Positions 1 through 64,000 of a DNA stretch of 64,000 bases are shown here, piece by piece; position 1 is the stretch's first letter; the number at the start of each line of letters is the position of its first letter. Below the pieces are notes generated by a model that did not search any database, had not been told where the DNA came from, and saw only the letters and a list, made by a program, of their open reading frames with translations. The DNA is taken from NCBI GenBank assembly GCA_963826535.1, contig CAWGXL010000011.1, positions 256,809 through 320,808 of the forward strand, given 5' to 3'. The translations under genes were made by a program, and so were the position numbers. This DNA is from an uncultured bacterium (GTDB lineage Bacteria > Patescibacteriota > Microgenomatia > Levybacterales > UBA12049).

Positions 1-336
1 CGCAATTCTCTGATTATCTTCAAAAGATCTACCACCTAATTTTGCAAGTTCACTTCTAAGTGTACGGTCCTGGGCTAATATTCCTCCGCTTGCTTCATTT
101 TCTGCTCGCGCAAAAGAATTTTCAATAGCTAAAGAATCTAATTCGCCTGCCTTTAAAAGTAAAGCAGTTTCGTCAAGCATGATTGTTTCTATTGCAGTGT
201 CTATAGCAATTTTTTTTAAATTGCGTGGTATTCCACTATGATATTCACTTCTTGCTGCAAATTCATTAATTTGCCTTCTTAATCGTGCTGCTATTAGTTG
301 ATCGGGGCTAACTGATGATGGTAATTCTCCTGCCAT
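1..336 (-). CDS. Partial CDS (N-terminal 112 codons; the gene continues past the window start), function unknown
   Basis: Open minus-strand frame with ATG at 336-334 (MAGELPSSVSPDQLIAARLRRQINEF...). No recognisable domain by eye. Confidence 0.45.
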   Translation of the reverse strand, partial: MAGELPSSVSPDQLIAARLRRQINEFAARSEYHSGIPRNLKKIAIDTAIETIMLDETALLLKAGELDSLAIENSFARAENEASGGILAQDRTLRSELAKLGGRSFEDNQRIA

Positions 337-445
337 ATTTATACTGAGGTGTATTTTATACTATTTTAGGGTAAGCATCAATAAATGGGTTATCTCATTT
401 ATGAAGGTTGGTAAGCAGCTTTGGGCAGGGAAATAAAAGAAAATA

Positions 446-769
446 TTATTTGGTAAGTTTTACCGCTTTTTCAGCAACCATTTTGGCTGCATTTATTTCA
501 GTAGCTTGGTAGCCTTCTTGAGCAAGACGCCCATATAATGCTCTCATCGCGTGAGGGTATGCAGCATCGAAGCGCTCACTAAATTTTTTTAAATCTTGTC
601 CATCTCCTATTAATCCTGCTGTTTTCATTATTTCTATTTTCCGGTGAAGTGCTCTTAAAGCTTGCCTTAATTTAAAGTTTGGGCTCTCCATTAGTGTTTT
701 TACTCTTTCCGGATCTATAGTTGGAAATATAACCTTAAGTTCCACACGGCGATTTTTTCTTTCTAGCAT
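446..769 (-). CDS. Hypothetical protein (107 aa)
   Basis: ORF-track frame; no recognisable motif. Confidence 0.35.
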   Translation of the reverse strand: MLERKNRRVELKVIFPTIDPERVKTLMESPNFKLRQALRALHRKIEIMKTAGLIGDGQDLKKFSERFDAAYPHAMRALYGRLAQEGYQATEINAAKMVAEKAVKLTK

Positions 770-878
770 AATTTATCACCTCACTATCTGAAAACTTTAA
801 TAGCCGTTTATTATAGTGTATTAATAGGAGGGACGCAATAAAAGCTGATAATCAAATACGGCTTTAAATTAATCTAAA

Positions 879-1673
879 TTATGCTCCCGTGTTTTGATTG
901 TTATTTATTATAAGTTCTGCAGAACACCACAGCTTATCAAAATATATTCGATATTGTATGCTTAGCGCTGAGCTGTTTATATGAACTACCAAAGGTTCCA
1001 TAGCCGGAGTTAGTATGTATACATGGTCACCGGCTAACCAGACTGTATGCGGAAGTTTGGGTTGAGCGGCACTGATTTTTAAAATATAAGGATTATTAAT
1101 TAAGGGGCCGATATATTTTAAAGCGCTCATTCTTTCGCTTTCAAAGAATAGAATGTTAATCGGGATGCCAAGTTTTTTTAAATTCTTTACTTCTTCAACA
1201 TGCTTATTAAATATTGGTTTAACAAATTCATACCAATCTTCCGGCTCGCCGCCTATAACTGTGTATTCGCCTGCAAATTCAGCCCGTTTTCTAAAGTCAA
1301 ATAGGCCTAATTCGAAGCTATCGGGACCAGAGTAAATTTCAACTTTTTCTCCGCCTTTGCTTATTTTTTTTTCAATTTTTTTAACAACAACTTCTGCTAT
1401 TAATTCCTGCTGCCTTACATTGGTAAGCAATTTTTCCGGGTCCCCGATGCAATAGAATCTTTTCCCGTGGCGGATGGAGAACGTAATTAAGTGACGACGG
1501 GAGAGTGTGTCGAGGGCGTTATATACAATTTGTCTGTGTTTTTTAGTTAGGGCAACAATTGGAGCGACGAAACAGGGGCCGCGTTCTAAAAGCGCGACAA
1601 AAACTAAGCTTTCGGTGTAAGTTAAGCCGAGTTTTATTAAATTGTCAATTAATGCGTGATTGGTAATTTGCAT
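879..1673 (-). CDS. TrmB-family transcriptional regulator
   Basis: N-terminal winged HTH (LTYTESLVFVALLERGP) plus long C-terminal domain typical of TrmB. Divergent from the first Cys-rich gene. Confidence 0.6.
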   Translation of the reverse strand: MQITNHALIDNLIKLGLTYTESLVFVALLERGPCFVAPIVALTKKHRQIVYNALDTLSRRHLITFSIRHGKRFYCIGDPEKLLTNVRQQELIAEVVVKKIEKKISKGGEKVEIYSGPDSFELGLFDFRKRAEFAGEYTVIGGEPEDWYEFVKPIFNKHVEEVKNLKKLGIPINILFFESERMSALKYIGPLINNPYILKISAAQPKLPHTVWLAGDHVYILTPAMEPLVVHINSSALSIQYRIYFDKLWCSAELIINNNQNTGA

Positions 1674-1715
1674 GAATCGAGCCTAAATAATGAGTTAAAT
1701 CAAGATATTACAGGA

Positions 1716-1752
1716 AAACTGTCATGGTGTCAATAACTTATATTGACAGTTT
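1716..1752. promoter_or_regulatory. Operator-like 9-bp inverted repeat AAACTGTCA-N19-TGACAGTTT in the divergent intergenic region
   Basis: Perfect inverted repeat read directly. TTGACAG (-35-like) and TACATATAAT (-10-like) lie downstream toward the 1803 gene. Confidence 0.5.
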
Positions 1753-1802
1753 AATTAGATTACATATAATATATAATGTTACGCGCATAAATAATAAGTA
1801 AA

Positions 1803-2711
1803 ATGACCTTTTTGGAAAAATACGAACTACTTAAAAAATCTATTCCTGTTCCAGCTGTGGAAAACGATACACAATCGGTTGGTTGTGAATACTCAGACGG
1901 AATGATTGCCAGTAAAAACTGTTTCTATTGCGAAGGACTGAAGCAGGAAGACTGCATTTATGCTATATTGTCAGGGTATTCAACTAATATTGCAGATTGT
2001 CTCCACACGCACCAATCGGAAAAGTGTTACGCATGTGTTGCTTGTTCAAAATGTCATAGCTCCACTTATCTATTTGACTGCAATAACTCAACAGACTGCC
2101 ATTACTCAGCTTTACTAAATTCCTGTTCGGACTGTACCGGCTGTGTTGGCTTGACTCACAAGAAATATTGTATTTTTAATAAACAATTCTCCGAAGGAGA
2201 ATACAAAAAGCGGGTCGAAGAATTAAAAATGGAAAAACCTGAAATACTACTCGCGCAAATGATAGATTTGAAGCAAAAGATACCGCATCAGGCAAGCACT
2301 CAATTTAACAGCGAAAATTGTCCATATGGGGACTATATATATGATTCAAAGAACTGTTATTGGGTTTTTAATAGTTTATCCAATGAGAACTCCGGTTACG
2401 CTTTTGATACGACAGGGCTTTTAAATTGCTGGGATATGTATCGTGGAGGAGGTGCGCCTGGCAATGGCCAGAAGAGTGAACGTTGCTATGAAATGTTTTT
2501 TTCAAGGTTTAATTATGAGTGCGCATATCTAAATCACAGTGATAAATGTACTAATTGCATCTATGGAGATTGGCTTACTAACTGTAATGATTGCTTTGGT
2601 TGTATAGGGCTAAAGAGCAAAAAATACTGCATTTTGAATAATCAGCTAACTAAAGAGCAATATGAAAAGACTGTAAAAGGTATTAAAAAAGAGCTAGGGT
2701 GGAAAATTTAG
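1803..2711 (+). CDS. Cys-rich repeat protein, paralog 1 of 6 (novel family, most divergent copy)
   Basis: 302 aa with ~11% Cys. Shares the N-terminus MTFLEKYxLLKKSIPVPAV and the C-terminus KKYCILNNQLTKEQYEK..ELGWKI with five other ORFs. Confidence 0.85.
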   Translation: MTFLEKYELLKKSIPVPAVENDTQSVGCEYSDGMIASKNCFYCEGLKQEDCIYAILSGYSTNIADCLHTHQSEKCYACVACSKCHSSTYLFDCNNSTDCHYSALLNSCSDCTGCVGLTHKKYCIFNKQFSEGEYKKRVEELKMEKPEILLAQMIDLKQKIPHQASTQFNSENCPYGDYIYDSKNCYWVFNSLSNENSGYAFDTTGLLNCWDMYRGGGAPGNGQKSERCYEMFFSRFNYECAYLNHSDKCTNCIYGDWLTNCNDCFGCIGLKSKKYCILNNQLTKEQYEKTVKGIKKELGWKI

Positions 2712-2747
2712 TTTTTGAACAAATCCTAATCGTGCTATAATATCCTC

Positions 2748-3170
2748 ATGTTTACCAGTCGCATGGCTTTGAATTTGCTGCGTTACTCGCTTGGGGTGGT
2801 TTTTATTTGGTTTGGGGTACTTAAATTATTTAATGCTTCGCCGGATTTGGAAATACTTAAAGCTTCAATGCCTGCAGTACTAGGGCAGTCGCAATTGTTT
2901 TTTTTGGTGGTTTCAATTCTGGAAATACTTATCGGGATCGGGTTATTTCTGAAGCGTACGATCCGGTTTACAGTAATTGTTATGATCCTGGTTTTAATTG
3001 TAGTAACTGTTGCGGTTTTGCTGACGCAGGGGTTTGATCCGCGATTTCCTATTCTTTCGTTAGCCGGAGAATTTGCGCTGAAGAATCTTGTCCTAATCGC
3101 GGCAGGACTTGTATTGCTTACAAAAGTAGAGAAGAATGAAGAAATACAAGAGGATAAACACAAGCAATGA
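2748..3170 (+). CDS. Small multi-pass membrane protein (DoxX-like?)
   Basis: Four hydrophobic helices with an acidic C-terminal tail. Confidence 0.5.
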   Translation: MFTSRMALNLLRYSLGVVFIWFGVLKLFNASPDLEILKASMPAVLGQSQLFFLVVSILEILIGIGLFLKRTIRFTVIVMILVLIVVTVAVLLTQGFDPRFPILSLAGEFALKNLVLIAAGLVLLTKVEKNEEIQEDKHKQ

Positions 3171-3249
3171 ATACCCAAACAATATATTCTGAACACGTAC
3201 AAACAAAATTGACTTTTTCCTGTGTGATTGATATTATTCAAGTATAATT

Positions 3250-3474
3250 ATGCGTAAACATATTGTGTCTGATCCAAATATATTGAGCGGTAAGCCTGTG
3301 ATTGCGGGAACACGTATTCCTATTGTCCAGATACTTTTTTTACTAAAGACAGGCTATACGCTACAAGGAATCCAAGAGGAGTATCCCAATGTCAAACTTT
3401 CCACTTTACAACGCGTGTTAAACGAGTTGGCATCCGATATCTCTATTGCAAGGCATGACTCACAAAATTTATAA
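3250..3474 (+). CDS. DUF433-family protein (antitoxin-like)
   Basis: SGKPVIAGTRIPIVQIL motif characteristic of DUF433. Confidence 0.6.
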   Translation: MRKHIVSDPNILSGKPVIAGTRIPIVQILFLLKTGYTLQGIQEEYPNVKLSTLQRVLNELASDISIARHDSQNL

Positions 3475-3811
3475 ATTCAAACTGCTGCTTGATGAAGGTT
3501 TCTTCCGAAGACATAGGCTTGCAAAACTAAACCAGCTATATAACGTAAAACATATAACCGGAGATTTCCATAAAGAAGGTTTATCTGATCCTGACGTGGT
3601 AGAGATAGCAAAAAAGGAAAATCGGCTTGTGGTTACTTATAATGAAAAAGATTTCCGCACACTAGCAAATAAAAGCAAGGAAACAGGCGTGATCGGTATC
3701 TCTGATAATCTATCCGCGAAGCAGATTGATACGAAACTTACTGCGCTTTTAAAGCAAAGCAATCCAAAAGATCTTTTCGGCAGATTTACGCCTCTGAGCG
3801 GAGAAACATAA
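3446..3811 (+). CDS. DUF5615 / Mut7-C-like PIN-fold protein (toxin-like partner of DUF433)
   Basis: Overlaps the DUF433 gene. Resembles the three other DUF5615 ORFs in this window (LLLDE..., RLVVTYNEKDF). Confidence 0.55.
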   Translation: MQGMTHKIYKFKLLLDEGFFRRHRLAKLNQLYNVKHITGDFHKEGLSDPDVVEIAKKENRLVVTYNEKDFRTLANKSKETGVIGISDNLSAKQIDTKLTALLKQSNPKDLFGRFTPLSGET

Positions 3812-3838
3812 GCGGCTCACTTTGGGCACAAAAGAACT

Positions 3839-4747
3839 ATGAACTTCCTTGAAAAATATGATCTTCTGAAAAAATCTATTCCTGTACCTGCAATCATAAC
3901 CTTCCAATCAACTGATTGTGAATATGGAGATATCGTTTATAACAGTAAAAATTGTTACTATTGTTTCGATCCATCATATCTTATCGATGGGATGTATACC
4001 ACGCTTGGATTATGGAGTAATAAACTCGTAGATTGTACATCAGTATCGGAATCGGAAAAATGTTATCAATGTATTGATTCCAATAAATGTCATGACTCTA
4101 CATATCTTATGGATTGCAACAGTTGTACGGATTGCCATTTCTCAGCTTTTTTAAACTCTTGTACTGATTGTTTCGGTTGTGTTGCTTTAACGCATAAGAA
4201 ATATTGTATTTTTAACGAACAATTCTCCAAAGGAGAATATTTTAAAAAAGTTGAAGAATTAAAAAGAGAAAAACCGGAAAAGATTTTGGAGCAGATGATT
4301 GAATTAAAAAAACAGATACCTCATCCGGCTAGTCAGCAAGCCAATAATGAGAACTGTCCTTATGGCAATTATATTTACGATTCAAAAAATAGTTATTGGT
4401 GTTTTAATAGTTACTATGCTGAAAATTCAGGCTATAACTTCATAAGCGCGAACGCAAAGAACTGTTGGGATTTATATTGGTCAGGTAGTGGAGATCGAAG
4501 TCTTATAGCCGAGAGATGTTATGAACTAGTGATTTCAGGACGCTCTTCCTACGATTGTGCTTATTTATTACATAGCGATTTTTGTACAAACTGTTACTAT
4601 GGAGCATATCTTTTACACTGCTCCGACTGCTTCGGTTGTGTTGGGTTAAAAAATAAAAAATATTGCATTTTAAATAATCAACTTACGAAAGAACAATACG
4701 AAAAAGCACTTAAAGAGATCAAAAGTGAGCTGGGGTGGAAAATTTAA
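3839..4747 (+). CDS. Cys-rich repeat protein, paralog 2
   Basis: Same family, with a C-x2-C-x2-C-x8 15-residue periodicity. Confidence 0.85.
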   Translation: MNFLEKYDLLKKSIPVPAIITFQSTDCEYGDIVYNSKNCYYCFDPSYLIDGMYTTLGLWSNKLVDCTSVSESEKCYQCIDSNKCHDSTYLMDCNSCTDCHFSAFLNSCTDCFGCVALTHKKYCIFNEQFSKGEYFKKVEELKREKPEKILEQMIELKKQIPHPASQQANNENCPYGNYIYDSKNSYWCFNSYYAENSGYNFISANAKNCWDLYWSGSGDRSLIAERCYELVISGRSSYDCAYLLHSDFCTNCYYGAYLLHCSDCFGCVGLKNKKYCILNNQLTKEQYEKALKEIKSELGWKI

Positions 4748-4769
4748 TTATTAATGCTACGCAACATTT

Positions 4770-4860
4770 GTCATTCCGAGCGAAGTCGAGGAATCTCATA
4801 CCACAAAGTTGCTCAGTGATGCTAGATCCCTCCACTGCGCTACGCTTCGGTCGGGATGAC
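4770..4860. repeat. 91-bp MITE-like element with imperfect 16-bp terminal inverted repeats (GTCATTCCGAGCGAAG / CTTCGGTCGGGATGAC)
   Basis: Read directly. Intergenic, immediately 3' of paralog 2. Belongs to the GTCATTCC...GGAAT(GAC) repeat family also seen near 37.7 kb and 57.2 kb. Confidence 0.5.
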
Positions 4861-4878
4861 ACTGTATAAGATGAGTCA

Positions 4879-5226
4879 TTAAGTAGAGAGGTCTTTTATA
4901 AATTTGTTTTCTTTGTCTACTAAAATGTTGAGGGGTTTTATTGGTTTGTCAGTTAGTTCAAATCCCATGATGATGATCTCCTCGCCTACTTTGATGATAT
5001 GGGCGGCGGCGCCATTCATGCAAATTGTGCCTGAACCTCTTTTCCCTGGAATTATGTAAGTTTCCAGCCGGGCGCCTGTGGTATTGCTCACTATTAAAAC
5101 TTTTTCGCCAATCCATAAGCCGACTCTGTCAACTAAGTCAACGTCAATTGTCATACTGCCAATGTAGTTTGGATTAGCCTCGGTAACTGTGGCTTTATGG
5201 ATTTTTGATCGTAGCATCCATCTCAT
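4879..5226 (-). CDS. panD: Aspartate 1-decarboxylase (pyruvoyl-dependent)
   Basis: [28 protein letters not shown]... with the Gly-Ser self-cleavage site and the LETYII and [12 protein letters not shown] motifs. Confidence 0.85.
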
Positions 5227-5237
5227 ACGCTTTAATT

Positions 5238-5711
5238 TTACTTTATGCCTAATAATTCAACTTCAAAGATGAGAGTGGAGTTGGGAGGAATATCGCCAGC
5301 TCCCTGTTGTCCGTATCCCAGGTCCGGGGGAATGGTGAGTTTTCGTTTGCCGCCGACTTTCATTCCGATTACTCCGAGATCCCAGCCTTTGATAACCGCA
5401 CCGGTGTCAATTTGGGTCTCCAGCGGTTGACCGCGATCGTAGGAGCTGTCAAATTTTGTGCCGTTTGTCAGGGTGCCGAGATAATGGATGACTATTGTGT
5501 CACCGCTTTTAACTGCAGCGCCTGTGCCGGCTTGGGTATCTTCTATTTTTAATCCTAATGCGCCCGTTGTAGTATCCATAATTTTTGTATTATTTGCCGG
5601 TTCCGGTTGTTTGGCCGGGAGAAAGATGTCGGTAATGTGGAATGTAAATAACGATACTATTATTATTGCTAAAATTCCAACTACCAAAACGACTTGTGTC
5701 GATTTAGGCAT
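5238..5711 (-). CDS. FKBP-type peptidyl-prolyl cis-trans isomerase, membrane-anchored
   Basis: N-terminal TM helix followed by an FKBP domain ([27 protein letters not shown]...FEVELL). Confidence 0.8.
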
Positions 5712-5859
5712 TTGAGTTATTCTACACGAAACGAAGGATTGTTTGCAAGAGCATATTAGACTTTACTATATGTTTTTCCCTCATGCAAAACAATTCCTAA
5801 GATCTAAATCTTAAAGCCATGCGCCGGGTTTGTCCAATAACTAAGGCCGGAGCGCATTA

Positions 5860-6090
5860 TTAACGGCAGTTTTGTATGCATGATTTATATTTCGATGAGC
5901 AATAACCCCTGTGTGTCTGGACACAGAAATAGTAATATCGCAAACAAGCGTTCACGCAGGTTTGGCTGGGAGCGGCATAAGCATTCTGGACTAATGCGGA
6001 GGAGTTCCCTACCTTACCCACTAACGCAACTAAGGATATCACTCCGATGAACAATGCTACTCCTAAAAATGTAAATAGTATTTTTTTCAT
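5860..6090 (-). CDS. Small secreted Cys-rich peptide (76 aa precursor)
   Basis: Signal-peptide-like N-terminus plus a ~40-aa region with 6 Cys (CVNACLRYYYFCVQTHRGYCSSKYKSCIQNC). Confidence 0.45.
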   Translation of the reverse strand: MKKILFTFLGVALFIGVISLVALVGKVGNSSALVQNAYAAPSQTCVNACLRYYYFCVQTHRGYCSSKYKSCIQNCR

Positions 6091-6298
6091 AATACCACCC
6101 CCATCAAAAAATTAATTTTACGAGTGCATAATAAAATATCAGCCAAAATTTGTCAATAACCTGTAATATTTTTTTACATAAAACTCACACTAGAAATTTG
6201 AAGCGAAATTAAATGGCGAAACACAAAAATTTTCTTTTGACAAATGATTTAGAAATGCCTAGACTAGAATTAAGTCGCGCTTGTCAATTTAGCGATTT

Positions 6299-6901
6299 TT
6301 GTTTATGGCTAAAACTATGCATAGTATTAATCTGATGCCTAACCGTGGGGATACGGTACTTATACAATTTCTTAATTGGGCACTCACAATCGGACGCCTG
6401 CTTATCATCCTGGTTGAAACATTGGCGCTTGGTACGTTTCTTTACAGATTTTCTCTGGATATGCAGATCGTGGATTTAAAGGATAAAATAAAAGTTCAGC
6501 GTGCTTTTGTTACCAGTTATAAGAGCCAGGAAGAAATATTCAGGAATCTTCAGGACAGGCTTAATCTAGTCAAGAAATATGATACAAAAGCTGAGAGCAG
6601 TCCAAAGGCTTTAAGCGATATTATAGACATGGGACGCGGGTATATTACTTTTCGAAGTATATATATTTCCAATACGGTTTTTCGGATAGAAGCGTCAGCG
6701 CCGACAGTTGCACCTCTGACAGTGTTTGTTAATTCTCTGAAAAAGTATCCACTTATTAAGTCAATAAGCATAGATAAAGTGGAGAACAAGACATCAAGCG
6801 CCGAAATTATTGTGGGTATTAGCGCATATTTGACCGCGGATACAAAAGCCGCGGATACAACGGCCGAACAATTACAAACTCAGGAACCTTTTAAAGAATA
6901 A
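6299..6901 (+). CDS. pilN: PilN-like type IV pilus assembly protein
   Basis: N-terminal INLMP motif (PilN hallmark INLLP), one TM helix, then a coiled-coil periplasmic region. Confidence 0.5.
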   Translation: MFMAKTMHSINLMPNRGDTVLIQFLNWALTIGRLLIILVETLALGTFLYRFSLDMQIVDLKDKIKVQRAFVTSYKSQEEIFRNLQDRLNLVKKYDTKAESSPKALSDIIDMGRGYITFRSIYISNTVFRIEASAPTVAPLTVFVNSLKKYPLIKSISIDKVENKTSSAEIIVGISAYLTADTKAADTTAEQLQTQEPFKE

Positions 6902-6907
6902 AAAATT

Positions 6908-7534
6908 ATGATCAGACTGCCTAAGAATTTTTTTACAAACCTAACTCCCGCACAATATAAGGAGTATCTAAAGCTGTTACCTGACCTCAAGGATGAAAAG
7001 TCACAACTTTATGCCATGCTTGGGTTCACATTAGTCGCGATGTCGTTTTTTGGGATCTTTGCTATTAATCCTACACTTTCAACTATTGCAGAGTTAAAAC
7101 GGCAGCTCTCAGATTTGCATTTTGTTTACGAAAAACTTGTAACGAAAACACAAAATCTTAGTACGCTGCAGCAGAAATATCAATATTTATCAGGTGATCT
7201 TCCTGTAATAATTGATGCAATGCCCATGAAACCCGAGGTGCCAAAGTTTGTGGCTCAGATTAATGCGCTAATTGCGGAATCTAATTTAGAGACAAGAACA
7301 TTGCAGACTTATGGGGTAGAAATTACTCCGAATAAAAAAGTTCCTGAAAAACAAGCTTTATCTTATGTCTTTTCACTGGAAGCCGAGGGCACGTACGAGG
7401 AAATGCTTATATTTGTGCAGAAAATAACGCGGTTTAACCGACTGGTCACTATTGATATGCTCACTATTGCCAAAGACGAAAAAAGAGATGTGCTTATACT
7501 TAATTTGCGCGGCAGAGAGTATTTTAAACCGTAG
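6908..7534 (+). CDS. pilO: PilO-like pilus assembly protein
   Basis: Short cytoplasmic N-terminus, TM helix and coiled coil. Immediately downstream of the pilN-like gene. Confidence 0.45.
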   Translation: MIRLPKNFFTNLTPAQYKEYLKLLPDLKDEKSQLYAMLGFTLVAMSFFGIFAINPTLSTIAELKRQLSDLHFVYEKLVTKTQNLSTLQQKYQYLSGDLPVIIDAMPMKPEVPKFVAQINALIAESNLETRTLQTYGVEITPNKKVPEKQALSYVFSLEAEGTYEEMLIFVQKITRFNRLVTIDMLTIAKDEKRDVLILNLRGREYFKP

Positions 7535-7587
7535 CTTAAACCATCCGGGTATTATACGCTATATGAAATTTAATAAAAGAGGAGTAT

Positions 7588-8049
7588 ATGTTTAAACGAA
7601 GAGGAGTATTACTAGTTTTGTGGTTGACCTTTATTACGGTGGTGGCCTGGATCGGCTTTCATATATATCACATTACCGTAACTTCGACTATCAGCGAAGA
7701 GTTGCAATTGCAAATCATACCGATTGATCCTAATTTTGATATGGATACTATTAATAGACTAAAGGGGCGAGTAAAAGTTGAGCCGCTTTATCAATTTAAT
7801 GAGAACACCGCGTCCGCCTCCCCGCTTAGCGGGGCTGATGCAGACGTAGCTGACCCCGTTTCAATCGGGGCTGAGGCAAATTCTCCACCCGCCGACACGG
7901 GACAGGGTCCAATTGATGCAAGTCCAACGACCGACTCCCCGCAAAGCCTTGGCTCCGAGGGGCAAGCAGAGCCGGGCGACGAAAGGGCGACGGACGAGGG
8001 TATCTCTCCAACTGAAAGTACATTGCCGCTAGTAACCGGAGCGCCATGA
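7588..8049 (+). CDS. Membrane-anchored acidic S/P/D-rich protein (PilP-like?)
   Basis: N-terminal TM helix. Its ATGA stop overlaps the start of the next gene. Confidence 0.4.
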   Translation: MFKRRGVLLVLWLTFITVVAWIGFHIYHITVTSTISEELQLQIIPIDPNFDMDTINRLKGRVKVEPLYQFNENTASASPLSGADADVADPVSIGAEANSPPADTGQGPIDASPTTDSPQSLGSEGQAEPGDERATDEGISPTESTLPLVTGAP

Positions 8050-9632
8050 AAAAAAAGTTTTGGGATAAACGCATACCTTCTCTTCTAGGGCTCTTATTTT
8101 TAGCCATTTCGGTGGGTATGGTTGCGTGGTTTGGGGGAGGTTATACAGAACTCAGAGGAAGAGCTTCTGTTGAAGAAACTCCTAAAAATGTACAAATTTC
8201 TAATATAACTGACACATCCTTTACTGTTTTTTACACTACCGATATAAAGACGGAAGGCGCTGTAGCTTATGCCCGAGACCCGAGTTTCGGACAGGTAGGG
8301 CTTGACGACCGGGACCGGGAGAGCGGTAAACCCAGTTTGCGTCAGGTACACTACGTAACTCTAACACAACTCGATGCGGGCACGAAATATTATTTCGCGA
8401 TTCAGTCAGGAGCAACAACGCATCTAAATAATTCTCAACCATACGAGGTAACGACAGCGACAGTTAAGCTGGGGACTCCACCTAATAAGACTCCAATTGC
8501 AGGTACGGTTAATTTGGAGGATGGGAGTATTCCGCTGGAAGGAATTGTTTTTGTAGATACGTCGGCGTCCCCGCTCAGCGGGGCTGGGGCAAGCCCTTCG
8601 GCAGGCTTAGCGCCTAGCGGATCTGCGCAGACTTCGCAAATTCTATCCGTACTTCTGCGGGAAGACGGGAGTTATATCCTTCCTATTAGTTCCATGCGGA
8701 CAAAAGATCTGGCCACTTATATTGAATTTACTTCCGAAACTAAAATAAACCTGACCATTCTTAATGCAACAAGTCAGTCACGAGTCTCACTGCTCGCAAA
8801 TCAGACAAGTCCGGTTCCTTTGATTACATTATCCAAGGATTATGATTTTGCCGCTAATTCCCAGTCAATAACAAACCCCACAGCTTCCGGGTCCGGCACC
8901 ACGCTTAGCGGGGCCGGGGCTGCTTCTACTTCAGGTGAGTTAACTCCAAATGATTCCAATTCAGGATTTCCATTATTTCCCGCCACTGTTGCCAGCGGGC
9001 CGGCTATATTGACACCAGAAAACGATGAAAATTTTATTGACCCACAGCCTATATTTGCCGGAACGGCGCTGCCTAACGCAACAGTCGAAATTATAATTCA
9101 GTCAGATGAAACACTACAGGCAAGTGTTCAGTCGGATAATTTTGGTAATTGGCAATACCGGCCGCCTCTACCACTTACACCAGGCGAGCATATTTTTACA
9201 ATTATTGCCCGAGATACTAATGGCATCCTGCAGACTATTAATCGAAATTTTACTGTGTATGCGTCAGGCAGCCAATTTAACGAACCATCGATTGAGCCGA
9301 CAATTGATCCTAATGCAACTCCGACCAGTGCGGCTTCAGCTACACCAACACAATCCCCAACGCCTACAATAAATGTAACTCCTATATCACTGCCCACACC
9401 TACTACGTCATCTATTTCAGCTACGCCCGACTTGACACTAACAATTAGCCCGACACCAAATTTGGCGCTTACAATGGCCGCATTATCTGCGACCCCTGAT
9501 CCCGCTTCCCTTACAGCAACAGCCATGGCAACAGGCGCCACTATTGCTCCAAGCGGAAATTTTACATTGCTTTTTGCCGGTTTTATTGCTGCTCTTTCAA
9601 TTACCGCAGGTTTTGTGCTATTCTTCTTGTAG
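8046..9632 (+). CDS. Large surface protein with an Fn3-like domain, a T/P/S-rich linker and a C-terminal hydrophobic anchor
   Basis: N-terminal TM helix, an Fn3-like block (ISNITDTSFTVFYTTD...YYFAIQSG), Thr/Pro/Ser-rich tracts and a terminal TM segment (FAGFIAALSITAGFVLFFL). Confidence 0.6.
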   Translation: MKKKFWDKRIPSLLGLLFLAISVGMVAWFGGGYTELRGRASVEETPKNVQISNITDTSFTVFYTTDIKTEGAVAYARDPSFGQVGLDDRDRESGKPSLRQVHYVTLTQLDAGTKYYFAIQSGATTHLNNSQPYEVTTATVKLGTPPNKTPIAGTVNLEDGSIPLEGIVFVDTSASPLSGAGASPSAGLAPSGSAQTSQILSVLLREDGSYILPISSMRTKDLATYIEFTSETKINLTILNATSQSRVSLLANQTSPVPLITLSKDYDFAANSQSITNPTASGSGTTLSGAGAASTSGELTPNDSNSGFPLFPATVASGPAILTPENDENFIDPQPIFAGTALPNATVEIIIQSDETLQASVQSDNFGNWQYRPPLPLTPGEHIFTIIARDTNGILQTINRNFTVYASGSQFNEPSIEPTIDPNATPTSAASATPTQSPTPTINVTPISLPTPTTSSISATPDLTLTISPTPNLALTMAALSATPDPASLTATAMATGATIAPSGNFTLLFAGFIAALSITAGFVLFFL

Positions 9633-9647
9633 AAAAATTCCAGCGCT

Positions 9648-10556
9648 ATGACCTTTCTTGAGAAATTTGAGCTTCTGAAAAAATCTATTCCTGTTCCGGC
9701 TATTACAATAGGCCCAAATACGGTTGAGTGCGAATATTCAGATGCAATCTATATCGGTAAAAATTGTTATCACTGTTTTGACGGATATAAGATCTTTGAC
9801 AGTATGTTTACAAACTTTGGATGGGGAAATAAGGTTGTAGATTGCGAATATGTGACTGAATCTGAGAAAGTTTATGAATGCGTTGAATGTACTAAATGCT
9901 ATAACTCGACATTTCTAATAGACTGTAATAACTCGACAGATTGCCATTTTTCTTCATTATTAAATTCCTGCAGCGATTGTTTTGGATGTGTTGGTTTAAC
10001 TCACAAAAAATATTGTATTTTTAACCGGCAATATAGCAAAGAAGAATATCTGAAAAAAGTTGAAGAGTTAAAAAAACAAGAAGCTCAAAAGAATCTTAAG
10101 CAAATGCTTGAAATAAAACAGACAATTCCTCACCCGGCAAGCCAACAAGCCAATAACGAAAATTGCGCATATGGCAATTATATATATGGATCCAAAAACT
10201 GCTATTGGTGTTTTAATACATACTATAGTGAAAATTCAGGATTTACCTACTTCAGTGGAGCAGCGAAGAACTGTTGGGATATGTTTCAAGCAGGAGGTCA
10301 ACCGGATATTAAAATATTTTCAGAGCTTTGCTATGAGAATGTATATACAGATACATGTTACAATAGCGCATATTTAACATTTAGTGACAATTGTACAAAT
10401 TGCTCATACAGCGATCATCTTTTAAACTGCACCGATTGCTTCGGCTGCGTGGGGCTCAAAAATAAAAAATGCTGCATTTTAAATAATCAACTAAATCAAG
10501 TACAATACGAAAAAGCTGTAAAGAGCATAAAAAATGAGTTGGGATGGAAAAATTAG
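9648..10556 (+). CDS. Cys-rich repeat protein, paralog 3
   Basis: Same family. Starts 16 nt after the surface-protein gene. Confidence 0.85.
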   Translation: MTFLEKFELLKKSIPVPAITIGPNTVECEYSDAIYIGKNCYHCFDGYKIFDSMFTNFGWGNKVVDCEYVTESEKVYECVECTKCYNSTFLIDCNNSTDCHFSSLLNSCSDCFGCVGLTHKKYCIFNRQYSKEEYLKKVEELKKQEAQKNLKQMLEIKQTIPHPASQQANNENCAYGNYIYGSKNCYWCFNTYYSENSGFTYFSGAAKNCWDMFQAGGQPDIKIFSELCYENVYTDTCYNSAYLTFSDNCTNCSYSDHLLNCTDCFGCVGLKNKKCCILNNQLNQVQYEKAVKSIKNELGWKN

Positions 10557-10583
10557 AATCGATGAAAAATAATAATTAATGTT

Positions 10584-11480
10584 ATGACATTTTTAGAAAA
10601 ATATACATTGTTGAAAAAATCAATCCCAGTACCGGCGGTGACATTTGTGGGGAATATGGATTCCTCATACTCGAATTTTATGTGGTTGTGTAAAAATTGC
10701 CAATATTGTTTTCATGGATATAAACTTTATGATAGTTTATATGCAATCCACGCATGGGGACAAACTCTAGTTGACTGCCTTTATGTCACTGAATCCGAAA
10801 ATTGCTACGAATGTGTTGAATGTACAAAATGTTATGGTTCTACATACCTTATCGAAGGCAATAATTCGACAAATTGCCATTTTTCTGCACTTTTGAGCTC
10901 CTGCACCGATTGTTTTGGCTGCGTGGGGTTAACCAACAAAAAATATTGTATTTTTAATAAACAATTCTCAAAAGGAGATTACTTTGAGAAGTTAGAAGAA
11001 TTGAAAAAAGAACCATCAGAAAAGATCCTAACGCACATGTTTGATTTAAAAAAACAAATCCCCCATCCGGCAAGCCAGCAAGCTAATACTGAAAATTGTC
11101 CTTATGGAAATTATATATATGATTCAAAAAACAGTTATTGGTGTTTTAATAGTTATTATATAGAGAATAGCGGTTATAATACTTTTAGCGGATGGGCAAA
11201 AAACTGTTGGGATGTCTTTTTATTCGGAGAGCCTAATGGGGTTAATGAGTTATGTTATGAACATTTTTATACGGCACGATGTTTTAACTCAGCCTTTCTT
11301 ACTCATTCTACTGACTGTACCAATTGCCATAATAGTACGTATCTCAGAAACTGCTCAGACTGCTTCGGGTGTGTCGGACTAGCCAATAAAAAGTATTGCA
11401 TTTTGAATAATCAACTAACAAAAGACCAATATGAAATAGCTGTGAAAGAAATTAAGAAAGAATTGGGATGGAAAAATTAG
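10584..11480 (+). CDS. Cys-rich repeat protein, paralog 4
   Basis: Same family. Near-identical to paralog 6 in the N-terminal variable block. Confidence 0.85.
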   Translation: MTFLEKYTLLKKSIPVPAVTFVGNMDSSYSNFMWLCKNCQYCFHGYKLYDSLYAIHAWGQTLVDCLYVTESENCYECVECTKCYGSTYLIEGNNSTNCHFSALLSSCTDCFGCVGLTNKKYCIFNKQFSKGDYFEKLEELKKEPSEKILTHMFDLKKQIPHPASQQANTENCPYGNYIYDSKNSYWCFNSYYIENSGYNTFSGWAKNCWDVFLFGEPNGVNELCYEHFYTARCFNSAFLTHSTDCTNCHNSTYLRNCSDCFGCVGLANKKYCILNNQLTKDQYEIAVKEIKKELGWKN

Positions 11481-11508
11481 AATCGATGAAAAATAAAATT
11501 AAAATAGT

Positions 11509-12408
11509 ATGACATTTATTGAAAATTATGAGGTCCTGAAAAAATCTATTCCTGTTCCGGCTGTCTGGATTGATACGGTTACTAAAGACGCTGACTATAT
11601 TGATTATACTTATAGAAGCAAAGGCAGCTATTATGCTTTTGGGGGGTATTATCTTGAAGACTGTTTGTATACGGAATTTTGCGGCTGGGGGAATAAGCTT
11701 GTAGATTCACATTCAGTTACGAAAGCAGAAAAATGTTACTTTTGTATTAATTGCGACCAATGTCATAACTGTAGTTATCTAATGGATTGCAATAGCTGTA
11801 CAGATTGCCACTTCTCTGCATTTTTAAGTTCCTGCAACGATTGTTTTGGCTGCGTTGCTTTAACTCATAAAAAATATTGTATTTTTAACAAACAGTATAC
11901 AAAGCAAGAATATTTTAAAAAAGTAAAAGAATTAAAAAAAGAGGAACCTGATAATATCTTTGCACTAATGTTTGAGTTAAAAGAAAAAATTCCGCATCCT
12001 GCAAGCCGGCAAGTCGATAACGTAAATTGTCCTTATGGAAATTACATATACAATTCAAAAAACTGTTATTGGTCTTTTGGTACTTTTGAAAGCACAAACA
12101 GCGGTTATACTTATTATTGTTCGAGATTAAAAAATTGTTGGGACGTGTTCAGTTCAGGCGGAGAGCAGGGTACTGCGAAATGTTATTCTATTGTGAGTAC
12201 ACAGAACAGCGTTGACTCTGCGTTTTTAGATTTCTGTGAAGGATGTAGTAATTGTTATTATAGTCTTAGTTTGATAAACTGCACCGATTGTTTCGGTTGT
12301 GTGGGACTTAAAAATAAAAAATATTGTATTTTGAATAATCAGTTAACTAAAGAGAAATACGAAAGAGCAATGAAGAGCATCATAAAAGAATTAGAGTGGA
12401 AATTTTAG
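11509..12408 (+). CDS. Cys-rich repeat protein, paralog 5
   Basis: Same family. Confidence 0.85.
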   Translation: MTFIENYEVLKKSIPVPAVWIDTVTKDADYIDYTYRSKGSYYAFGGYYLEDCLYTEFCGWGNKLVDSHSVTKAEKCYFCINCDQCHNCSYLMDCNSCTDCHFSAFLSSCNDCFGCVALTHKKYCIFNKQYTKQEYFKKVKELKKEEPDNIFALMFELKEKIPHPASRQVDNVNCPYGNYIYNSKNCYWSFGTFESTNSGYTYYCSRLKNCWDVFSSGGEQGTAKCYSIVSTQNSVDSAFLDFCEGCSNCYYSLSLINCTDCFGCVGLKNKKYCILNNQLTKEKYERAMKSIIKELEWKF

Positions 12409-12465
12409 TGGGTGAGACTCGTCATTTTTTTTGTAAAAATTGTTCACTATGGTATACTAAGCGTG

Positions 12466-12705
12466 ATGAAGACTACGCGGTACTTTAGAGAACAAGTATT
12501 GCGTAAAAGATCTTTTATAAAGCAGTCATGGATCAAGCTAGCGCTTGCAAGACCGGATAAAAAGGAGATTCAAACAGACGGAAGAATGCGTTACTGGATT
12601 TATATATCAACCCTTAGGAAATATTTACGGGTTGTTACTTTATCAGACGGCGAGACGGTACATAACGCATTCCCGGATAGAAATTATAAAAAGGAAAAGC
12701 TATGA
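12466..12705 (+). CDS. DUF4258-family protein (toxin-like)
   Basis: Probable ATG at 12466, preceded by TTGTAA-16-TATACT at 12431-12459. Paired by a 4-nt overlap with the DUF2283-like gene. Confidence 0.5.
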   Translation: MKTTRYFREQVLRKRSFIKQSWIKLALARPDKKEIQTDGRMRYWIYISTLRKYLRVVTLSDGETVHNAFPDRNYKKEKL

Positions 12706-12917
12706 AATTTAACTATTATAAAGACACAGATTCACTCTATATTGATCTTTCTGAAAAAAAAAGTGTGGATTCCAAAGAAGTGAGTCCGGGAATTGTGCTG
12801 GATTTTGATGCAAAAGGAAATCTGGTTGGCATTGATATAGATCACGCAAGTAAGCATGTTAATTTAAAACGCCTGGAAACAGAAGGCGTTTCCTTTTCTA
12901 CAATTGTCTCGACATAA
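12702..12917 (+). CDS. DUF2283-family protein (antitoxin-like)
   Basis: MKFNYYKDTDSLYIDLSEKK... typical of DUF2283 (YDxxxDxLYI). Confidence 0.55.
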   Translation: MKFNYYKDTDSLYIDLSEKKSVDSKEVSPGIVLDFDAKGNLVGIDIDHASKHVNLKRLETEGVSFSTIVST

Positions 12918-12938
12918 CCCTTTGTTGAGGTTTCAATC

Positions 12939-13835
12939 ATGACCTTTCTTGAAAAATACGGGCTACTGGAAAAATCCGTTCCTATACCGGCGGTGACATT
13001 TATGGGGAATATGGATTCTTCATTTTCGGATTTTATGTGGATGTGTAAAAATTGCCAATATTGTTTTTTTGGATATAAACTTTATGACAGTCTCTATGCA
13101 ATCCATTCATGGGGGCAAACTCTAGTTGACTGCCTTTATGTCACCGAATCCGAAAATTGTTATGAATGTGTTGAATGCACAAAATGCTTTGGCTCTACAT
13201 ATCTTATAGATTGCGATAATAGTACAGATTGTCATTTTTCCGCACTACTCAACTCCTGCAACGATTGCTTCGGGTGTGTGGGTTTGAAACATAAGAGAAA
13301 CTGCATTTTTAATAAACAATACACCAAGGAAGAATATTTTAAAAAGCACGAAGAATTGAAAAATGAAAATCCCCAAAAGATGCTTAAGCAAATGCTTGAG
13401 TTAAAACAACAAATACCGCATCCGGCAAGCCAACAAGCCAATACTGAAAATTGTCCATATGGCAACTATATTTATGATTCAAATAGCAGTTATTGGTGTT
13501 TTAATAGCTACTATATTGAGAATTGCGGATATAATACTAATAGCGCTTGGGCAAAAAACTGTTGGGACGTATTCAAGTTTGGAGATCCTAAGGGAACTAA
13601 TGAATTGTGCTATGAACATTTCTATACGACGCTGTGTTATAACTCTGCCTTTCTTACACATTCTACCAGCTGTACCGAATGCCATTATAGTTCTTATTTA
13701 AGTAACTGCTCCAATTGCTTCGGATGTTTCGGGTTAAAGAATAAAAAATATTGTATTTTGAATAATCAGTTAACTAAAGAACAATATGAAAGCGCTGTAA
13801 AAGAAATTAGGAAAGAGCTTGGGTGGAAAATTTAG
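12939..13835 (+). CDS. Cys-rich repeat protein, paralog 6
   Basis: Same family. Confidence 0.85.
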   Translation: MTFLEKYGLLEKSVPIPAVTFMGNMDSSFSDFMWMCKNCQYCFFGYKLYDSLYAIHSWGQTLVDCLYVTESENCYECVECTKCFGSTYLIDCDNSTDCHFSALLNSCNDCFGCVGLKHKRNCIFNKQYTKEEYFKKHEELKNENPQKMLKQMLELKQQIPHPASQQANTENCPYGNYIYDSNSSYWCFNSYYIENCGYNTNSAWAKNCWDVFKFGDPKGTNELCYEHFYTTLCYNSAFLTHSTSCTECHYSSYLSNCSNCFGCFGLKNKKYCILNNQLTKEQYESAVKEIRKELGWKI

Positions 13836-13836
13836 T

Positions 13837-15096
13837 ATGAAAATTGCAATTATTGGGGCGGGGTTTACTGGGCTAACGGCCGCATATAAGATGGCTAAAG
13901 GAGGGCATAAAGTTACAGTTTTTGAAAAAGACAGTCAGCCGGGCGGTCTGGCAATTGGGTATAAGGAAAAAGGGTGGGATTGGACATTGGAGGCGTTTTA
14001 TCATCATTGGTTCACTAACGACTTCGCAGTACTAACTCTGGCAAAAGAACTAAATTTCCCGGTAATTATCAAGCGGCCGAAAACTTCTCAGCTTGTTGAC
14101 GGACAAATTGTCCAACTTGACTCACCCTCTACGCTCCTCGCATTTAAAAAGCTCTCAATTCCTGAACGAATACAGATGGGGTTTGTGCTGGCATTTCTAC
14201 GTTATAATCCCGTTTGGAAACCACTTGAACGGGTAACTGCAACTGCGTTTTTAGCAAAAACTATTGGAAGGCGCGCATATAAAATTATGTGGGAACCATT
14301 ATTGGTGGGCAAGTTTGGGAAATATGCGGATCAAATTTCTCTGGCTTGGTTTTGGGCACGAATAGCAAAACGGACGACAAATCTTGCATATCCGGAGGGA
14401 GGCTTTCTTCGATTTGCGAAACACCTGGAAAACGCTATAAAACAAAAAGGCGGAGTTATTAATTATAACGCATCAATTGATACAATTGCAGAAAAAAACG
14501 GGAAAGTAAAGATAGGAAAGTTTGGCTTATTTGATAAAGCTATTGTCACTCTTCCTTCATTTGCATTTTTAAAGCTTGCTCCGCAACTGCCGCCGCAGTA
14601 TCAAGCGTCACTTATGCAGCTTAAAGGTCTTGGGGCAATTGTGGTTGTGATGCGACTTAAGAAACCATTTTTCCCTGATGATACTTATTGGCTAAGTGTG
14701 TGTGATAAAAAAGCACCGGTCCTGGCAATTGTTGAACACACAAATATTATGAACAGTAAACACTATAATAATGAGCATCTTGTATACCTCGGGAACTACC
14801 TGCCAAAGGAACATAAATACTACTCTTTGACAGCTGAAGAACTACTCAAGACATTTGACCCGTTTCTAAAAACAATTAATCCTGATTATAATAAGTCACT
14901 AATAGGAGTGAAAAAATTCGATGTCCCGTTTGCGCAACCTATTATCCCAATTAACTATTCTCATATGATTCCCCCATTTGAAACGCCTATAAAAAATGTT
15001 TATCTGGCAAATATGCAACAGGTGTATCCATGGGACCGGGGAACGAATTATGCTGTGGAATTGGGAGAAAAAGTTGCAAAGTTAATCGGCGGATAA
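13837..15096 (+). CDS. FAD/NAD(P)-binding oxidoreductase (amine oxidase / phytoene desaturase-like)
   Basis: MKIAIIGAGFTGLTAAYKMAKGGHKVTVFEKDSQPGGL Rossmann motif. ATG one nt after the paralog 6 stop. Confidence 0.7.
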   Translation: MKIAIIGAGFTGLTAAYKMAKGGHKVTVFEKDSQPGGLAIGYKEKGWDWTLEAFYHHWFTNDFAVLTLAKELNFPVIIKRPKTSQLVDGQIVQLDSPSTLLAFKKLSIPERIQMGFVLAFLRYNPVWKPLERVTATAFLAKTIGRRAYKIMWEPLLVGKFGKYADQISLAWFWARIAKRTTNLAYPEGGFLRFAKHLENAIKQKGGVINYNASIDTIAEKNGKVKIGKFGLFDKAIVTLPSFAFLKLAPQLPPQYQASLMQLKGLGAIVVVMRLKKPFFPDDTYWLSVCDKKAPVLAIVEHTNIMNSKHYNNEHLVYLGNYLPKEHKYYSLTAEELLKTFDPFLKTINPDYNKSLIGVKKFDVPFAQPIIPINYSHMIPPFETPIKNVYLANMQQVYPWDRGTNYAVELGEKVAKLIGG

Positions 15097-15122
15097 TACT
15101 CTATGCTATAATTCTAACCGGC

Positions 15123-16338
15123 ATGAAAAGACTCTCTATTTCCAAACGGGCAAAAGCTGCTCCTCCTTCACCTGTGAGAAAATTAGTTCCGCTTTCAGAG
15201 GAAACTAAAAAAAGAGGCATAAAGATATATCACATTAATATTGGCGATCCTGATTTCGACGCGCCTGATAAAATTTTACAAACGCTTAAAAAGTTTGCAC
15301 AGATAGCCAAACGTCTACCGTATTCAAGCTCTAAAGGACTCATGACTACAATTCTTGCTTGGCAAAAGTATTATAGCGACATCGGCATTAAACTAACTGA
15401 AGACGAAATTATCATTACCAGCGGGGGTGGCGAAGGACTGGTCATTGTTTCAGCCATTGTCGCGGATCCGGGAGACGAGCTAATTGTCTTTGAGCCGTTC
15501 TACGCCAATTATGCCGCTTTTGCTAATCAAGCAACAGCTAAGATAATTCCAGTCACGTTGAATAAAAAGAATAATTACCACCTACCAAAACGGGCGGAAA
15601 TCATTGCAAAGATAACACCGAAAACGCGCGCCATTTATTTCACCAATCCCAATAATCCAACCGGAACTGTATTTACAAAAGAAGAAGTAAAGATGGTTGT
15701 GCAAATCGCTTACGAATACGGAATATTTCTCGTAAGCGATGAGACGTATCACGGCATCGCGTTTGACGGGAAAAAAAGTTTCAGCGCGCTGCACGAAGCC
15801 AGCGATGCCCAAAAGCAAAATATTATCATTATTGACAGCGTATCGAAGAAACTAAATGTCCCGGGGGCACGAATCGGCGCTATTATTTCCAAAAACAAAC
15901 AGGTAATTGACTCAGCTTTTCGATTTGCGCAAGGCAGACTTTCGGTTGCATATTTGGAGCAAGAAATTGTTGCTCCAATGTTACTTGACAGCTTAGATTA
16001 TATCGCTTTGTTATCTAAAAAATATCAAAAAAGAAGAGATGTATTTATCGCGAGCTTAAGCCGCGAACTTGGAATACATATCCCAGCCACAGAAGGCGCA
16101 TTTTATACTATGGTAAAACTGCCGGTCGCAGATACTGAAAAATTTGCCAAATGGCTGCTTACAGATTTTCAAGATAATAATGAAACTGTCATGGTTGCAC
16201 CCGGCGCAGGATTTTACGCGAGCCCGGGTCAAGGCAGGGGACGAAATTCGCGTTGCGTATGTATTAAACGAAAAAGGTCTGGCACGCTCCGCACAACTCC
16301 TCAGTATTGCAGTAAAACGCTATAATTCCAGTTTATAA
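15123..16338 (+). CDS. Class I/II PLP-dependent aminotransferase with an apparent frameshift at the GGGG run 16237-16240
   Basis: N-terminal and central regions are aminotransferase-like. The C-terminal continuation (DEIRVAYVLNEKGLARSAQLL) is in another frame (ORF 16144..16338). Confidence 0.7.
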
Positions 16339-16383
16339 ATTTTATATTGTCAAAGTTGTTAATCTGCCAGTTTGCTTAAGTGG

Positions 16384-17343
16384 TTATTCTCCAATAATTT
16401 TGTAGGGAGTAGGATGAAGACTAGATTGGTTGGTGATTGAGTAAAAAATAGCAGCTCTTGTTTCATTTCTTGGGTATTCTTGAAATCCTATTTTGGGAGT
16501 TGGTTCAGGGAATACTTGAGGCATTAGCGATTGCGGTATTGCTTCATACCTATTGCACATTCTTAACGCCCGAATAGCTTGAGGGCCTAATACAAAATCT
16601 ATCTTATCTCCTGGTTTAAAAAGGTTTGAGTTGTTTATTAAATATTGCTTTAAAACCAATACTTGACCGATCGTATTGTCTATAGGTTTATCATCAAGTC
16701 TATCAATTATGTCTACCATAACCGGGGGTATAAATGAACTTTGTGAGTTAACCACTTTGCGTATAGCATCAGCTTCTTGCTGGTTGCCTAGATAGAGAAA
16801 GTGAATATTTGCGTCTTGAATACTGCTTCGCACACTAGGGCGAAGGTCATTTAATTCTGGGTCTAACCCGTCAAGTAGACGATTTTTGGTGAAGACTGAA
16901 TAATCATTATTTGTGGCGATGCCGGCAAGATGGATACCGAGTATGGCTGCTGTATCGGCCCGTTTTCTGTCCATTAGCTCAGCCCATGGCTTATCTTTAA
17001 AGCGATCTTCCTTGAATGGTAAAAGATAAGTTCCCCGGGCTGACAAATTGACAATAAGCCGTGTAAGGTGCGCCTCGCTCTTTGATATATTCCATTTCTC
17101 AGGATTTCGTGCAGCCAACTCTATTCTATTAATTTCACTTAGGCATTCAGTGGCTAATAGAACTAACTGCTTATTTGTTCTTCCCAAACTTCCTTTTTGA
17201 TGGCGGGCTCTTTTAATATCCGTTTTACTATCATTTAATACTTTTTCAGTTGTGGGTAGATCATCTTTTTGATATTCAGCATATTCAGGCATTAAACGTC
17301 TATACTGGATTATTCGGTCTGCATCAATTGAGCTTTCAGACAT
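16384..17343 (-). CDS. Hypothetical protein (319 aa)
   Basis: Long ORF with no recognisable motif. Confidence 0.5.
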   Translation of the reverse strand: MSESSIDADRIIQYRRLMPEYAEYQKDDLPTTEKVLNDSKTDIKRARHQKGSLGRTNKQLVLLATECLSEINRIELAARNPEKWNISKSEAHLTRLIVNLSARGTYLLPFKEDRFKDKPWAELMDRKRADTAAILGIHLAGIATNNDYSVFTKNRLLDGLDPELNDLRPSVRSSIQDANIHFLYLGNQQEADAIRKVVNSQSSFIPPVMVDIIDRLDDKPIDNTIGQVLVLKQYLINNSNLFKPGDKIDFVLGPQAIRALRMCNRYEAIPQSLMPQVFPEPTPKIGFQEYPRNETRAAIFYSITNQSSLHPTPYKIIGE

Positions 17344-17363
17344 AATTGTAATAAATCAAATTT

Positions 17364-18008
17364 CTATATTGCGTAGTATTCCATTTCAAAGGAGATGGGG
17401 AAGTCCGGTTTGGGTAGATTGGCTAACTCGGAAATAGATTTATTGTAATACTGCGGATAGTTTTTAGAAAAGTAGGTATCGACATTTTCCCAAATCGGGT
17501 TTTCGCCAAGTTGGCGTATTATCACATCAATAATATTTCTCGCCTCAACTTCAACATCGCTTAGTATTAATGCTTTCCGGGAAACTGATGCGGGTAAAGT
17601 GTCCGGAAATTGTTTGTGCAAAAGCGGATTACCGATTTTCTGATACCTGTGTATTGTAGCTTCGCGGCCAAGAAGTCGCAGCCAGTAGATATATTTTACG
17701 ATTATGTAAAATACATCGGGTATAAACATAATTAATTGATCTTTGTATTCAAGCTGAGACGCGCGGCTTGCGGCTTGATTGAGGTGACTTAGCGAGAGAC
17801 TAATCGCATCATCCCGGGTGGAATAGCCAAGTGAGAGGGTGTCATTGGAAAAATTAAATTTGGGCCAGGGATCAGCGGCAACATTTAAATATTTTTTGGC
17901 TTCTTCCGCACCTTTGGTCAGCGAGTCAAGTATAAGATTAAAATCGTTCTCAGGTAATTGTAATCCATTATGGGTTAAGGTTTTGTAGTCAAAGGGCTTA
18001 TTTTCCAT
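17364..18008 (-). CDS. Hypothetical protein (214 aa)
   Basis: ORF with no recognisable motif. Lies 40 nt downstream of znuB on the same strand. Confidence 0.5.
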   Translation of the reverse strand: MENKPFDYKTLTHNGLQLPENDFNLILDSLTKGAEEAKKYLNVAADPWPKFNFSNDTLSLGYSTRDDAISLSLSHLNQAASRASQLEYKDQLIMFIPDVFYIIVKYIYWLRLLGREATIHRYQKIGNPLLHKQFPDTLPASVSRKALILSDVEVEARNIIDVIIRQLGENPIWENVDTYFSKNYPQYYNKSISELANLPKPDFPISFEMEYYAI

Positions 18009-18048
18009 GATCTTATTTTATTATACACGAAACATGTTCAATGCGCGC

Positions 18049-18843
18049 TTAGCGCTTGAGTAGAAGGGTGGCGATAAATACGCACAGGGCTATGAGGACA
18101 ATTGTTCCTCCGGCGGCTAAGTCTAAATAGAATGAAGCAAAAATACCGGTAATTACAGAGAGCAACGAAACAAGCTCTGCTATTATTATAGTTTGTTTAA
18201 AGCCTTTCCTAAATTGTAAGGCTGTAACAATAGGAATCACAATGAGGGCCGAGATTAGAAGAATTCCAACAATACGCATTGAAATAGCAATTGTCGTGGC
18301 AGTTAAAACAATTAGAAGAGTATTAATAAGTTTGGTCGGAATTCCACTAACCCTGGCTGTTTCTTCATCAAAGGAGATATATACTAATTCTTTATAAAAA
18401 GCGAGTATAAGTCCTATGACAGCCAATCCGAGCACAAAAATAATACCAATATCACCAACTCGCACAGTTGTTATACTACCAAAAAGATAGCTGAATAAAT
18501 CTACGTTAAATCCGCGGGCTAAACTAATAAGAACAATAGCTACCGCTAAACTTCCTGAAAGAAAGATTGCTAAGGCCGATTCGCCATAAACTTTGTTCGA
18601 ATACCTAAGTCTTTCAATGACAATGGACGCAAAAATTGAAGTAATAAGCGCGGTCAGGACGGGATTTATTTTTGTGATAAGTCCAATTGCTACTCCTGCA
18701 AGGGACACATGAGCCAGAGTATCAGCCATAAGTGAGTAGCGGCGGAGCACAAGAAAAATTCCGATTAAAGGGCAAATAAGCCCGACTATTACTCCGGCTT
18801 GTAAAGCCCTGATCATAAAGTTATATTGAAAAATTTCTAACAT
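18049..18843 (-). CDS. znuB: Zinc/manganese ABC transporter permease
   Basis: Multi-TM permease of the ZnuB/MntB family, in a znuA-znuC-znuB arrangement. Confidence 0.8.
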   Translation of the reverse strand: MLEIFQYNFMIRALQAGVIVGLICPLIGIFLVLRRYSLMADTLAHVSLAGVAIGLITKINPVLTALITSIFASIVIERLRYSNKVYGESALAIFLSGSLAVAIVLISLARGFNVDLFSYLFGSITTVRVGDIGIIFVLGLAVIGLILAFYKELVYISFDEETARVSGIPTKLINTLLIVLTATTIAISMRIVGILLISALIVIPIVTALQFRKGFKQTIIIAELVSLLSVITGIFASFYLDLAAGGTIVLIALCVFIATLLLKR

Positions 18844-18846
18844 ATA

Positions 18847-19590
18847 TTAAAAATGTTTTTTATAATGTTCATCTATGTATTTAGTCTTCAGGAAATCGCG
18901 AGGTGTGCCATAAAACAAAACCTCTTTATTTATAAACGCAACTTCCAAAACTCCATGGTGCAGGATAATATCCATATCATGAGTAATAAGTACTAATGTT
19001 AACTCCAGTTTTTTATTCAACGTTTCAAGAAGCTCAAAAAACTGGTTTCTTGTTTCTATATCAACTCCTACAGTCGGCTCATCCAAAAAGATTACAGTCG
19101 GCTCAGAAACGAGCGCCCTGGCAATAAAAATTCGCTGTTGCTGCCCACCGGAAAGATCACCTATTCGCCTGTTACCAAACTTTAGCATGCCAACCTGCTC
19201 AAGTGCCTTATCTACTGCCTGCCAATCATACTTTTTCAGCGAATTAAATAATCCCAATTTTGCGTATATGCCCATTGCGACTACTTCTCTTGCTGTTGAG
19301 GGAAAGTTTTGGTCGAAGTTTACTTTTTGAGGAACATACCCGATGCTCGGCCAATCTTTAAAAGTTGCTAAATCTTGATTAAAAAGTTTTATCTTTCCGT
19401 GTGTTGGTTTATATAGCCCAAGGATGCACTTAAGAAGAGTGGTTTTGCCTCCGCCATTGGGGCCAACAATACCCAGATAATCACCTTTGTGGATTTGGAG
19501 GTTTATTTCCTTTAAGACTTCTTCTGTGTTATAGGCAAATGAGACGTTCTTTATCTCAATGATGTTTTTTGTGTGGTCTACTTGCTGCAT
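18847..19590 (-). CDS. znuC: Zinc ABC transporter ATP-binding protein
   Basis: Walker A (GPNGGGKTT), ABC signature (LSGGQQQR) and Walker B (IFLDEPT). Confidence 0.85.
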   Translation of the reverse strand: MQQVDHTKNIIEIKNVSFAYNTEEVLKEINLQIHKGDYLGIVGPNGGGKTTLLKCILGLYKPTHGKIKLFNQDLATFKDWPSIGYVPQKVNFDQNFPSTAREVVAMGIYAKLGLFNSLKKYDWQAVDKALEQVGMLKFGNRRIGDLSGGQQQRIFIARALVSEPTVIFLDEPTVGVDIETRNQFFELLETLNKKLELTLVLITHDMDIILHHGVLEVAFINKEVLFYGTPRDFLKTKYIDEHYKKHF

Positions 19591-20552
19591 TCTAAGGCTA
19601 TTTGCAGGTTTTTCAAATTATCTTCCATGACTGTGAAGTAATTTTTTCCTGTTCTTATATCATCATCTGATAATCCTTCAATCGGGTCAAGTACCAGAGT
19701 TTTTGCTCCTGTCTCATTGGCTATTGTCTCTGATAATTTAGGACTGACCAGAGTTTCAAAAAAGATATACTTTATATTATTTTCTTTTACAAACTCTGAA
19801 ACCTGCGCAAGTTGTGCCGGGGAAGGTTCTTCATCAGGGGTTATGCCGGAAATTGGAACTTGAGTCAAATTATATTCTGCTGCTAAATAACTAAATGCTG
19901 TATGAGAGGTGACAAAGCTCTTTTGACTGCAAGCGCTTAGTCCTTGTGCAAATTTTCTATCTAATTCATCAAGTTTTTGTTTTAAGTCTTCTGTGTTTGC
20001 AACGTAGGAAGCTCTATTGTTTGGATCAATCTTTATAAAACCTTGATAGATTTTATCTACTTGTGATTTGGCTAAGACGGGACTTAACCAGGTGTGCGGG
20101 TCAATATTCGATTCTTCCTCATGCTTTTCATCTTCTTCTTCCTCATGTTCTTCTTCATGCCTTTGAGTACTTTCTTGGAGGCTTAATCCTTCTGTCGTAT
20201 TGACGATGGTTACATTTTTAAGTTCGTCTTTTAGCTTGTCAAGCCAGGGCTCAAAACTACCTCCATTGACAATAAGAAGTTTAGTGTTTTGAATACGCGC
20301 AATATCTTGAGGGGTAGGGTCATAATCATGAGGCTCAACACCGGCTGGGGTAATATTAAACACATCTGTTTTGTCTTTTCCAATAACTGAAGCAAAAAAA
20401 TAGAGAGGGTAAAAAGAAGCGGTTATTTGATGTTTGTTAGTTTTGGCATTATCAATCTTTGTAGTATTTTGTTTCGATGTTTCACTATTAAAATAAATGA
20501 AGCCTGCGATTAATATAACTGCGATGATAATATACAACCAAATGTTTTTCAT
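19578..20552 (-). CDS. znuA: Metal (zinc) ABC substrate-binding protein with a His/acidic-rich loop
   Basis: TroA/ZnuA-like fold. HEEEHEEEEDEKHEEES loop typical of ZnuA. Confidence 0.8.
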   Translation of the reverse strand: MKNIWLYIIIAVILIAGFIYFNSETSKQNTTKIDNAKTNKHQITASFYPLYFFASVIGKDKTDVFNITPAGVEPHDYDPTPQDIARIQNTKLLIVNGGSFEPWLDKLKDELKNVTIVNTTEGLSLQESTQRHEEEHEEEEDEKHEEESNIDPHTWLSPVLAKSQVDKIYQGFIKIDPNNRASYVANTEDLKQKLDELDRKFAQGLSACSQKSFVTSHTAFSYLAAEYNLTQVPISGITPDEEPSPAQLAQVSEFVKENNIKYIFFETLVSPKLSETIANETGAKTLVLDPIEGLSDDDIRTGKNYFTVMEDNLKNLQIALECSK

Positions 20553-20558
20553 AATTTA

Positions 20559-21038
20559 TTAGTTTTGACTCTTCTGACAACTTTTACAGAGGCCATAAAA
20601 TTCTAAAGCATGGCTAGTGACTTTAAAATGCTTTTTCTTTTCAATATCTTTTTGTAAACTGACAATGTTGCAATCTGATATATCTTCAATTTTTCCACAG
20701 TTTTCGCAAATGAGATGGTGATGGTCTTCGCGATTTGCTAGTTCGTATCGAAATTTTCCTTCGTTAAATGATATTTGCCTTGTGATGCCTTTGTCGGTGA
20801 ACATATTCATAATGCGAAAGACTGTCGCGGGATCTGCTTTAATATTTTTGTCGTCGAGATAGTCTTTTATCATCTGGATATCAACCGGAGTTGCGGCGCT
20901 TTCAAGTAATTTCATCACCGCGATTCGAGCAGGGGTTGCCCGAAGGTCTGCTTCGTTTAATTCGGCTTTGCAGTCATGTTTTATTTTGGCAATTGTCATA
21001 ATTAATCGGATGATAGCATAAATGCAATAAGGTTGCAA
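20559..21038 (-). CDS. zur: Fur-family metalloregulator, likely Zur
   Basis: Fur-like winged helix with HHHLICENCG...CKSC metal sites. Heads the znuACB genes. Confidence 0.75.
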   Translation of the reverse strand: MQPYCIYAIIRLIMTIAKIKHDCKAELNEADLRATPARIAVMKLLESAATPVDIQMIKDYLDDKNIKADPATVFRIMNMFTDKGITRQISFNEGKFRYELANREDHHHLICENCGKIEDISDCNIVSLQKDIEKKKHFKVTSHALEFYGLCKSCQKSQN

Positions 21039-21044
21039 GAAAAA

Positions 21045-21674
21045 TCAGGCCGCTTCCTCATATGCAGTACATGATCCACATGCGCCATTGTCTCCCAAAT
21101 CTTTACCGCAGTTTTTACAATGTTCGTGTTTATCTGTTTTATGTTCACTTCCTCCATAAGCACCACCTACTGTGTTAGATGTTGCCGGTTGTGCACTGCC
21201 ACTACTATGTTGTGTTGGCGGGCAACAATTTATAGCGGCTGAGGCTACTGCAACAACCCTCGAGGAATTGTCGATAGCTCTTTTTGCTAGATTATATTTT
21301 TCAAAAATTACTGCTCTATTTTCCCTTGGTCTTGAAAAATTTACAACGATCACGTTATTTTTTGGTAGATCTTTGGAAGACTGGCTTCCAATTGTTTCAT
21401 TTGCAATTTCATTTATTGGAGGGGTGTCAAAAAAATCTTCCATTACCATATCATCAATTTCTCCATCTGCTGCAAAGCCTGTCATCTCAGGATTTATTAA
21501 TTCGGGAGTGAAATCTTTAGCTATTGGCTTTGAATCAATCGGCTGTAAATAGAATGCAGCTGAGGGGTGCTCTTTTGAAATTCTATTTTTTGAAAAATTA
21601 TTGAGTTGAGGAATTTGTGATACAAACTCTTGCTTTGGAATACTGAAGCTTGGTATCATTTCTGCATTTAACAT
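21045..21674 (-). CDS. Hypothetical protein with a Cys/His-rich C-terminus
   Basis: C-terminal HEHCKNCGKDLGDNGACGSC. Only 6 nt upstream of zur on the same strand. Confidence 0.5.
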   Translation of the reverse strand: MLNAEMIPSFSIPKQEFVSQIPQLNNFSKNRISKEHPSAAFYLQPIDSKPIAKDFTPELINPEMTGFAADGEIDDMVMEDFFDTPPINEIANETIGSQSSKDLPKNNVIVVNFSRPRENRAVIFEKYNLAKRAIDNSSRVVAVASAAINCCPPTQHSSGSAQPATSNTVGGAYGGSEHKTDKHEHCKNCGKDLGDNGACGSCTAYEEAA

Positions 21675-21682
21675 ATTACCCG

Positions 21683-22711
21683 TTATCTTACTCCCAAATT
21701 ACTTTTAAAAACCTGGACTACATCCCTTACTCTAGCATCTGCATATTCATGCATTCCTGATGCCGTTTTCAATAAAGCGTCAACGACTGCTCCTTTTTGA
21801 GTACCTCCTCCAAATCCTTGAGGATTTGTTTCAGCAATCCTTTGAGCTGCTGCATCTATTCCCCCAACGAAGAGAGGTGATTCATCTGCTTCGAGGAAAC
21901 CTGAGGTGCGATGTAATGGTACAACATGCCCTGTTTGGTCAATTTTCACTTCTGCTACCCATTGATTTTTTGATGGTCTACCTCCCAAATAAATAGCATC
22001 TGGGCGAATGTGAATGTTTCTTGGAATAAAATGTGCGGTTAAGAAACTTCTTGGAATAGTAAGACGGGGATTTTTGTGGCTATTACACCCTTCGGCAGCA
22101 ATAGAGTTATCAAGTTCGGTCGGATCTCCTGTAGTGGAGGCAAATACTCTGGACATAACATTAGTTGCTTCATTCCCTTTTCTTGGGTGAAAAAGACGGG
22201 CAAGAAGCTCGATAGCATCTTGTTCTTCAGTACGAACTGTCCCTTGTGAATCAATTAGATATTCTCCCCAAACTCCTTGAGTTCTGCCTCCTTGCAGATC
22301 TTCTTGTCGAGGTTTCCTTATATAGCCGAACAATTCAAGAGAATGATTTTCGTTTCCAATTACAGTCGCAATTGTCCTAATTCCTCCAAACCCTTGAGCA
22401 AATTTTTCAAACTTAGTTCTATTTAAATCTGTAAAATTAGGCTCACGTACTGCGGTTAAGGCAATAATATCTCCAGGAGATAATCTAGACATTTCCCCTA
22501 TTCCTGCTATATCCAGATTAATAAGAGATGTCCCCCTGCCGGTCTCTCGTGATCTCAGCTGGGGTGAGGCTGCAACAACTTCAATTGCGCTTTCTCTACC
22601 AATTCCAAAAACTTGGCCTGCTGTTGTGTGTCCATTATTACCTAGAGCGCTATCTAATTTCACAGCGTCTCGCTGAACTTCTCTTGCGCCTTCCACTTCA
22701 ATTTTTATCAT
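21683..22711 (-). CDS. Hypothetical protein (342 aa)
   Basis: Long ORF with a strong promoter immediately upstream. No recognisable domain. Confidence 0.55.
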   Translation of the reverse strand: MIKIEVEGAREVQRDAVKLDSALGNNGHTTAGQVFGIGRESAIEVVAASPQLRSRETGRGTSLINLDIAGIGEMSRLSPGDIIALTAVREPNFTDLNRTKFEKFAQGFGGIRTIATVIGNENHSLELFGYIRKPRQEDLQGGRTQGVWGEYLIDSQGTVRTEEQDAIELLARLFHPRKGNEATNVMSRVFASTTGDPTELDNSIAAEGCNSHKNPRLTIPRSFLTAHFIPRNIHIRPDAIYLGGRPSKNQWVAEVKIDQTGHVVPLHRTSGFLEADESPLFVGGIDAAAQRIAETNPQGFGGGTQKGAVVDALLKTASGMHEYADARVRDVVQVFKSNLGVR

Positions 22712-22758
22712 ATCTTTTGTGGTTATGCAGTGATTATTAACTGCAATTTAGTTGCATT

Positions 22759-22787
22759 AGTATATGCGATATGGTCGCGTTTGTCAA
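22759..22787 (-). promoter_or_regulatory. Sigma70-type promoter TTGACA-17-TATACT driving the 22711 gene
   Basis: Read on the minus strand. Its 16-bp core is identical to the promoter at 23389-23417. Confidence 0.6.
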
Positions 22788-22821
22788 GTATTGCTTTTAT
22801 TGATTGGTATATTCTTAAAGC

Positions 22822-22850
22822 AGAAAATCCCAACAAGGTGGGATTTTCTG
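22822..22850. terminator. Rho-independent terminator hairpin AAAATCCCA-acaaggt-GGGATTTT
   Basis: Perfect 9-bp stem flanked by A/T runs on both sides, so it is bidirectional. Confidence 0.6.
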
Positions 22851-22898
22851 TATGTATTGTGTAAATTCTGACAAAAAACTAGTCAATGAGATTTTTTA

Positions 22899-23060
22899 TT
22901 TTGCGAGTCTGGCGGCATCTTCTTTGCTTAGTATTTTAAAAAGTTTCATACCATTGACTTCTGCTTTTGCCGCCTTTCTATTATTCTTCATTGTTACAAC
23001 AGTTACTTGCTTATCCGGTACATCTACGGGTTGACGTGTTTTTACGTTATAAAATTTCAA
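22899..23060 (-). CDS. Unannotated small basic protein (53 aa)
   Basis: Minus-strand TTG start 7 nt after GGAGGTG. It overlaps the upstream gene's stop (TTGA) and is followed by the terminator above. Missed by the ORF track because it is under 60 aa. Confidence 0.45.
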
Positions 23061-23368
23061 GATTTATTCACCTCCTTCCACATCAGTATAAGTTCTGTTT
23101 CGCGATTTACTTGGCCTTCTGTCCATGTCGGATATTTCACATGCAGCAACTCATGAATAATGTCATCCATATGCAGTTTTCTTGTGTGGTACAGATAAGC
23201 GGTACAGTTTATATGATCTGCAAGAATTCCGACAAATTCATGGCCTCTTTTGCAGCTGTCATCACATACCTGATGGATGGAAATTCTTTCGCAAGTTATT
23301 TTGTAGTCGTGCAGTTGTAATTCTTTTTGCCACCGGGAAAGTTCAAAGGTTAATCTCGAGTCACTCAT
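23057..23368 (-). CDS. Small protein with an HExxH motif (putative zinc metallopeptidase-like)
   Basis: DDIIHELLHVKYPTW plus several Cys/His upstream. Confidence 0.45.
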   Translation of the reverse strand: MSDSRLTFELSRWQKELQLHDYKITCERISIHQVCDDSCKRGHEFVGILADHINCTAYLYHTRKLHMDDIIHELLHVKYPTWTEGQVNRETELILMWKEVNKS

Positions 23369-23388
23369 AAATGCAAATTATTTGCATT

Positions 23389-23417
23389 AGTATATGCAGC
23401 TCAGTTACATTTGTCAA
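23389..23417 (-). promoter_or_regulatory. Sigma70-type promoter TTGACA-17-TATACT with the same 16-bp core
   Basis: TTGCATTAGTATATGC is identical to the 22751-22766 copy. Confidence 0.6.
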
Positions 23418-23449
23418 GGGGAGTTTATAAATTTACTCTGGCAGGTAAA

Positions 23450-24133
23450 TTATTTTTTGTCTTTATCTGACGAGATCTGTAAGAGCGGACTTTCTAAAGA
23501 AGCGTCCTCAGGTCCTTTTTCCTGCTTATGCTTAAGTATTTCATCCGCCATTCGTTGCGCTTTTTGAATATCTTCATCAGTTGCGCCCATTTGTTTCTGA
23601 GCAAAAATTATTTGATCGCGATTCCATTGCGGAAAATCAGGCCTGACAAATAACCATGTCATTTGTCGCACATCAAGTCTCCGCAATTTTCCTACATAAT
23701 TGGCTACTTTATGATTTGGGTGAGAGACGGCAGCATCAACTAAATTAGGACTTAAAAGTATCTTCTGTGCCCATGCTTGATGAAAATTCTCCATTATGTT
23801 TTGCCAGATGACCCAACGTTTTGGCACCTTACCGCTAAAACGCTGTTTCCAAATAAGATCGTAATGGGCATCTTTTAAATCATCTGCAAAACTTTCAGCA
23901 GCCCTTCTTTCATCCCAACCACCCTGTCCATACCATTCTCTCCTTCTAGCTAATGATTCATTTCCTTCTGCAACATATCTTTCTAAATTGAAATCTAGTG
24001 TGCCTTTACTGAATAGTTGCCGTTCAAAATTATTGAGTGGGGTTTCAGATGTAGGTGGCTTTACAGCATTACGTGCTTCAAGAGGTTGAGGAAGGCCGCC
24101 TTTTGGAAGTTCTTTCTGTCCGCTTTCTGGCAT
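23450..24133 (-). CDS. Hypothetical protein (227 aa)
   Basis: ORF only. Confidence 0.45.
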   Translation of the reverse strand: MPESGQKELPKGGLPQPLEARNAVKPPTSETPLNNFERQLFSKGTLDFNLERYVAEGNESLARRREWYGQGGWDERRAAESFADDLKDAHYDLIWKQRFSGKVPKRWVIWQNIMENFHQAWAQKILLSPNLVDAAVSHPNHKVANYVGKLRRLDVRQMTWLFVRPDFPQWNRDQIIFAQKQMGATDEDIQKAQRMADEILKHKQEKGPEDASLESPLLQISSDKDKK

Positions 24134-24145
24134 AAGAGTAATATA

Positions 24146-24592
24146 TCATACTGGATTATATCGTTCAACAAAAAACTTTTTTAATAAAACTACGTCAATA
24201 TCTCTGAATTTTTGTAGTCTTGCATCGTTGGTTATAAGAACATCTGCTTTGGCCATAATAGCTGTTGCGAGCTGGATAGAGTCAGGCAAGCGGAAACCAT
24301 TGTTTCTGCGAATTCTTGCTGCCTCGAGTCCTATATCTTCTGTGACTTCATATTGAGTAAAATTGGGTAGAGTCTTAAATTTTTCTTCTATTTTACTGAG
24401 GACACTTGGAGGAGATGGGTAGGATAAGGCCTCGATAGCGCTAATAATACTTGTAATTCCGCGGTAGTCCCCATTTATAATTACCTTAAAGAGTCGGTTT
24501 GTGTATTCAATATATGAAGGATTCTCTTCAAAATGGTAGATGAAAATATTGCTGTCAAGAGCAAGTATTTTATTTTTCATGCCATTCATCAC
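24146..24592 (-). CDS. vapC: PIN-domain toxin (VapC-like)
   Basis: LDSNIFIY at the N-terminus and ITNDARL at the C-terminus, typical of PIN acidic residues. Overlaps the upstream antitoxin. Confidence 0.7.
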   Translation of the reverse strand: MMNGMKNKILALDSNIFIYHFEENPSYIEYTNRLFKVIINGDYRGITSIISAIEALSYPSPPSVLSKIEEKFKTLPNFTQYEVTEDIGLEAARIRRNNGFRLPDSIQLATAIMAKADVLITNDARLQKFRDIDVVLLKKFFVERYNPV

Positions 24593-24815
24593 GAAGTTTA
24601 TCTAAATAGGCTGTAGTATCAATATTTTTCCAAGCCTCCTTAGCAATACCACGAGAACTCTCGACCCAGCTTTTTGGATTAGTATGAATTGCAACGCTAT
24701 TTTTTCCCATGACACCAATACTCACTTTGCTTCCGGGTTTAAAATCCTTTATCTTTTTACGAATTTCTTTTGGAATAACAATCTGATATTTAGTTCCAAC
24801 GGTTACTTGCTGCAT
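24570..24815 (-). CDS. vapB: AbrB/MazE-type (SpoVT-AbrB fold) antitoxin (VapB-like)
   Basis: MQQVTVGTKYQIVIPKEIRKKI... swapped-hairpin motif. Confidence 0.65.
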   Translation of the reverse strand: MQQVTVGTKYQIVIPKEIRKKIKDFKPGSKVSIGVMGKNSVAIHTNPKSWVESSRGIAKEAWKNIDTTAYLDKLRDEWHEK

Positions 24816-24824
24816 AGTATGTCA

Positions 24825-24853
24825 AATATACTGAAAACTGTCATACGTGTCAA
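24825..24853 (-). promoter_or_regulatory. Sigma70-type promoter TTGACA-17-TATATT for vapBC (near-leaderless transcript)
   Basis: The -10 ends about 10 nt before the ATG at 24815. Confidence 0.5.
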
Positions 24854-24874
24854 GGGGCAAAATATCGGCTGTGG

Positions 24875-26050
24875 CTATTTTGGTCTTCTTTTTTGGCTGG
24901 TGGTCATGTCCAGGTCTTTCGAAATAGTGTGGAGAAAGTCGGAGAAATTGGTTCCGCGGAGGGCGACGAAGGCAGCTAAAAGCGTGGTGAAGGGGACGGC
25001 GAGGATGAGGGCGCTGCTGCCGACAATTGTTGTTATAATTTCTTCAATTGTTGTTTCATTATTGAGAATTACCCACCACGGTAAGTTGGAAGGATTGAGG
25101 GTAAAAAAGATAAATATACCAAGTGAGGAGCCGGTGTATGCTAGAACCAGTGTATTGATAAGGGAGGCGATGTGTTCTTTGCCAATTTCCATACCTTTCT
25201 TAAATAATTCATTAAATTTTTGTTTGGGATTTTCTTTTACTAGGGTGAATATGGTTATTGATTGAGTTGTAGTAATATCGTTGAGCGCTCCTAATGTTCC
25301 GATAAGTATAGCTCCAAGAAGTAACCCTTGTGTGTTTATCGACTGAGTTGCTCCGATTTGTAATTGATAGACTTCTTCACTTCCTAATCCAAACAGGTTC
25401 AATGCGTCTACGAGGACGGTGGATATCCAACCTGTAAATACCAGAGCCGCGGCTGTGCCGATGACTGCAACTGTTGTCTTGAGTGAGAAACCGTGCGCGA
25501 TATAAGTTGTTACGAGCAGCATGATACAGGCTGCAATAATTACAACTTGCACAGGGTCCTGACCTTTCACTATCTGCGGAATCATCCATTGACTTATCAG
25601 CAATAAACTTATGATAAGACCGATAAACGCGCCAATGCCTTTTTTACCGCCAATAAATACAATCAAAACAATAAAGCCGAAAAGCACGAACCAAAATGTA
25701 TCCAGGCGGTAGGGTTCGTAGATTGAATATGACTTTTTACCTGTTGGGTCGAGTCTGCTACTTATGACAACTTTGGCGCCGGCATTTAATTGATTTGATT
25801 TCATGTTCGGGTTGCCGGAACGGCTGATAACTATTATTTTTCCAATTTCTGGTCCTTCCAGTAATTTTACCTGCACGGTCTCTTCATTTATGGTTGAGTC
25901 GGCGATGTGAATAGTTTTATGGTTTAAGATTTTTACTACTTCTGCGCGGACAAATGTCTCTTGATTATCTAATTGGCCGTTGGGGGCGGCAGAAGCTGCA
26001 GGCGGAAAGAGTAAGAAAAGGGCAACTGCAAAAAGAAAAAGCTTTTTCAT
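24875..26050 (-). CDS. YibE/F-like integral membrane protein
   Basis: Signal peptide, an extracytoplasmic domain, then about 8 TM helices. Likely start at MKKLFLF. Confidence 0.55.
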   Translation of the reverse strand: MKKLFLFAVALFLLFPPAASAAPNGQLDNQETFVRAEVVKILNHKTIHIADSTINEETVQVKLLEGPEIGKIIVISRSGNPNMKSNQLNAGAKVVISSRLDPTGKKSYSIYEPYRLDTFWFVLFGFIVLIVFIGGKKGIGAFIGLIISLLLISQWMIPQIVKGQDPVQVVIIAACIMLLVTTYIAHGFSLKTTVAVIGTAAALVFTGWISTVLVDALNLFGLGSEEVYQLQIGATQSINTQGLLLGAILIGTLGALNDITTTQSITIFTLVKENPKQKFNELFKKGMEIGKEHIASLINTLVLAYTGSSLGIFIFFTLNPSNLPWWVILNNETTIEEIITTIVGSSALILAVPFTTLLAAFVALRGTNFSDFLHTISKDLDMTTSQKRRPK

Positions 26051-26276
26051 GAAATTAATTATAGCAAATAAGAGGTTGTCTGAGAGGAACAACTGGGGCT
26101 AAAAGACAATCCCCGCCGATCTATGCTCCTTTTTTTAGGAAGAACACGCGGGCGGGTTTGTCTTTTTTGCTTTTCGTACTAGAACTTATCTTAAATAAGA
26201 TTAAGGCTTGAATGTAAGGGTGGGAGTTTAGAATATGTAAGAAGTGTGTAAAAAAATGATGGTATAATTTCCCTAT

Positions 26277-27341
26277 ATGGACATTCCCGGCCTGCGGCTT
26301 TGGAATCAACATCTAACGGGCGAAAAATTTGATGATGCACGCGATGTTGTGGACTGGCTCGGCGCAGTACAGGCGCAGGATTATGCGGCGGCAAAGTGGG
26401 CGCTTGGAATGCGTATGCAAAACGCAAATGATGCCGATATAGAAAAAGCTTTTAATAATGGCGCAATACTCCGGACACATGTGATGCGGCCGACTTGGCA
26501 TTTTGTCATGCCATCTGACATTGACTGGATGCTCGAGTTAACCAGTGCGCGGGTGAAGTCTATAATGGGTCATTATAATCGCAAACTAGAACTGACTGAT
26601 GAATTATTTAAAAAATGTAATTTGGTGATTGCAAATGCACTGCAAGGCAGAAAACATTTGACCAGGCAAGAAATAGCACATCAGCTGGAAAATAATAAAA
26701 TCCAGGCTCACGGCCAGAGACTGGGACACATTGTAATGAACGCTGAACTGGACAGCGTGATCTGCAGCGGTCCAAGACGAGGCAAACAGTTTACTTATGC
26801 GCTATTGGAGGAACGCGTGCCAAAGGTAAAAAAAATAGATCGAAACGAGGCTCTTGCTAGGCTAGCTTTTAAATATTTTAATAGCCACGGGCCGGCACAA
26901 TTGAAAGATTTTGCCTGGTGGTCCGGATTAACAATGAAAGAGGCACTTGCGGGGTTAGACGGGGTTAAATCAAAATTGGTTCAGGAAACACAAGACGCGA
27001 AGACTTATTGGTTATCGCCGAATACGAGAATTACAAAACAAAAAAAGCTCGCTGCTTTTTTGTTATCGATTTATGATGAGTACACAATCGCGTATAAAGA
27101 CAGAAGCGCTTTAGGTGACGGGCGATATTTCGAGAAGCTGATTTTAATGGGGAACGCACTTACGTCTGTAATTATAATTGAGGGCAAAATAGTTGGAACT
27201 TGGAAAAGAGTTTTAAAGAAAAACCAGGTTGAAATAAAATTAAGTCCGTTCAGGAAGTTAAATAATTCTGAACAAAAAGCTCTCGCGCTTGCATCCAATA
27301 GCTATAGTAAATTTATTGGCTTACCTTCTGTTTTGTCCTAA
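26277..27341 (+). CDS. Winged-helix DNA-binding protein, YcaQ/AlkZ-like (DNA glycosylase family)
   Basis: N-terminal RLWNQHL...AVQAQDY..ALGMR motif pattern of the YcaQ family. Confidence 0.5.
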   Translation: MDIPGLRLWNQHLTGEKFDDARDVVDWLGAVQAQDYAAAKWALGMRMQNANDADIEKAFNNGAILRTHVMRPTWHFVMPSDIDWMLELTSARVKSIMGHYNRKLELTDELFKKCNLVIANALQGRKHLTRQEIAHQLENNKIQAHGQRLGHIVMNAELDSVICSGPRRGKQFTYALLEERVPKVKKIDRNEALARLAFKYFNSHGPAQLKDFAWWSGLTMKEALAGLDGVKSKLVQETQDAKTYWLSPNTRITKQKKLAAFLLSIYDEYTIAYKDRSALGDGRYFEKLILMGNALTSVIIIEGKIVGTWKRVLKKNQVEIKLSPFRKLNNSEQKALALASNSYSKFIGLPSVLS

Positions 27342-27393
27342 TTGAACAGTAAAAATAATATAAAATTTTGCTATAATAGAAAAGGAGAATTTA

Positions 27394-27672
27394 ATGTGTA
27401 GAAACATCAAAACACTTTTTAATTTTGATCCGCCGGCAAATGACAAAGAGATCAGAGAAGCTTCGCTTCAATTCGTAAGAAAAATCTCAGGGTTTCACAA
27501 TCCCTCAAAAGTAAACGAAGCGGCGATTAATCGGGCGGTTGATAAAGTGGCGGAAGCCTCTCAAAATTTAATTGACTCTCTTGTAACCAACGCGCCTCCG
27601 CGGGACCGTGAAGTTGAAGCAAAGCGTGCGCATGAAAGAGCTGTGGCGAGATTTGGAATTCATAAGCATTAG
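27394..27672 (+). CDS. DUF2277-family protein
   Basis: MCRNIKTLFNFDPPA...PPRDREVEA conserved pattern. Confidence 0.55.
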   Translation: MCRNIKTLFNFDPPANDKEIREASLQFVRKISGFHNPSKVNEAAINRAVDKVAEASQNLIDSLVTNAPPRDREVEAKRAHERAVARFGIHKH

Positions 27673-27695
27673 GGTTTAAAAATGTAGAAAATAGA

Positions 27696-27989
27696 TTGAG
27701 CGAGATGAAAGGAAAAACATATTCCGTAACTGCAAAGCTTCAGATATTTGAGGAATATACAGCGCCTTGGACATACTTGCCTATCCCATTTGATAAAGTC
27801 CCTGACGTTGACCCGGGCGGATGGGGAAGTATTCCTGTAAATGCAACAATTGGAAAAACTACCTGGAAAACCTCCCTCTTCCCTCTTCCAAAAAAAGAAG
27901 GCTATTTTCTTCCTGTCAAAAAACAAATCCTGAAAAAAGAGAATCTCCATGTTGGAGACAAGGTTACGGTGACCTATTCAGCAGTTTAA
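27696..27989 (+). CDS. DUF1905-family protein
   Basis: Roughly 95 aa with a GxxPV..IG..TW.TSL pattern. Confidence 0.5.
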   Translation: MSEMKGKTYSVTAKLQIFEEYTAPWTYLPIPFDKVPDVDPGGWGSIPVNATIGKTTWKTSLFPLPKKEGYFLPVKKQILKKENLHVGDKVTVTYSAV

Positions 27990-28102
27990 AAAAACTAAAT
28001 GATCGAGTAAAATCTATGGATAAGTCCTGAAGTTAGAAGCCATTTAACAACGGAGTTGGAGTTTTTCTGCACGAATATTAAAACTTAAAGAGATTTTAGA
28101 TT

Positions 28103-29257
28103 ATGTCCTATTTAATAAAGGGAAAATACAGAAATGTTACAAGTTATTTGAGGGAACGCTTAAGCCCTAGAAATATCATAGGATTATCTTCGTCCGGAAA
28201 TATAGATGATGAGCTTTGGATTTTGTTGGAATACTATTCAGAAGTTGATGATGTTGGATTAAAGTTCTTAAAAACATTAGGTATTTCAAATAATCTAATA
28301 AGGAAACGGACTTTTAAAACATTTCAAGGATTTGTTAGGCAGGCAAAAAATTATTATTACTCTGCAAAAACATTGCATCCTCGTTCATCTGGATTGCTCT
28401 ATTATTACTGCTTCTTAAACTTAGCGAAAGCGGCATTAGTTATTAAGGATCCTACCATTCGGGGAAAATTTATTCCTCATGGATTAAAATATAAGATCTC
28501 CAATAATTCGAGATTTGCTGAGCAAACGGTCTCTTTAGGGTCTAGTGGAGTTTTCGATAGATTTTACGAATGGTATTTTGATACGCCAATTACTCATCGA
28601 TCATTTAATATTCAAACATTGCTTAATTATTGTACTGATATTGGGTATCAGTGTCAGATATCGGGAATAAAGCAACCAAAAATAGTTTACGGATATGCCG
28701 TTAGCGCAATGGATGAAAAAAATATAACAAATTGGTCAATAGTGGGCTTTTATGAATTAAACGAAGTTTTAAAATACAAAAAGGCCATGAGGCCTTTCTT
28801 CGGTGTATTTGAAAAAATCGATTTACCAGAGCCTGATGCGCGTGAGATGTTTGATATAAGTCAGCCAGCATTATCACGGGTCAGTTTTTTTCAAAGCATA
28901 AATGTGAAAAAATGGTTATCAAATGACACACCGGATTATCTAACTGTACGATCTGAGGCTATACAATCACTACGTAACATTTTACAAATAAATTATTTTA
29001 AATCAAATTTTGATTTTATACTGAGTTTACCATACAAGTTTAATAAACAAATAAGGATAGATGAAACGATTGCGATATATTTAGTTATGTATTACATTTC
29101 TAACTTAGTTAGATATAAACCAGAATACTTAGAAAATTTGCTTGATACCAAAGAATCATGGTTAATAGAAAGTTTTATAAAATCATGCCCGGTGACTTTC
29201 TTAAGAAGTATTATTTCAAGAATTATAAGAACAGATTATGTATTTGAAAATAGATAA
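28103..29257 (+). CDS. YaaC-like family protein (putative); the local sequence is AT-richer than its surroundings
   Basis: SSGLLYYYCFLNLAKAAL and YLVMYYISNLVRYKPE resemble YaaC family motifs. Confidence 0.4.
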   Translation: MSYLIKGKYRNVTSYLRERLSPRNIIGLSSSGNIDDELWILLEYYSEVDDVGLKFLKTLGISNNLIRKRTFKTFQGFVRQAKNYYYSAKTLHPRSSGLLYYYCFLNLAKAALVIKDPTIRGKFIPHGLKYKISNNSRFAEQTVSLGSSGVFDRFYEWYFDTPITHRSFNIQTLLNYCTDIGYQCQISGIKQPKIVYGYAVSAMDEKNITNWSIVGFYELNEVLKYKKAMRPFFGVFEKIDLPEPDAREMFDISQPALSRVSFFQSINVKKWLSNDTPDYLTVRSEAIQSLRNILQINYFKSNFDFILSLPYKFNKQIRIDETIAIYLVMYYISNLVRYKPEYLENLLDTKESWLIESFIKSCPVTFLRSIISRIIRTDYVFENR

Positions 29258-29375
29258 TATGAAGATCAAATCTTGAGATTAGAGCTACTAATTTATTATA
29301 GGTCTACAGAATTCTTACAAAATTATTACTTTATATGCCTTGACAGGAATATTTCTTTTGTAGTATATTCATATC

Positions 29376-29699
29376 ATGAATCCTACAACTTTTAGCGCAC
29401 TCGCTGAGCCGCATAGACTCGAAATAGTTGAACTGCTTCGTGACGGGCCGCGGCCTGTTAATGAACTGGTAGATAGACTGCGCCTCAATCAACCGCAAGT
29501 TTCTAAACATCTACGTGTACTAGCTGACGCAGGGCTGGTGGAAGTAAAACCACTTGCGCAAAAGCGTATTTATGCGCTGCAACCAAAGCCCTTCCTGGAA
29601 CTTGAAGTTTGGTTGAAAAAAATGAAGCATTTATGGAGCGGGAGATTCGACAAACTTGATGAGGTATTGAGGGGTGGTGAAAAAAATGACAGAAGATAA
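29376..29699 (+). CDS. ArsR/SmtB-family transcriptional regulator
   Basis: HRLEIVELLRDGPRPVNELVDRLRLNQPQVSKHLRVLADAGLV HTH. A TTGACA-17-TAGTAT promoter lies upstream. Confidence 0.8.
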   Translation: MNPTTFSALAEPHRLEIVELLRDGPRPVNELVDRLRLNQPQVSKHLRVLADAGLVEVKPLAQKRIYALQPKPFLELEVWLKKMKHLWSGRFDKLDEVLRGGEKNDRR

Positions 29700-30189
29700 A
29701 AATGTATTAGTTATAACACGTGTATTTGATGCACCGGTTGAGAAAGTTTGGAAGTATTGGACGGATGAGCAGTTGATGAAGAAATGGTGGGGACCGAAAG
29801 ACTTTACAGCGCCACATGCCAGTATTGATTTTCGCGTTGGAGGCAAGTATTTAAATTGTATGCGAGGAGCAGCGGAACCCGGCGGAGCTGTAAAAGATTT
29901 CTGGAGTACAGGAATTTATAAAGAAATCGTACCGATGAAAAAAATCGTCGTTACAGACAGTTTCGCGGATGAGAAAGGTAATGTCGTTCCGGCAACAGAG
30001 TATGGTATGAAAGGATTCCCATTGGAGTTAGAAGTAACAATTGAGTTTGAAGACATGGGGGATAAAACTAAAATGACCTTGAGACATGCCGGTATCGCAA
30101 ATATTGATGATGCGATGCGAACAGGCATGACACAAGGATGGAACCAGTCGTTTGATAAGATGGCTGAAGCGTTGAATGGGAAAAAGTAA
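29674..30189 (+). CDS. SRPBCC / AHSA1-like domain protein
   Basis: Commonly co-occurs with ArsR. VFDAPVEKVWKYWTDEQLMKKWWGP motif. Confidence 0.7.
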   Translation: MVKKMTEDKNVLVITRVFDAPVEKVWKYWTDEQLMKKWWGPKDFTAPHASIDFRVGGKYLNCMRGAAEPGGAVKDFWSTGIYKEIVPMKKIVVTDSFADEKGNVVPATEYGMKGFPLELEVTIEFEDMGDKTKMTLRHAGIANIDDAMRTGMTQGWNQSFDKMAEALNGKK

Positions 30190-30194
30190 TGGGT

Positions 30195-30216
30195 GGCGGT
30201 GTTGTCCGCCTTTTTC
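30195..30216 (+). terminator. Rho-independent terminator GGCGG-tgttgt-CCGCC-TTTTT
   Basis: Read directly after the 30189 stop. Confidence 0.6.
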
Positions 30217-30312
30217 TTACCTCAAGCCTTTTCAGTACTATTCCCGCCAAAGGCGGGCAGGCGTACACGGCTTGAGGAGCGAAAAGCAAGAGAGTCTAAA
30301 GGGGGTGGAAAT

Positions 30313-30837
30313 ATGGCAGTGAATACAAAACAAAAAATTACGGCTTTTTTATGGTTTGATAAGAATGCGGAAGAGGCGATGAAGTATTATGTTTCCGTAT
30401 TCAGCAATAATCCAGCCGCAAAAAGCAAGTCAAAAATCCTAAGTATTACCCGTTATCCTGAAGGAAAGCAGGTAGGTCCGATGAAAGATATGCAAGGGAA
30501 AGTTTTGACAGGTGTTTTTGAGCTCGAAGGACAGCGATTTATGGCACTTGACGGAGGGCCAATTTTTAAATTCACAGAGGCTACCTCATTCTATGTGGAA
30601 TGCGATAGTCAAAAAGAAGTGGATTACTTTTGGAAAAAAATCTCTCACGCTCCCGCGTCAGAACAGTGCGGGTGGTTGAAAGATAAGTATGGATTATCCT
30701 GGCAAATTATCCCTAAACAATTAGGCAAGTTGCTAACTGACAAAGATAAAGAAAAAGCCGGGAGAGTCATGAATGTGATGCTTAAGATGAAGAAGATTGT
30801 GATTGCTGATTTGGAGAAAGCATATAGGGGTAAGTAG
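30313..30837 (+). CDS. VOC-superfamily (PhnB-like / 3-demethylubiquinone methyltransferase-like) protein
   Basis: MAVNTKQKITAFLWFDKNAEEAMKYY... preceded by an AAAGGGGGTGG ribosome-binding site. Confidence 0.6.
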   Translation: MAVNTKQKITAFLWFDKNAEEAMKYYVSVFSNNPAAKSKSKILSITRYPEGKQVGPMKDMQGKVLTGVFELEGQRFMALDGGPIFKFTEATSFYVECDSQKEVDYFWKKISHAPASEQCGWLKDKYGLSWQIIPKQLGKLLTDKDKEKAGRVMNVMLKMKKIVIADLEKAYRGK

Positions 30838-30848
30838 AGGAGAAAAAT

Positions 30849-31505
30849 ATGGCGGCTAACAAATCACGCATAAACGCAAAGTTTTTTATTGCAGGTATTA
30901 TCGCAGGACCCCTTTTTGTGGTAGGGTCGGTTCTTCATGGTCTCATGCGCGAGGGGTTTGATATGGTACGGCATCCTGCGAGCCTCCTTTCTTTAGGCGA
31001 CTGGGGATGGGTTCAGATAGCAGTTTTTATTTTGAGCGGTCTTTTATACATTTCTTTCGCAATAGGCTTAGGACGAGTATTGACATCCGGTATCGGCAGG
31101 CAATGGTTATCCCCTCTCTTTATTATTCTTGGAGTTGCACTCATTGCGGGTGGAATCTTTACTGCTGATCCCAGTCTTGGTTTTCCGCCGGGCGCAGCAG
31201 TTGGCGTTCCAAAAGAAATGAGTTGGCACTCAATGGTCCATGGTTTTGCTCCGATTGTTGGTTCTCTGGCATTATTAGCAGCACAGTTAATTCTCGCAAG
31301 ACGATTTGGGTCAAAAAAACTGCGGGGATGGATGTGGACTACTATTATTGTGGCCATCGCTAGCTTTGTCCTGAGTTCAATTCCCAGCATTACAGCTGAT
31401 TGGGAAACAGGGAGATTTAATTTTATACCGCTGTGGGTTGGAGTAGCAATTAGCTATGGGTATACTTCCGTCGTTATAGCAAAACTGAAAAAGGAGTTGT
31501 TATGA
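30849..31505 (+). CDS. DUF998-like membrane protein
   Basis: Six hydrophobic helices. Confidence 0.45.
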   Translation: MAANKSRINAKFFIAGIIAGPLFVVGSVLHGLMREGFDMVRHPASLLSLGDWGWVQIAVFILSGLLYISFAIGLGRVLTSGIGRQWLSPLFIILGVALIAGGIFTADPSLGFPPGAAVGVPKEMSWHSMVHGFAPIVGSLALLAAQLILARRFGSKKLRGWMWTTIIVAIASFVLSSIPSITADWETGRFNFIPLWVGVAISYGYTSVVIAKLKKELL

Positions 31506-31575
31506 ATAAAGCAAACTAGAGGAGAATAAATATGGCGAAGATAAAATGCCGTAGAGCATTTGCTATAATCGCCTT

Positions 31576-31977
31576 ATGGATCTCATCGATAAGATAGCGT
31601 GGATCTATATAAAAGAGCGGAAAATTCTTTCTACTCGATCTAAAGGAAAAGACGCATGGTATATTCCGGGCGGGAAACGGGAAGGAAAAGAAACAGACGA
31701 ACAAGCATTAGTACGAGAGATTAAAGAGGAACTTACGGTAGATTTAGTTCTTGAAACAATTCAATACTTGGATACATTTAAAGCTCAAGCGCACGGAAAA
31801 CCGGAGGGAGTTTTCGTGCAAATGACCTGTTATACAGCAGATTATGAAGGACAATTAGCTCCTTCAGCCGAGATTACAGAGTTGGCTTGGCTCATGTCAG
31901 ACACCAATTCTGCTCTTCTTTCTCCTGTTGATAGAATTATATTTGCATATTTAAATGAGAACAATCTAATTGATTGA
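31576..31977 (+). CDS. NUDIX hydrolase
   Basis: Nudix box GGKREGKETDEQALVREIKEELTV. Confidence 0.8.
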   Translation: MDLIDKIAWIYIKERKILSTRSKGKDAWYIPGGKREGKETDEQALVREIKEELTVDLVLETIQYLDTFKAQAHGKPEGVFVQMTCYTADYEGQLAPSAEITELAWLMSDTNSALLSPVDRIIFAYLNENNLID

Positions 31978-32008
31978 GGATCAGATTTTTTGGAAAGGAG
32001 GTGAAATA

Positions 32009-32425
32009 ATGACACAAATTAATGCTTATTTGAAATTCAACGGCAATACACGCGAAGCTTTTGAATTTTATAAAGCATGTTTGGGAGGAGAACTTACGTT
32101 ACAAGCTGTAAGTGATTCGCCAATGGCAGATCAAATGCCAAAGGACGCGAAAGATAAAATAATACATGCAAAGCTTGTAAAAGACGGATTGGTGATTATG
32201 GGTTCTGACATGATGGGAGACGAGGGACAATTTATAAAGGGTAATAATATTTATCTCTGTATTAATGGAGGCACAGTCGAAGAGTTAAAAACCTATTTTG
32301 CAAAGCTTTCCGCAGGGGGAAACATTACACAGGAATTGAAAGAGGCATTCTTCGGGACATTTGGTGAGCTGACCGATAAATTTGGAATGCAATGGATGTT
32401 TCAGGCTGACAAGCCGAAAGAATAA
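32009..32425 (+). CDS. VOC-family (glyoxalase / PhnB-like) protein
   Basis: MTQINAYLKFNGNTREAFEFYKACLGG. Confidence 0.65.
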   Translation: MTQINAYLKFNGNTREAFEFYKACLGGELTLQAVSDSPMADQMPKDAKDKIIHAKLVKDGLVIMGSDMMGDEGQFIKGNNIYLCINGGTVEELKTYFAKLSAGGNITQELKEAFFGTFGELTDKFGMQWMFQADKPKE

Positions 32426-32582
32426 TCCGATTACGGGAAGAAATATTAACATGCTTATTGATACCGTTGACGAGAGCAATATTGTGGTAATGCTGTGGGA
32501 TTTGAGGATAATAAATAAATAAAAATTGCAAAACACATAAAGTTGTGTATACTAAAGTAAGGATATTTAAATAAATATTTCT

Positions 32583-32891
32583 ATGACAAAAAACCCTTTT
32601 ATTAATGCTATTGCAGCACTCATATATATAACTTTAATCGCTTCATTTATGTTTTATGGAACAAAGCATGCTTCCGGCACACCGGAATCAATAATTATCC
32701 CAATAGCTATGCTCTCACTCTTTACACTTTCTGCGGCTGTGATGGGTTACGTATTTCTCTCTAAACCTCTTCTGCTTTATCTGGATGGCAAAAAGAAAGA
32801 GGCAGTAAAACTTTTTCTACATACAGTAGCTGTTTTTGCGGTAATCACTGCTATTGCTATGGCTTTACTCTTCTCAGGGATCTCGTTTTAA
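32583..32891 (+). CDS. Small membrane protein
   Basis: Three hydrophobic helices. Confidence 0.4.
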   Translation: MTKNPFINAIAALIYITLIASFMFYGTKHASGTPESIIIPIAMLSLFTLSAAVMGYVFLSKPLLLYLDGKKKEAVKLFLHTVAVFAVITAIAMALLFSGISF

Positions 32892-32965
32892 AGTGGCAAA
32901 TACAACTAGACTGAGCAACTCCATGGAACTTCTATAGATTTTTCATATTCTGTTATAATCGCATC

Positions 32966-33544
32966 ATGAAAGAAAAACTTTTTGAAATACCAATCATAGA
33001 TTCTAATATGACATTAGAAGAGGCATTAAAAATTGACCAAAAATTATCAGCTCCCCAAGAAATCTTGGAGAAGCAAAGGATTGTAGAAGTCCAATATTTC
33101 TCGTTTGATAGAACACTACACAAGGGACAAATCGTGGTACATGTAGATCTTGTTGAGGACGTTGGGGAAGCGTTTGATATTATTAGAAAATCACGATTCC
33201 CAGTCTTTTCAGTTATACCTGTAGCGCATAAAAAGTTTATGTGGGACGACAAAAAATCCATGCTCCAAAATAACTCTTCCGGATTTAATTATCGCACAAT
33301 TGCCAAAACTAATCGACTTTCAAACCATGCCTTTGGAAAAGCAATAGATATTAACCCAGCCATAAACCCTTATATGCTAACTGGCTATAGATTTCCTGAA
33401 GATGTAGATTATGATCCCACAGTACCAGGAACAATAATTGCCAACAGTCCACTGGTCGCATATTTTAAAAAAAATGGTTGGGTTTGGGGAGGTGAATGGA
33501 CAGATATTAAGGATTACCAGCATTTTGAAAAACCTATTGTTTAA
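32966..33544 (+). CDS. M15-family D-Ala-D-Ala carboxypeptidase (VanY-like)
   Basis: HAFGKAIDINP ... WVWGGEW...DYQHFE metal-binding motifs. Confidence 0.7.
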   Translation: MKEKLFEIPIIDSNMTLEEALKIDQKLSAPQEILEKQRIVEVQYFSFDRTLHKGQIVVHVDLVEDVGEAFDIIRKSRFPVFSVIPVAHKKFMWDDKKSMLQNNSSGFNYRTIAKTNRLSNHAFGKAIDINPAINPYMLTGYRFPEDVDYDPTVPGTIIANSPLVAYFKKNGWVWGGEWTDIKDYQHFEKPIV

Positions 33545-33557
33545 AACTTATTTTAAG

Positions 33558-34061
33558 TTAAGCTTTAGATTTAGATTTGAGGAAGAAGGAAATTATGGCG
33601 GCGTAGATGGTGCCGAAGATGAGGGATGCAAAGAATTGTACTAACATATCCACTCCGATTACCATTGCATCACTTGCGCCAGGCATGTTGTATGCAGTTC
33701 GGACAAAATTTAATATTCCAGGATTGATGAGTGTGTAATAAGCCAAAAATATAAAAGGGGAAACAATAGCAAAAACAAGTGATATTTTAAATCCTTCAAC
33801 CAAACCTTGTTTGAAGGTCAATTTATTTTTATGCATTTTTTTCTTAGCTTTTATTCCCAAATACCAAACTACTGCCGGTGCTATGAACTGGTAAATTACA
33901 AAAAGAGGAGATTTTTCATCAAATGACTCTTTCTGACCTGTAACTTCCATCAGCAGAAGACAGACTACAAGTACGCAAACCAAGATCAAGCCATATTTTA
34001 CATAATTGAGCTGCAACAGTTTCATATAAGTTAGGATAACATATTCTTTTGTAAAGCTCAA
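33558..34061 (-). CDS. Membrane protein
   Basis: Multiple TM helices. Confidence 0.45.
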   Translation of the reverse strand: MSFTKEYVILTYMKLLQLNYVKYGLILVCVLVVCLLLMEVTGQKESFDEKSPLFVIYQFIAPAVVWYLGIKAKKKMHKNKLTFKQGLVEGFKISLVFAIVSPFIFLAYYTLINPGILNFVRTAYNMPGASDAMVIGVDMLVQFFASLIFGTIYAAIISFFLKSKSKA

Positions 34062-34063
34062 CT

Positions 34064-34435
34064 TTAAATGAGTATTATTTTTTTATCTCTGATTTGTCCC
34101 AGGTGGGTATCTTTAAAGCTAGTAGTTTTTTTTAGTCCGAACCCACAAGCCCGGTCAAGTCCCACATGAGCGATAAATACAAGGCCCACTAATATAGTTA
34201 ACTGATTGCTTAAGAGATGTCCTAAAAAAACAATAAGAATTCCGACAACATAGTTGTGCATGAAGTTATAAATATAAGCTCCGATCTTATTATTTTTCAA
34301 ATACCCAAGCATTGAAATGTCGGGAAGGAGAAGCAAGATGACAAAAAGCAGCCAATCCCCTCCTAGTTTAAAATATATAAAGAGAGCGCACAGGAAAATG
34401 AATATGCTCTCTGTTTTTAAAATTGTTTTAATCAT
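34064..34435 (-). CDS. DUF4260-like small membrane protein
   Basis: Start trimmed to the internal Met MIKTILK to avoid overlap with the 34521 gene. HVGLDRACGFGLK at the C-terminus. Confidence 0.5.
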   Translation of the reverse strand: MIKTILKTESIFIFLCALFIYFKLGGDWLLFVILLLLPDISMLGYLKNNKIGAYIYNFMHNYVVGILIVFLGHLLSNQLTILVGLVFIAHVGLDRACGFGLKKTTSFKDTHLGQIRDKKIILI

Positions 34436-34520
34436 TAATCCAAATATATCATATTCAGCGGTTTGGATGATTGGAAAACTATAGGAATAAATTAGTTTTT
34501 TTGTTATACTTAGAAATAAA

Positions 34521-35093
34521 ATGAGAAAAATAATTGTATTTAATTTGTTATCAGTTGATGGATTCTTTGCCGGGACGGATGGGAATATTGACTGGCATGT
34601 TGTTGACGCAGAATTCAATAAAGCGGCAGTTGAGATGATCAAGCCTTTTGACACTATATTATTTGGACGAGTCACCTATCAACTGTTTGAAAGTTATTGG
34701 CCAGGTGCGGCACGCGATCCGGCAACTTCAAAAGAAGACCGAATTATTGCCAATAAGATAAATAGAATGACCAAAGTTGTTTTTTCAAAAACTCTAGACA
34801 CAGTTACATGGAATAATTCGAAATTGATTAAAGGTGATATTGGGAAAGAAGTCAAAAAATTAAAGCATACGACCGGACTCGATATCGTGATATACGGAAG
34901 CGGGACTATTGTGCAGCAATTAGCGAATCTTGGCTTAATTGATGAATACAGACTTTTAGTTAATCCCGTTATCTTAGGCCGAGGTAAACCAATGTTTAAA
35001 GAGGTAAAAGATAAACTTAACCTAAAACTTTTAAAAACAAAAACGTTTAAATCAGGGAACGTTTTACTTTGTTACCGGCCGAAAAGGGCTTAA
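34521..35093 (+). CDS. Dihydrofolate reductase-like (RibD C-terminal domain) protein
   Basis: MRKIIVFNLLSVDGFFAG...ILFGRVTYQLFESYWP. Confidence 0.7.
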   Translation: MRKIIVFNLLSVDGFFAGTDGNIDWHVVDAEFNKAAVEMIKPFDTILFGRVTYQLFESYWPGAARDPATSKEDRIIANKINRMTKVVFSKTLDTVTWNNSKLIKGDIGKEVKKLKHTTGLDIVIYGSGTIVQQLANLGLIDEYRLLVNPVILGRGKPMFKEVKDKLNLKLLKTKTFKSGNVLLCYRPKRA

Positions 35094-35189
35094 GTACTAT
35101 TAATGGTCTGATCTTTACGATAAGACTAACACTCCTCTTTCCAAATTCTCACAGAATTCATATTCCACTTTATTAAAAACAGTATATAC

Positions 35190-35774
35190 ATGAATGCTAA
35201 ACATATAAAAGGTATAAAAATAATGAGTTTAAAACTCAGTCGGGAGATTGCAAAGGCTGATAAAATCCTTTACGACGCTGCTACACACAGGATAAAAGCG
35301 ATAACTGTTGCCGGAGGTGATAACGAAATCAGGTTAATTCTTTTTGGTGATATCAAAAAAATAGGACAGGACGCTGTGATGGTAGAGTCGGACACAGCAA
35401 TTAAGAACCTTTCAGAAGTCGGTCGCCCGATGGAACGCATGGTAAAGGATAAATTGTATCTGATCAATACATCTGTAATTACAGAAGACGGTGTACAGCT
35501 TGGAAAAATAGCTGACTTCTCCTTTATTCCGGCAACAGGGATTGTCGAAGAAATCGAAATTACAAAAGGGCCAATCGAAGATCTAAAGACAGGCCGGAAT
35601 AAAATTCAAGGAAAGAATATTGTAAAGATAGGACAAAATACCACGATTGTAAGCCATTACATTGATGAGCAATTAGCCGGTCAACCAAAAAGAGGCTTGC
35701 ATGGCATGCTTGGAGGCATGCAGAAAAAGGTAGCAGACGCACAAAAAAAGGTTTCCCCAAAAAGCCACAAGTAA
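35190..35774 (+). CDS. Hypothetical protein (possible tandem PRC-barrel)
   Basis: Two similar ~80-aa halves. Confidence 0.35.
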   Translation: MNAKHIKGIKIMSLKLSREIAKADKILYDAATHRIKAITVAGGDNEIRLILFGDIKKIGQDAVMVESDTAIKNLSEVGRPMERMVKDKLYLINTSVITEDGVQLGKIADFSFIPATGIVEEIEITKGPIEDLKTGRNKIQGKNIVKIGQNTTIVSHYIDEQLAGQPKRGLHGMLGGMQKKVADAQKKVSPKSHK

Positions 35775-35837
35775 AAGGGTAATATAAATTTAACGAAATT
35801 TTTACCCATCTGTATTTGCTATAATTGTCACATACAA

Positions 35838-37091
35838 ATGCACAGAAAGCCGCAAAGTATTCAGAATATATATCTTTACTTAGTACTGGGTAATACCTTA
35901 GCCGCTTCGTTTATTTGGGGAATTAATACTATTTTTCTGCTTGATGCGGGGCTTAGTAATTTTGAGGCGTTTTTGGCAAATGCATTTTTTACTGCGGGTA
36001 TGGTTATATTTGAGGTTCCTACAGGCATAATTGCCGACACATATGGACGAAGAATATCATATCTTGCAGGAACTGTTACACTGGCGGCTTCAACTGCAAT
36101 GTATCTTTTTATGTGGCAGATAAATGGTCCTTTTTGGGGATGGGCGGTTTCTTCAATTTTTTTAGGTCTGGGGTTCACGTTCTTTTCAGGGGCACTGGAG
36201 GCTTGGTTAGTTGATGCGCTGCATGCAACAAATTTTAAAGGGAGTCTGGACAGCGTGTTTGCAAGAGGACAAATTGTCGGAGGTGGAGCAATGCTTATCG
36301 GCTCTGTACTGGGCGGAGTTATTGCTCAGTTTACTAACCTTGGCGTCCCTTATATTTTAAGAGCACTCATTTTGCTTATAAGCTTTGGCACTGCTTTTTT
36401 CCTAATGAAAGACTTAGGATTCAAACCAAAAAAGGCAAAGCACCCTATAAAAGAAATGGAGAAAATTTTAACCAGTTCTATTGATCATGGTTTAAAAAAT
36501 CCTCCGGTCAGATGGATTATGCTTTCAGCTCCTTTTACGGCAGGAGTCAGTATTTATATTTTTTATTCGCTGCAGCCTTTTTTACTGCAACTATATGGCG
36601 ATGAAAAAGCTTACGGCATTGCAGGACTCGTTGCCGCAATCGCAGCAGCTGCACAAATTGCCGGAGGTTTCTTGGCACCATATATTAGGAAATTATTTAA
36701 CAGAAGAACAACTGCAATTCTATTAGGAACATTTATTACTACAATTATTTTAATATTCGTTTCCATTGTGAATAATTTTTGGGTTGTTCTTGCTCTTGTC
36801 TTCATTTGGGGATTACTTTATGCAACTCTCATGCCAATTCGTCAAGCTTATCTCAATGGAATAATTCAATCAGAACAAAGAGCAACAGTACTATCTTTTG
36901 ATGCGCTACTAGGATCAAGTGGCGGAATTTTCATTCAACCGGTACTGGGAAAAGCCGCAGATGTCTGGAGCTACTCAACATCATATATGATTGCAGCCCT
37001 TGTCCAAACCGCAGCACTTCCTTTTATTTATCTAGCTAAAAAAGAAAAAGCGAAATCAGATATTATTCAAGATGAAAAAAAAGTTGGGTAA
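35838..37091 (+). CDS. MFS transporter
   Basis: Twelve TM helices and a GRR-type motif (DTYGRRISYL). Confidence 0.8.
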   Translation: MHRKPQSIQNIYLYLVLGNTLAASFIWGINTIFLLDAGLSNFEAFLANAFFTAGMVIFEVPTGIIADTYGRRISYLAGTVTLAASTAMYLFMWQINGPFWGWAVSSIFLGLGFTFFSGALEAWLVDALHATNFKGSLDSVFARGQIVGGGAMLIGSVLGGVIAQFTNLGVPYILRALILLISFGTAFFLMKDLGFKPKKAKHPIKEMEKILTSSIDHGLKNPPVRWIMLSAPFTAGVSIYIFYSLQPFLLQLYGDEKAYGIAGLVAAIAAAAQIAGGFLAPYIRKLFNRRTTAILLGTFITTIILIFVSIVNNFWVVLALVFIWGLLYATLMPIRQAYLNGIIQSEQRATVLSFDALLGSSGGIFIQPVLGKAADVWSYSTSYMIAALVQTAALPFIYLAKKEKAKSDIIQDEKKVG

Positions 37092-37167
37092 TCTATTGCA
37101 AATTTATTACTTGTTTCTTGAAGTATATGTGATTGACAAAACAAATTTTCAGTAGCATAATACTTTC

Positions 37168-37551
37168 ATGATTACAGATGCGCCCATATCCCCAACTATT
37201 CCAGTTACAGATCTACAAAGAGCTCGTGAGTTTTACGAAAAAAAGTTGGGATTTGCAGTTGTGAAAGAACTCCCAAAGGGAATAACTTTTAAAGCCGGAA
37301 AAAATACAACTTTTTATATTTACAAGCGCGGCCCGTCCAAAGCAGATCACACCTTAGCATCATTCACAGTAGAAGATGTGGAAGCAACTGTTGACGAACT
37401 TACGCAAAAAGGGATTGTTTTTGAGCACTACGATTTCCCCGGACTCAAAACTAACGCAAAAGGGATTGCTGTGTCTGAAGAAGAAGGAGAAAAAGGGGCT
37501 TGGTTTAAAGATCCGGATGGAAATATCCTGGCGGTTAGCCAAGAATTATAA
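37168..37551 (+). CDS. VOC-family / glyoxalase-like protein
   Basis: PVTDLQRAREFYEKKLGF...FKDPDGNIL. Confidence 0.7.
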   Translation: MITDAPISPTIPVTDLQRAREFYEKKLGFAVVKELPKGITFKAGKNTTFYIYKRGPSKADHTLASFTVEDVEATVDELTQKGIVFEHYDFPGLKTNAKGIAVSEEEGEKGAWFKDPDGNILAVSQEL

Positions 37552-37699
37552 GGCTTAACGCTTCTTTACCTCAAATTTACTACAATAGGTCTTCCCGGAT
37601 TGAGGAATTTTGAAGCATTCCTATAGAAAATATCTTTCAAATGGAGTAAAATCTTTTAAATACGACTTACGCATTTGTGAGGAAAAAATATTACATGCT

Positions 37700-37731
37700 C
37701 TGGATTCCCGCCTTCGCGGGAATGACAACTG
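37700..37731. repeat. 32-bp palindromic repeat CTGGATTCCCGCCTTCGCGGGAATGACAACTG
   Basis: 31/32 identical to 57296-57327. Confidence 0.6.
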
Positions 37732-37748
37732 CGTGAGTCGTATAAATA

Positions 37749-38330
37749 ATGAATAAAACTCGGCTTGAAGCATTTAGCGATGGGGTCTTTGCAATCGTAA
37801 TTACCTTGCTCATACTTGATGTGCGAATACACGACGTCGAGTATGCTCAACTTCCTGATGCGCTCAGCAAAATTGTGCCGAGTATTATATCCTATGTCAT
37901 CAGCTTCGCAGTTATAGGTGTATACTGGTTCGCACACCACTATTATTTCAAGTTTGTAAAAAAGGTCAACAGCGTTTTTGTCTGGCTGAACACTTTATTA
38001 TTGCTACTCGTTAGCTTTATTCCTTTCCCAACATCCCTGCTTGGAGCATATCCATTTCAAAGCATTCCCGTTTTTATATACGGTATCAATTTACTCGCCC
38101 TTAATTCAGTCACTCTAGTTATGCTATTTTACCTTTACCGCCACCGCGAACTAGCGGCAGAAAGTTTGACCAAAGAGGCATTTAAAGATTTCTTGTGGAT
38201 CTATATATTCGTAAACGTTGCCTACCTTGTAGCAATTATACTTTCCTTTTTTCTTCCAACAGTAAGCTACCTGATTTATATTGCCGTATTAGTAATCTTG
38301 ATAATCCTCTTCGTAACTCGGGAACGATAA
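37749..38330 (+). CDS. TMEM175 / DUF1211-family potassium channel
   Basis: RLEAFSDGVFAIVITLLILD signature. Confidence 0.75.
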   Translation: MNKTRLEAFSDGVFAIVITLLILDVRIHDVEYAQLPDALSKIVPSIISYVISFAVIGVYWFAHHYYFKFVKKVNSVFVWLNTLLLLLVSFIPFPTSLLGAYPFQSIPVFIYGINLLALNSVTLVMLFYLYRHRELAAESLTKEAFKDFLWIYIFVNVAYLVAIILSFFLPTVSYLIYIAVLVILIILFVTRER

Positions 38331-38366
38331 GCAAATGAAAACAATTGGAATTGAGATATAGAGGTT

Positions 38367-38978
38367 CTAATAATCACCACTTAATTCTCCGCAAGAAGTA
38401 TAATTTTTTATATTAGCTGTTGATTCATGTACATTGATGGCAAGAGGAGGTTGTTGTTCCAGCTCTTCTAAAGTAACGTCCAACGTTGTAACTGATTGCC
38501 CATTAACTACATTTGTTAAGGGATATTTTACTTCTCCAACTCCTGGACAATTGCCTGCGTGAATGTGTGCCGGCTGCGGATTATTTTGAAAGCCGGTTAA
38601 ATTAAGCGTTACTACTACTTTTCCATCCGTTTCTAAAAGTCGTGCTGTGCCTGATTCGCTAGAGTTATTTACCGCTTCAAGAGTTACGGTCATATCATGA
38701 GTCGTTTGTTGGGTAATTGATGGGATAGTTTGCTGCTGCGAAGTAGGTTGTGTATTTTGTTGCTCCGCTGTAGGTTGAACAGACGATGGAGTCGGATTAT
38801 ATGCATCTTTGTTCGCAAAAGCGAAATAGTAAATAACTCCATAGACTATTGCGGCAATAATGACATAAATTAAGATCCACTGCCAAAGAGGTCTTTTATT
38901 ATAAGCGTTGCTTTTCGGTTCTACTGTAGTTTCTTCCGCCATTAACGCTATAATGCCAAAAATATATTGAGATGTCAA
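38367..38978 (-). CDS. Membrane-anchored CHRD-domain protein
   Basis: N-terminal TM helix. PAHIHAGNCPGVG resembles the CHRD AHIHxG motif. Confidence 0.45.
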   Translation of the reverse strand: MTSQYIFGIIALMAEETTVEPKSNAYNKRPLWQWILIYVIIAAIVYGVIYYFAFANKDAYNPTPSSVQPTAEQQNTQPTSQQQTIPSITQQTTHDMTVTLEAVNNSSESGTARLLETDGKVVVTLNLTGFQNNPQPAHIHAGNCPGVGEVKYPLTNVVNGQSVTTLDVTLEELEQQPPLAINVHESTANIKNYTSCGELSGDY

Positions 38979-39053
38979 GAGGTTAATCTTGACGATAAAG
39001 CGCTTAAATAATTTTAGGTGGTTTTAAAGGAGGGGTTTTGATGTGATACAATC

Positions 39054-39548
39054 TTGGATAAATCCACTATGAGCCATATTTATCAAATACTTGAAGATCT
39101 TAAAATTACATTTAAGAAACACGAGCATACGGCAGTTTTTACTGTTGCAGAGGGGCAAAAGTATGATAGAGGGATTGAGGAGGGCAAAAGCAAAAATATT
39201 TTTCTCAGAAATAAGAAGGGGGACAAACATTATTTAGTTATTGTGGAAAGCTCAAAAAGAGTTGATTTGAAAGCGCTTGCATCTAATCTCGATGAAAAGA
39301 GGATGAGCTTTGCAGCACCTGAACGCTTAATGGAGCTTCTGGGACTCACGCCGGGATCTGTTTCTCCTTTTGGACTTATCAATGACAAAAATAAATTGGT
39401 AAGTGTTGTGGTTGATGAAGGGCTGTTGAAATATAAACAAGTAGCGTTTCATCCAAATATTAATACTGCCACACTAATTATAAGTACAGTTGATTTTAAA
39501 AAATTTCTAGAGTGGACTAAAAACCGGGTAACTTATCTAAAATTATAA
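39054..39548 (+). CDS. YbaK/ProX-like aminoacyl-tRNA deacylase domain protein
   Basis: KSKNIFLRNKKGDKHYLVIV...TPGSVSPFGL. Confidence 0.65.
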   Translation: MDKSTMSHIYQILEDLKITFKKHEHTAVFTVAEGQKYDRGIEEGKSKNIFLRNKKGDKHYLVIVESSKRVDLKALASNLDEKRMSFAAPERLMELLGLTPGSVSPFGLINDKNKLVSVVVDEGLLKYKQVAFHPNINTATLIISTVDFKKFLEWTKNRVTYLKL

Positions 39549-39550
39549 AG

Positions 39551-40258
39551 ATGAATGAAATGCTTATAAATCTTAAATCGGATGTGAGGAAGTTTGCTGA
39601 TCCTAAAAAAAAGCAAGTGCTTCAGAGATTTTTCAAAACGGGGCCCGGGCAATATGGTGAAGGAGACGAGTTTTTGGGTGTCACGGTGCCGCAGTCTAGG
39701 TCTGTCGCGATTGCGTATAAAGATTTGTCTTTTTCAGATATTAAAAAGCTATTGGCATCTCCGGTGCACGAAGAGCGGCTTATCGGGCTTCTGATACTGG
39801 TTCATAATTTCCAAAAAGGAGATTCTGATGTACGGCAAAAAATATATGGGTTTTACAAAACACATATGAAACACATAAATAATTGGGACCTGGTTGACTT
39901 GACTGCGGATAAAATTGTCGGACAGTATCTTCTGGATAATCCGAAGAATATGCCGATTCTGCAAAAGTTAGCTCGATCTAATAATATGTGGGAACGCCGG
40001 ATTGCGATGATCGCAACTTTTCAATTCATAAAAAATAATCAATTCGAGCCTGTCCTCCGAATAGCGACAATTTTGGTAAATGACAAACATGATTTGATTC
40101 AAAAGGCAGTTGGGTGGATGCTTCGCGAATTGGGCAAGCGGGATAAAAAAAAGCTAATTAACTTTCTCGAAAAATATAAACATACTATGCCGCGGGTAAT
40201 GTTCAGGTATGCGATAGAACATTTTTCGCCGGAAGAGAATGCGAGAATTAATAAATGA
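39551..40258 (+). CDS. DNA alkylation repair protein (AlkD/AlkC-like HEAT repeat)
   Basis: KKQVLQRFFKTGPGQYGEGDEFLGVTVP typical N-terminus. Confidence 0.7.
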   Translation: MNEMLINLKSDVRKFADPKKKQVLQRFFKTGPGQYGEGDEFLGVTVPQSRSVAIAYKDLSFSDIKKLLASPVHEERLIGLLILVHNFQKGDSDVRQKIYGFYKTHMKHINNWDLVDLTADKIVGQYLLDNPKNMPILQKLARSNNMWERRIAMIATFQFIKNNQFEPVLRIATILVNDKHDLIQKAVGWMLRELGKRDKKKLINFLEKYKHTMPRVMFRYAIEHFSPEENARINK

Positions 40259-40335
40259 GGTGTTTGGATAAAGGGAAGATTAACACGAACAGAAAGCCTT
40301 ATAAAAAAGACTTTCTGTCGAATTCCGGAGTACGT

Positions 40336-40974
40336 TTAGAGACCAAGATGGACTGAAAGAATACCATCTGATCCTCCAATTTCCGCTGAAACTGCCGGAA
40401 GAGATACTTTTATATCAGTCTGCGAATCTATTTTAGTTTCAGTAGATGCTTGCTGATTGATTTCTTCTGGCATTGGGCTAGTGCTCGGTTGTGTTGTTGG
40501 CGAAGGCGCAACTGTCGGAGTAGGCCCCGATTGAATCGGGGTAGACTGTGCTCCTATATTCGCCTGCGCCTGGGTGTTTGCGCCGGCATTAGTTTTGGAA
40601 CCTGTCTGAGCAGCAGGTTGAATTTCTGTTTGCCCCGATTCAGCCCCGATTTTATCGGGGGAACTCGGGGTTGGCGTTGGGCTAGAGCTTGGTTGTCCCG
40701 ACTGAGTCGGGATCGGGGTTGGCGTAACAGTAGGAATGGTTGAATCGTCCTCTGTTGTGCTACTAACCGCTGCTCCTAAACCGAAATTCGCATCCGCACT
40801 CACTGCTCCGAAAAGATTACTATCCAGCTGTGCGTTTGTTTGCGTTTGTGTGTTTGCGCGTACTGGAACATCGATTTTGTTATCGGATTTCAAAGCCGGA
40901 AAGTCAGTTTCTGCAGCTAATGCCATACCGGTGGTAAGGCCAAGAGTAAGTATGCCAATTACAAATTTTTGCAT
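40336..40974 (-). CDS. Secreted low-complexity T/P/S/Q-rich protein
   Basis: Signal peptide. Shares an operon with the ECF sigma / anti-sigma genes. Confidence 0.55.
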   Translation of the reverse strand: MQKFVIGILTLGLTTGMALAAETDFPALKSDNKIDVPVRANTQTQTNAQLDSNLFGAVSADANFGLGAAVSSTTEDDSTIPTVTPTPIPTQSGQPSSSPTPTPSSPDKIGAESGQTEIQPAAQTGSKTNAGANTQAQANIGAQSTPIQSGPTPTVAPSPTTQPSTSPMPEEINQQASTETKIDSQTDIKVSLPAVSAEIGGSDGILSVHLGL

Positions 40975-40990
40975 GATTAATCACCTCCTT

Positions 40991-41695
40991 TCATAATCCA
41001 AGATGTACGGGCGGCAAAGCCGGGTGCAAGACTGTACCCGGCAAAGGTATATTCACCTGAATATTCGGCAGCAAGGACGCGTTACCTGCGCCATTATTCA
41101 GTTCCTTGCTGCCTTCTAATGCGAGTGTGGGAGTTGGGGCGGGTGGAGATCCAATTGAGATGCCGACGTTAACCGGAAGTATAGGAGTAGCCACGGCTGC
41201 GTTGACTTGTGGTATTTGCACTTCTTGTTGCGTAGGTGATTGGGTGGGAGTAGGTGTTGATAAGGGAACTTGAGTGGGAGCTGCCGATATACCAGTATTT
41301 ATCGATTGGCTTGAAGCAGGAAGTGAGGGTGAGGGTTGTATTTGTTGGTCCTGTAAAGACTTTGAATCCACGTTCATGTTTATCGTTTTGGACTTTGGGT
41401 TAATTTCGGGCTCAGGCGGTTGAGAAATAAAATGAGTCTTTGCTTGTTCAACGATTTCTTTGATTGGATAGAGAAGATCGCCCGGATTACTTTGAGTTGA
41501 GGCGACGACGACACCCGCGCCTCCAAGAAGCAGGAGAGCTATGAGGACAATTGCCAAACGAATAACTGAAAAGAAAAAAACAGGAGAGTGATCAGATAGG
41601 GCAAGATCTCTCATACTAGCGCGGAACTCAGCACTTGGCTGAACCGAATGTAATGCTTTTATTCCCTGAATGATGTCTTGGTATTCGTTATTCAT
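40991..41695 (-). CDS. Anti-sigma factor-like membrane protein
   Basis: Cytoplasmic N-terminus, one TM helix and a P/S-rich exterior. Start overlaps the ECF sigma stop. Confidence 0.55.
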   Translation of the reverse strand: MNNEYQDIIQGIKALHSVQPSAEFRASMRDLALSDHSPVFFFSVIRLAIVLIALLLLGGAGVVVASTQSNPGDLLYPIKEIVEQAKTHFISQPPEPEINPKSKTINMNVDSKSLQDQQIQPSPSLPASSQSINTGISAAPTQVPLSTPTPTQSPTQQEVQIPQVNAAVATPILPVNVGISIGSPPAPTPTLALEGSKELNNGAGNASLLPNIQVNIPLPGTVLHPALPPVHLGL

Positions 41696-42267
41696 TATTT
41701 TTTTAAAATTTTCCGGAGGCTTTGTAATCCCCGGTATTGCATTGCCCTGATTGCGTCAACGTGCTTATCCATGATATTTGCGATTTCCTGATTGGAAAAA
41801 CCCTCAATAAATTTCAAAGTAATGACTGTTTTTTGCTCATCGGTTAACGTCTCAAGCGCAATAACCACTTCTTGCATACTCCACTTGTGATCGATATGTT
41901 CTTCAACATCTGTTAAAGGTTCATCTATTAACTTTTCTTCTACAACGCGCATATGTATTTTTTGTGTTTTGTAATAATCAACAACTGTATTATGTGCGAT
42001 TCGGTAAAGCCAGGCGCGAAAATTACCTTTTTCAGTTGTGAAATTATCGATACTTTGCCAAGCTTTAAAGAAAACCGTTTGGGTCAAGTCTTCAGCTATT
42101 TCTCTCTTTTGGCTTACATGAAAGAAAATATAGCGATAGATCTTATCAAGATAGCTCAGGTATAACTTGCCAAATGCTTCTTTATCCCCCTTTTGTATTT
42201 TCTGTATCAACCGATGCTCGGAAAACTGCTCAAGTACTTGAATTTGTTTTTTTAAAAAACTGATCAT
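41695..42267 (-). CDS. ECF-type RNA polymerase sigma factor
   Basis: Region 2 (RAWLYRIAHNTVVDYYK) and region 4 (FSNQEIANIMDKHVDAIRAMQYRGLQSL). Confidence 0.85.
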   Translation of the reverse strand: MISFLKKQIQVLEQFSEHRLIQKIQKGDKEAFGKLYLSYLDKIYRYIFFHVSQKREIAEDLTQTVFFKAWQSIDNFTTEKGNFRAWLYRIAHNTVVDYYKTQKIHMRVVEEKLIDEPLTDVEEHIDHKWSMQEVVIALETLTDEQKTVITLKFIEGFSNQEIANIMDKHVDAIRAMQYRGLQSLRKILKK

Positions 42268-42374
42268 CGTGCATGCCTTTCTATAACGAATGAGTTACTG
42301 TTTTGTGACGCAAATAAAAAAACCTGCCACATGTGGACAGGTTTGAAATTATCAATTATGAAGAAATACGCTCT

Positions 42375-43193
42375 TTATTTTTTACCTTGGCGTTCAAAAA
42401 GCCAGGTTGCGAAGGGCATTGAGACAATAATAATTCCGATACACCAGATAAATGCCAGCCACCCGGAATCACCGAGAGGCGTACCGACTAACCAAGCGCG
42501 GATGGCATTAATAACGTGAGTAAGGGGCTGATTTTCCGCGAAAAGTCGCAATACATACGGCATAGTATGGGTTGGCACAAATGCACTTGAAATAAAAGTC
42601 AAGGGAAAGATCACGACAAAGCCTACCCACTGTGCTGCCTCAAGACTTTTAACAAAGAGGCCCATGATGGCTGATAACCAGGAAATGGCAAGGGTAAAAA
42701 GCAGCGAGAGAATTAAGACCAATAGCCATTCTATGGGCTCTGCATTTGGCCGGAAACCGACGAGAAAGCTAACGGCAAATACAATAATCGCTGACATTAT
42801 ATTACGTACTAAATCCGCCGTAACATGGCCTACCAAAAGTGCACTGCTTGACATGGGGAGCGAACGAAACCGGTCTACAATACCCTCTTTGAGATCAACT
42901 GCTAAATTTATAGTTGTGTAATTCGCGCCAAAAGCCAGAAGCTGCACCAAAATACCAGCGACTAAATAGTTAGTGTAACTTATATCACCTGTGTCTATAG
43001 CACCGCCAAAGACAAAGTTATTCAAAATGAGAAACATTATCGGAAAGAGGACGACATTCATGAGCTGATCAAGACTCCTAGTGATGTGTAAGATACTACG
43101 TTTTGTCATCACCCACGAATCACTTATTGTCCAAAAAAAACTGGAATGTTGCTCGGGTTGTGCAAGTGAAAAATTTGAATTATTTTTTTTCAT
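42375..43193 (-). CDS. ABC-2 type exporter permease
   Basis: Six TM helices. Likely start MKKNNSNF. Confidence 0.7.
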   Translation of the reverse strand: MKKNNSNFSLAQPEQHSSFFWTISDSWVMTKRSILHITRSLDQLMNVVLFPIMFLILNNFVFGGAIDTGDISYTNYLVAGILVQLLAFGANYTTINLAVDLKEGIVDRFRSLPMSSSALLVGHVTADLVRNIMSAIIVFAVSFLVGFRPNAEPIEWLLVLILSLLFTLAISWLSAIMGLFVKSLEAAQWVGFVVIFPLTFISSAFVPTHTMPYVLRLFAENQPLTHVINAIRAWLVGTPLGDSGWLAFIWCIGIIIVSMPFATWLFERQGKK

Positions 43194-44175
43194 TATTTTT
43201 TTCCTTCCCCGCATGATCTTCATCATTTTCGCGGCTAGCTGCATGACCTGTTAGTTTAAGAAAGACGTCATCAAGTGTCGGACGATGCAGAGATACACTA
43301 TCAACTTGAATACGCGCATCCTCTAGACGCTGCAGCACAAGTTTGAGTTCCGATACTCCCCTTTTTATGGCAATGATTATTGTCCTGCGTTGCCCATCTT
43401 CATGCAAAACCTCACCGGTAATTGCTTTTTTTGCCTTTTCAAAATCGCTACTTTTTGCAATGGTCACTTCTAAACGATCAGCTCCGACACGAGCTTTAAG
43501 GGTATCAGCAGTTCCTTCAGCAATAACCTTGCCATTATCAATAACGACTATCCTATCAGCGAGGTGGTCAGCTTCATCCATATACTGAGTAGTCAAAAGA
43601 ATAGTTGTTCCGCTTGCCACAAGCTGCTTAATCATTTCCCACATCGTTAACCGGCTTCTCGGATCTAGCCCTGTTGTTGGCTCATCCAAAAAAATAATTG
43701 GCGGGGAAGCAATTAAACTCATGGCGAGATCAATTCTGCGTTTCATTCCGCCAGAGTATGTTTTCACCGGACGGCGGGAAGAATCAGTCAGATCAAATTG
43801 CTGCAAAAGTTCACGCGTCCGGCGCTTGGTATCCTCGAAGCTGTAACGATAAAGCCGCCCCATCATATGGAGATTCTCTTCACCTGTTAAATATTCATCA
43901 ACAGCAGCAAACTGACCGGTTAATCCAATACTACTTCGTACATGTTTAGATTCTTTTACTACATCATATCCGTTTATTAAAGCTTGACCGCTATCAGGAA
44001 TAAGGAGAGTACTCAAGATCCTAATTGTAGTAGTCTTACCGGCGCCATTTGGACCAAGGAGTGCTAAAATCGTACCGCGTTTGACAGTTAAGTCAATTCC
44101 ACGAAGCACTTTAAGGTTTTTAAAGGATTTCCGTAGGCCCTTAACTACAATGGCATTATCAGTAAATTTTTTCAT
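43180..44175 (-). CDS. ABC transporter ATP-binding protein (DrrA-like)
   Basis: GPNGAGKTT, YSGGMKRR, IFLDEPTTGLD. Confidence 0.85.
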   Translation of the reverse strand: MKKFTDNAIVVKGLRKSFKNLKVLRGIDLTVKRGTILALLGPNGAGKTTTIRILSTLLIPDSGQALINGYDVVKESKHVRSSIGLTGQFAAVDEYLTGEENLHMMGRLYRYSFEDTKRRTRELLQQFDLTDSSRRPVKTYSGGMKRRIDLAMSLIASPPIIFLDEPTTGLDPRSRLTMWEMIKQLVASGTTILLTTQYMDEADHLADRIVVIDNGKVIAEGTADTLKARVGADRLEVTIAKSSDFEKAKKAITGEVLHEDGQRRTIIIAIKRGVSELKLVLQRLEDARIQVDSVSLHRPTLDDVFLKLTGHAASRENDEDHAGKEKNNEKK

Positions 44176-44214
44176 AGACCCTATTATAGCAAATCAATTA
44201 ATTTAGTTCATCTC

Positions 44215-45307
44215 TGTATAAGTTACGAAACATTTTAGACATTTCGTAACTATGGATCATTACGCAAAAGCATACCCAATCTTTAGTAGAATCAAAGGCA
44301 TTGAGGAGGTGAAAGAGATGCTCAAAAGCCTTAAACGGTTCTCTAGGGATGAAGTCGCACAAGAACGATTACGCATCATTGAGTTTTATGACGAGTATGG
44401 AGAGCGTGCAACGAAAAAAGCTTTTCGAGTTGGAAGGAATACCCTTTGGGTTTGGAAGCAACGATTAAAAAACAATAAAAACAAACTATCGTCACTTATT
44501 CCTGATTCCACAACGCCTAAATCCAAAAGACAAATGCAAACTCATCCAAAAGTACTTTCATATATCCGTTACTTGCGGGAGAAACATCCCCGTCTGGGAA
44601 AGGAAAAGATAAAACCACTTTTAGATCAATATTGCAAGAAAGAAGAGCTAGTAGCAATAGGAGAATCAACTATCGGAAAGGTCATTAAAAGAAATAATTT
44701 CTATTTCCAAAAGAGTGGCAAGATCTATCATAATCCTTCACATAAATTTGCTAAGGCAAAAAGAAAGAAGCGGGACAGGATCAAGAAGCCGCCAAGACCG
44801 CAGTCTTTTGGCTATATTGAAATGGATACAGTCATTAAATTTGTTGATGGAATAAAAGTATATTTTTTAACAGCCATAGATGTGAAGCTTAAATTTGCAT
44901 TCAGCCTGCCCTATGGCAAACTCAATAGCCGTAATACTGTTGATTTCTTCAAGAAGCTCCATTCAGTATATCCAATAACAATTATCACTGTGCAAACAGA
45001 CAATGGCTTAGAGTTTCTTGGAGAATTTGAAGAATACCTTGAAAAACAAAATATACCACATGTTTTTATATATCCCAGATGCTGCAAAATCAACGGCACT
45101 ATTGAACGGTTCAATAGAACCATCCAAGAAGACTTTATTGATGAAAACTTACATATTATTGCAGACCGAAAACTATTCTCTTCCAAATTAATCGAATATT
45201 TGTTATTCTACAATACAGAGCGACCACATAAATCCTTGGGATTACAATCCCCATTGGGATATTTATTAAAACATGGAGGTATGTCTAAAAACTCCGTAAC
45301 TTATACA
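44215..45307 (+). mobile_element. IS481-like insertion sequence (1093 bp) with 13-bp perfect inverted repeats TGTATAAGTTACG and a 5-bp target-site duplication ATCTC
   Basis: Left inverted repeat 44215-44227, right inverted repeat 45295-45307. ATCTC at 44210-44214 and 45308-45312. Confidence 0.8.
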
Positions 45308-45331
45308 ATCTCTTGCATTTTAAAAAAATAA
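44252..45331 (+). CDS. DDE transposase (rve integrase core, single ORF, IS481-family-like)
   Basis: N-terminal HTH and DDE core (TDNGLEF ... ERFNRT). The ORF reads through the right inverted repeat for 24 nt. Confidence 0.8.
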   Translation: MDHYAKAYPIFSRIKGIEEVKEMLKSLKRFSRDEVAQERLRIIEFYDEYGERATKKAFRVGRNTLWVWKQRLKNNKNKLSSLIPDSTTPKSKRQMQTHPKVLSYIRYLREKHPRLGKEKIKPLLDQYCKKEELVAIGESTIGKVIKRNNFYFQKSGKIYHNPSHKFAKAKRKKRDRIKKPPRPQSFGYIEMDTVIKFVDGIKVYFLTAIDVKLKFAFSLPYGKLNSRNTVDFFKKLHSVYPITIITVQTDNGLEFLGEFEEYLEKQNIPHVFIYPRCCKINGTIERFNRTIQEDFIDENLHIIADRKLFSSKLIEYLLFYNTERPHKSLGLQSPLGYLLKHGGMSKNSVTYTISCILKK

Positions 45332-45358
45332 TGCTAGAATAAATATAATAATATCTTT

Positions 45359-46018
45359 ATGTCTGCCGTGAAGATTTTAATAATACTCGTAGCACTACTT
45401 TTTTCTTTCCTCGTTTTGCCAGGAGATGCGCAAGCTATAACGCACAATCTGTTCAGATACAACTCCAGCAATAATGTAAACACTTCTTTTTTCCGCAGTT
45501 GTCCAAATCCGGGAGGTACACAGGTTGCTTATTATGCGCAAGGCTGGCATTGGATAGTTGGCGAGGCAAATCTCAAATGGGGATCTGACAGTGTCAATCA
45601 TATAGGCACCGGTAATTATGTGCAATGCTTTTGTCCTCTGAAACAAGATAGTATTTCCCTTTCCAGCTCTCAAGGCATACAAACCAACTGGCTAAAAGTG
45701 AGTAATATTACGCATGAACAAAAAAGCCTGCTTTTATCTCAAGGTTGGATTCTTGTGCAAAACGGCGCTGATTTTGGTCTCGCTTCCGAGCCGTATCTAG
45801 CAAAAAATTCTCAATTTTTCTGCAGCGGACCAAGTTGCCTGAAACAAATAACTCAGACTAATTCAGCAACAATAACAAATATTATTAAAGTTTCAGCTAA
45901 TACAGGAAATAATAATGCAAGTCAAAATACCGGCGGTTCTACTACTATAGTAACAGGAAGCGCTGCTGCGCAGGTAACTGTCGTCAACAAAGTCAACTTC
46001 AACTCTGTATCTAATTAA
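45359..46018 (+). CDS. Secreted hypothetical protein
   Basis: Signal peptide followed by a cleavage site (PGDAQA|IT). Confidence 0.5.
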   Translation: MSAVKILIILVALLFSFLVLPGDAQAITHNLFRYNSSNNVNTSFFRSCPNPGGTQVAYYAQGWHWIVGEANLKWGSDSVNHIGTGNYVQCFCPLKQDSISLSSSQGIQTNWLKVSNITHEQKSLLLSQGWILVQNGADFGLASEPYLAKNSQFFCSGPSCLKQITQTNSATITNIIKVSANTGNNNASQNTGGSTTIVTGSAAAQVTVVNKVNFNSVSN

Positions 46019-46203
46019 AACTCCGGTAAAAATAAACTCACAGTCTACTCATCTATCTAGAAATGGATTGGTTCTTATTTAATCCTAAGGAAGAGTTTGG
46101 ATAGAGAGCCTTCTATTGTTTCACGAAACAAAATGCTCGGGAAAGATAGGGGAAAGGATGCACTTTTTATTTTACCTTACCGCTTAAAGATGAGTAGGTG
46201 CGA

Positions 46204-48633
46204 TTAACATTCAGAATAACCGCAGCCGTAGCATTTTTTGCATCCTTCTTCGTAGGCTAATGTTCCGGAGCCGCATTCGGGGCAGATATCAAAAAGGCTG
46301 GTATTGGAAGAACTAAGGCTCATGTTTGCTGTTGCATTAGGCAGGGGTAGTTGATTGCCATTTGTTGGGCGGCCATTGGCTTGTCCGTTGGCTTGTCCGT
46401 TTGAAATATTGTTGACTTTTTCCACGGCTGCAATATTCTTATCTTCGACTTTGCCGTTAACGCGAAAATTGAAGTGTTTGGCAAGAACTTTTGAAATCGC
46501 ATCAGGGAGGGAGCGGACCCTGTTCTCGCCAAAGCCAATGCTTCTTGATCCACCAATACCTGCCAGTTCGGATACAATTTCCCTGACCCGTTCGCGTGGG
46601 GGAACTGGACTATAAATGCGGAGAACAAAGGAGATCATGCGGCCAATTGCGTCTGCCAGGGCCATGAGGTCAGAGCCGCTTTTGCCGTTATTGATAAACA
46701 CTTCAAACGGCTCATCTTTTTCGTTTTGATTTATGGTGATATACGTTTTGCCGCTTGGGCTGTCACTTTTGTAAGTCACGCCTGTAAGTACAAGCGGTCG
46801 AGGCATGCGTGAGGTGAGAGGAATGACCGGTTTCCCTGCCTGTCCGGCAGACAGATCTTCCTTTTTCGTTTCTTTCTTATCTTCTATCCTCTCCAAAACG
46901 CCTTGACGGGAACCATCACGCATATAGGTCACACCCTTAAGCCCCATATCATAAGCTGCCATATATAATGTTTTTACATCTTCAACTGTATGAGAATTTG
47001 GCGCATTCACTGTCTTGGAAATTGATGCATCGATGTATTCCTGGGCAACTGCCTGTACCCTCGCATGTTCTAAAGGCAGCAGGTCATTGGCGCTGACAAA
47101 ATATCCCGGTTTTTCATCCTTGGGATGTTCCTTAAGCCACTCTTCATAAAGCGGATGGTACATAATATCTTCTCCCCCTCTCCATCTGCGTTTAAAGGTA
47201 AATTCGTAGACCGGCTCAATGCCTGAGGTAACGCCGGCAACAAGTGAAGTAGTGCCTGTTGGCGCAATTGTCAGAAGTACTGCATTGCGGATACCTTGCT
47301 TTTCTATTTTTTCCCGGGTTTTTTTAGGTAATGCTTTTACGTGATATGCCTGCATATATTTCACTTTATCAAATTTAGGAAACGCGCCTTTTTCTTTGGC
47401 CAAATCAGCAGATGCCTCATAGGTATTATCACGAAGTGTTTTGAAGATTTTCTCAATAACAGGCATAGCTTCTTCACCCCCGTAACGGACATTCATTTTT
47501 ATTAATGCATCTCCAAGCCCCATAATGCCAAGCCCGGTTCTTCGTATTTCTTTAGCGTTTTTCTCGTTTTCAGGGAAGAAATAATAGGTTTGATCGATGA
47601 CATTATCAAGGAGTCTTAGGGCTACTTGCACGTCATTCCCAAAACTCTCGAAGTCAAATTTTCCGGCTTTCTCCGGCGAATAATCTTTGACATAAGCAGA
47701 CAAGTTCATTGCACCAAGATTACATACAGCCCAAGCCCCAAGCGGTTGTTCACCACAGGGGTTGGTCGCAATCAGACGCTCAAAATAAAAAGTGTTCGAG
47801 CGTTTATTGCTTCGCTCCAGGAAATGGAGTCCGGGTTCGGCGGAGCGCCAGGCGGCTGTGCAAATAAGATCCCAAAGATAGCGGGCTTTCACAGTTTTAT
47901 AAACGTTGACTTTGCCGCCTTTTTCCTTCCACTTATCCAGTTCGCCGTCCCAGTCTTTATCATACTTTTGATCATCAAGGTCAGGATAAACTAAATCCCA
48001 ATCTTTATCTAGTTTGACGGCTTCCATAAATGCATCGGAGATGCAGACCGATAAATTCGCGCCGTTAATTTTGGTGAGGTCTTGTTTTACGGTAATAAAT
48101 TCTTCTATATCAGGATGCCAATCCCAGAGCATCAACATTGTTGCCCCGCGCCGGGAACCGCCTTGCTGGACAATATCATGAGTAGCGACTGAAAATAACG
48201 TTGCCCAATTCACCGGACCTGAGGACGTACCGTTGACTTTTTTTACCCTAGCGCCTTTGGGCCGAAGAGAGGAAAGATTAAGTCCCACGCCACCAGAACG
48301 AGCCTGGATCTCAACAAGTTGGCCGAGAGCTTCTAAAATGCCGTGGCGGGAATCTTTGGGTGAGGGGATAACAAAACAGTTAAAGTAAGTCACCTGATAG
48401 CCGGTACCGGCGCCTGACAGAATACGTCCAGCAGGCACAAATTTGAAGTCTTCCATGGCTGCGTAGAATTTATCTTCCCATTTTTTGCGAAGTGCAGGTT
48501 TTTCGACTTGGGCAATGCCATGCGCAACTCTTCTCCACATTTCTTCTGGAGTTTGCTCTGTAGGCTTCCCTTTCTCGTCTTTAAACGAGTAGCGATCTAA
48601 AAACACTTGTTGTCTTATTCCTTCAAGCTTCAT
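46204..48633 (-). CDS. nrdJ: Adenosylcobalamin-dependent ribonucleotide reductase (class II)
   Basis: 809 aa with RNR catalytic motifs (NPCGEQPL) and a C-terminal Zn-ribbon (CPECGSG...CKKCYGCG). Confidence 0.85.
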   Translation of the reverse strand: MKLEGIRQQVFLDRYSFKDEKGKPTEQTPEEMWRRVAHGIAQVEKPALRKKWEDKFYAAMEDFKFVPAGRILSGAGTGYQVTYFNCFVIPSPKDSRHGILEALGQLVEIQARSGGVGLNLSSLRPKGARVKKVNGTSSGPVNWATLFSVATHDIVQQGGSRRGATMLMLWDWHPDIEEFITVKQDLTKINGANLSVCISDAFMEAVKLDKDWDLVYPDLDDQKYDKDWDGELDKWKEKGGKVNVYKTVKARYLWDLICTAAWRSAEPGLHFLERSNKRSNTFYFERLIATNPCGEQPLGAWAVCNLGAMNLSAYVKDYSPEKAGKFDFESFGNDVQVALRLLDNVIDQTYYFFPENEKNAKEIRRTGLGIMGLGDALIKMNVRYGGEEAMPVIEKIFKTLRDNTYEASADLAKEKGAFPKFDKVKYMQAYHVKALPKKTREKIEKQGIRNAVLLTIAPTGTTSLVAGVTSGIEPVYEFTFKRRWRGGEDIMYHPLYEEWLKEHPKDEKPGYFVSANDLLPLEHARVQAVAQEYIDASISKTVNAPNSHTVEDVKTLYMAAYDMGLKGVTYMRDGSRQGVLERIEDKKETKKEDLSAGQAGKPVIPLTSRMPRPLVLTGVTYKSDSPSGKTYITINQNEKDEPFEVFINNGKSGSDLMALADAIGRMISFVLRIYSPVPPRERVREIVSELAGIGGSRSIGFGENRVRSLPDAISKVLAKHFNFRVNGKVEDKNIAAVEKVNNISNGQANGQANGRPTNGNQLPLPNATANMSLSSSNTSLFDICPECGSGTLAYEEGCKKCYGCGYSEC

Positions 48634-49093
48634 AGGCGTGTTTGGTTGTTATAAGTTTTTTTACTTCTTTTTCGAAATCTTCTACATCTACAAAACGTCT
48701 GAAAACACTTGCAAACCGGATATAGGCTACTTTGTCAATCTGTTTTAATTTTGTCGCCACCATTTCTCCAATGTGTCTACTTTCTATTTCAATTGAATCC
48801 AATCCTCTTAATTCACGTGTAATGTCAATGACTATTTTTTCTATTAAAGATGCGGGAATTACTGTCTTCTCGCATGCTTTAAAGAGTCCTGTTTTTAATT
48901 TATCGCGGCTGAATTGCTCGCGTCTTCTGTCTCTCTTGATGACAGTTAAAGGAATATTTTCTACTCTCTCATAAGTTGTAAACCGCTTATTACAATCCAG
49001 ACAGGACCTTCTCCGCCTGATGGTGTCCATATCGTCGCTGTCTCTGGTTTCAACTACTTCTGATCCTTTGTTTCCGCAAAATGGACAATGCAT
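48623..49093 (-). CDS. nrdR: Transcriptional repressor NrdR
   Basis: MHCPFCG..CLDCNKRFTTYE zinc ribbon plus an ATP-cone. Confidence 0.85.
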   Translation of the reverse strand: MHCPFCGNKGSEVVETRDSDDMDTIRRRRSCLDCNKRFTTYERVENIPLTVIKRDRRREQFSRDKLKTGLFKACEKTVIPASLIEKIVIDITRELRGLDSIEIESRHIGEMVATKLKQIDKVAYIRFASVFRRFVDVEDFEKEVKKLITTKHAYEA

Positions 49094-49984
49094 ATAATAG
49101 CTATCAGCTTTCGGCTATTAGCTTTTAGACTTTTGATTTTTTGTCTGACAGCAGAATGCTAACAGCTAAAAGCAAATATTCCCGCCTGTTATCTAGTGCC
49201 TTAACTAGGATAGATCACCATATACGTAGTGTCAACTGTGAAAATCTATATCAAATCTTGTCAGCAATTTTTTTTAATCTCAAATTTTATTTTTTGTTAT
49301 ATTTTTCTTACAATATCTGTGAAGCAGTAATAAAAACTCGATGCAGATTAGAATTTTGGTTTAAACAATAAGACATTTTAGCATGCCTACTCTATATTTA
49401 GCAAATATTTCGTTGACTTGTACATAGCCAACGCTCGCTCACTTAACGGGAAAGATCGTAGGATTTTGTTACCGGGAAGAAGGAGGTGGGGTATTTCTCG
49501 TATTTTTTTACTAAATCATCCACGGTACCATTATCTAATAGTTCTCCTATGGCAACATTTATCATTGATTCGAAACCGCTTTGATTATTTGGTTTTTGCT
49601 GACGATGAATAATGGTTTAAGTTAGACCGCGATTATTTTCAAGATTTTATTGAAAGACGAGCTAAATTAAATATTCATATTCGCTCCATACTGCAAGACA
49701 CTCCTCAGGGGCAAAGACATAAAAAGTTTGAGCGAAATTATAATGAAAATATTAAGATTCTGCCAAAAGATACGACACTTACGACAAATCTGGTTATTAT
49801 TCCCAGACGCGTTGTGATACAACAGTTGACTCCCCCGGTAAACGCGATTGTAATTGAGACCAAAAGTGTTATAAAAATGCACCGAGAGTTATTTGAAATT
49901 GTTTGGAGATCAATTTAGTTTTTTTTAAACTCAAATTTTATTATTTGTTATAATTTTCTTACACTTTATTAATCTCAGCTTTGG

Positions 49985-50908
49985 TTAAGAAATGGTTGAG
50001 GTGTGATTAGAAAGCATCTTTTTGATCTCCTGATACCTTTTTTTTCTATCTTCTGGTGCGTCTGCGAAATTTTCATGAAAATCGGCCACATCTATAGGCT
50101 GCATGCCTTCATAGTCTTTAACTTGTATATTTGCTTTGCGCTCAAGTAATAGGTTGACAATCTCTGGCTCGCAAAGTGCAACTGCATTATGTAAATAAGG
50201 CATTGGATCATTAAAATATTCAGGGACGAAATTATTAGGATCAAATCTCGGGTCAGCTATGATCATGCGCGCAATTTTCCTATAATCATCTATCGAGGGT
50301 AGTTTTTGTTGTATGTCTGGTGGAAAGACTTGTACATAACCAATTTTATCTAAGACAAGATCTAATGCCGAGTATTTCTTATTTGGGTGTCGCTTGTTCG
50401 GATCCTGTTTTGGATGACGGAGAATTAAATCTACCCGATCGGGATATCCCTCTTCGGCTGCGCCCATTAGAGCGTTTCGATTCCGAATTTCTAGCGGATC
50501 TAGATCGTGACTGAATATTAAATTTGGATCATTCTGCAAATCCAGAAATATTTTCAAGATTTCGAGAGCAGATTGTTGATTTTTTGCCTTTGACGTAGCT
50601 GCCATACTGTATAGCCTATTCCAAATTTTCTCACCTTTTTCACTTTGTTGATGAAAGTTCACAAGAAGGTTTACGGATGCGACATTACCGGCCATTATTG
50701 CCAAGTCTATTGGTAGATGTCCATGAACATCAAAACCCATTCGACTAACTCCGTGATTGAGCAGAAGCTGGACTTTTTCTGATGCGTCACTACCCTCTAG
50801 ACATGCAGCTTCATGCATAAAAGTCCTAAACGGCGCTGGGTTAGTGCCGCCATGCTTCATTAGTTGTTCACGCCCGCCAGTAGGAACATTTGCCAAAATA
50901 AGAGCCAT
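49985..50908 (-). CDS. Ankyrin-repeat protein
   Basis: Several ANK-like helix pairs (HGHLPIDLAIMAGNVASVNLLV; NALMGAAEEGYPDRVDLIL; LHNAVALCEPEIVNLLLERKANIQVKD). Confidence 0.6.
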   Translation of the reverse strand: MALILANVPTGGREQLMKHGGTNPAPFRTFMHEAACLEGSDASEKVQLLLNHGVSRMGFDVHGHLPIDLAIMAGNVASVNLLVNFHQQSEKGEKIWNRLYSMAATSKAKNQQSALEILKIFLDLQNDPNLIFSHDLDPLEIRNRNALMGAAEEGYPDRVDLILRHPKQDPNKRHPNKKYSALDLVLDKIGYVQVFPPDIQQKLPSIDDYRKIARMIIADPRFDPNNFVPEYFNDPMPYLHNAVALCEPEIVNLLLERKANIQVKDYEGMQPIDVADFHENFADAPEDRKKRYQEIKKMLSNHTSTIS

Positions 50909-50915
50909 ATCCCTA

Positions 50916-51209
50916 TTAGAAGGATTTAAGGGGTCGAAGTCGTCTGGGTAGATTAATTATGGTTGCCGGATCGGAAATATTAACCCTTATTTTATTCACC
51001 CGAATAGTGTCTAGCAGAGACGATACTTCTTCAGCACGGCCATCTTTAAGCGCTGTTATAAGAGAGTTGTTAAGCAATTTTGATTTCCCGAAATCACTAA
51101 GACCTTCGTTTAATCGTTTTGCTACACTCTGCAGCAAAGGACTAGGTTTTTCTTTAGATTTTGCCGACTCCCATGTATTGACAGTATAATTTACCTTTTG
51201 TTCATTCAT
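50916..51209 (-). CDS. Small ORF containing one ankyrin-like repeat; possibly the frameshifted N-terminus of the ankyrin gene
   Basis: NSLITALKDGRAEEVSSLLD. It ends 8 nt before the ankyrin ATG, in another frame. Confidence 0.4.
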   Translation of the reverse strand: MNEQKVNYTVNTWESAKSKEKPSPLLQSVAKRLNEGLSDFGKSKLLNNSLITALKDGRAEEVSSLLDTIRVNKIRVNISDPATIINLPRRLRPLKSF

Positions 51210-51322
51210 GATTCTCTATAGTATAGGTGTACTATAGGGTAAAAGCTTGGGCTTGTCAAGTTTAATTAGTCTTAAATAGATAGGGAAAATTTTCTTTATT
51301 TTTTATCCCCCAAGGAGACTAA

Positions 51323-51916
51323 CTACTTCGTAGGGGCGTACCCGATGGCTTTCAGGACTGCCTGGGTGCTTTCGCTGGCATTCAGAGAGTAGGTGTTGAT
51401 TGTCAGGTCATAATATTTTTTATCCCAATAGACCCAATTGACATCATTGTTGGCATAAAGGCGGCGCCATTTCTCAAGATTTTGCCGCTCACGTTCTAAA
51501 ACTTCTTCTTTGGCGTTTTCGACTTTTTTTCCGTCGCGATTTACTAATCTGTCTATTCGGATATCTACTTTATCAACTCCCTCAACGTCTTCGCAAACAA
51601 CTAAGATTTTAAAAATTCCTTTAATTCCTTGCGCGTCAAAGCCCGCGAGGTGACTTTGGATAATTTGATGGGATTTATTTTTCAGGATTTTTTTTATTTT
51701 TTCTTCATATTCAAGATCAAAGTGGTCAGGGCGAGTATTTGTTTGGACAATATCTAAACCCCTTTCAGTTGAAAATTGCCTGAAAAGTTTTCCGCCGTTG
51801 AGGAATTCCCAACCAAGGGCCCCGCTTAGGTGGCTGGCCAGTGTTGAGGTGCCGGAGGCAATTCTGCCGGAGATGGTGATATTTTGAATACCGGGTAGAT
51901 CAATAGGTTTATCCAT
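51323..51916 (-). CDS. Cytidylate kinase-like P-loop kinase
   Basis: ISGRIASGTSTLASHL P-loop, with a CMP-kinase-like architecture. Confidence 0.5.
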   Translation of the reverse strand: MDKPIDLPGIQNITISGRIASGTSTLASHLSGALGWEFLNGGKLFRQFSTERGLDIVQTNTRPDHFDLEYEEKIKKILKNKSHQIIQSHLAGFDAQGIKGIFKILVVCEDVEGVDKVDIRIDRLVNRDGKKVENAKEEVLERERQNLEKWRRLYANNDVNWVYWDKKYYDLTINTYSLNASESTQAVLKAIGYAPTK

Positions 51917-51929
51917 AAAAATTCAAAAG

Positions 51930-53003
51930 TCAAGAGGGGTTGGTATTAACATTTGTTCCGGAAACTTTCTGCCCTACCATAATTGCACTTTCAACCAGGC
52001 GGTTGGCATATCCGTATTCATTGTCATACCAGGCAATGACTTTGGCCATGTTGCCGCCGACAACTTGGGTCAAGGAAAGGTCAACGATGCTTGAATGCGA
52101 ATTGCCAATTATATCACTTGAGACGAGGGGGTCTTCGGTGACGGAGAGTATGCCTTTAAAAGTAGGATTAACTGAGGCATTTTTTAATACATCATTTATT
52201 TCTTCTTTGGTTGTGTTGCGCTTGAGTAAAAAGGTGAAGTCTGAAAGGGACCCAACGGGGACGGGGACGCGGATTGCAAGACCGACAAAAATCCCTGAAA
52301 GAGCAGGAAGAGCTTCTGCGGCGGCAATTGTTGCTCCTGTTGAGGTTGGAATAATATTGAGGGAGGCGGCTCTGGCACGGCGGTAGTCTTTGTGTCCCCC
52401 ATCCTGTATGCGTTGGTCAGAGGTAAAGCCATGAATTGTAGTCATCATGGCTTTTTCAATACCAAAATTTTCCTGCATAATTTTGGCAACCGGGGCTATG
52501 CAATTTGTTGTGCAGGAGGCATTGTTTAGTATTTTTTCGCCGGAGTATTTTTCATCATTTACTGAAATAACATAGGTGGGTACTCCCCCACCTTTACCAG
52601 GCGCTGAAAGAATAACTGATTTTGCGCCGGCATTTATATGGAGTTGTAGTTTGTCGGCACTAGTGAAGGCGCCTGTTGATTCAATGATGACATCTACATT
52701 GAGGTCTTTCCAGGGAAGTTTAGTAGGATCTTTTTGGGAGTAGACAGGTATTTCTTTGCCTGAAACTAATAGATAACCAATAAGATCCGGTTTGTTTGGA
52801 TCAGTATTGGGCTTGACTGAGACCTCATGGGGAAGCAGGCCATAGACGCTGTCATATTTTAGGAGATACATCCAGCCTTTGATATCAGTTGAGGAGCCGG
52901 CGTTTATTGCTACTACATCTATTTCATCGGTGTGCCATTGGATAATTACCCGATGAGCGACTCTTCCGATTCTTCCATAGCCGTTGATGGCAGCGCGTAT
53001 CAT
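51930..53003 (-). CDS. gap: Glyceraldehyde-3-phosphate dehydrogenase (type I)
   Basis: INGYGRIGR NAD site and ASCTTNC catalytic signature. Confidence 0.9.
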   Translation of the reverse strand: MIRAAINGYGRIGRVAHRVIIQWHTDEIDVVAINAGSSTDIKGWMYLLKYDSVYGLLPHEVSVKPNTDPNKPDLIGYLLVSGKEIPVYSQKDPTKLPWKDLNVDVIIESTGAFTSADKLQLHINAGAKSVILSAPGKGGGVPTYVISVNDEKYSGEKILNNASCTTNCIAPVAKIMQENFGIEKAMMTTIHGFTSDQRIQDGGHKDYRRARAASLNIIPTSTGATIAAAEALPALSGIFVGLAIRVPVPVGSLSDFTFLLKRNTTKEEINDVLKNASVNPTFKGILSVTEDPLVSSDIIGNSHSSIVDLSLTQVVGGNMAKVIAWYDNEYGYANRLVESAIMVGQKVSGTNVNTNPS

Positions 53004-53259
53004 AATTATATTAGTATATACTTGATTTTTGGCGATGACAAGAGGAATTAATGGAAATCTCCAACAACGAGAATGAAATAGTTTTGCTCATCAAGTTTTA
53101 CTAGTCGCGCTCGGTATTGGTCGTTAATCCTGAAAGCGTAAAAACCTTTGTTTGTACCTTTGAGTTGTTTAAAATCTAATGAGGGGATGGAAGGGGTTGG
53201 AAAGAAATAATTTTTTTTGTTTTTCAAATTGTTTGGCGAGTCCCAGTTTTTTAAGCTGT

Positions 53260-53568
53260 TTACTTGCTTTTTTGGATATCTGTACCAGCATATTGCGGAA
53301 GTTCGGTCATTGCTTCTATCATATCTTTAACCTCTGCTTCAGTATATCCAGCTTCTAAAAATGAAGCTTTGACTTCATCGAGTGGTTTAAAATCAAATTG
53401 GTCAATGGTCTTGTGTCGTTGTGAAGCTGACCCCATCGGCAGAATCATAGCTACCGGCTCACTATCTTGTTTTAGGATACGTGGCTTTTTGGTGTGCTTC
53501 ATTTCTTCCACAATACGTACAAGGTCGGGAAAATTGCTAATATCAATTGGCGTCAAGTGTCTGCTCAT
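53260..53568 (-). CDS. Hypothetical protein (102 aa)
   Basis: ORF only. Confidence 0.4.
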   Translation of the reverse strand: MSRHLTPIDISNFPDLVRIVEEMKHTKKPRILKQDSEPVAMILPMGSASQRHKTIDQFDFKPLDEVKASFLEAGYTEAEVKDMIEAMTELPQYAGTDIQKSK

Positions 53569-53594
53569 AGTAGGAGGATTATATTATACAATGT

Positions 53595-54632
53595 TCAATA
53601 TTTTCTGATATTCATATTTAAGTCAGCAATATGATTTACATATTTTATAAATCCAATTGCATTATCGGCGGGGGAGCGATCTAACGATTGAGATACGCAG
53701 GTTATATCATCTCCACACTTAGATAGTGCTTCAACTAATTGTTTTAGATGGGTGTATGCGAGAGCTGCGCCATAGGGAGATGACACATTGTATTTTTTTA
53801 GTTTATTTTGAAAATCCGGCGATATATCTTTGAATCCAAATGTCCACGCGCCTTCTAACTCTGATTTATAGTTTTTAAGAACATTATTTGTAATAGAATC
53901 ATCGACAGTACCGTAACGGAGATCGTATTTTAAATTCTTTATCACCTTGAGCGTATTGGCGGTATCGCCTTCAAATCCAACGTTAATGACTGCCTGAGCT
54001 CCTTGCGAATTTAACTTAAGAAGTTGAGTGCGAAAATCGGTATCACCTAAATTATAACCTTCTGAGATCATGTTATTGCCGTAAACTTCAACGACTCCAT
54101 TTTGGCAGATTTCACCAAATTCAAGATTTACCTTAAGTACACCAATTTTTACGGCTCCTTCATCTTTAAATTTTTGAGCAATACTTCTACATCCTTCTCT
54201 GTAATTTAGGTAGGTTTTGTAGAATAATAAATTATCTTTAAGAGGCGATACAGCTGCTGCTTCATAGATAAACGGAATGTGTTTATCTTTTAAGTACGAC
54301 CCAACAGCAATCGCGCCCGGGTTAAACTCTGCATAAATAGCATCTACTTTATCGGAATTAATAAGCTTTTGAGCTGCATTTGCCGCTAATGCGGCATTTA
54401 GACCATAATCTTCAAAAATGAATTCTACAGTTTTATCTTGTGAAGCTAATTCATTTTTAAGTATAAGAGCGCCAGCACGGGTTGATTCCCCCCAATAGGC
54501 TGCGGGGCCGGTAAGATCAGTAATAATACCTATCTTAATTGCGCCATTGTCGCTTGTATGTTGTAAATTAACTATTGCTACTATAACCAGGGCGATAATA
54601 ACAATGGCTACCCAAATAAATTTTTTATTCAT
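53595..54632 (-). CDS. ABC substrate-binding protein (branched-chain amino acid / Peripla_BP_6-type)
   Basis: Lipoprotein-like N-terminus. Paralogous to the binding proteins at 58276, 60240, 61357 and 63797. Confidence 0.7.
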   Translation of the reverse strand: MNKKFIWVAIVIIALVIVAIVNLQHTSDNGAIKIGIITDLTGPAAYWGESTRAGALILKNELASQDKTVEFIFEDYGLNAALAANAAQKLINSDKVDAIYAEFNPGAIAVGSYLKDKHIPFIYEAAAVSPLKDNLLFYKTYLNYREGCRSIAQKFKDEGAVKIGVLKVNLEFGEICQNGVVEVYGNNMISEGYNLGDTDFRTQLLKLNSQGAQAVINVGFEGDTANTLKVIKNLKYDLRYGTVDDSITNNVLKNYKSELEGAWTFGFKDISPDFQNKLKKYNVSSPYGAALAYTHLKQLVEALSKCGDDITCVSQSLDRSPADNAIGFIKYVNHIADLNMNIRKY

Positions 54633-54713
54633 AGTTGTTTGATATTTAAATACTTATAGGTTATACTACAAATATTGCGAGTGGCAAATACTACCACAGA
54701 GCAATAAAGATAT

Positions 54714-55463
54714 ATGTTTACTCATCAGTTAATGAGCTTGGGGATGGCAAAGAATGAAGCGCAGATATATGAGACTTTAATTGAACATGGGGAACTCTCT
54801 GTGGCTGAAATTTCAAAAAGATCCAAAATTCACAGAAGAAATGTTTATGATTGCTTGAACCGATTACTTGAGAAAGGCTTTGTTTTGGTAATACTTGCTC
54901 AAAAAGAAAATCACTACAAAGCAGTGAATCCCCAAAAACTTACCGAAGTTCTTGAAGAAAAAAGGACAATTCTTAAAAAACTTATGCCTGATTTACAAGA
55001 ATTATGGGAAAGCAAGCCTCATCGAGAAGAGGTATTCATACTAAAGGGGGTCGAGGGTTATAAAAATTATATGAAGGAGATTATAAAGACAAATGAAGAT
55101 TTATTTACAATTGGCGGCGGCGGGCAATGGGCAGATCCGAAGATTAGAATCTTTTTTGACAATTTCTTACAAGAAGCGTTAAAAAAAGGTATAAAAATGC
55201 ATATGCTTTATGAATATTATGTTAAAAAAGAAAAAAGGGAAATCTTGGGTCTGCTTGGTGAGAATTATAAATTTCTGGATGAGAAATATAGTACAGGGGC
55301 TGCTATTGATATATTTGGTGAATATGTGGTGGTTTTGACAAAAGGGGAAAAGGCCGCTATAGAGGATAGCACTATTACAGTTATTAGAAATAGAAAGATT
55401 GCTGATTCTTATAGAATTTGGTTTCAATTGATCTGGGATTCAACTGAATTTCCATCAAAGTAA
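54714..55463 (+). CDS. TrmB-family transcriptional regulator
   Basis: N-terminal HTH (EAQIYETLIEHGELSVAEISKRSKIHRRNVYDCL). Confidence 0.6.
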   Translation: MFTHQLMSLGMAKNEAQIYETLIEHGELSVAEISKRSKIHRRNVYDCLNRLLEKGFVLVILAQKENHYKAVNPQKLTEVLEEKRTILKKLMPDLQELWESKPHREEVFILKGVEGYKNYMKEIIKTNEDLFTIGGGGQWADPKIRIFFDNFLQEALKKGIKMHMLYEYYVKKEKREILGLLGENYKFLDEKYSTGAAIDIFGEYVVVLTKGEKAAIEDSTITVIRNRKIADSYRIWFQLIWDSTEFPSK

Positions 55464-55493
55464 TCTTCTGGGTTGTGGCGAGTTCTGGCCGAT

Positions 55494-55865
55494 CTATGCA
55501 GTTTGCTTCTTCGCTACTATCGCGCCAAGAGAACGAAAGCGTCCTCGGAAGTAATTAGAACCTTGCTTTATGAGTAGCGCGGTAAGCTTTGTATCGAGCA
55601 GCGTGCGCGGCCAAGTTTCGGGAATACCAATAATCCCAGGCGTATTTTTTCGCAATAAAGGACGAAAGTGTTTGACGTTGCGAGTAAGAATAATGCGTCC
55701 CTGTTTTATTGCCAACTCATGTATTGGCGGGTCATCCATTCCTCCATGATGCAGGTCGTGATTGATGTGTTTTACGTCAAAGCGTTGATTAAGGCGAGGT
55801 AGAAACTGACGGGGTGGTAAGTGCTCATCGAGTAACAATTTGTGTTTATAAAACGGTTTCGGCAT
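55494..55865 (-). CDS. DUF5615-like PIN-fold protein
   Basis: KHKLLLDEHLPP...RIILTRNVKHF. Start trimmed to MPKPFYK. Confidence 0.5.
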   Translation of the reverse strand: MPKPFYKHKLLLDEHLPPRQFLPRLNQRFDVKHINHDLHHGGMDDPPIHELAIKQGRIILTRNVKHFRPLLRKNTPGIIGIPETWPRTLLDTKLTALLIKQGSNYFRGRFRSLGAIVAKKQTA

Positions 55866-56073
55866 GTGTGGGTTCTGCGCTGAGGTACTGTGTTGCTTCC
55901 TCGACTGCACCCCGAAGCGTGCTTGTAGACACATGCGGGAACCACTCGTTGTGTAATTCTTCAATAGTAAATCCATTAGCAAGCATATTAATTACCTGCG
56001 CAACTGTGATACGAGTGCCCTTAATCGTCAACTCCCCACCTACCCGCTCTTTGCGTGACTCAAGGTATTTCAT
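55846..56073 (-). CDS. DUF433-family protein
   Basis: GELTIKGTRITVAQVINML. Confidence 0.55.
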   Translation of the reverse strand: MKYLESRKERVGGELTIKGTRITVAQVINMLANGFTIEELHNEWFPHVSTSTLRGAVEEATQYLSAEPTHAETVL

Positions 56074-56274
56074 AGTATGAGTATACTAACAAGCAGACCA
56101 TAAAAAGTCAATTCAGGGAGCTATGTTATAATTCTGTTAAAGATATGAATCAATTGACAAAACGGATAATTTACTAAGTTTGATTCCAAATAATCTCCAC
56201 GAGTTTCCGCTTAATTGTTTAATAAATTTAAATTAATTTTCTTATAGTAGATAGGGAAATGGAAGTGGTACAAT

Positions 56275-57171
56275 ATGTTGGGATTACTCTGCTATATAAT
56301 AATCATGGATATTTTACCTCAATTAATAGTAAATAGCATTATTGCCGGGGCGATCTATTCGATGATTGCTTTGGGGTTTAATTTGATCTACGGTACGGCT
56401 AAATTTTTTGATCTGGGATATGGAGCATTGACGGCTGTGGGTGGATATGCTGTTTTCTATTTTTATAAAACACTTGGGTTAGATTTATATATTTCGGTGG
56501 TTTTGGGGCTTCTTATTGCCGGGTGTATTGGGTATTTGATTTACCGTTTCGTATATACTCCACTTCGCGCGCGAAAATCTTCAAGCATGGTCCTATTGGT
56601 CGCATCACTTGGAGCATTTACTATGCTTCAGGCTATTATTGCAATTCTATTCACAAGTCAGTTTCAGACGTTGTCGCGTAATGCCGGAACTGAGCAGGTC
56701 TTTAATGTGTTTGGCGGGGTGATTACGCAAACACAATTGATTATTCTTATTCTTGGCGTGCTAATTATGATGGGGCTGGGAATAGTTCTTAAATATACTA
56801 TGATGGGCAAGGCGGTAAAGGCGGTGGCTGATGATGAGGAGGTGTCGCAAATCGTTGGTATAAATACATCCAAGATTATTGGTTTGGTGTTTTTTATTGG
56901 TTCGGCAATTGCGGGTCTGGCAGGTATATTAATTGGATTTGATACAGGTATTGAGCCGACCATGGGATTTTCTTTGCTTTTGAAGGGTGTGATCGCTTGT
57001 ATTATCGGCGGCATAGGTAATGTATATGGAGGCTTTTTGGGCGCGTTTCTGCTGGGATTTATTGAAAACTTCGGTATATGGAAAATTTCAGGGGAATGGA
57101 AGGATGCAATTGCGTTTGTGGTTTTGATTATTTTCCTGCTGTTTAGGCCAAAAGGAATATTAAGGAAATAG
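56275..57171 (+). CDS. livH: Branched-chain amino acid ABC transporter permease (LivH-like)
   Basis: Eight TM helices; family resemblance. Confidence 0.7.
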   Translation: MLGLLCYIIIMDILPQLIVNSIIAGAIYSMIALGFNLIYGTAKFFDLGYGALTAVGGYAVFYFYKTLGLDLYISVVLGLLIAGCIGYLIYRFVYTPLRARKSSSMVLLVASLGAFTMLQAIIAILFTSQFQTLSRNAGTEQVFNVFGGVITQTQLIILILGVLIMMGLGIVLKYTMMGKAVKAVADDEEVSQIVGINTSKIIGLVFFIGSAIAGLAGILIGFDTGIEPTMGFSLLLKGVIACIIGGIGNVYGGFLGAFLLGFIENFGIWKISGEWKDAIAFVVLIIFLLFRPKGILRK

Positions 57172-57194
57172 CTTATGTTACACAAAAATAATTT

Positions 57195-57237
57195 GTCATT
57201 CCCCTGGACCCTCCAGAGGCGGGCGGGCAGGGGAATC
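57195..57237. repeat. Palindromic element GTCATTCCCCTG-N20-CAGGGGAATC
   Basis: Read directly. Sits in the livH-livM spacer. Confidence 0.5.
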
Positions 57238-57295
57238 TAGAAGATATAAATAACTCTTCTTTATAAGGGGGAAATGAAAAAACTTATTTTACCTC

Positions 57296-57327
57296 CTGGA
57301 TTCCCGCGTTCGCGGGAATGACAACTG
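57296..57327. repeat. 32-bp palindromic repeat CTGGATTCCCGCGTTCGCGGGAATGACAACTG
   Basis: 31/32 identical to 37700-37731. Confidence 0.6.
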
Positions 57328-57348
57328 ATTAAGTCCTAAAATAAACTT

Positions 57349-58215
57349 ATGGAATATCTTATTCACATTCTCATACTCATTAGCATATACGCAATTTTGG
57401 GGCTTTCTTTGAATCTGGTTGTTGGATATACAGGACTCCTATCTGTCACTCAGGCGGCATTCTACGGTATTGGGGCTTATGTTACGGCAATTCTTTTAAC
57501 TACAACGGGGATGAATTTTTTTCCAGCTTTGTTAATTGGAATAGTGATAACCGGAGTCTTGAGTCTATTAATTGGTTTTGTGCTTTCGAAATTTAAGGAT
57601 GATTACTTTGCCCTTGGGTCATTTGGATTTAATGTAATAATCTATAGTATTTTTTTGAATTGGCAGGAATTGACACGCGGGCCTTTGGGAATTCCCGGTA
57701 TTCCCAGGCCTGAATTATTTGGTTTTACCTTTTCCGATAATCTTTCGTTTTTAATTCTAACTGTTGCTTGTGCGCTGGTTATATATGGGTTGTGCGTTTT
57801 TATAACCTGTTCGTCATTTGGGCGGGTGCTCAAAGCTATACGGGAAGATGAAGAAGCGTTAAGCGTTTTTGGCTACCGAACTTTGTGGTTCAAACTAACT
57901 ATATTTGTGATTAGCGCAATGATGGCCTCTGTGGCCGGATCGCTTTTTGCGAGTTATATTACATTTATTGATCCTTCAACTTTTACTCTGACTGAGTCTA
58001 TATTTATTTTGGCAATAATCATCCTCGGCGGTTTGGCGAATAATAAGGGAGCAGTTATTGGAGCAGTATGCCTGATACTACTTCCTGAAATTCTAAGGTT
58101 TGTGGGTTTTCCTTCAGATATTGCCGCGCAGATGAGACAGGTGACTTATGGGCTGCTGTTAATATTGCTTATGCTCTACAGGCCGCAGGGGTTATTGGGA
58201 GAGTATAGATTATAA
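57349..58215 (+). CDS. livM: Branched-chain amino acid ABC transporter permease (LivM-like)
   Basis: Multi-TM permease. Confidence 0.7.
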   Translation: MEYLIHILILISIYAILGLSLNLVVGYTGLLSVTQAAFYGIGAYVTAILLTTTGMNFFPALLIGIVITGVLSLLIGFVLSKFKDDYFALGSFGFNVIIYSIFLNWQELTRGPLGIPGIPRPELFGFTFSDNLSFLILTVACALVIYGLCVFITCSSFGRVLKAIREDEEALSVFGYRTLWFKLTIFVISAMMASVAGSLFASYITFIDPSTFTLTESIFILAIIILGGLANNKGAVIGAVCLILLPEILRFVGFPSDIAAQMRQVTYGLLLILLMLYRPQGLLGEYRL

Positions 58216-58275
58216 TTGTGTGAGCTTGGAATTTGTTTATAGTATGCTTGAGTTATGGTAAAATTGTGATCAATT

Positions 58276-59418
58276 TTGATACTTATGAATAAAAAAATTA
58301 TTTGGGGTATAGCAATGATAGTTATCCTCTTGGGCATAGGTCTGATTTGGGGTGTTAATAAAAACCCGACTACTTCAAAAGGCAATCCTATTCGTATAGC
58401 ATTTATTGGACCGCTTACCGGCAGTGCGGCAGTGTTTGGAGAAATTGAAAAAAATACGATTCAACTCGCGGTTGAGGAAATAAACTCAAAAGGAGGGGTG
58501 AATGGACGATTAATCGAGGTAAAATATGAAGATGCAAAATGTGAGGGAAAGCTGGCAGTTTCCGCAGCCCAAAAACTGATCAATCTTGATAAAATTAGAT
58601 TACTCATAGTTTCTTGCTCTCAGGAAATTTTACCGATTGCTCCAATTACTGAAAAGTCGAAAGTTCTCGTGTTTGCTCCTTATGCTAATGCATCAGGTAT
58701 AACAAATGCAGGAGATTACATTTTCCGTAACGCTCAGTCAAATCGTGTTGTATCCGGTACTATGGCTAAAGTTGCTCTTGAAAAAGGAAAACGAGCAGTA
58801 GTTCTAAGCGAGCAGAGTGCTTTTTCAACTGATTTAAAGAATCTTTTTATTGAAGAATATAAGAAAAGAGGGGGAACGGTAGTTAATAACCAAGAATATC
58901 CACAAGGCGCAAAAGATTATCGATCCCAAATTTCAAAAATGTTAGCAGAAAAGCCTGAAGTAGTGGTTCTGATTCCAAATGGACCTGCAACAGGAATACC
59001 TGCTCTTAAACAATTTCGGGAGCTTGGCTATAAAAACGTGTTTGTAGGCAACCTTTTCGGAGGAAGTATAGAGGTACAGTCAATTCCTGAGGCACAGGGA
59101 ATGATCTATGTTTCTGATCCAATTATTGCAGAAGGTTCAGCTAAAAAAGAACTTTTTGATAAATACAAGGCGAATTTCGGTGAGTACCCGGATCTTGAGT
59201 GGGCAACCGGCGCCAGCTATGATGCGGTTTATATTTTAAAGCAAGCTTTTGAGGCTGTAGGCGATGATCCCACAAAAGTTAAAGATTATTTGTACAAGAT
59301 GCCTGAGTTTACGGGGATTTTAGGGGCATACAGATTCGATAGTAACGGTGATATGACAAAGTCGAAGCCGGCAGTCGCTGAAATAAAAAATAATACATCT
59401 GTATTAATTTCGCAATAA
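58276..59418 (+). CDS. ABC substrate-binding protein (Leu/Ile/Val-binding family)
   Basis: N-terminal anchor and a Peripla_BP_6-like sequence. Confidence 0.7.
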   Translation: MILMNKKIIWGIAMIVILLGIGLIWGVNKNPTTSKGNPIRIAFIGPLTGSAAVFGEIEKNTIQLAVEEINSKGGVNGRLIEVKYEDAKCEGKLAVSAAQKLINLDKIRLLIVSCSQEILPIAPITEKSKVLVFAPYANASGITNAGDYIFRNAQSNRVVSGTMAKVALEKGKRAVVLSEQSAFSTDLKNLFIEEYKKRGGTVVNNQEYPQGAKDYRSQISKMLAEKPEVVVLIPNGPATGIPALKQFRELGYKNVFVGNLFGGSIEVQSIPEAQGMIYVSDPIIAEGSAKKELFDKYKANFGEYPDLEWATGASYDAVYILKQAFEAVGDDPTKVKDYLYKMPEFTGILGAYRFDSNGDMTKSKPAVAEIKNNTSVLISQ

Positions 59419-59428
59419 TACTCAAATT

Positions 59429-59761
59429 ATGAAGCACATAATAAGTCTAAAACTTACAGAACCAAGCGAGATATGCTATAATGCATTTACTATGAAAACC
59501 ACACAGAGAAACAAACAGGATCGTATTGTACGTATTCCCGGACTCGTGGGAGGTAAGCCGGTTATTAAAGGGACACGTATTCCTGTTGATATGGTTTTGG
59601 AACGACTTACGTATGACTTGGATCTCAAAACGCTCTTTGAAGATTATCCGGAATTGAAAGAGGAAGATATTAAAGCGTGTATTGCATATGCCAAAGAGCT
59701 TGTTGAAGACGAGGAAGCGTTCCCCGCTGCGGAAGCAGACACCAAACAAGCACAGGTATGA
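59429..59761 (+). CDS. DUF433-family protein
   Basis: GGKPVIKGTRIPVDMVLERL. The true start may be the internal MKTTQRN. Confidence 0.55.
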   Translation: MKHIISLKLTEPSEICYNAFTMKTTQRNKQDRIVRIPGLVGGKPVIKGTRIPVDMVLERLTYDLDLKTLFEDYPELKEEDIKACIAYAKELVEDEEAFPAAEADTKQAQV

Positions 59762-60132
59762 AATTTCTCCTCGATCAGAGCGTTGAACGCCGATTAGCTC
59801 CTTTTCTCAGAAACTTAGGCCATGATGTCAAAGTTGTGAGCATTGACTACGAGGCCGGAATATTAGATCAAGAAGTTCTTCTCTTGGCCAACAAAGAGAG
59901 CCGTATTTTACTCACTAATGATAAAGGCGATTTTGGGGAGCTAATATTTCGCTACCATCACTCGCACTCTGGCGTTATTCTCTTTAGGCGGATGATATCA
60001 GGAGATATGCTTACAAAACAAGAAAGGCTCTCGTATGTTCTCCAAGAATATGCAAATCAGCTGCATCATTTTATAGTTGTGAGTCCAAAGAGTGTGCGTG
60101 TCAGAAAAAAACAGGGACGAAAAGCCATTTGA
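59758..60132 (+). CDS. DUF5615-like PIN-fold protein
   Basis: MKFLLDQSV...ILLTNDKGDFGEL. Overlaps the DUF433 gene by 4 nt. Confidence 0.55.
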   Translation: MKFLLDQSVERRLAPFLRNLGHDVKVVSIDYEAGILDQEVLLLANKESRILLTNDKGDFGELIFRYHHSHSGVILFRRMISGDMLTKQERLSYVLQEYANQLHHFIVVSPKSVRVRKKQGRKAI

Positions 60133-60239
60133 TCCTCTACTTTAAGATTGTTTGTTTCTGCTACTCACGAAGGACTAAATAAAATTTACGTTTACAATAT
60201 GGCTGAATTATGGTTAAATACTGATAAATTTTAGTACTT

Positions 60240-61352
60240 ATGAATAAAAAGTTTATTTGGATCATTGTCGGGATTGTAGTTGTATTGGTTTTTGTTTTTG
60301 GATTTTATAGACAACAAAGCGTAAACAAAGACTCAATTAAAATTGGCATGGCACTTGCGCTTACGGGAGATGCTGCTCCGTGGGGAGAGGTGTCACGTAA
60401 TGCAGCGCAACTTGCAGTTGATGAAATAAATAAAAATGGTGGAATAAACGGCAAAAGAATAGAAATTGTGATTGAGGATAGCAAGAGTTCTTCGAAAGAT
60501 TCAACCCTCGCAGTTTCAAAATTAGTCAATGTAGATAAGGTAAAAGCCGTAATGATCACTTGGCTTGATTCGTATCCCGGAGCGGAAAGTGTCATTCCCA
60601 AAAATATGCTTCTAATTTCCCAGGACGCGGCAATTGAGTCTGTAAACGTGCCTGTAAATCATCCTAACGTATTCTCATTATGGTATCGGACATCTGCGAA
60701 GGCGGAAGTGACTTTATCCGAAATGACCCGAACGGGCATTAAAACTTTATATGTAGTGACTCAAAATGATCCGTATTATAGAAAGCTTGTAGAATTTCTA
60801 AAAAATGAGGCGCTAGAACAAGGTATATCAATAATCGCAGAAGAATCACTAAGCCCCAAAAGTGATGTGAGAACTGTTGTTGCCAAGATCGGAGCAGCTA
60901 AACCGGATGCTGTTTTCTTTGGTTCATATGATGATCAGATTAGTGTTAGTTTTATAAAAAGTTTCCATGAGATAATAGGCGGCAAGACACCGCTCTATGG
61001 TGATGAATTTATTGAGCAGGATTTTACCAGCAAGAACTTTAGTACAACTTGGCTTGAAGGAATGAAATATTATGTTCCGGCAGAGCCTAACACTCAATTT
61101 GGAGAAAAATATAAAGCGCGATTCGGAATAGAGCCTAAGTTTAGTGCAGGGACTACTTACGACACGGTAATGGTTATGGCTAAATTCCTAACTGATGCAC
61201 CATCTGACTTGACTAAATATATGAGAGACACGGAGTTTGATACTGTCACATATGGTAAAATTGCGTTTGATGAAATAGGGGGCGTGGTTGCGGATAAAAC
61301 AGCTATTACCATGAAGCAGATTGTTGGGCAAAAAGTTGTCCCGGTAAAATAA
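60240..61352 (+). CDS. ABC substrate-binding protein (Leu/Ile/Val-binding family)
   Basis: Paralog. Confidence 0.7.
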   Translation: MNKKFIWIIVGIVVVLVFVFGFYRQQSVNKDSIKIGMALALTGDAAPWGEVSRNAAQLAVDEINKNGGINGKRIEIVIEDSKSSSKDSTLAVSKLVNVDKVKAVMITWLDSYPGAESVIPKNMLLISQDAAIESVNVPVNHPNVFSLWYRTSAKAEVTLSEMTRTGIKTLYVVTQNDPYYRKLVEFLKNEALEQGISIIAEESLSPKSDVRTVVAKIGAAKPDAVFFGSYDDQISVSFIKSFHEIIGGKTPLYGDEFIEQDFTSKNFSTTWLEGMKYYVPAEPNTQFGEKYKARFGIEPKFSAGTTYDTVMVMAKFLTDAPSDLTKYMRDTEFDTVTYGKIAFDEIGGVVADKTAITMKQIVGQKVVPVK

Positions 61353-61356
61353 AAGT

Positions 61357-62478
61357 ATGAATAAAAAAATTATTTGGGTGCTTGTTGGAGTTATAGCCAT
61401 TATTATTGTTTTTGGGGTTTATAGACAAAATGGTGTTGATGAAGACAAAATTAAAATTGGGGTGGTGCTGCCTATGACGGGTATTGGTGCGGTTTTTGGA
61501 GAGCATCAATTGAATGCCGTTCGGCTTGCTGCAGATGAGATAAACGCGAAGGGTGGAATCAAGGGTCGAAAAATTGAAATAGTTTTAGAAGATGATAGTA
61601 CAGAACCCAAAAAGGCAGTTTCTGCTTTTAAAAAGGTAACTGAGGTTGACCATGTGCCGGTTGTAATTGGCGCGGCTTGGGACATTCTAGCAAACGCTGT
61701 TATGCCTCTTGTAGATAGCAAGAAAATACCGACTATTACTGCGTCAGCTCCTCCAGACTCATTGGAGAAGACAAGTGATGTATTCTTTACAACTTACCAA
61801 CCGATATTTGTGCATCAAGGCATAATCGAGAAATATCTACGGAATGAATCCGGTGAAAGGGTAGCTATAGTTTATGTTAATAACCCATGGGGAAAAGCCT
61901 ATCTTAATACATATAAAAAGGCGGCAGTGGCGGCTGGTAAAAAGTTAGTTGCGGAGGTAAAGCTTCCTAAATTTGATAACAACGATATACAAAGAGAGAT
62001 TACACTTCTCAAAAGCTCTAGCCCTGATATTTTGTTGACTGCGATTAATTTGTTTGATCCAAAATTGCTTATAGAAAAGAATAAGGAACTGGGTTTGAAT
62101 GCGCGAATCTTTGGGACAGACAATATTATGGCAAGTTATCTAAATCAGGAGATTAGCAAAGACGCTACAACCGGTGTTGTTATATTTCACTTTGCGTCCC
62201 CTAGCGCTGAGTTTGTGACAAATTATAGAAGTAAGTATGCAAAAGAACCGGTAACTGAAGCGGACAGGGCATACGATGCTGTGTACGTCATTGCTCAAGC
62301 GATTGAGAATTCAGGTGATTTTTCATCTGCAGGAATTGTTAAGGGCATAAAGCAGATTAAAAATTATAAAGGAGCGTCCGGATTAATCGATTATACAAAA
62401 GCAAACTGGCCGACAGCTGAGACTGCTCTGCTTGAGATTTTTGATGGGGAAAGTTTTGTGCCGTACCTGAATAATTGA
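61357..62478 (+). CDS. ABC substrate-binding protein (Leu/Ile/Val-binding family)
   Basis: Paralog. Confidence 0.7.
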   Translation: MNKKIIWVLVGVIAIIIVFGVYRQNGVDEDKIKIGVVLPMTGIGAVFGEHQLNAVRLAADEINAKGGIKGRKIEIVLEDDSTEPKKAVSAFKKVTEVDHVPVVIGAAWDILANAVMPLVDSKKIPTITASAPPDSLEKTSDVFFTTYQPIFVHQGIIEKYLRNESGERVAIVYVNNPWGKAYLNTYKKAAVAAGKKLVAEVKLPKFDNNDIQREITLLKSSSPDILLTAINLFDPKLLIEKNKELGLNARIFGTDNIMASYLNQEISKDATTGVVIFHFASPSAEFVTNYRSKYAKEPVTEADRAYDAVYVIAQAIENSGDFSSAGIVKGIKQIKNYKGASGLIDYTKANWPTAETALLEIFDGESFVPYLNN

Positions 62479-62762
62479 CTTCATTTGCTTTCCAATTTGC
62501 ATGTGTTAAAATAAGCACAATGAAACGATTGATAACGCAAGACCCAAATATATTAAATGGTAAACCTATTATAGCTGGCACGAGAATGTCTGTTGAGTCG
62601 TTATTGGAGATGCTTTCATCCGGTGTAGAGACCAAAGATATAATTAAAGAATTTCCTTTCCTGAAAAAAGAGCATATTGCTGCATCGATTGAGTATGCAA
62701 AGAATCTTGTTCAGAAGGAAGAAAGTTACTTTTTTGACAAAACCCATTCAAAAGATGCATGA
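62475..62762 (+). CDS. DUF433-family protein
   Basis: NGKPIIAGTRMSVESLLEML. Confidence 0.55.
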   Translation: MTSFAFQFACVKISTMKRLITQDPNILNGKPIIAGTRMSVESLLEMLSSGVETKDIIKEFPFLKKEHIAASIEYAKNLVQKEESYFFDKTHSKDA

Positions 62763-63109
62763 AATTTCTTGCAGATATTAATATTCCTCAATCAGTCATC
62801 GTAGAATTAAAAAAACGCAAACATGATGTTGTTGACGCCAAAAAAAATCTTCTTCATGCTCCAGATACAAAATTAATTTCAATAGCAAAACAGGAGACAA
62901 GAATTATCCTCACCCGCGATAAGGATTTTATTACTCTGGCACAATACCCAAAATACCAAGTTCCAACAATCGTAATCCGTTTGAAAAATCAAACGCCAAG
63001 GCATATATCAAAAAGAATTATTGAATTACTGGAGAATCAGAATGTTGATACACTGGAAAATTCACTTACGCTTGTAAAAGAAGACGCTGCCCGTTCATAT
63101 CCTTATTAA
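62759..63109 (+). CDS. DUF5615-like PIN-fold protein
   Basis: MKFLADINIP...RIILTRDKDF. Overlaps the DUF433 gene by 4 nt. Confidence 0.55.
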   Translation: MKFLADINIPQSVIVELKKRKHDVVDAKKNLLHAPDTKLISIAKQETRIILTRDKDFITLAQYPKYQVPTIVIRLKNQTPRHISKRIIELLENQNVDTLENSLTLVKEDAARSYPY

Positions 63110-63117
63110 ACTAACTT

Positions 63118-63459
63118 ATGCGAATTACCAAATCTACTCCATTTACAAAAAAAGAAATTGAGAAGTTGTCTGAGGTTTTTGAAACTTATATTAAGACTGT
63201 TATTGATATTAAAAGGAAAATTTGTTCTGCGGGGTGTGATATGCATTTTGAATCGGAAGCGATTCTTCTCAAAGAAGGATCAAAACAGGCGGATTTATGG
63301 GGCGGGGGTATTGATTTAGAAGCTAAAATGGTTGATTTTAATTCGTTTATTAATATCCGGCCAGCTGATAATAATACAAGCAATGAGATACAGGATAAAA
63401 TAATAAGAGAGGAATACGAAAAACTTACAAGGTATTTTTTCAAAAAGGTGTATGAATAA
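63118..63459 (+). CDS. Hypothetical protein
   Basis: ORF only. Confidence 0.35.
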   Translation: MRITKSTPFTKKEIEKLSEVFETYIKTVIDIKRKICSAGCDMHFESEAILLKEGSKQADLWGGGIDLEAKMVDFNSFINIRPADNNTSNEIQDKIIREEYEKLTRYFFKKVYE

Positions 63460-63730
63460 TAAAATCAGCTTGGGATCGCTTTCAATGGATTTACTTCGTG
63501 TGGCTCTTGGGATTCATAGAGGTTCTTATAAAATGGCAGAGCGATTTTCTCAAGAAGCTATGAAAAGAAGGCATGAGATAGATGAGCGCGAGGTTAAGCC
63601 ATATCTAAGAAAGGTGCTGGCTAATATGGAGAATTCACTGAAAATTTCAGACCCTAAAAAAAAGGCTGAAGACTCACTTATGTACAGCACAATTATTAGA
63701 AATTACTGTCTTTCATTTCTTAAAAACTAA
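63452..63730 (+). CDS. Hypothetical protein
   Basis: ORF only. Confidence 0.35.
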   Translation: MNNKISLGSLSMDLLRVALGIHRGSYKMAERFSQEAMKRRHEIDEREVKPYLRKVLANMENSLKISDPKKKAEDSLMYSTIIRNYCLSFLKN

Positions 63731-63796
63731 AATGCGCATCAATAATAATGAGTCGCCCCTGCCGATAAAAAATTTCAAAATGCAAGAAATTAATTT

Positions 63797-64000
63797 ATGA
63801 AAAAAGTAATGATTTTGGTAGGAATAGTAATAATAGTAATTGGTATAGGTTGGGTGATGGATGGAAATAATAGTTCATCTACTAAAGTTGACTTGATACG
63901 GGTGGGAGTGATTGAGTCGCTTTCAGGGCCTGCTGCGTATTATGGGGAACAAAATAAGAAGGGCATTGATCTTGCGATTGTTAAACTCAAAGAAAAATAT
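63797..64000 (+). CDS. ABC substrate-binding protein paralog, partial at the window end
   Basis: MKKVMILVGIVIIVIGIGWVMDGNNSSSTKVDLIRVGVIESLSGPAAYYGEQNKKG matches the other binding-protein N-termini. Confidence 0.6.
   Translation, partial: MKKVMILVGIVIIVIGIGWVMDGNNSSSTKVDLIRVGVIESLSGPAAYYGEQNKKGIDLAIVKLKEKY

Follow-up and report, generated by a model that had tools for sequence, protein, structure and literature searches.

Qnr and MfpA, pentapeptide-repeat proteins folded as quadrilateral beta-helices, mimic DNA. Beetle antifreeze proteins form a narrow beta-helix with a 12-residue coil, and that of Tenebrio molitor (TmAFP, PDB 1EZG) has inward positions C2, S5, C8, and A11, with side chains oriented out-in-out-out-in along the chain (PMC8038014). 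Cys-Xaa-Xaa tripeptide periodicity is the hallmark of heterocycloanthracin/sonorensin-type precursors, for which TIGR03601 is the model (Haft 2009, PMC2674419). Patescibacteria carry 5,713 VirD4-like genes, which mostly do not adjoin virB4 (PMC12102498). The locus described here lies in a 64-kb stretch of a Patescibacteria contig (the window).

An earlier note proposed six same-strand open reading frames in the window, and these are confirmed, all on the plus strand and with products of 298 to 302 aa that are 53 to 80% identical. The products of par2 to par6 share 53 to 64% identity with that of par1, par4 and par6 stand at the top of the six-copy range (80%), and tblastn found no seventh copy in the window.

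879 to 1673, minus strand: TrmB-family winged-helix regulator (Pfam TrmB, E=4.4e-6), divergent from paralogue 1
1716 to 1770, plus strand: divergent promoter region (promoter scan and inverted-repeat search)
1803 to 2711, plus strand: paralogue 1 (par1), 302 aa, sequence P0046
3839 to 4747, plus strand: paralogue 2 (par2), 302 aa, sequence P0001, the copy used for the AF2 model
9648 to 10556, plus strand: paralogue 3 (par3), 302 aa, P0031
10584 to 11480, plus strand: paralogue 4 (par4), 298 aa, P0039
11509 to 12408, plus strand: paralogue 5 (par5), 299 aa, P0064
12939 to 13835, plus strand: paralogue 6 (par6), 298 aa, P0053

The term tandem array fits par3, par4, and par5, which are separated by spacers of 27 nt (par3-par4) and 28 nt (par4-par5), but not the remaining copies, which are spaced by 3 to 9 unrelated genes; par3 starts 15 nt past the stop of a 528-aa Big_13/fn3 gene. 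Toxin-antitoxin-like pairs break up the window array. The description as a six-copy locus holds for the window and is otherwise an understatement, as at least 28 family proteins, including all six window products, are recorded on the same 894,453-bp contig.

These proteins belong to a very large, unnamed family of Cys-rich, predicted beta-helix proteins that spans the tiny-celled Patescibacteria (CPR). A short-form query gave 804 matches, there are, at the 50% identity level, 3,464 clusters with E≤1e-3 (1,145 with E≤1e-30), a long-form query gave at least 5,670 clusters, and 455 stretches are confirmed among genomes that represent species from many Patescibacteria lineages. Genomes carry from 1 to 28 or more deeply divergent copies, and as many as 10 can be arrayed on one strand within 20 kb. 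The commonest form (∼560 aa) has treble-clef zinc fingers added at both ends, which are Arg-rich, with a likeness between the C-terminal one and the second LIM finger (E=0.008). The window copies are the core-only short form without flanking fingers, and although a separate gene for a ∼100-aa zinc-finger protein adjoins the copies at two short-form loci that were examined (L013 and L016), there is no such gene in the window. Database names of relatives are merely 'hypothetical protein' or 'zinc-ribbon domain containing protein', and the initial impression that no characterised family is represented is sustained: the six proteins have no match in Pfam, PADLOC, or PDB sequences, profile searches give no solved structural relative and no homology to any characterised protein, and no description of the family was found in the literature.

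Alignment of the six copies supports the conserved termini reported previously, with a near-invariant N-terminus (M1, F3, E5, L10, K12, S13, P15, P17, and A18) and a C-terminus (KKYCILNNQL...ELGWK) that is invariant or nearly so. A module of ∼125 aa occurs twice in tandem in each protein, in agreement with the twofold organization first suggested, and the two halves are 37% identical over 126 aa (E=1e-27). The module is predicted to form a thin rod, a beta-helix of some eight coils of 12 residues, with an inward-facing residue at every third position that is mostly Cys and otherwise Ser, Leu, Val, or Ile, and the rod end is predicted to be closed by a conserved cap (C-x2-C-F-G-C-V-G-L-x3-K-Y-C-I-x-N-x-Q) plus an alpha-helix. 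The AF2 model of par2 (pLDDT 92.3, pTM 0.83) contains two regular beta-solenoid rods and a helical hairpin, as had been anticipated in the proposal of a solenoid, which thus stands as a prediction; the long-form model also has a pTM of 0.83.

3899 to 4213, plus strand: predicted par2 beta-helix rod 1, residues 21-125 (DSSP of the AF2 model)
3899 to 4048, plus strand: rod 1 variable coils, residues 21-70 (entropy profile)
4160 to 4222, plus strand: rod 1 cap, C108-x2-C111-F-G-C114-V-x-L-x3-K-Y-C123-I-F-N-x-Q (Cys-column table)
4223 to 4318, plus strand: predicted helical hairpin linking the rods, helices at residues 131-142 and 146-158 (AF2 model)
4334 to 4678, plus strand: predicted beta-helix rod 2, residues 166-280 (AF2 model and comparison of half 1 with half 2)
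4439 to 4618, plus strand: rod 2 variable coils, residues 201-260 (entropy profile)
After the rod 2 variable coils, plus strand: rod 2 cap, C261-x2-C264-F-G-C267-V-G-L-x3-K-Y-C276-I-L-N-N-Q (Cys-column table)
Residues 284-298 of par2, plus strand: predicted C-terminal helix (AF2 model)

Columns that carry Cys recur at every third residue, and the autocorrelation of the profile is maximal at lag 12 (r=0.38-0.41, versus 0.27-0.32 at lag 15), so that the 15-residue period proposed at first is replaced by a period of 3 residues and a coil of 12. The Cys content, put at about 11% in the earlier note, is 8.1 to 8.7%. The 24 to 26 Cys residues of each protein, with 9 to 12 CxxC and 3 to 7 CxxCxxC motifs, together with the zinc fingers flanking the long-form core, raise the possibility of a metal-binding or redox protein, the metallo-solenoid of the earlier note, whose Cys ladders would hold Zn, Fe-S, or Cu or serve as a thiol buffer. 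Both caps contain C-x2-C-x2-C-x8-C, invariant in 6/6 copies, and C261 and C264 are gained and lost jointly across the family (phi 0.46). However, most Cys columns are just 20 to 75% Cys and, across 236 homologues, exchange freely with Ser, Leu, Val, and Ile, CxxC knuckles show no general co-occurrence (i/i+3, phi +0.05), Fer4, radical-SAM, and DnaJ-CXXCXGXG models are unmatched at E≤1, and a storage role leaves the diversified paralogues and the link to an ATPase (see below) unexplained; we consider this function improbable. Co-occupancy is anti-correlated at i/i+6 (phi -0.17) and, alone among the three lags, positive at i/i+12, that of stacked ladders (phi +0.17). From these sequence patterns a metal or disulfide role appears weakened for most cysteines, and the two cap motifs are plausibly the only metal-site candidates left.

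Because of the Cys-Xaa-Xaa repeats, we also considered precursors of thiazole/oxazole-modified, heterocycloanthracin/sonorensin-like peptides, and 3 of the 120 listed phage-type relatives have a precomputed match to PF27784 (Bacteriocin_sonorensin), weak in the one looked up. This is already disfavored and would be very surprising, as the proteins are 300 to 560 aa rather than 50 to 100 aa, the repeats lie within the chain, ahead of a conserved cap and helix, and a fold is confidently predicted. Moreover, cyclodehydratase, dehydrogenase, and docking genes are not recurrent among 118 adjacent genes, and NCBIfam gave just a spurious SufB match at E≤1 and none to TIGR03601 (this model being unconfirmed in the library copy scanned).

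The diversified part of each protein is the first coils of each rod. Among 24 full-length paralogues on the same contig, entropy is 1.5 to 2.1 bits at residues 21-70 and 1.3 to 2.1 bits at residues 201-260, compared with 0.4 to 0.9 bits in the termini and cap motifs and 0.9 to 1.2 bits in other conserved stretches, which upholds the description of two variable blocks, one opening each half. Calling these hypervariable was an overstatement: synonymous sites are saturated among the window copies (pS 0.70-0.85), and dN/dS is 0.08 to 0.19 for par4/par6, the single measurable pair. In all other pairs pN is 0.12 to 0.20 in conserved parts versus 0.33 to 0.46 in variable blocks. These are old paralogues, subject to purifying selection and without an arms-race signature (saturated dS, with low omega where measurable), no PADLOC model matches the family itself, and there is no toxin gene; the suggestion of a polymorphic immunity-type family thus gains no direct support. 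Within the ordered coils, conservation is higher at core than at surface positions (p=0.001 and 0.013), whereas in the variable blocks the core is variable too, and the diversity there could reflect relaxed constraint and not surface diversification.

None of the six proteins has a hydrophobic segment (maximum Kyte-Doolittle 19-residue window ≤1.18), so that a transmembrane segment is absent as well as the signal peptide whose absence had been noted; the proteins are soluble, cytoplasmic, and mildly acidic (pI 5.6-6.5). Small phage-borne homologues (75 to 250 aa) have near-perfect (C-S-x-C-x-x)n repeats, 11 to 26% Cys, and a pI of 4.4 to 4.7 in 3/5 checked (6.3 and 7.8 in the other two). They match phrog_15341, a phage family without assigned function, at 4e-10 to 2e-5, and all six window proteins match it weakly (E from 3.6e-8, for par5, to 5.7e-3). 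The phage proteins share with the window family the cap CFGC..K.Y.ICN.Q.TKEEY but consist of a single rod, lacking the second.

The 879-1673 product matches (E=6.7e-31) the profile of a neighbor family, N0, derived from array-flanking regulators at 23 further loci. N0 accounts for 11.6% of genes at distance 1 from a family gene, then 5.2%, 1.1%, and 0%, with 0/337 at distances of four or more, and is upstream and divergent in 12/13 cases. A perfect sigma-70-type promoter (TTGACA-16-TATAAT, 12/12 matches) lies at 1743-1770, 33 nt before the par1 ATG, and is overlapped by two perfect inverted repeats, AAACTGTCA/TGACAGTTT at 1716-1724 / 1744-1752 and TGTCAATA/TATTGACA at 1728-1735 / 1741-1748. 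We infer that these repeats are a candidate operator of the TrmB-type regulator; the palindrome was not found upstream of the other paralogues.

A VirD4/HerA-like ATPase gene adjoins family genes in 25/80 loci, a partial association, and is downstream and co-directional in 10/11. A family gene lies within 3 kb for 26/27 members of the array-linked ATPase clade, a value biased because this clade was sampled largely through family-selected loci; in the sole unbiased subset, chosen regardless of arrays, 7/8 of the closest ATPase relatives adjoin family genes. A second clade is array-adjacent in just 1/44 and sits beside a sigma-like HTH gene, with recurrent neighbors that we take to be FtsQ-, MurG-, and SecF-like. 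The array-linked ATPase matches Pfam T4SS-DNA_transf, TrwB_AAD_bind, and TraG-D_C, as well as PADLOC mad8 (1e-12 to 1e-15) and HerA, and has no transmembrane segment. It is absent from the window, and for the window copies the link would be one transferred from other genomes. Other genes adjoining family genes include those for Fic (five), ORF6N (three), PemK, HEPN, and NYN proteins.

The Pfam matches and the abundance of VirD4-like genes in Patescibacteria (PMC12102498) are compatible with an effector repertoire of T4SS substrates, delivered into the epibiont's host bacterium with the ATPase as coupling protein, and the family is multi-copy and diversified even though a signal peptide is absent, with an Arg-rich zinc-finger region at the end of the long forms. 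We find this doubtful, as the N-terminal membrane anchor that canonical coupling proteins have is missing from the ATPase, which is mostly away from virB4 (PMC12102498), no T4SS component was seen to recur among adjacent genes, and export would require a rigid, Cys-rich rod bearing zinc fingers to be unfolded first.

The rods could instead be housekeeping nucleic-acid or cell-cycle factors, in which zinc-finger-flanked rods bind DNA or RNA, or mimic DNA, and work together with an FtsK/HerA-like translocase paralogue, as in DNA uptake, segregation, or repair, and paralogy reflects dosage or sub-functionalisation and not conflict. The conserved neighborhood of the sister ATPase clade, the treble-clef fingers with their LIM likeness, the near universality of the family in Patescibacteria, its purifying selection, and the acidity of the rods, exceeded in three of the phage homologues, are in keeping with such a role. 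It is nevertheless unlikely given the range of copy number and the deep divergence of copies, the location among toxin-antitoxin-like and Fic/HEPN-type genes, and the complete lack of fingers in short forms.

Our preferred interpretation, held tentatively, is a repertoire of rod-shaped recognition proteins acting with the ATPase in a conflict or host-interaction role. The genes would be old, individually maintained variants controlled by the divergently transcribed TrmB-type regulator, and their products would cooperate with a dedicated VirD4/HerA-type paralogue, a soluble hexameric ATPase, docking on a common partner by the invariant termini and caps and engaging a different target per paralogue through the variable coils. 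The likeliest setting, in our view, is an intracellular conflict system recognizing phage or mobile-element components, for which the phage single-rod homologues may be decoys.

Comparison with VirD4-type coupling proteins and HerA-type defense ATPases, drawn from other genomes, rests on the shared Pfam and PADLOC models and on a hexameric-ATPase gene likewise adjoining genes of presumed partners, although the array-linked ATPase lacks the membrane anchor and is outside a virB4 cluster, and no known effector or defense partner was found to resemble the Cys-rich rods. The resemblance to heterocycloanthracin/sonorensin precursors (TIGR03601; PF27784) is compositional: both have Cys-Xaa-Xaa runs, but the proteins of the family are long and folded, their repeats internal and their caps conserved, and maturation genes are absent nearby. 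TmAFP and the family have in common periods of 3 and 12 and an inward side chain at every third position, which in the family is C/S/small or aliphatic. The two are not homologous in sequence (profile E=9.6; no Pfam match), however, and the family lacks the TCT/TxT ice-binding ladder, is cytoplasmic rather than secreted, has anti-correlated Cys occupancy at the i/i+6 disulfide pair of TmAFP, comprises two-rod proteins with a specific cap and helix on each rod, and occurs in bacteria and phages rather than insects. Qnr/MfpA-type proteins and left-handed hexapeptide beta-helices are likewise regular rods built from very short repeats. Their periods are 5 and 20 and 6 and 18, respectively, compared to 3 and 12 here, the Pfam Pentapeptide and Hexapep models do not match the family, and its core, unlike theirs, is lined with Cys, but all embody the general idea of a rigid rod whose surface is patterned.

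The six paralogues par1 to par6, numbered 5' to 3' and all on the + strand (1803-2711, 3839-4747, 9648-10556, 10584-11480, 11509-12408, and 12939-13835), are confirmed by ORF listing as genes for proteins of 298 to 302 aa with exactly the starts assigned in the earlier note, and tblastn with the paralogues found no seventh or later copy in the 64-kb window. In a MAFFT alignment they are 53 to 64% identical to the first copy (mean column identity, 74%), and the conserved ends described from the sequence stand, with MTFLEKY.LLKKSIPVPA at the N terminus and KKYCILNNQL...ELGWK at the C terminus nearly invariant. The proposed internal two-fold duplication is also real, since, within one protein, the first and second halves are 37% identical across 126 aligned residues (E=1e-27). 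As noted previously there is no signal peptide, nor is there a hydrophobic segment in any of the six, and their pI values are 5.6 to 6.5; the cysteine content, put earlier at about 11%, is 8.1 to 8.7% when computed. The description as a tandem array holds for par3, par4, and par5, which follow one another with spacers of 27 to 28 nt, but the other copies are split by unrelated genes, among them DoxX, two toxin-antitoxin-like pairs, panD, an FKBP gene, and a pilN/pilO-like operon. Three of the intervening modules are as follows.

3250-3811, + strand: DUF433/DUF5615 pair between par1 and par2, the ORFs overlapping by 29 nt
6299-9632, + strand: pilus-assembly-like operon within the array, with a PilN-like protein (200 aa, no Pfam match), PilO (PF04350), and two more ORFs
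12412-12917, + strand: two-gene cassette between par5 and par6, a 97-aa ORF without a Pfam match and a 71-aa DUF2283 ORF, with a 4-nt overlap

The DUF433/DUF5615 pair is presumably an antitoxin and PIN-like toxin module, and a second DUF5615 ORF (55494-55982, - strand) adjoins a TrmB-like gene at 54714-55463. The pilus-like operon includes an ORF of 153 aa whose tail is of low complexity, and the last gene of the operon codes for a 528-aa Big_13/fn3 protein that is Ser/Thr/Pro-rich and has a hydrophobic C terminus. Because par3 starts only 15 nt past the stop of this last gene, par3 to par5 may be co-transcribed with the operon. A link to type IV pili through the Pil genes between par2 and par3 was considered and set aside, as Pil genes are not recurrent beside arrays elsewhere. 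Two further ORFs lie close to the paralogues: a 76-aa ORF (5860-6090, - strand), unrelated to the family, has an N-terminal hydrophobic, signal-like segment, six cysteines in its final 32 residues, and an 11/12 match to a sigma-70-type promoter ahead of it (6156-6128), and a flavin amine-oxidase-type ORF (13819-15096, + strand) has a TTG start as called and overlaps the end of par6 by 17 nt, although its true start is probably an ATG a few codons downstream, at the MKIAIIGAG... Rossmann motif. Scans of the window for tRNAs and Rfam families found nothing.

The products of the six genes are identical to database proteins P0046, P0001, P0031, P0039, P0064, and P0053, and at least 28 family proteins, these six included, are on record for a single 894,453-bp contig, where at least 28 genes of ∼900 nt make up about 2.8% of the 894-kb sequence. 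Four of the 28 are truncated (213 to 278 aa), and the 24 full-length copies share 53 to 80% pairwise identity (median, 61%). Among these 24, the two variable blocks reported earlier are evident, with entropies of 1.5 to 2.1 bits at residues 21 to 70 and 1.3 to 2.1 bits at residues 201 to 260, compared with 0.4 to 0.9 bits at the termini and cap motifs (the conserved Cys motifs closing each half) and 0.9 to 1.2 bits in the remaining conserved stretches. Synonymous sites are saturated between paralogues (pS, 0.70 to 0.85), leaving 14 of 15 pairs not measurable for dN/dS, and par4/par6, the only measurable pair, gives 0.08 to 0.19. The paralogues are thus old duplicates under purifying selection and do not constitute a rapidly diversifying locus.

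The repeat structure was analyzed with 236 distant homologues aligned to the profile. All of the Cys columns keep a strict three-residue register, at positions 27, 30, 39, 42 ... 123 in the first predicted β-helix (rod 1) and 240 ... 276 in the second (rod 2), and are 20 to 90% Cys, swapping with Ser and with Leu/Val/Ile. Only lags divisible by 3 give a positive profile autocorrelation, with the maximum at lag 12 (r=0.38 to 0.41 in rod 1 and 0.24 to 0.27 in rod 2), and lag 15 gives no stronger signal than lags 9, 18, or 21; periods of 3 and 12 therefore replace the 15-residue period first proposed. Cys co-occupancy is anti-correlated at i/i+6 (mean phi, -0.17) and positive only at i/i+12 (phi, +0.17), forming stacked ladders. 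From this column behavior, interchangeable among Cys, Ser, and aliphatic residues and with positive co-occupancy at i/i+12 alone, most of the cysteines appear to be replaceable core residues. The two caps are the exception: C108, C111, C114, C267, and C276 are 86 to 96% Cys family-wide and are the only five positions to exceed 85%, C261 and C264 are gained and lost jointly across the family (phi, 0.46), and all eight cap cysteines are invariant in par1 to par6. The caps are thus a possible metal site, but a metal or redox role for the family as a whole, set against the replaceable cysteines of the rods, is improbable.

A confident AlphaFold2 model of a window protein, built from a 74-sequence alignment (pLDDT, 92.3; pTM, 0.83), starts with a helix at the N terminus and ends with another at the C terminus. 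Between them, two series of strands, the first long and made up of very short strands, flank a helical hairpin at residues 131 to 158, and the predicted fold is a double β-helix rod. Protein classes listed beside this model are trimeric-autotransporter heads, the ryegrass, budworm, and Tenebrio antifreeze proteins, and hexapeptide transferases; Foldseek comparison with viral models gave TM scores of 0.18 at most. In the ordered coils the inward positions are less variable than the others (0.40 versus 0.98 bits, p=0.001; 0.60 versus 1.38 bits, p=0.013). Variation confined to the surface is not supported for block 21-70, where both classes vary and the core (1.51 bits) is not significantly different from the surface (1.82 bits).

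The earlier suggestion that no characterised family is involved is borne out, as the six proteins have no match in Pfam or NCBIfam (E≤1), in PADLOC, or in a profile search of PDB sequences, apart from one spurious SufB match as the sole NCBIfam return; the PADLOC defence models have no significant match to two long forms either. The PDB profile searches returned no more than a C2H2 match attributable to chance and, for the long-form C terminus, a weak match to a LIM finger, and no description of the family, zf_Tbcl, or DUF8128 was found in the literature searched. The family is nonetheless large. One short form (core only, ∼300 aa) as query matched 804 proteins, none with a Pfam domain, a profile search returned 3,464 representatives of 50%-identity clusters (1,145 at E≤1e-30), and one long form matched at least 5,670 clusters at 90% identity, all of the long-form matches listed being annotated as hypothetical except for one 'zinc-ribbon domain containing protein.' In species-representative genomes, 455 family stretches were confirmed, and the hosts include Peregrinibacteria/Peribacteria, Gracilibacteria, Nomura-, Sacchari-, Gottesman-, Berkel-, Kerfeld-, Ryan-, and Staskawiczbacteria, WWE3, and others. 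Close family members also occur in metagenome-assembled genomes (loci L002/L003, L020, L068, L071, and L078) labelled 'uncultured Gammaproteobacteria' or 'Bdellovibrionales'; because the family is otherwise confined to Patescibacteria, these labels may be wrong, or the sequences may reflect contamination or transfer.

The majority of members are long forms of ∼550 to 590 aa, organized in three parts.

N terminus, ∼100 aa: treble-clef finger, Pfam zf_Tbcl
Core, ∼300 aa: double rod
C-terminal region, ∼160 aa: conserved EWGEFFP...SPFxYNE...YFPL motif and a second finger, zf_Tbcl_2

A model of the long form, confident overall (pTM, 0.83), has no informative structural neighbour. The window copies are all of the core-only short form, and there is no separate finger protein in the window. 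At two other loci (L013, 6290-7488, and L016, 10027-15641), a ∼100-aa protein consisting of just the two finger regions adjoins short forms and an ATPase gene, and the long form appears to be split there into 'rods' and 'fingers'; in P0267 the family is fused to a GNAT domain. Phage-borne relatives from IMG/VR and metagenomes are 75 to 250 aa with 11 to 26% cysteine, and have a single rod in which (C-S-x-C-x-x)n hexads repeat almost perfectly, together with the family cap and helix. They match phrog_15341, which the six window proteins match weakly, and tblastn found no match to the family among GenBank phages. An extreme single-rod member is a 251-aa viral protein with 26% cysteine on an IMG/VR contig (L081, 4962-5717, + strand), which has ∼30 almost perfect C-S-D/R-C-S/F-x hexads followed by the family cap.

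In 80 loci, family genes are arranged in arrays on one strand, with 1 to 10 copies per ∼20 kb, and clustering of the flanking genes yields two recurrent neighbours, a TrmB-family regulator and a VirD4/HerA-like ATPase. The regulator (∼254 aa) accounts for 11.6% of directly adjacent genes, a share that falls to 5.2% at the second position, 1.1% at the third, and 0 of 337 beyond; in 12 of 13 cases it is located upstream and transcribed divergently. Three ORFs in the window match the profile of these regulators (N0), of which only the first flanks a family gene.

879-1673, - strand: TrmB-type regulator, divergent from par1 (N0 profile E=6.7e-31)
49613-49918: TrmB-like ORF, a ∼100-aa fragment (N0 profile E=2.3e-17)
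54714-55463: TrmB-like ORF (N0 profile E=6.8e-40)

The region between the regulator and par1 contains a perfect sigma-70-type promoter 33 nt ahead of par1, overlapped by two perfect inverted repeats. This palindrome was rejected as an operator common to all of the paralogues, being absent before the other copies.

The ATPase (∼720 to 770 aa) matches Pfam T4SS-DNA_transf, TrwB, TraG-D_C, and DUF87, has a precomputed DUF8128 match, and matches the PADLOC mad8 and HerA models; no transmembrane segment was found. It adjoins the family in 25 of 80 loci and is downstream and co-directional in 10 of 11, and no ATPase of this type is present in the window. A simple two-way linkage was discarded, as only 11 of the 80 loci obtained in the reverse search of metagenome contigs, with the ATPase as query, contain a family gene. 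This low figure arises because the ATPases fall into two clades, as resolved by clustering 85 near-full-length sequences: in the array-linked clade a family gene lies within 3 kb in 26 of 27, a proportion inflated by the choice of loci through family genes, and in the sister clade only 1 of 44 is array-adjacent. Among the eight closest ATPase relatives recovered regardless of arrays, seven adjoin family genes; on this basis we accept the dedicated ATPase paralogue as a true partner of the family.

The non-array ATPases (L095-L167, metagenome contigs) have a neighbourhood of their own that is conserved across Patescibacteria, which suggests that these 'orphan coupling proteins' have a housekeeping role. 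The gene immediately upstream codes, in 35 loci, for a ∼350-aa protein whose HTH resembles sigma-70 region 4, and downstream are genes that we read as FtsQ-like, MurG, and SecF-like. For the family itself, a housekeeping role in nucleic-acid or cell-cycle processes, which the neighbourhood of the sister ATPases might favour, is distinctly unlikely. A survey counted 5,713 VirD4-like genes in Patescibacteria, only 148 of them near virB4, left their role open, and could not place the 'orphan' ones in secretion systems (PMC12102498). The main rival reading is that the rods are a repertoire of translocated effectors; this fits an epibiotic lifestyle and the T4CP-like domains of the ATPase, but with both a membrane anchor and linkage to a type IV secretion system (T4SS) missing we consider it unlikely.

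We tentatively favour a role in intracellular conflict, since the ATPase is soluble and matches models of defence systems (HerA and mad8), the arrays sit amid toxin-antitoxin and Fic/HEPN-type genes, and single-rod homologues occur in phages, as is typical of decoys. The other array-adjacent genes are heterogeneous and include Fic (5), ORF6N (3), PemK, HEPN, and NYN. In such a system the conserved termini and caps would provide a common interaction with the ATPase, the zinc-finger module, or both, the divergent first coils would give each paralogue a separate specificity, and the whole repertoire would be under the control of the TrmB-type protein. It is conceivable, if far from assured, that regulator, diversified rods, and dedicated soluble ATPase together form a lineage-wide recognition repertoire for immunity or host manipulation, which phages mimic.

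Patescibacteria account for much of bacterial diversity, have ∼1-Mb genomes, live attached to other microbes, are CRISPR-poor, and have lineage-specific genes mostly without known function. The family spans this radiation with up to ten genes per array, without a curated model or a literature description found, and places one dedicated clade of the numerous 'orphan' VirD4-like ATPases in a genetic context. If correct, the three-part system, with zinc fingers either fused to the rods or encoded separately, would be either the main innate immunity of Patescibacteria or their host-manipulation toolkit, not recognised before, and the rods, if recognition modules, would add a new type of scaffold on which binding proteins diversify and offer a way into the dealings of these bacteria with phages or hosts. 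The finding is broad and well founded and opens testable questions about Patescibacteria, and the mechanism is a proposal.

We rate the family and its gene system as categorically new, with function inferred from context and the ATPase and zinc-finger partner absent from the window, because each family that can be named fails at least one defining feature and the curated libraries and searchable literature are silent. A polymorphic immunity-type array, as the earlier note had envisaged, is not supported, as no toxin-type gene flanks the window arrays or recurs in the 80 loci. Linkage to a VirD4-type ATPase is seen in 25 of 80 family loci, and for 26 of 27 ATPases of the dedicated clade, and is absent from the window, and unlike T4SS coupling proteins the array ATPase has no membrane anchor and no T4SS genes recur nearby. 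Unlike DnaJ-type CXXCXGXG and ferredoxin-type Fe-S proteins, the six window proteins have no Pfam match, and the family, with only five positions above 85% Cys, does not have four conserved ligands per site. Pentapeptide proteins (period 5, 20 residues per coil) differ in that lag 5 is negative in the family, and hexapeptide helices (period 6, 18 per coil) in that the signal at lags 6 and 18 falls below that at lag 12; neither set of Pfam models matches at E≤1.

The family shares Cys-Xaa-Xaa tripeptide repeats with the TOMM precursors of the heterocycloanthracin/sonorensin type, a likeness that is compositional. Those precursors are short (∼50 to 100 aa) and combine a leader with a low-complexity core at the C terminus, whereas the window proteins are 298 to 302 aa and the family repeats are internal, followed by a conserved cap and helix. 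The NCBIfam scan gave no TIGR03601 match among the six, PF27784 matches just a few phage relatives (weakly where looked up), and no cyclodehydratase, dehydrogenase, or docking gene is recurrent among the 118 genes directly adjacent to arrays; that the proteins are RiPP precursors is extremely improbable. In the Tenebrio antifreeze protein TmAFP, TCTxSxxCxxAx repeats form a 12-residue coil in an out-in-out-out-in... pattern with every third residue inward (PMC8038014). The family departs from it in having no ice-binding ladder (0 TCT and 0 to 1 TxT per window protein), in the anti-correlation (phi, -0.17) of the i/i+6 cysteines that form the TmAFP disulfide pair, and in having no signal peptide or hydrophobic segment where TmAFP is secreted; the sequence profile comparison with TmAFP (1EZG) gave E=9.6, which is not significant. 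Like TmAFP, it has Cys/Ser/aliphatic columns at every third residue and an autocorrelation maximum at lag 12, and if the model is right the rods would be a bacterial and phage 12-residue β-helix, a geometry hitherto described for beetle antifreeze proteins.

Follow-up and report, generated by a model that had tools for sequence, protein, structure and literature searches.

A pilN-pilO pair coupled to two envelope protein genes in Candidatus Levyibacteriota, and its proposed role in tethering a type IV pilus machine to the cell wall

Type IV pili (T4P) are central to the episymbiosis of Patescibacteria: they bind hosts, drive motility and may take part in DNA uptake. What is known of the patescibacterial pilus machines comes only from lists of genes and from a small number of studies of Saccharibacteria. 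How the T4P of monoderm bacteria cross the peptidoglycan or are fixed to it is an acknowledged open question (PMC6916266). The locus described here, part of a 64-kb window (the whole stretch of DNA analysed) of an 894-kb source contig from a Candidatus Levyibacteriota (Patescibacteria) genome, raises a related one: what is a pilN-pilO pair doing beside two envelope protein genes and an array of Cys-rich paralogs? Our analysis indicates that positions 6305-9632 probably form a four-gene operon, kept as a unit throughout Candidatus Levyibacteriota, in which a pilNO module unlinked to other T4P genes is coupled to two lineage-specific envelope proteins, P3 and P4, with a proposed role as wall tether.

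The four genes lie on the forward strand, pilN at 6305..6901, pilO at 6908..7534, P3 at 7588..8049 and P4 at 8046..9632, and every ORF of the original prediction was recovered where it had been placed. About 40 nt 5' of the pilN start, a promoter-like site (TTGACA-17-TAGACT, 6237..6265, forward strand) scored 10/12 in a consensus scan, as a pattern match only. pilO starts 6 nt past the pilN stop, a Shine-Dalgarno sequence (GAGGAG) stands 5' of P3, and the TGA of P3 overlaps the ATG of the 528-aa P4 ORF, the ATGA overlap that had been noticed before. Since homologs are conserved in the same order at about 60 independent loci, we take the four ORFs to be real genes and not chance reading frames.

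The first two genes had been called pilN- and pilO-like, with PF05137 and PF04350 named as the profiles to search. For pilN the call held at the level of family and fold, but the window copy itself gave no Pfam match at E<=1, PF05137 included. Within the family, 16 of 36 members matched PF05137 at E<=0.01 (best 5.9e-6), and a precomputed PF05137 match is present on several homologs. The N-terminal motif INL[LM]P is invariant in the 36 homologs, with I, N, L and P all fixed, and reads INLMP in the window copy; we take the exact INLLP consensus to be the PilM-binding N-terminal peptide of PilN. The likely true start is ATG 6305 (MAKTMHSINLMP), which fits the family consensus MAxxMHxINLLP; alternative starts are TTG 6299 and ATG 6317, the latter being where the database copy begins. 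A profile search with the family returned no sequence relative in the PDB. A single TM helix and a coiled coil precede the ferredoxin-like domain of the protein; the AF2 model shows a helix over residues 14-88 and then, at 95-172, an a-b-b-a-b-b domain (H95-106/E/E/H131-142/E/E). Foldseek matched this model to the T4aP machine 3jc8 (E 5.6e-4), to EpsL (2w7v, TM 0.72, rmsd 2.1) and XcpY (5n7l), with TM scores of 0.72-0.73 for these two, and to Thermus PilN (4bhq) and PilO (2rjz), all folds of the PilN/GspL/PilO type. On this family-level and fold evidence, drawn from sequences and a predicted model, we identify the ORF at 6305-6901 as a divergent PilN.

The PilO assignment was borne out directly. 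The 208-aa product matches PF04350 over residues 61-194 with E 6.3e-13 and 49.5 bits, above the gathering score of 22, and PilO orthologs of related loci match the profile as well. It has the bitopic topology of a single hydrophobic segment at about residues 35-56, and its size is diderm-like. PilN and PilO are bitopic membrane proteins of the assembly (alignment) sub-complex in type IVa pili.

P3 and P4 are of a different nature. The former, described earlier as TM-anchored and acidic, is indeed a small bitopic membrane protein, in which a TM helix follows the basic N-terminus and leads to a conserved extracytoplasmic segment of about 45 aa and then to a variable acidic or Ser/Thr/Pro tail. 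An alignment of its orthologs (n=54, 83-153 aa) shows W21, I46, F50 and R61 to be invariant. A profile-level search gave no Pfam or PDB relative of P3, and no sequence or fold relation to any solved protein was found. P4, for its part, is an fn3/Ig-like, Thr/Pro/Ser-rich surface protein as judged by Pfam, alignment and AF2, in keeping with the Fn3-like, T/P/S-rich protein that had been predicted. It consists of a TM helix (residues 13-38), an fn3 domain (45-137), a middle beta-sandwich (150-270), a Big_13 Ig-like domain (320-404), a disordered Pro/Thr/Ser stalk (411-505) and a C-terminal segment made of IAPSGN and a hydrophobic helix (506-528). Its Pfam matches are Big_13, Pur_ac_phosph_N and fn3, the domains are modelled with pLDDT >90, and Foldseek finds tandem FN3/adhesin arrays, that is, generic adhesin-like Ig/FN3 folds. 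In the P4 family generally, a conserved N-terminal TM helix is followed by two or three beta-sandwich domains and the Pro/Thr stalk. Conservation covers the TM segment and a juxtamembrane motif, with P11 and G15 nearly invariant and A40 invariant; Ala40 could be a cleavage site following the long conserved helix.

The C-terminal end of P4 resembles a sorting signal, a feature overlooked in the first reading of the sequence. In the window copy (9543..9629, forward strand) it lacks a basic tail and comprises IAPSGN (9543-9560), a degenerate LPXTG, and a hydrophobic helix of 23 residues. The C-terminal hydrophobic helix is present in 48 of 52 P4 orthologs; an LPXTG-like motif occurs in 35 of them, a strict [LIV]Px[TS]G in 23 and a basic tail in 15, and the basal clade carries a canonical sorting signal (e.g. 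LPPTGN...RGKK). The curated model TIGR01167 (LPXTG_anchor) scores 15.8 bits on one ortholog (L053) against a cut-off of 15.9, with further scores of 13 and 12 bits, and NF053819 reaches E 4.4e-4, under its cut-off. A scan for the sortase motif TLxTC found none in the window or in the related loci. In four genomes P4 is a short form of 273-284 aa with neither stalk nor C-terminal anchor, so wall anchoring cannot be a universal core function of P4.

The synteny comparison that the original prediction had called for shows how tightly the four genes are held together. The order pilN-pilO-P3-P4 is kept in all 55 genome loci and in 6 further contigs, with median spacings of 0.5, 1 and -4 nt from pilN to P4, and the spacing from P3 to P4 lies between -8 and +5 nt in 55/55 loci. 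The cassette is intact despite differing flanks: the neighbour upstream of pilN is the divergent six-Cys ORF in the window and FKBP or fusA in relatives (the window, L062 and L063 against the fusA-flanked loci). The distance matrices of PilN, PilO, P3 and P4 intercorrelate (r=0.65-0.86; P4-PilN 0.82, PilO-PilN 0.86), whereas those of the cassette against the adjacent FAD-dependent oxidoreductase (AmOx) give r=0.11-0.23. This control is weak, since AmOx does not follow the cassette at all; the correlations may only mirror inheritance in one block.

P3 and P4 occupy the operon positions of pilP and pilQ in diderm pilMNOPQ operons. We propose that both proteins join the PilN/PilO ring in the membrane, with the C-terminus of P4 embedded in the cell wall or attached to it, through a sortase where the motif is canonical. 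In a cell without an outer membrane, the pilus machine would in this way be tethered to the wall or aligned with it, and we infer a membrane-to-wall tether role for P3 and P4. In its most specific form, this proposal makes them undescribed components of a monoderm T4P machine, with the N-terminus of P4 held with P3 in the PilN/PilO ring and its C-terminus bound covalently to peptidoglycan by sortase, as a tether or outer guide replacing PilP/PilQ; we advance that form tentatively and consider it possible but doubtful. It is likewise possible, though we would not expect it, that P3 and P4 act as two adhesins displayed on the wall, attaching the cell to a host or surface and sharing only operon and regulation with pilN-pilO, without being parts of the machine. 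The P4 folds do resemble tandem FN3/Ig adhesins and Ca-stabilised adhesin repeats, its architecture is that of a classic Gram-positive surface protein (signal or anchor, Ig domains, Pro/Thr stalk, LPXTG-like end), its domain content is modular, with Big_13 in 37/52 orthologs and the short forms mentioned above, and episymbiotic Patescibacteria need adhesins (PMC11623550). However, adhesins are usually variable and mobile, while P3 and P4 are fixed beside pilNO phylum-wide, with 4-nt overlaps in nearly all loci. The conservation of P11, G15 and A40 would be unusual for a cleaved signal peptide, and P4 distances follow PilN and PilO as closely as these follow each other.

As had been recognised, these genes do not make up a canonical T4P operon: there is no pilM directly upstream, and P3 and P4 carry no PilP (PF04351) or secretin signal. 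Pfam scans covering nearly all window ORFs >=90 aa agreed with the original prediction in finding no pilM, pilin or secretin gene, and a scan for prepilin motifs found nothing. Neither the 64-kb window nor the +/-10 kb around the 61 loci holds a pilM, ATPase, platform, prepilin peptidase, pilin, secretin or sortase gene. Since no other T4P genes are nearby, the link to the pilus comes from homology and the conserved PilM-binding motif and not from gene context. In every locus the cassette stands apart from the remaining T4P genes, which would suit a co-option of PilN/PilO into a non-pilus envelope complex with P3 and P4, like the PilMNO homologues in flagellar motors elsewhere, a documented precedent (PMC10823254; bioRxiv 10.1101/2023.04.27.537399). 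We regard this as unlikely, since the motif invariant in the 36 homologs argues for a retained PilM partner and T4P genes are commonly spread over several loci. PilM is bound by the first 8 residues of PilN (PMC6325625, PMC6916266), and the INLLP-type peptide, PilM-binding in characterised systems, leads us to infer that PilN and PilO act together with a pilM/pilB/pilC/pilT locus in another part of the genome. In Microgenomates Ch65, whose genome is complete and contains a sortase, the single T4P locus has PilM and no reported PilN or PilO (PMC7143001), which fits a cassette of the present kind supplying them.

On either side of the four genes lie elements that we place outside the conserved module. 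Upstream, the divergent ORF of 76 aa at 5860..6090 (reverse strand) encodes, as predicted, a small secreted six-Cys peptide, with a signal-peptide-like N-terminus ending AYA-A and six Cys in the mature part; it has a promoter-like site of its own (TTGACA-17-TATTAT, 6156-6128, reverse strand), which scored 11/12 in the consensus scan. The closest relative (L062) lacks the gene and has FKBP 118 nt from pilN; the six-Cys gene gave no tblastn match in any locus, and its exact sequence is absent from the protein collection. Downstream, the ancestral neighbour of P4 is AmOx (13837..15096, forward strand; NCBIfam PRK07233, 397.6 bits against a cut-off of 252; Pfam Amino_oxidase and NAD_binding_8), found directly 3' of P4 in about 45 related loci. 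Every related locus with enough DNA has it in this position. In this genome the two are parted by 4.2 kb (9648..13835, forward strand), which comparison with related loci marks as a lineage-specific insertion. It holds four Cys-rich paralogs (9648-10556, 10584-11480, 11509-12408 and 12939-13835, the first being paralog 3), which are 53-80% identical and have 24-26 Cys, a DUF2283 gene (12702-12917, by profile match) and a further ORF (12412-12705). At least 28 paralogs of the Cys-rich family are dispersed over the 894-kb contig, in arrays interspersed with toxin-antitoxin-like genes. No Cys-rich gene stands at the P4-AmOx junction in about 50 related loci, and only one genome has a copy, about 5 kb upstream.

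Paralog 3 does almost abut P4, as had been stated: P4 ends at 9632 and paralog 3 starts at 9648, leaving a 15-nt spacer (9633..9647, AAAAATTCCAGCGCT) on the same strand, in which a sequence scan detected no terminator-like site, promoter-like site or Shine-Dalgarno sequence. That the family functions within a pilus-associated or cell-surface module and is transcribed together with it, as this spacing had suggested, is nevertheless very improbable, since in relatives at 64-70% PilN identity P4 abuts AmOx, the family is dispersed, and its proteins have no signal peptide and no TM segment. Judged from these comparisons, the array was inserted recently and belongs to a massively expanded, apparently cytoplasmic family that is probably unrelated in function to the cassette; read-through or co-transcription from P4 into paralog 3 is plausible, as an accident of the insertion. 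The supposed link of this family to the pilus is thereby removed, and it becomes a striking expansion in its own right. What remains is the cassette, a phylum-wide, translationally coupled set of pilN, pilO and a predicted wall-anchored protein, and so a concrete candidate for the missing link between a monoderm pilus machine and its wall. pilN and pilO may have gone unreported in Microgenomates T4P loci because they are divergent and encoded elsewhere.

Comparison with known systems places the cassette among several of them. With LPXTG Ig-like Gram-positive surface proteins (TIGR01167; NF053819, EF0750 family), the P4 family shares Ig-like domains, a Pro/Thr-rich wall-spanning stalk and [LIV]Px[TS]G followed by a hydrophobic helix, with a basic tail in 15 orthologs. 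It differs in that the curated models score at or just under their cut-offs, the window copy is degenerate and lacks the basic tail, the N-terminal hydrophobic segment shows the conservation expected of a working TM helix, and P4 has a constant place in an operon with pilNO. Saccharibacteria TM7x (PMC11623550) and Ch65 (PMC7143001) likewise have a patescibacterial T4aP without secretin; P3/P4-type partners are described for neither of them, and TM7x, unlike the present genome, has pilM-pilN-pilO inside each T4P locus (PMC11623550). In Thermus thermophilus pilMNOWQ, too, a TM-anchored protein specific to the lineage (PilW) separates pilO from the outer component in the operon, but pilM and a secretin are retained. 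With the diderm pilMNOPQ operons of Pseudomonas aeruginosa and Myxococcus xanthus (3jc8), the cassette has in common a PilN made of PilM-binding peptide, TM helix, coiled coil and ferredoxin-like domain, a PilO of similar size, adjacent pilN and pilO, and two envelope genes after them, the first small and membrane-anchored with a disordered region and the second large and multi-domain. In contrast to those operons, the present one contains no pilM, P3 shows no PilP signal or beta-domain, P4 has Ig/FN3 domains, a stalk and an LPXTG-like end and is not a secretin, and an outer membrane is lacking. Monoderm T4aP, such as those of Streptococcus sanguinis and Clostridium (PMC6916266), share the absence of secretin and PilP; another component must solve wall crossing or anchoring. 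Firmicutes have pilM-pilN-pilO within the complete pil locus, with a PilO far larger than PilN and another PilM-contact motif in PilN, whereas here the two proteins are about equal in size, INLLP of the diderm type is kept, and the additional extracytoplasmic mass comes from the separate P3 and P4 genes.

Our results show that pilN and pilO are inherited together with two downstream genes, P3 (7588-8049), encoding a small bitopic membrane protein, and P4 (8046-9632), encoding a 528-aa envelope protein. The window proteins were mapped onto 55 loci from species-representative genomes with a relative; those with an informative label are assigned to Candidatus Levyibacteriota or Patescibacteria. 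The order PilN-PilO-P3-P4 was found in every sufficiently long locus, with median intergenic spacings of 0.5, 1 and -4 nt, and the spacing from P3 to P4 lies between -8 and +5 nt in 55/55 loci, mostly as the ATGA overlap present in the window, where the P3 stop overlaps the P4 ATG. Judged from these overlaps, P3 and P4 are probably translated together with pilN and pilO. In most relatives the cassette is preceded by fusA and the S10/tuf region and followed by a FAD-dependent oxidoreductase (AmOx) and then PMT-type glycosyltransferases. An FKBP gene lies upstream in the window and in its closest relative, locus L062 (85% identical), and in locus L063 the genes beyond the oxidoreductase differ. 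As the order is kept while the flanks vary, the four genes behave as one unit.

Over 43 genomes, the pairwise distance matrices of the four cassette proteins are correlated with one another (r=0.65-0.86; P4 versus PilN, r=0.82; PilO versus PilN, r=0.86). With a control gene that fails to follow the cassette, these values are not proof of co-evolution. AmOx had been chosen as the species control for rate covariation, and it is a poor one, since it barely correlates with the cassette proteins (r=0.11-0.23 only). These data nevertheless show that the cassette is co-inherited as a block. AmOx belongs to the uncharacterised PRK07233 family and is a conserved downstream neighbour of P4; in relatives, two to three PMT_2 protein-mannosyltransferase-like genes then follow, candidates for the glycosylation of Ser/Thr-rich stalks like that of P4. 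Its divergence is discordant with that of the cassette (in locus L026, 73% identity in AmOx and 46% in PilN), hinting that AmOx has a different history, for example by replacement or transfer. Many cassette-bearing MAG records are labelled 'uncultured Gammaproteobacteria bacterium' (e.g. L005, L009, L017, L019, L021, L023) and others Lysobacterales, Acidiferrales or Sulfotelmatobacter; such labels in bulk submissions look like placeholder or wrong taxonomy. No description of the cassette was found in the literature searched, and likewise nothing specific on Levybacteria pili.

The six open reading frames of the original prediction are all present where it had placed them. The pilN-like frame ends at 6901, and we favour the ATG at 6305 as its start, over a TTG at 6299 and an ATG at 6317, because the family consensus reads MAxxMHxINLLP; the database copy of PilN (P0001) begins at 6317. 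Checking the two assembly genes against Pfam gave a split result: the product of pilO (6908-7534) matches PF04350 with 49.5 bits, well above the gathering score of 22, while the PilN candidate of the window has no Pfam match. The PilN call holds, however, at the level of the family, through its conserved motif, the occurrence of PF05137 in homologs, and model and fold matches. A homolog search gave 217 relatives, some with precomputed PF05137. Across an alignment of 36 of them, INL[LM]P is invariant at I, N, L and P, and 16 of the 36 matched PF05137 independently (E<=0.01). Since the family profile gave no meaningful match to PDB sequences, folds were compared instead. In the AlphaFold2 model of PilN, the N-terminal peptide is disordered, a helix at 14-88 comprises the TM segment and a coiled coil, and residues 95-172 fold into an alpha-beta-beta-alpha-beta-beta domain. 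Foldseek ranked the T4aP machine model 3jc8 best, followed by the periplasmic domains of the GspL-type proteins EpsL and XcpY (TM 0.72-0.73, rmsd ~2 Å) and, further down, Thermus PilN (4bhq) and Pseudomonas PilO (2rjz). Taken together, these results show that pilN and pilO encode bitopic parts of the T4aP assembly sub-complex. The invariance of the INL[LM]P-type peptide implies a putative PilM partner, encoded elsewhere in the genome; a literature search on INLLP returned nothing specific.

As originally predicted, the window carries no pilM, secretin or pilin gene. Pfam scans of nearly all window ORFs of at least 90 aa detected no PilM, T2SSE/T2SSF, prepilin peptidase, secretin or sortase, and motif scans covering 1.07 Mb (the window plus 61 loci) gave zero true matches to the prepilin leader, the T2SSE Walker A and the sortase TLxTC. 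Consequently, the cassette stands apart from other pilus genes throughout the phylum. This separation agrees with the complete Microgenomates genome Ch65, in which a single T4P locus holds PilA, minor pilins and PilD/B/T/C/M, PilN/PilO are not reported, and a sortase is encoded in the genome (PMC7143001).

P3 orthologs (83-153 aa) begin with a short, basic N-terminal stretch and a single TM helix, followed by a conserved segment of ~45 residues outside the membrane (YH..VTSTI...Q..I.PI.P.FD..TI..LK.R..V.P.Y) and a variable, disordered tail that is acidic in the window copy. The P3 family profile returned only noise and no relative from PDB and Pfam, leaving P3 an orphan, and nothing at the sequence level pointed to a kinship with PilP.

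P4 had been rightly read as a surface protein, as it combines the Pfam domains fn3/Pur_ac_phosph_N and Big_13 with a Pro/Thr/Ser stalk. In its AF2 model (pLDDT of the domains above 90), an N-terminal TM helix (residues 13-38) is followed by fn3 (45-137), a second beta-sandwich (150-270), Big_13 (320-404), the disordered stalk (411-505) and a C-terminal helix (506-527). Alignment of 40 orthologs revealed a C-terminal signal absent from the original prediction, in which [LIV]P x [TS] G [NS] beyond the stalk is followed by a hydrophobic helix, in many cases with a basic tail behind it (for example, LPPTGNSSVIIASIFGFITAFFGLTTLFLIRGKKYI). Counted over 52 distinct orthologs, the N-terminal helix is present in 52/52, the C-terminal helix in 48/52, an LPXTG-like motif in 35/52 (strict form in 23/52) and the basic tail in 15/52. 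With the LPXTG model TIGR01167, one ortholog scored 15.8 bits versus a cut-off of 15.9, and the same C-terminal segment matched a sortase-dependent surface-protein model (E 4.4e-4), below the cut-off of that model. The signal of the window copy is degenerate (IAPSGN) and its basic tail is missing. A PGF-CTERM or PEP-CTERM signal was rejected, the conserved [LIV]P x [TS] G being closest to LPXTG. At the other end, P11 and G15 are nearly invariant and A40 is invariant, a conservation greater than a signal peptide that is cleaved off would be expected to show.

P4 is modular in its C-terminal half. Short forms of 273-284 aa occur in four genomes (L049, L052, L056, L059), with the TM helix, fn3 and middle domain only and without Big_13, stalk or anchor. 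They are not assembly artefacts, because AmOx begins 33-88 nt past their stops in four separate genomes. A basal clade (L043-L050) has a P4 of ~360 aa that is without Big_13, yet its LPXTG signals are the most canonical.

The proposed link of the Cys-rich family to the surface or pilus module was not supported by the comparison, as P4 adjoins the oxidoreductase (NCBIfam PRK07233) in relatives (median 16 nt, maximum 145 nt), including those at 70% and 64% PilN identity, and the Cys-rich copies are dispersed on the contig. In the window, 4.2 kb separate P4 from the oxidoreductase (13837-15096), a stretch that carries a DUF2283 gene and an unassigned ORF besides four Cys-rich paralogs. Copies in the window lie at 1803-2711, 3839-4747, 9648-10556, 10584-11480, 11509-12408 and 12939-13835, all on the plus strand. 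The paralogs are 53-80% identical, with 24-26 Cys and no signal peptide or TM helix. The family (~300 aa, internally duplicated, 877 detectable relatives) has no Pfam domain. The 894,453-bp contig bearing the window PilN and P4 accounts for at least 28 distinct copies among the top 120 matches. Near the cassette, a copy occurs in a single related genome, ~5 kb upstream. Paralog 3 starts at 9648, and the 15-nt spacer after P4 contained neither a terminator-like nor a promoter-like site, nor a Shine-Dalgarno, in a sequence scan, which makes read-through from P4 plausible; paralog 1, unlike paralog 3, has its own TTGACA/TATAAT. Any such read-through would be a by-product of the insertion of the Cys-rich array between P4 and the oxidoreductase.

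The Cys-rich family is massively expanded, to about 3% of a sub-megabase genome, and related genomes carry several more copies, on contigs of 494, 196 and 148 kb. Toxin-antitoxin-like pairs lie between the paralogs, at 3250-3474 with 3446-3811 (DUF433 and DUF5615) and at 12412-12705 with 12702-12917 (an unassigned 97-aa ORF and DUF2283); a further DUF5615 gene is found at 55494-55982. Our observations suggest that the Cys-rich arrays lie in plastic genome regions. Elsewhere in the window are an rve-family integrase, possibly an IS element (44252-45331, plus strand), and an ankyrin-repeat protein (49985-50908, minus strand). An expanded ABC uptake cluster of the branched-chain-amino-acid type (53595-54632, minus strand; 56275-58215, 58276-59418 and 60240-62478) comprises two BPD_transp_2 permeases and four solute-binding proteins of the Peripla_BP_6 family, which are paralogs. 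Scans of the whole 64 kb for Rfam families and tRNA genes were negative. Upstream of pilN, the gene for a small predicted secreted six-Cys peptide (5860-6090, minus strand) has a near-consensus promoter-like site at 6156-6128 (11/12 matches) and a G-rich Shine-Dalgarno-like stretch. This gene is missing from L062, where the FKBP-pilN gap is 118 nt, and no counterpart was found in the related loci or in a collection of 15 billion proteins.

We hypothesize that the N-terminal peptide of PilN docks a PilM encoded elsewhere, that PilN and PilO would dimerize outside the membrane, and that both could be joined by P3 and by the N-terminal region of P4. The P4 stalk would then cross the wall, its C-terminus being either held in the membrane or moved to peptidoglycan by a sortase, and the outcome would be a membrane-to-wall tether. 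In the main rival explanation, P3 and P4 form an adhesin pair whose only tie to pilNO is shared regulation. A Foldseek search of PDB with the complete P4 model gave only generic tandem FN3/Ig adhesin-like arrays and no T4P or secretion component; these generic folds, as well as the short P4 forms, call for caution over the tether.

The tether would bear on a known gap. In diderm T4P, PilP and PilQ fill the operon positions held here by P3 and P4. Monoderm machines are without PilP and PilQ, and how they cross the wall or are anchored in it is unexplained; Pelicic speculated that the enlarged PilO of Firmicutes handles this function (PMC6916266). In contrast to Firmicutes, PilO is small here and the extra mass sits in separate genes.

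Follow-up and report, generated by a model that had tools for sequence, protein, structure and literature searches.

Two genes of a tandem array, P4 and P6, encode proteins that are nearly identical in their hypervariable N-terminal blocks, and they are separated by a further, very different paralog, P5, and by two small genes. How did this likeness arise? An earlier note on this DNA took it as a sign of recent segmental duplication or gene conversion in an array that is evolving actively. We addressed the question in the whole stretch of 64,000 nucleotides (the window), which carries six copies of the family, and in the database relatives of these copies.

All features given below lie on the forward (+) strand. 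P1 (1803-2711, 302 aa) is served by a consensus promoter of its own and accompanied by a divergent TrmB-type regulator gene, P2 (3839-4747, 302 aa) is preceded by a DUF433/DUF5615 gene pair, and P3 (9648-10556, 302 aa) starts 15 nt past the stop codon of a gene for a 528-aa surface protein. Pilus-like genes lie upstream of P3-P6. The closest relative of P3 is P0007, a protein of another genome (75%). P4 (10584-11480, 298 aa) is an open reading frame with a 100% match to the database protein P0001 from an 894,453-bp contig, P5 (11509-12408, 299 aa) differs most from the rest of the window copies (53-59% aa identity), and P6 (12939-13835, 298 aa) is an open reading frame identical to P0002. Scanning the window for tRNA genes and Rfam families gave no match.

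The paralogs belong to an uncharacterised, cysteine-rich family without a Pfam or other curated model, and scans of them with Pfam, NCBIfam and PADLOC returned no family; matches to SufB (E 0.04) and to an amylase middle domain (E 0.03) were at chance level only. Each protein consists of two halves that are 34-41% identical to each other. Each half is a module with a paralog-specific variable block, followed by a conserved block with an invariant C-x2-C-x2-C-x8-C, then N-x-Q and Y, and by helices. The invariant or nearly invariant columns are C107, C110, C113, C122, N125, Q127 and Y133 in the first half, and C257, C260, C263, C272, N275, Q277 and Y283 in the second.

The near-identity of the N-terminal variable blocks (hereafter N blocks; 10623-10850 in P4, 12978-13205 in P6) is real. 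Only 7 of 71 residues (residues 19-89 in each protein) differ, giving 90% amino-acid identity, and nucleotide identity is 88-90% compared with 50-63% in all other in-window pairs. An alignment of codons 14-90 has 26 mismatches over 225 nt (88.4%), and 60-nt sliding windows across the block give identities of 0.87-0.93 for P4-P6 and at most 0.77 for any other pair. Over the full genes, P4 and P6 share 79.5% of amino acids and 80.8% of nucleotides with no indels between them, while the remaining 14 in-window pairs are at 53-65% and 62.5-70.0%, respectively. P4-P6 is the closest of the 15 window pairs and also of 378 in-genome pairs, and an independent repeat search reported 10584-10883 and 12939-13238 as a two-copy family with 84% identity. 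Among the best 120 database homologues, P6 alone exceeds 65% identity to the N block of P4, and the protein database holds no relative closer than 65% outside the source genome. The earlier note had named as its refutation a P4-P6 nucleotide similarity no higher than that of other pairs; the similarity is clearly higher.

The similarity is, however, not tied to the N-terminal block, as had been claimed. The C-terminal variable block (residues 198-255; 11175-11348 in P4, 13530-13703 in P6) shows the sister signal equally, with 76% aa and ~79% nt identity against 30-56% aa in other window pairs and 53% aa at most for the remaining window paralogs. In both variable blocks the next relative of P4 and P6 is P0003, a paralog outside the window (amino-acid identity 0.63-0.67), and the topology ((P4,P6),P0003) is recovered in both blocks, at the protein level only, with depth ratios of 0.28 (N block) and 0.70 (C block) that derive from 7 and 14 differences. 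The substitutions C27S and C236S are common to P4 and P6. The conserved parts of the genes behave differently. In the middle conserved block (codons 91-160), P4 and P6 are 0.63-0.65 identical in amino acids, which is the same divergence as between random paralogs and slightly exceeds that of other close pairs, and their synonymous differences in the conserved blocks are at background. An identifiable donor for the middle block of either gene is unsupported, with best matches of only 0.76-0.77.

The divergence of the pair contradicts a recent origin. Overall nucleotide identity is 81%, the longest identical run is 29 nt, and NG86 estimates of dS are about 0.46 for the N block and 1.0-1.4 outside it. 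Even within the N block, synonymous changes are found in 21% of the codons whose amino acid is the same. Presumed orthologues from different genomes are 75-76% identical in amino acids, and P4-P6, at 80%, is barely closer. Both genes are under purifying selection, with a dN/dS of about 0.12 in all blocks. Relaxed constraint or decay was considered and rejected, as the departures of P4 and P6 from conserved columns are in the usual range (8 and 10 against a family median of 8). The pair does not demonstrate present turnover of the array.

Together, these results make it fairly probable that P4 and P6 are sister paralogs, the youngest surviving duplicates of a large and mostly ancient multigene family, which arose by an old, non-recent duplication and diverged by ordinary gene-family evolution. 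One non-adjacent duplication or rearrangement inside the array would have given rise to P4 and P6 long ago, at an inferred synonymous divergence of roughly 0.5-1.2, and purifying selection since then would have kept both genes intact. The genealogical signal would reside in the two variable blocks, in both of which P4 and P6 are mutually closest. The conserved blocks are about as similar in one pair of paralogs as in any other, and the sister signal may be lost there because constraint and occasional short conversion tracts between paralogs level all copies. Sawyer-type run tests on the conserved blocks are consistent with such tracts, with significant short concordant runs in P1-P4 (p = 0.002) and in P5-P6 (p = 0.0025), the latter containing an exact match of 41 nt in the conserved C-terminal regions (12313-12353 in P5, 13740-13780 in P6). 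Part of the near-identity of the N block would stem from its pace of change: of the two variable blocks it is generally the slower to evolve, and other related pairs too conserve it better than the C block. A later short conversion may add to the effect.

Two observations count against plain sister paralogy. In the middle conserved block the pair is no closer than random paralogs, and the lower synonymous divergence of the N block (permutation p = 0.012 against the C half) is not expected from a single duplication if neutral rates are uniform. The latter gives some room to a second reading, partial gene conversion. A tract of ~230 bp over the N block would have been copied between P4 and P6 after an older duplication whose age is retained in the C half (~79% nt identity), so that divergence was reset only within the tract. 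The N block has a proportion of synonymous differences (pS) of 0.35 (95% CI 0.18-0.52), the C half one of 0.59 (0.47-0.72), and the permutation test gives p = 0.003 when the N block is compared with the rest of the gene. Among codons whose amino acid is unchanged, the fraction with synonymous changes is 0.21 within the N block compared with 0.37 outside it (Fisher p = 0.026). Outside the tract, identity is lower both in codons 1-13 (0.69-0.75) and beyond codon 90 (0.68-0.77), and a Sawyer-type test places the longest concordant run inside the N block (p = 0.035). For P4-P6, the amino-acid distance in the C block is 2.4 times that in the N block, compared with 1.0-1.5 times in other related pairs.

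However, the block was picked for its similarity, and an unbiased two-breakpoint maximum-chi-square scan gives p = 0.11. Synonymous changes in unchanged codons do not separate the N block from the C half either (p = 0.10), and conservation across the family is generally higher in the N block than in the C block. Conversion of the N block, as the earlier note had suggested, is thus possible but statistically weak (p = 0.003-0.03 for the pre-selected block against p = 0.11 in the unbiased scan), and we regard it as the less likely account. The tract itself carries 26 mismatches, and therefore any conversion was old; the "recent" part of the suggestion does not stand.

Much less probable is a recent segmental duplication, in which the copied stretch of DNA would have included P4 (or P6) and the array would be turning over now. 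That no pair in the genome is closer than P4 and P6 would agree with it, as would the two-gene cassette inserted between P5 and P6, by which the locus is seen to accept insertions. The alignment already contradicts it, with an overall nucleotide divergence of 19%, a dS of about 1 and identical runs of 29 nt at most. A comparison of the upstream and downstream flanks of P4 and P6 revealed no shared DNA, the first 13 codons are at background identity (69-73%), and the intervening P5 and cassette are present only once.

The earlier note had also pointed to a spacer motif shared after P3 and P4. This sharing is confirmed: the window has the 16-nt motif AATCGATGAAAAATAA at exactly two places, 10557 and 11481, each time within a longer identical run of 34 nt. 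The first copy of this junction element (10539-10572) comprises the last 18 nt of P3 and 16 nt of the spacer, and the second (11463-11496), at the junction of P4 and P5, includes the last 18 nt of P4. The motif is a feature of the P3-P4 and P4-P5 junctions and is uninformative on P4 versus P6; it lends no support to a duplicated segment linking these two genes.

The cassette between P5 and P6 had been described as a DUF4258/DUF2283 pair. P5, the two small open reading frames and the DUF2283 assignment were all confirmed. The downstream gene (12702-12917) encodes a 71-aa DUF2283 protein (PF10049, E 6.4e-19, 68 bits against a cutoff of 23). The upstream open reading frame (12412-12705; 97 aa from a GTG or 78 aa from an ATG start) possibly encodes the toxin of a toxin-antitoxin pair; the DUF4258 label could not be upheld, since no Pfam match at E<=1 was found from either candidate start and NCBIfam and PADLOC returned none. 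The 4-nt overlap of the two frames is typical of small two-gene DUF2283 cassettes, which are putative toxin-antitoxin systems. In contrast to those, the upstream partner here has no detectable DUF4258 signature, and toxin activity cannot be inferred.

Families with conserved and variable blocks in tandem arrays also call to mind programmed diversification, and many diversity-generating retroelements are known in Patescibacteria. Template-to-variable-repeat mutagenesis by such an element, or cassette-based antigenic variation with N-block exchange between P4 and P6, is nevertheless scarcely credible: the N-block mismatches are not adenine-specific (P4 bases A8 C8 G3 T7), 19 of 26 are transitions and 15 of 26 fall at third codon positions, dN/dS is about 0.12, near-identical tracts are absent among the copies, and the six copies are complete open reading frames with their own start and stop and no truncated silent cassettes. 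The mismatch spectrum led us to reject retroelement mutagenesis, and purifying selection likewise contradicts programmed diversification.

Some bacterial multigene families, such as Borrelia vls, Neisseria pilS and Anaplasma msp2, combine conserved with variable blocks and change through duplication and gene conversion. The array resembles them in its block structure, its tandem layout and some statistical signs of short conversion tracts in the conserved blocks. Unlike these systems, it has no expression site with silent partial cassettes, as every copy is a complete open reading frame; its variable blocks are under purifying selection, and they are kept at 72-77% between presumed orthologues of different genomes.

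What do these proteins look like? Each is predicted to form two internally duplicated, cysteine-rich beta-solenoid domains. An AlphaFold2 (AF2) model shows two solenoid domains with a mean pLDDT of 75.8; a single-domain AF2 model built from the 12 half-sequences of the window reached only 60.8 and was left out of the fold search. The sequences may follow a repeat with a 15-residue period, with Cys or Ser at putative ladder positions. The predicted very short strands and the regular period resemble those of known beta-solenoids such as the pentapeptide-repeat proteins MfpA and AlbG and the right-handed beta-helices of the AlgE4 A-module and phage tailspikes. However, TM-scores against the PDB are only 0.10-0.19, and no specific structural relative emerged. 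Foldseek searches of the PDB and of viral models returned mostly beta-helix proteins and some cysteine-rich viral proteins, all with low TM-scores, and a PDB profile search gave one insignificant match, a hexapeptide acetyltransferase (E 0.08). We rejected an identity as pentapeptide-repeat proteins, as there is no Pfam pentapeptide match and the Foldseek TM-scores against MfpA and AlbG are 0.12-0.17; no paralog has a Pfam pectate-lyase match. No signal peptide or membrane segment is visible in the sequences of the family proteins, and a literature search found nothing on this cysteine-rich solenoid family.

To place the array, we searched for relatives in other genomes. P4 has 451 homologues at E<=1e-3, the top matches covering 99-100% of it, and a family profile search retrieved 3,420 clusters at 50% identity. 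Members occur widely in Patescibacteria, and the usual form is longer, flanked by zinc fingers and arranged in tandem arrays. In this long form (~560 aa), treble-clef zinc fingers (PF13451 / PF23477) flank the central 300 residues, with which the window copies align end to end at 27-33% identity. Both forms have the same invariant C-x2-C-x2-C-x8-C, N-x-Q and Y columns in both halves and occur in tandem arrays. In contrast to the long form, the window copies are short and lack both zinc fingers as well as the stretch that links the second solenoid to the C-terminal finger. In close relatives the zinc finger is encoded by a separate 93-aa gene just upstream, whereas the window has no such gene: Pfam finds no zinc-finger domain in any window copy, and the 93-aa finger protein has no tblastn match in the window. 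With no zinc finger in or beside them, the window copies are therefore "orphan" short forms. Only one cluster of zinc-finger protein was found on the source contig, outside the window. Copy number also differs, since this 894-kb Patescibacteria contig holds at least 28 family copies, compared with 1-5 per locus elsewhere. At related loci, VirD4-like genes are neighbours in 21 of 80 cases and TrmB-like genes in 18 of 80; no VirD4-like gene lies within the window. In many lineages the family is associated with genes for a VirD4-like ATPase and a treble-clef zinc finger.

On the basis of the predicted structure and the gene neighbourhood in other genomes only, we propose with low confidence that the family comprises cytoplasmic metal-binding solenoid proteins. 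Their variable rungs would set partner specificity. A single-copy treble-clef zinc-finger protein would act together with them, joined in many relatives by an adjacent VirD4-like ATPase. It is tempting to go further, into what we consider an improbable reading. The short-form solenoids would then be interchangeable specificity subunits that use their conserved blocks to pair with a VirD4-like ATPase and a treble-clef zinc-finger protein common to all of them, in a transfer, secretion or defence module specific to Patescibacteria, with the variable blocks as the recognition surface. If this were true, the at least 28 copies would represent a specificity repertoire, P4 and P6 would be its latest duplicated specificity, and block-wise conversion would shuffle the N and C recognition blocks.

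Taken as a pair of probable old sister paralogs, P4 and P6 are a routine case of duplication and divergence, and the weight of the finding lies in the family context. The P4/P6/P0003 sub-clade offers a natural series for asking which blocks determine specificity. With at least 28 copies, the family takes up about 3% of a 0.9-Mb genome. Most of the machinery by which reduced, host-dependent bacteria interact is unknown, and a family kept there at such cost merits biochemical study.

The window encodes six paralogs of an uncharacterised, cysteine-rich protein of ~300 aa, all on the + strand: P1 (1803-2711), P2 (3839-4747), P3 (9648-10556), P4 (10584-11480), P5 (11509-12408) and P6 (12939-13835). 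An earlier note had described the N-terminal variable blocks of P4 and P6 as near-identical, and both peptides it compared were found at residues 19-89 of the two proteins, differing at 7 of 71 positions. Over codons 14-90, the two genes share 88.4% nucleotide identity (26 mismatches in 225 nt), and in sliding 60-nt windows their identity is 0.87-0.93, while every other pair stays at or below 0.77. Whole-gene identity is 79.5% (aa) and 80.8% (nt), compared with 53-65% and 62.5-70.0% in the remaining 14 window pairs. An independent repeat search paired 10584-10883 with 12939-13238 (two-copy family, 84%), and the spacer motif AATCGATGAAAAATAA occurs in the window only at 10557 and 11481. The earlier observation is thus confirmed, and at the nucleotide level the P4-P6 similarity is higher than that of any other window pair.

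Block by block, the P4-P6 comparison is a mosaic. Nucleotide identity is at background over codons 1-17 (0.69), reaches 0.90 in the N-terminal variable block (codons 18-90; 0.50-0.63 in other pairs) and is again at background over codons 91-160 (0.73), where P4 is nearer P5, P1 and P2. It is 0.88 over codons 161-200, which are highly similar in all pairs, 0.79 in the C-terminal variable block (codons 201-245; about 0.5 in other pairs) and 0.79 from codon 246 to the end. The special closeness of P4 and P6 is not restricted to the N block, but equally evident in the C block. In both variable blocks, P4 and P6 are mutual nearest neighbours at the protein level among the best 120 homologues, followed among these by P0003, an out-of-window paralog of the same genome (0.63-0.67), and the substitutions C27S and C236S are common to the two. 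In the conserved blocks they behave like any other pair, and this holds even for the synonymous differences counted at codons whose amino acid is unchanged. The similarity in the N block belongs to a sister relationship of the whole genes, which shows up only in regions where the paralogs normally differ.

The earlier note interpreted the similarity as recent segmental duplication or gene conversion, an interpretation that holds only in part: the two genes are sisters, but the duplication appears neither recent nor segmental. For P4-P6, the N block has a dS (NG86) of 0.46 (pS 0.35, 95% CI 0.18-0.52), compared with 1.18 for the C half and 1.4 for the remainder, synonymous changes are already present in 21% of the N-block codons with an unchanged amino acid, and the longest identical run is 29 nt, which leaves a recent origin unsupported. 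The flanks of P4 and P6 share nothing on comparison, which argues against a segmental duplication. The dN/dS of the pair is about 0.12 in every block, and the "hypervariable" blocks are thus under purifying selection; neither copy has an excess of changes where columns are otherwise conserved (8 and 10, versus a family median of 8). At least 28 of the best 120 matches lie on the 894,453-bp source contig, and the median in-genome identity of these family members is 61%. At 80%, P4-P6 is the closest of the 378 in-genome pairs among these matches, with P2-P0030 (79%) and P1-P0106 (76%) close behind. Several paralogs are nearer to copies from other genomes than to any in-genome copy (P3-P0007, 75%; P0064-P0016, 76%; P0xxx numbers denote database members). 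Thus, most of the expansion is older than those genome splits, and the P4/P6 split is only slightly younger than them. Within an old and mostly stable repertoire of paralogs, the P4/P6 sisters are the youngest pair.

One possible addition to this history is that the N block was partially converted after the duplication, which is unproven and which we regard as rather doubtful. P4-P6 identity drops at both sides of the block, and the comparison of synonymous divergence suggested in the earlier note does find it lower there: pS is below that of the C half (codon permutation, p = 0.012) and of the rest of the gene (p = 0.003), and synonymous changes at unchanged codons amount to 0.21, versus 0.37 elsewhere (p = 0.026). 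However, the block had been picked for its apparent similarity, and an unbiased two-breakpoint max-chi-square scan gives p = 0.11, while the unchanged codons of the N block and the C half differ only at p = 0.10. The N variable block is also more conserved than the C block in other related pairs, and presumed cross-genome orthologues give 0.73 vs 0.60, 0.77 vs 0.69 and 0.75 vs 0.64 for the two blocks. A diversity-generating retroelement was rejected because the N-block mismatches show no adenine specificity (of the 26, 19 are transitions and 15 fall at third codon positions), silent-cassette antigenic variation because every copy is a complete ORF under purifying selection, and decay of a redundant duplicate because conservation is ordinary in both P4 and P6.

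Short tracts are shared in pairs other than P4/P6. The identical run around AATCGATGAAAAATAA measures 34 nt (10539-10572 and 11463-11496, at the P3/P4 and P4/P5 boundaries) and comprises the final 18 nt of the P3 or P4 ORF and 16 nt of spacer, though the adjoining gene bodies are only 55-65% identical (aa). The spacer motif cited in the earlier note is thus present in two copies, but bears on P3, P4 and P5 and not on P4/P6. The junction fits a tandem duplication whose unit boundary was retained or homogenised; it is either such a retained boundary, or a small conversion or functional element. P1 and P4 have a concordant tract at codons 122-131 (Sawyer-type run test, p = 0.002) and an exact 29-nt match in a conserved block (2163-2191 and 10941-10969), and P5 and P6 have an exact 41-nt match at codons 274-287 (12313-12353 and 13740-13780; p = 0.0025), both tests being borderline once corrected for 15 pairs. 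These runs in conserved blocks of otherwise distant paralogs suggest short inter-paralog conversion tracts.

None of P1-P6 matches a model in Pfam, NCBIfam or PADLOC. AlphaFold2, run on a 67-sequence alignment (mean pLDDT 75.8, about 90 over residues 50-90), predicts two beta-solenoid domains (residues about 20-125 and 165-275), each followed by helices. Foldseek returned mostly beta-helix proteins, all with TM ≤0.19, and thus no specific structural relative was identified. Each paralog is an internal duplication, with N and C halves 34-41% identical (e.g. 10584-11006 vs 11034-11477). Both halves end in an invariant C-x2-C-x2-C-x8-C followed by a conserved N-x-Q and Y, a candidate metal site judging from the sequence. 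At the other cysteine positions some paralogs have serine instead, as would be expected if these were small ladder residues within a tight solenoid. Reading the paralog sequences reveals no apparent signal peptide or membrane segment.

The spacers P3-P4 and P4-P5 are 27-28 nt long, and two overlapping small ORFs lie between P5 and P6. The second encodes a DUF2283 protein (12702-12917, +; E 6e-19), and the first (12412-12705, +), overlapping it by 4 nt, has no detectable family: its earlier DUF4258 label could not be reproduced, because Pfam and NCBIfam give no match even at E ≤1, and PADLOC likewise gives none. A DUF433 gene (3250-3474, +; E 6e-16) and a DUF5615 gene (3446-3811, +; E 2e-13) form a pair directly 5' of P2, so that two distinct small two-gene cassettes each immediately precede a paralog. 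Upstream of P3, a succession of small membrane proteins (6299-8049, +), two of which may be PilN/PilO-like on reading (6299-6901 and 6908-7534), precedes a 528-aa protein that has hydrophobic ends and contains fn3 and Big_13 domains (8046-9632, +). Only 15 nt separate its stop from the P3 start and P3-P6 contain no gap of promoter size; P3-P6 may be co-transcribed with these upstream surface or pilus genes (6299-9632). Scans of the whole window (1-64000) returned neither a tRNA gene nor an Rfam family at gathering score, and the adjacent ORFs 16384-17343 (319 aa) and 17364-18008 (214 aa), both on the - strand, have no Pfam match.

A profile search retrieved 3,420 clusters (50% identity), of which 1,104 reach E ≤1e-30. 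The reference genomes that carry the family belong almost exclusively to Patescibacteria lineages (Levy-, Beckwith-, Peregrini-, Peri-, Gracili-, Sacchari- and Paceibacteria), apart from a few records with other labels. Most members belong to a long form (about 560 aa) in which treble-clef zinc fingers (PF13451, PF23477) occupy both termini, and such members often stand in tandem arrays of 2-5 copies; array formation is therefore family-wide and not particular to the source genome. Six loci from Peri-/Peregrinibacteria, Nomurabacteria and other Patescibacteria (L014, L026, L032, L052, L057 and L064) hold 4-5 long-form copies within 7 kb. Next to the family gene, 18 of 80 related loci carry a gene for a TrmB-like regulator. 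Within the window only P1 keeps this context, with a divergent TrmB-family gene (879-1673, -) and a perfect sigma-70 consensus promoter (TTGACA-16-TATAAT; 1743-1770, +) 33 nt 5' of its start, and P1 may thus hold the ancestral regulated position.

In the closest relatives, from the Microgenomates group, the short form is preceded by separate genes for a 93-aa zinc finger and a 762-aa VirD4/TraD-like ATPase, in a tight unit of ATPase, zinc finger and, last, solenoid (L001, 434-3918; also L006, L007 and L008). The ATPase matches the PADLOC model mad8 (E 6e-18), probably via its ATPase domain only. Across several classes, 21 of 80 loci have the ATPase gene as a neighbour. Both genes are absent from the window, and the source contig, with its at least 28 solenoid copies, yielded just one zinc-finger protein cluster when searched with the finger protein. 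From these neighbours and this disparity, we tentatively infer that the solenoid proteins could be the variable partners of a module in which zinc finger and ATPase stay constant. The P4/P6 pair is an ordinary finding; of greater interest is the uncharacterised family to which it belongs.
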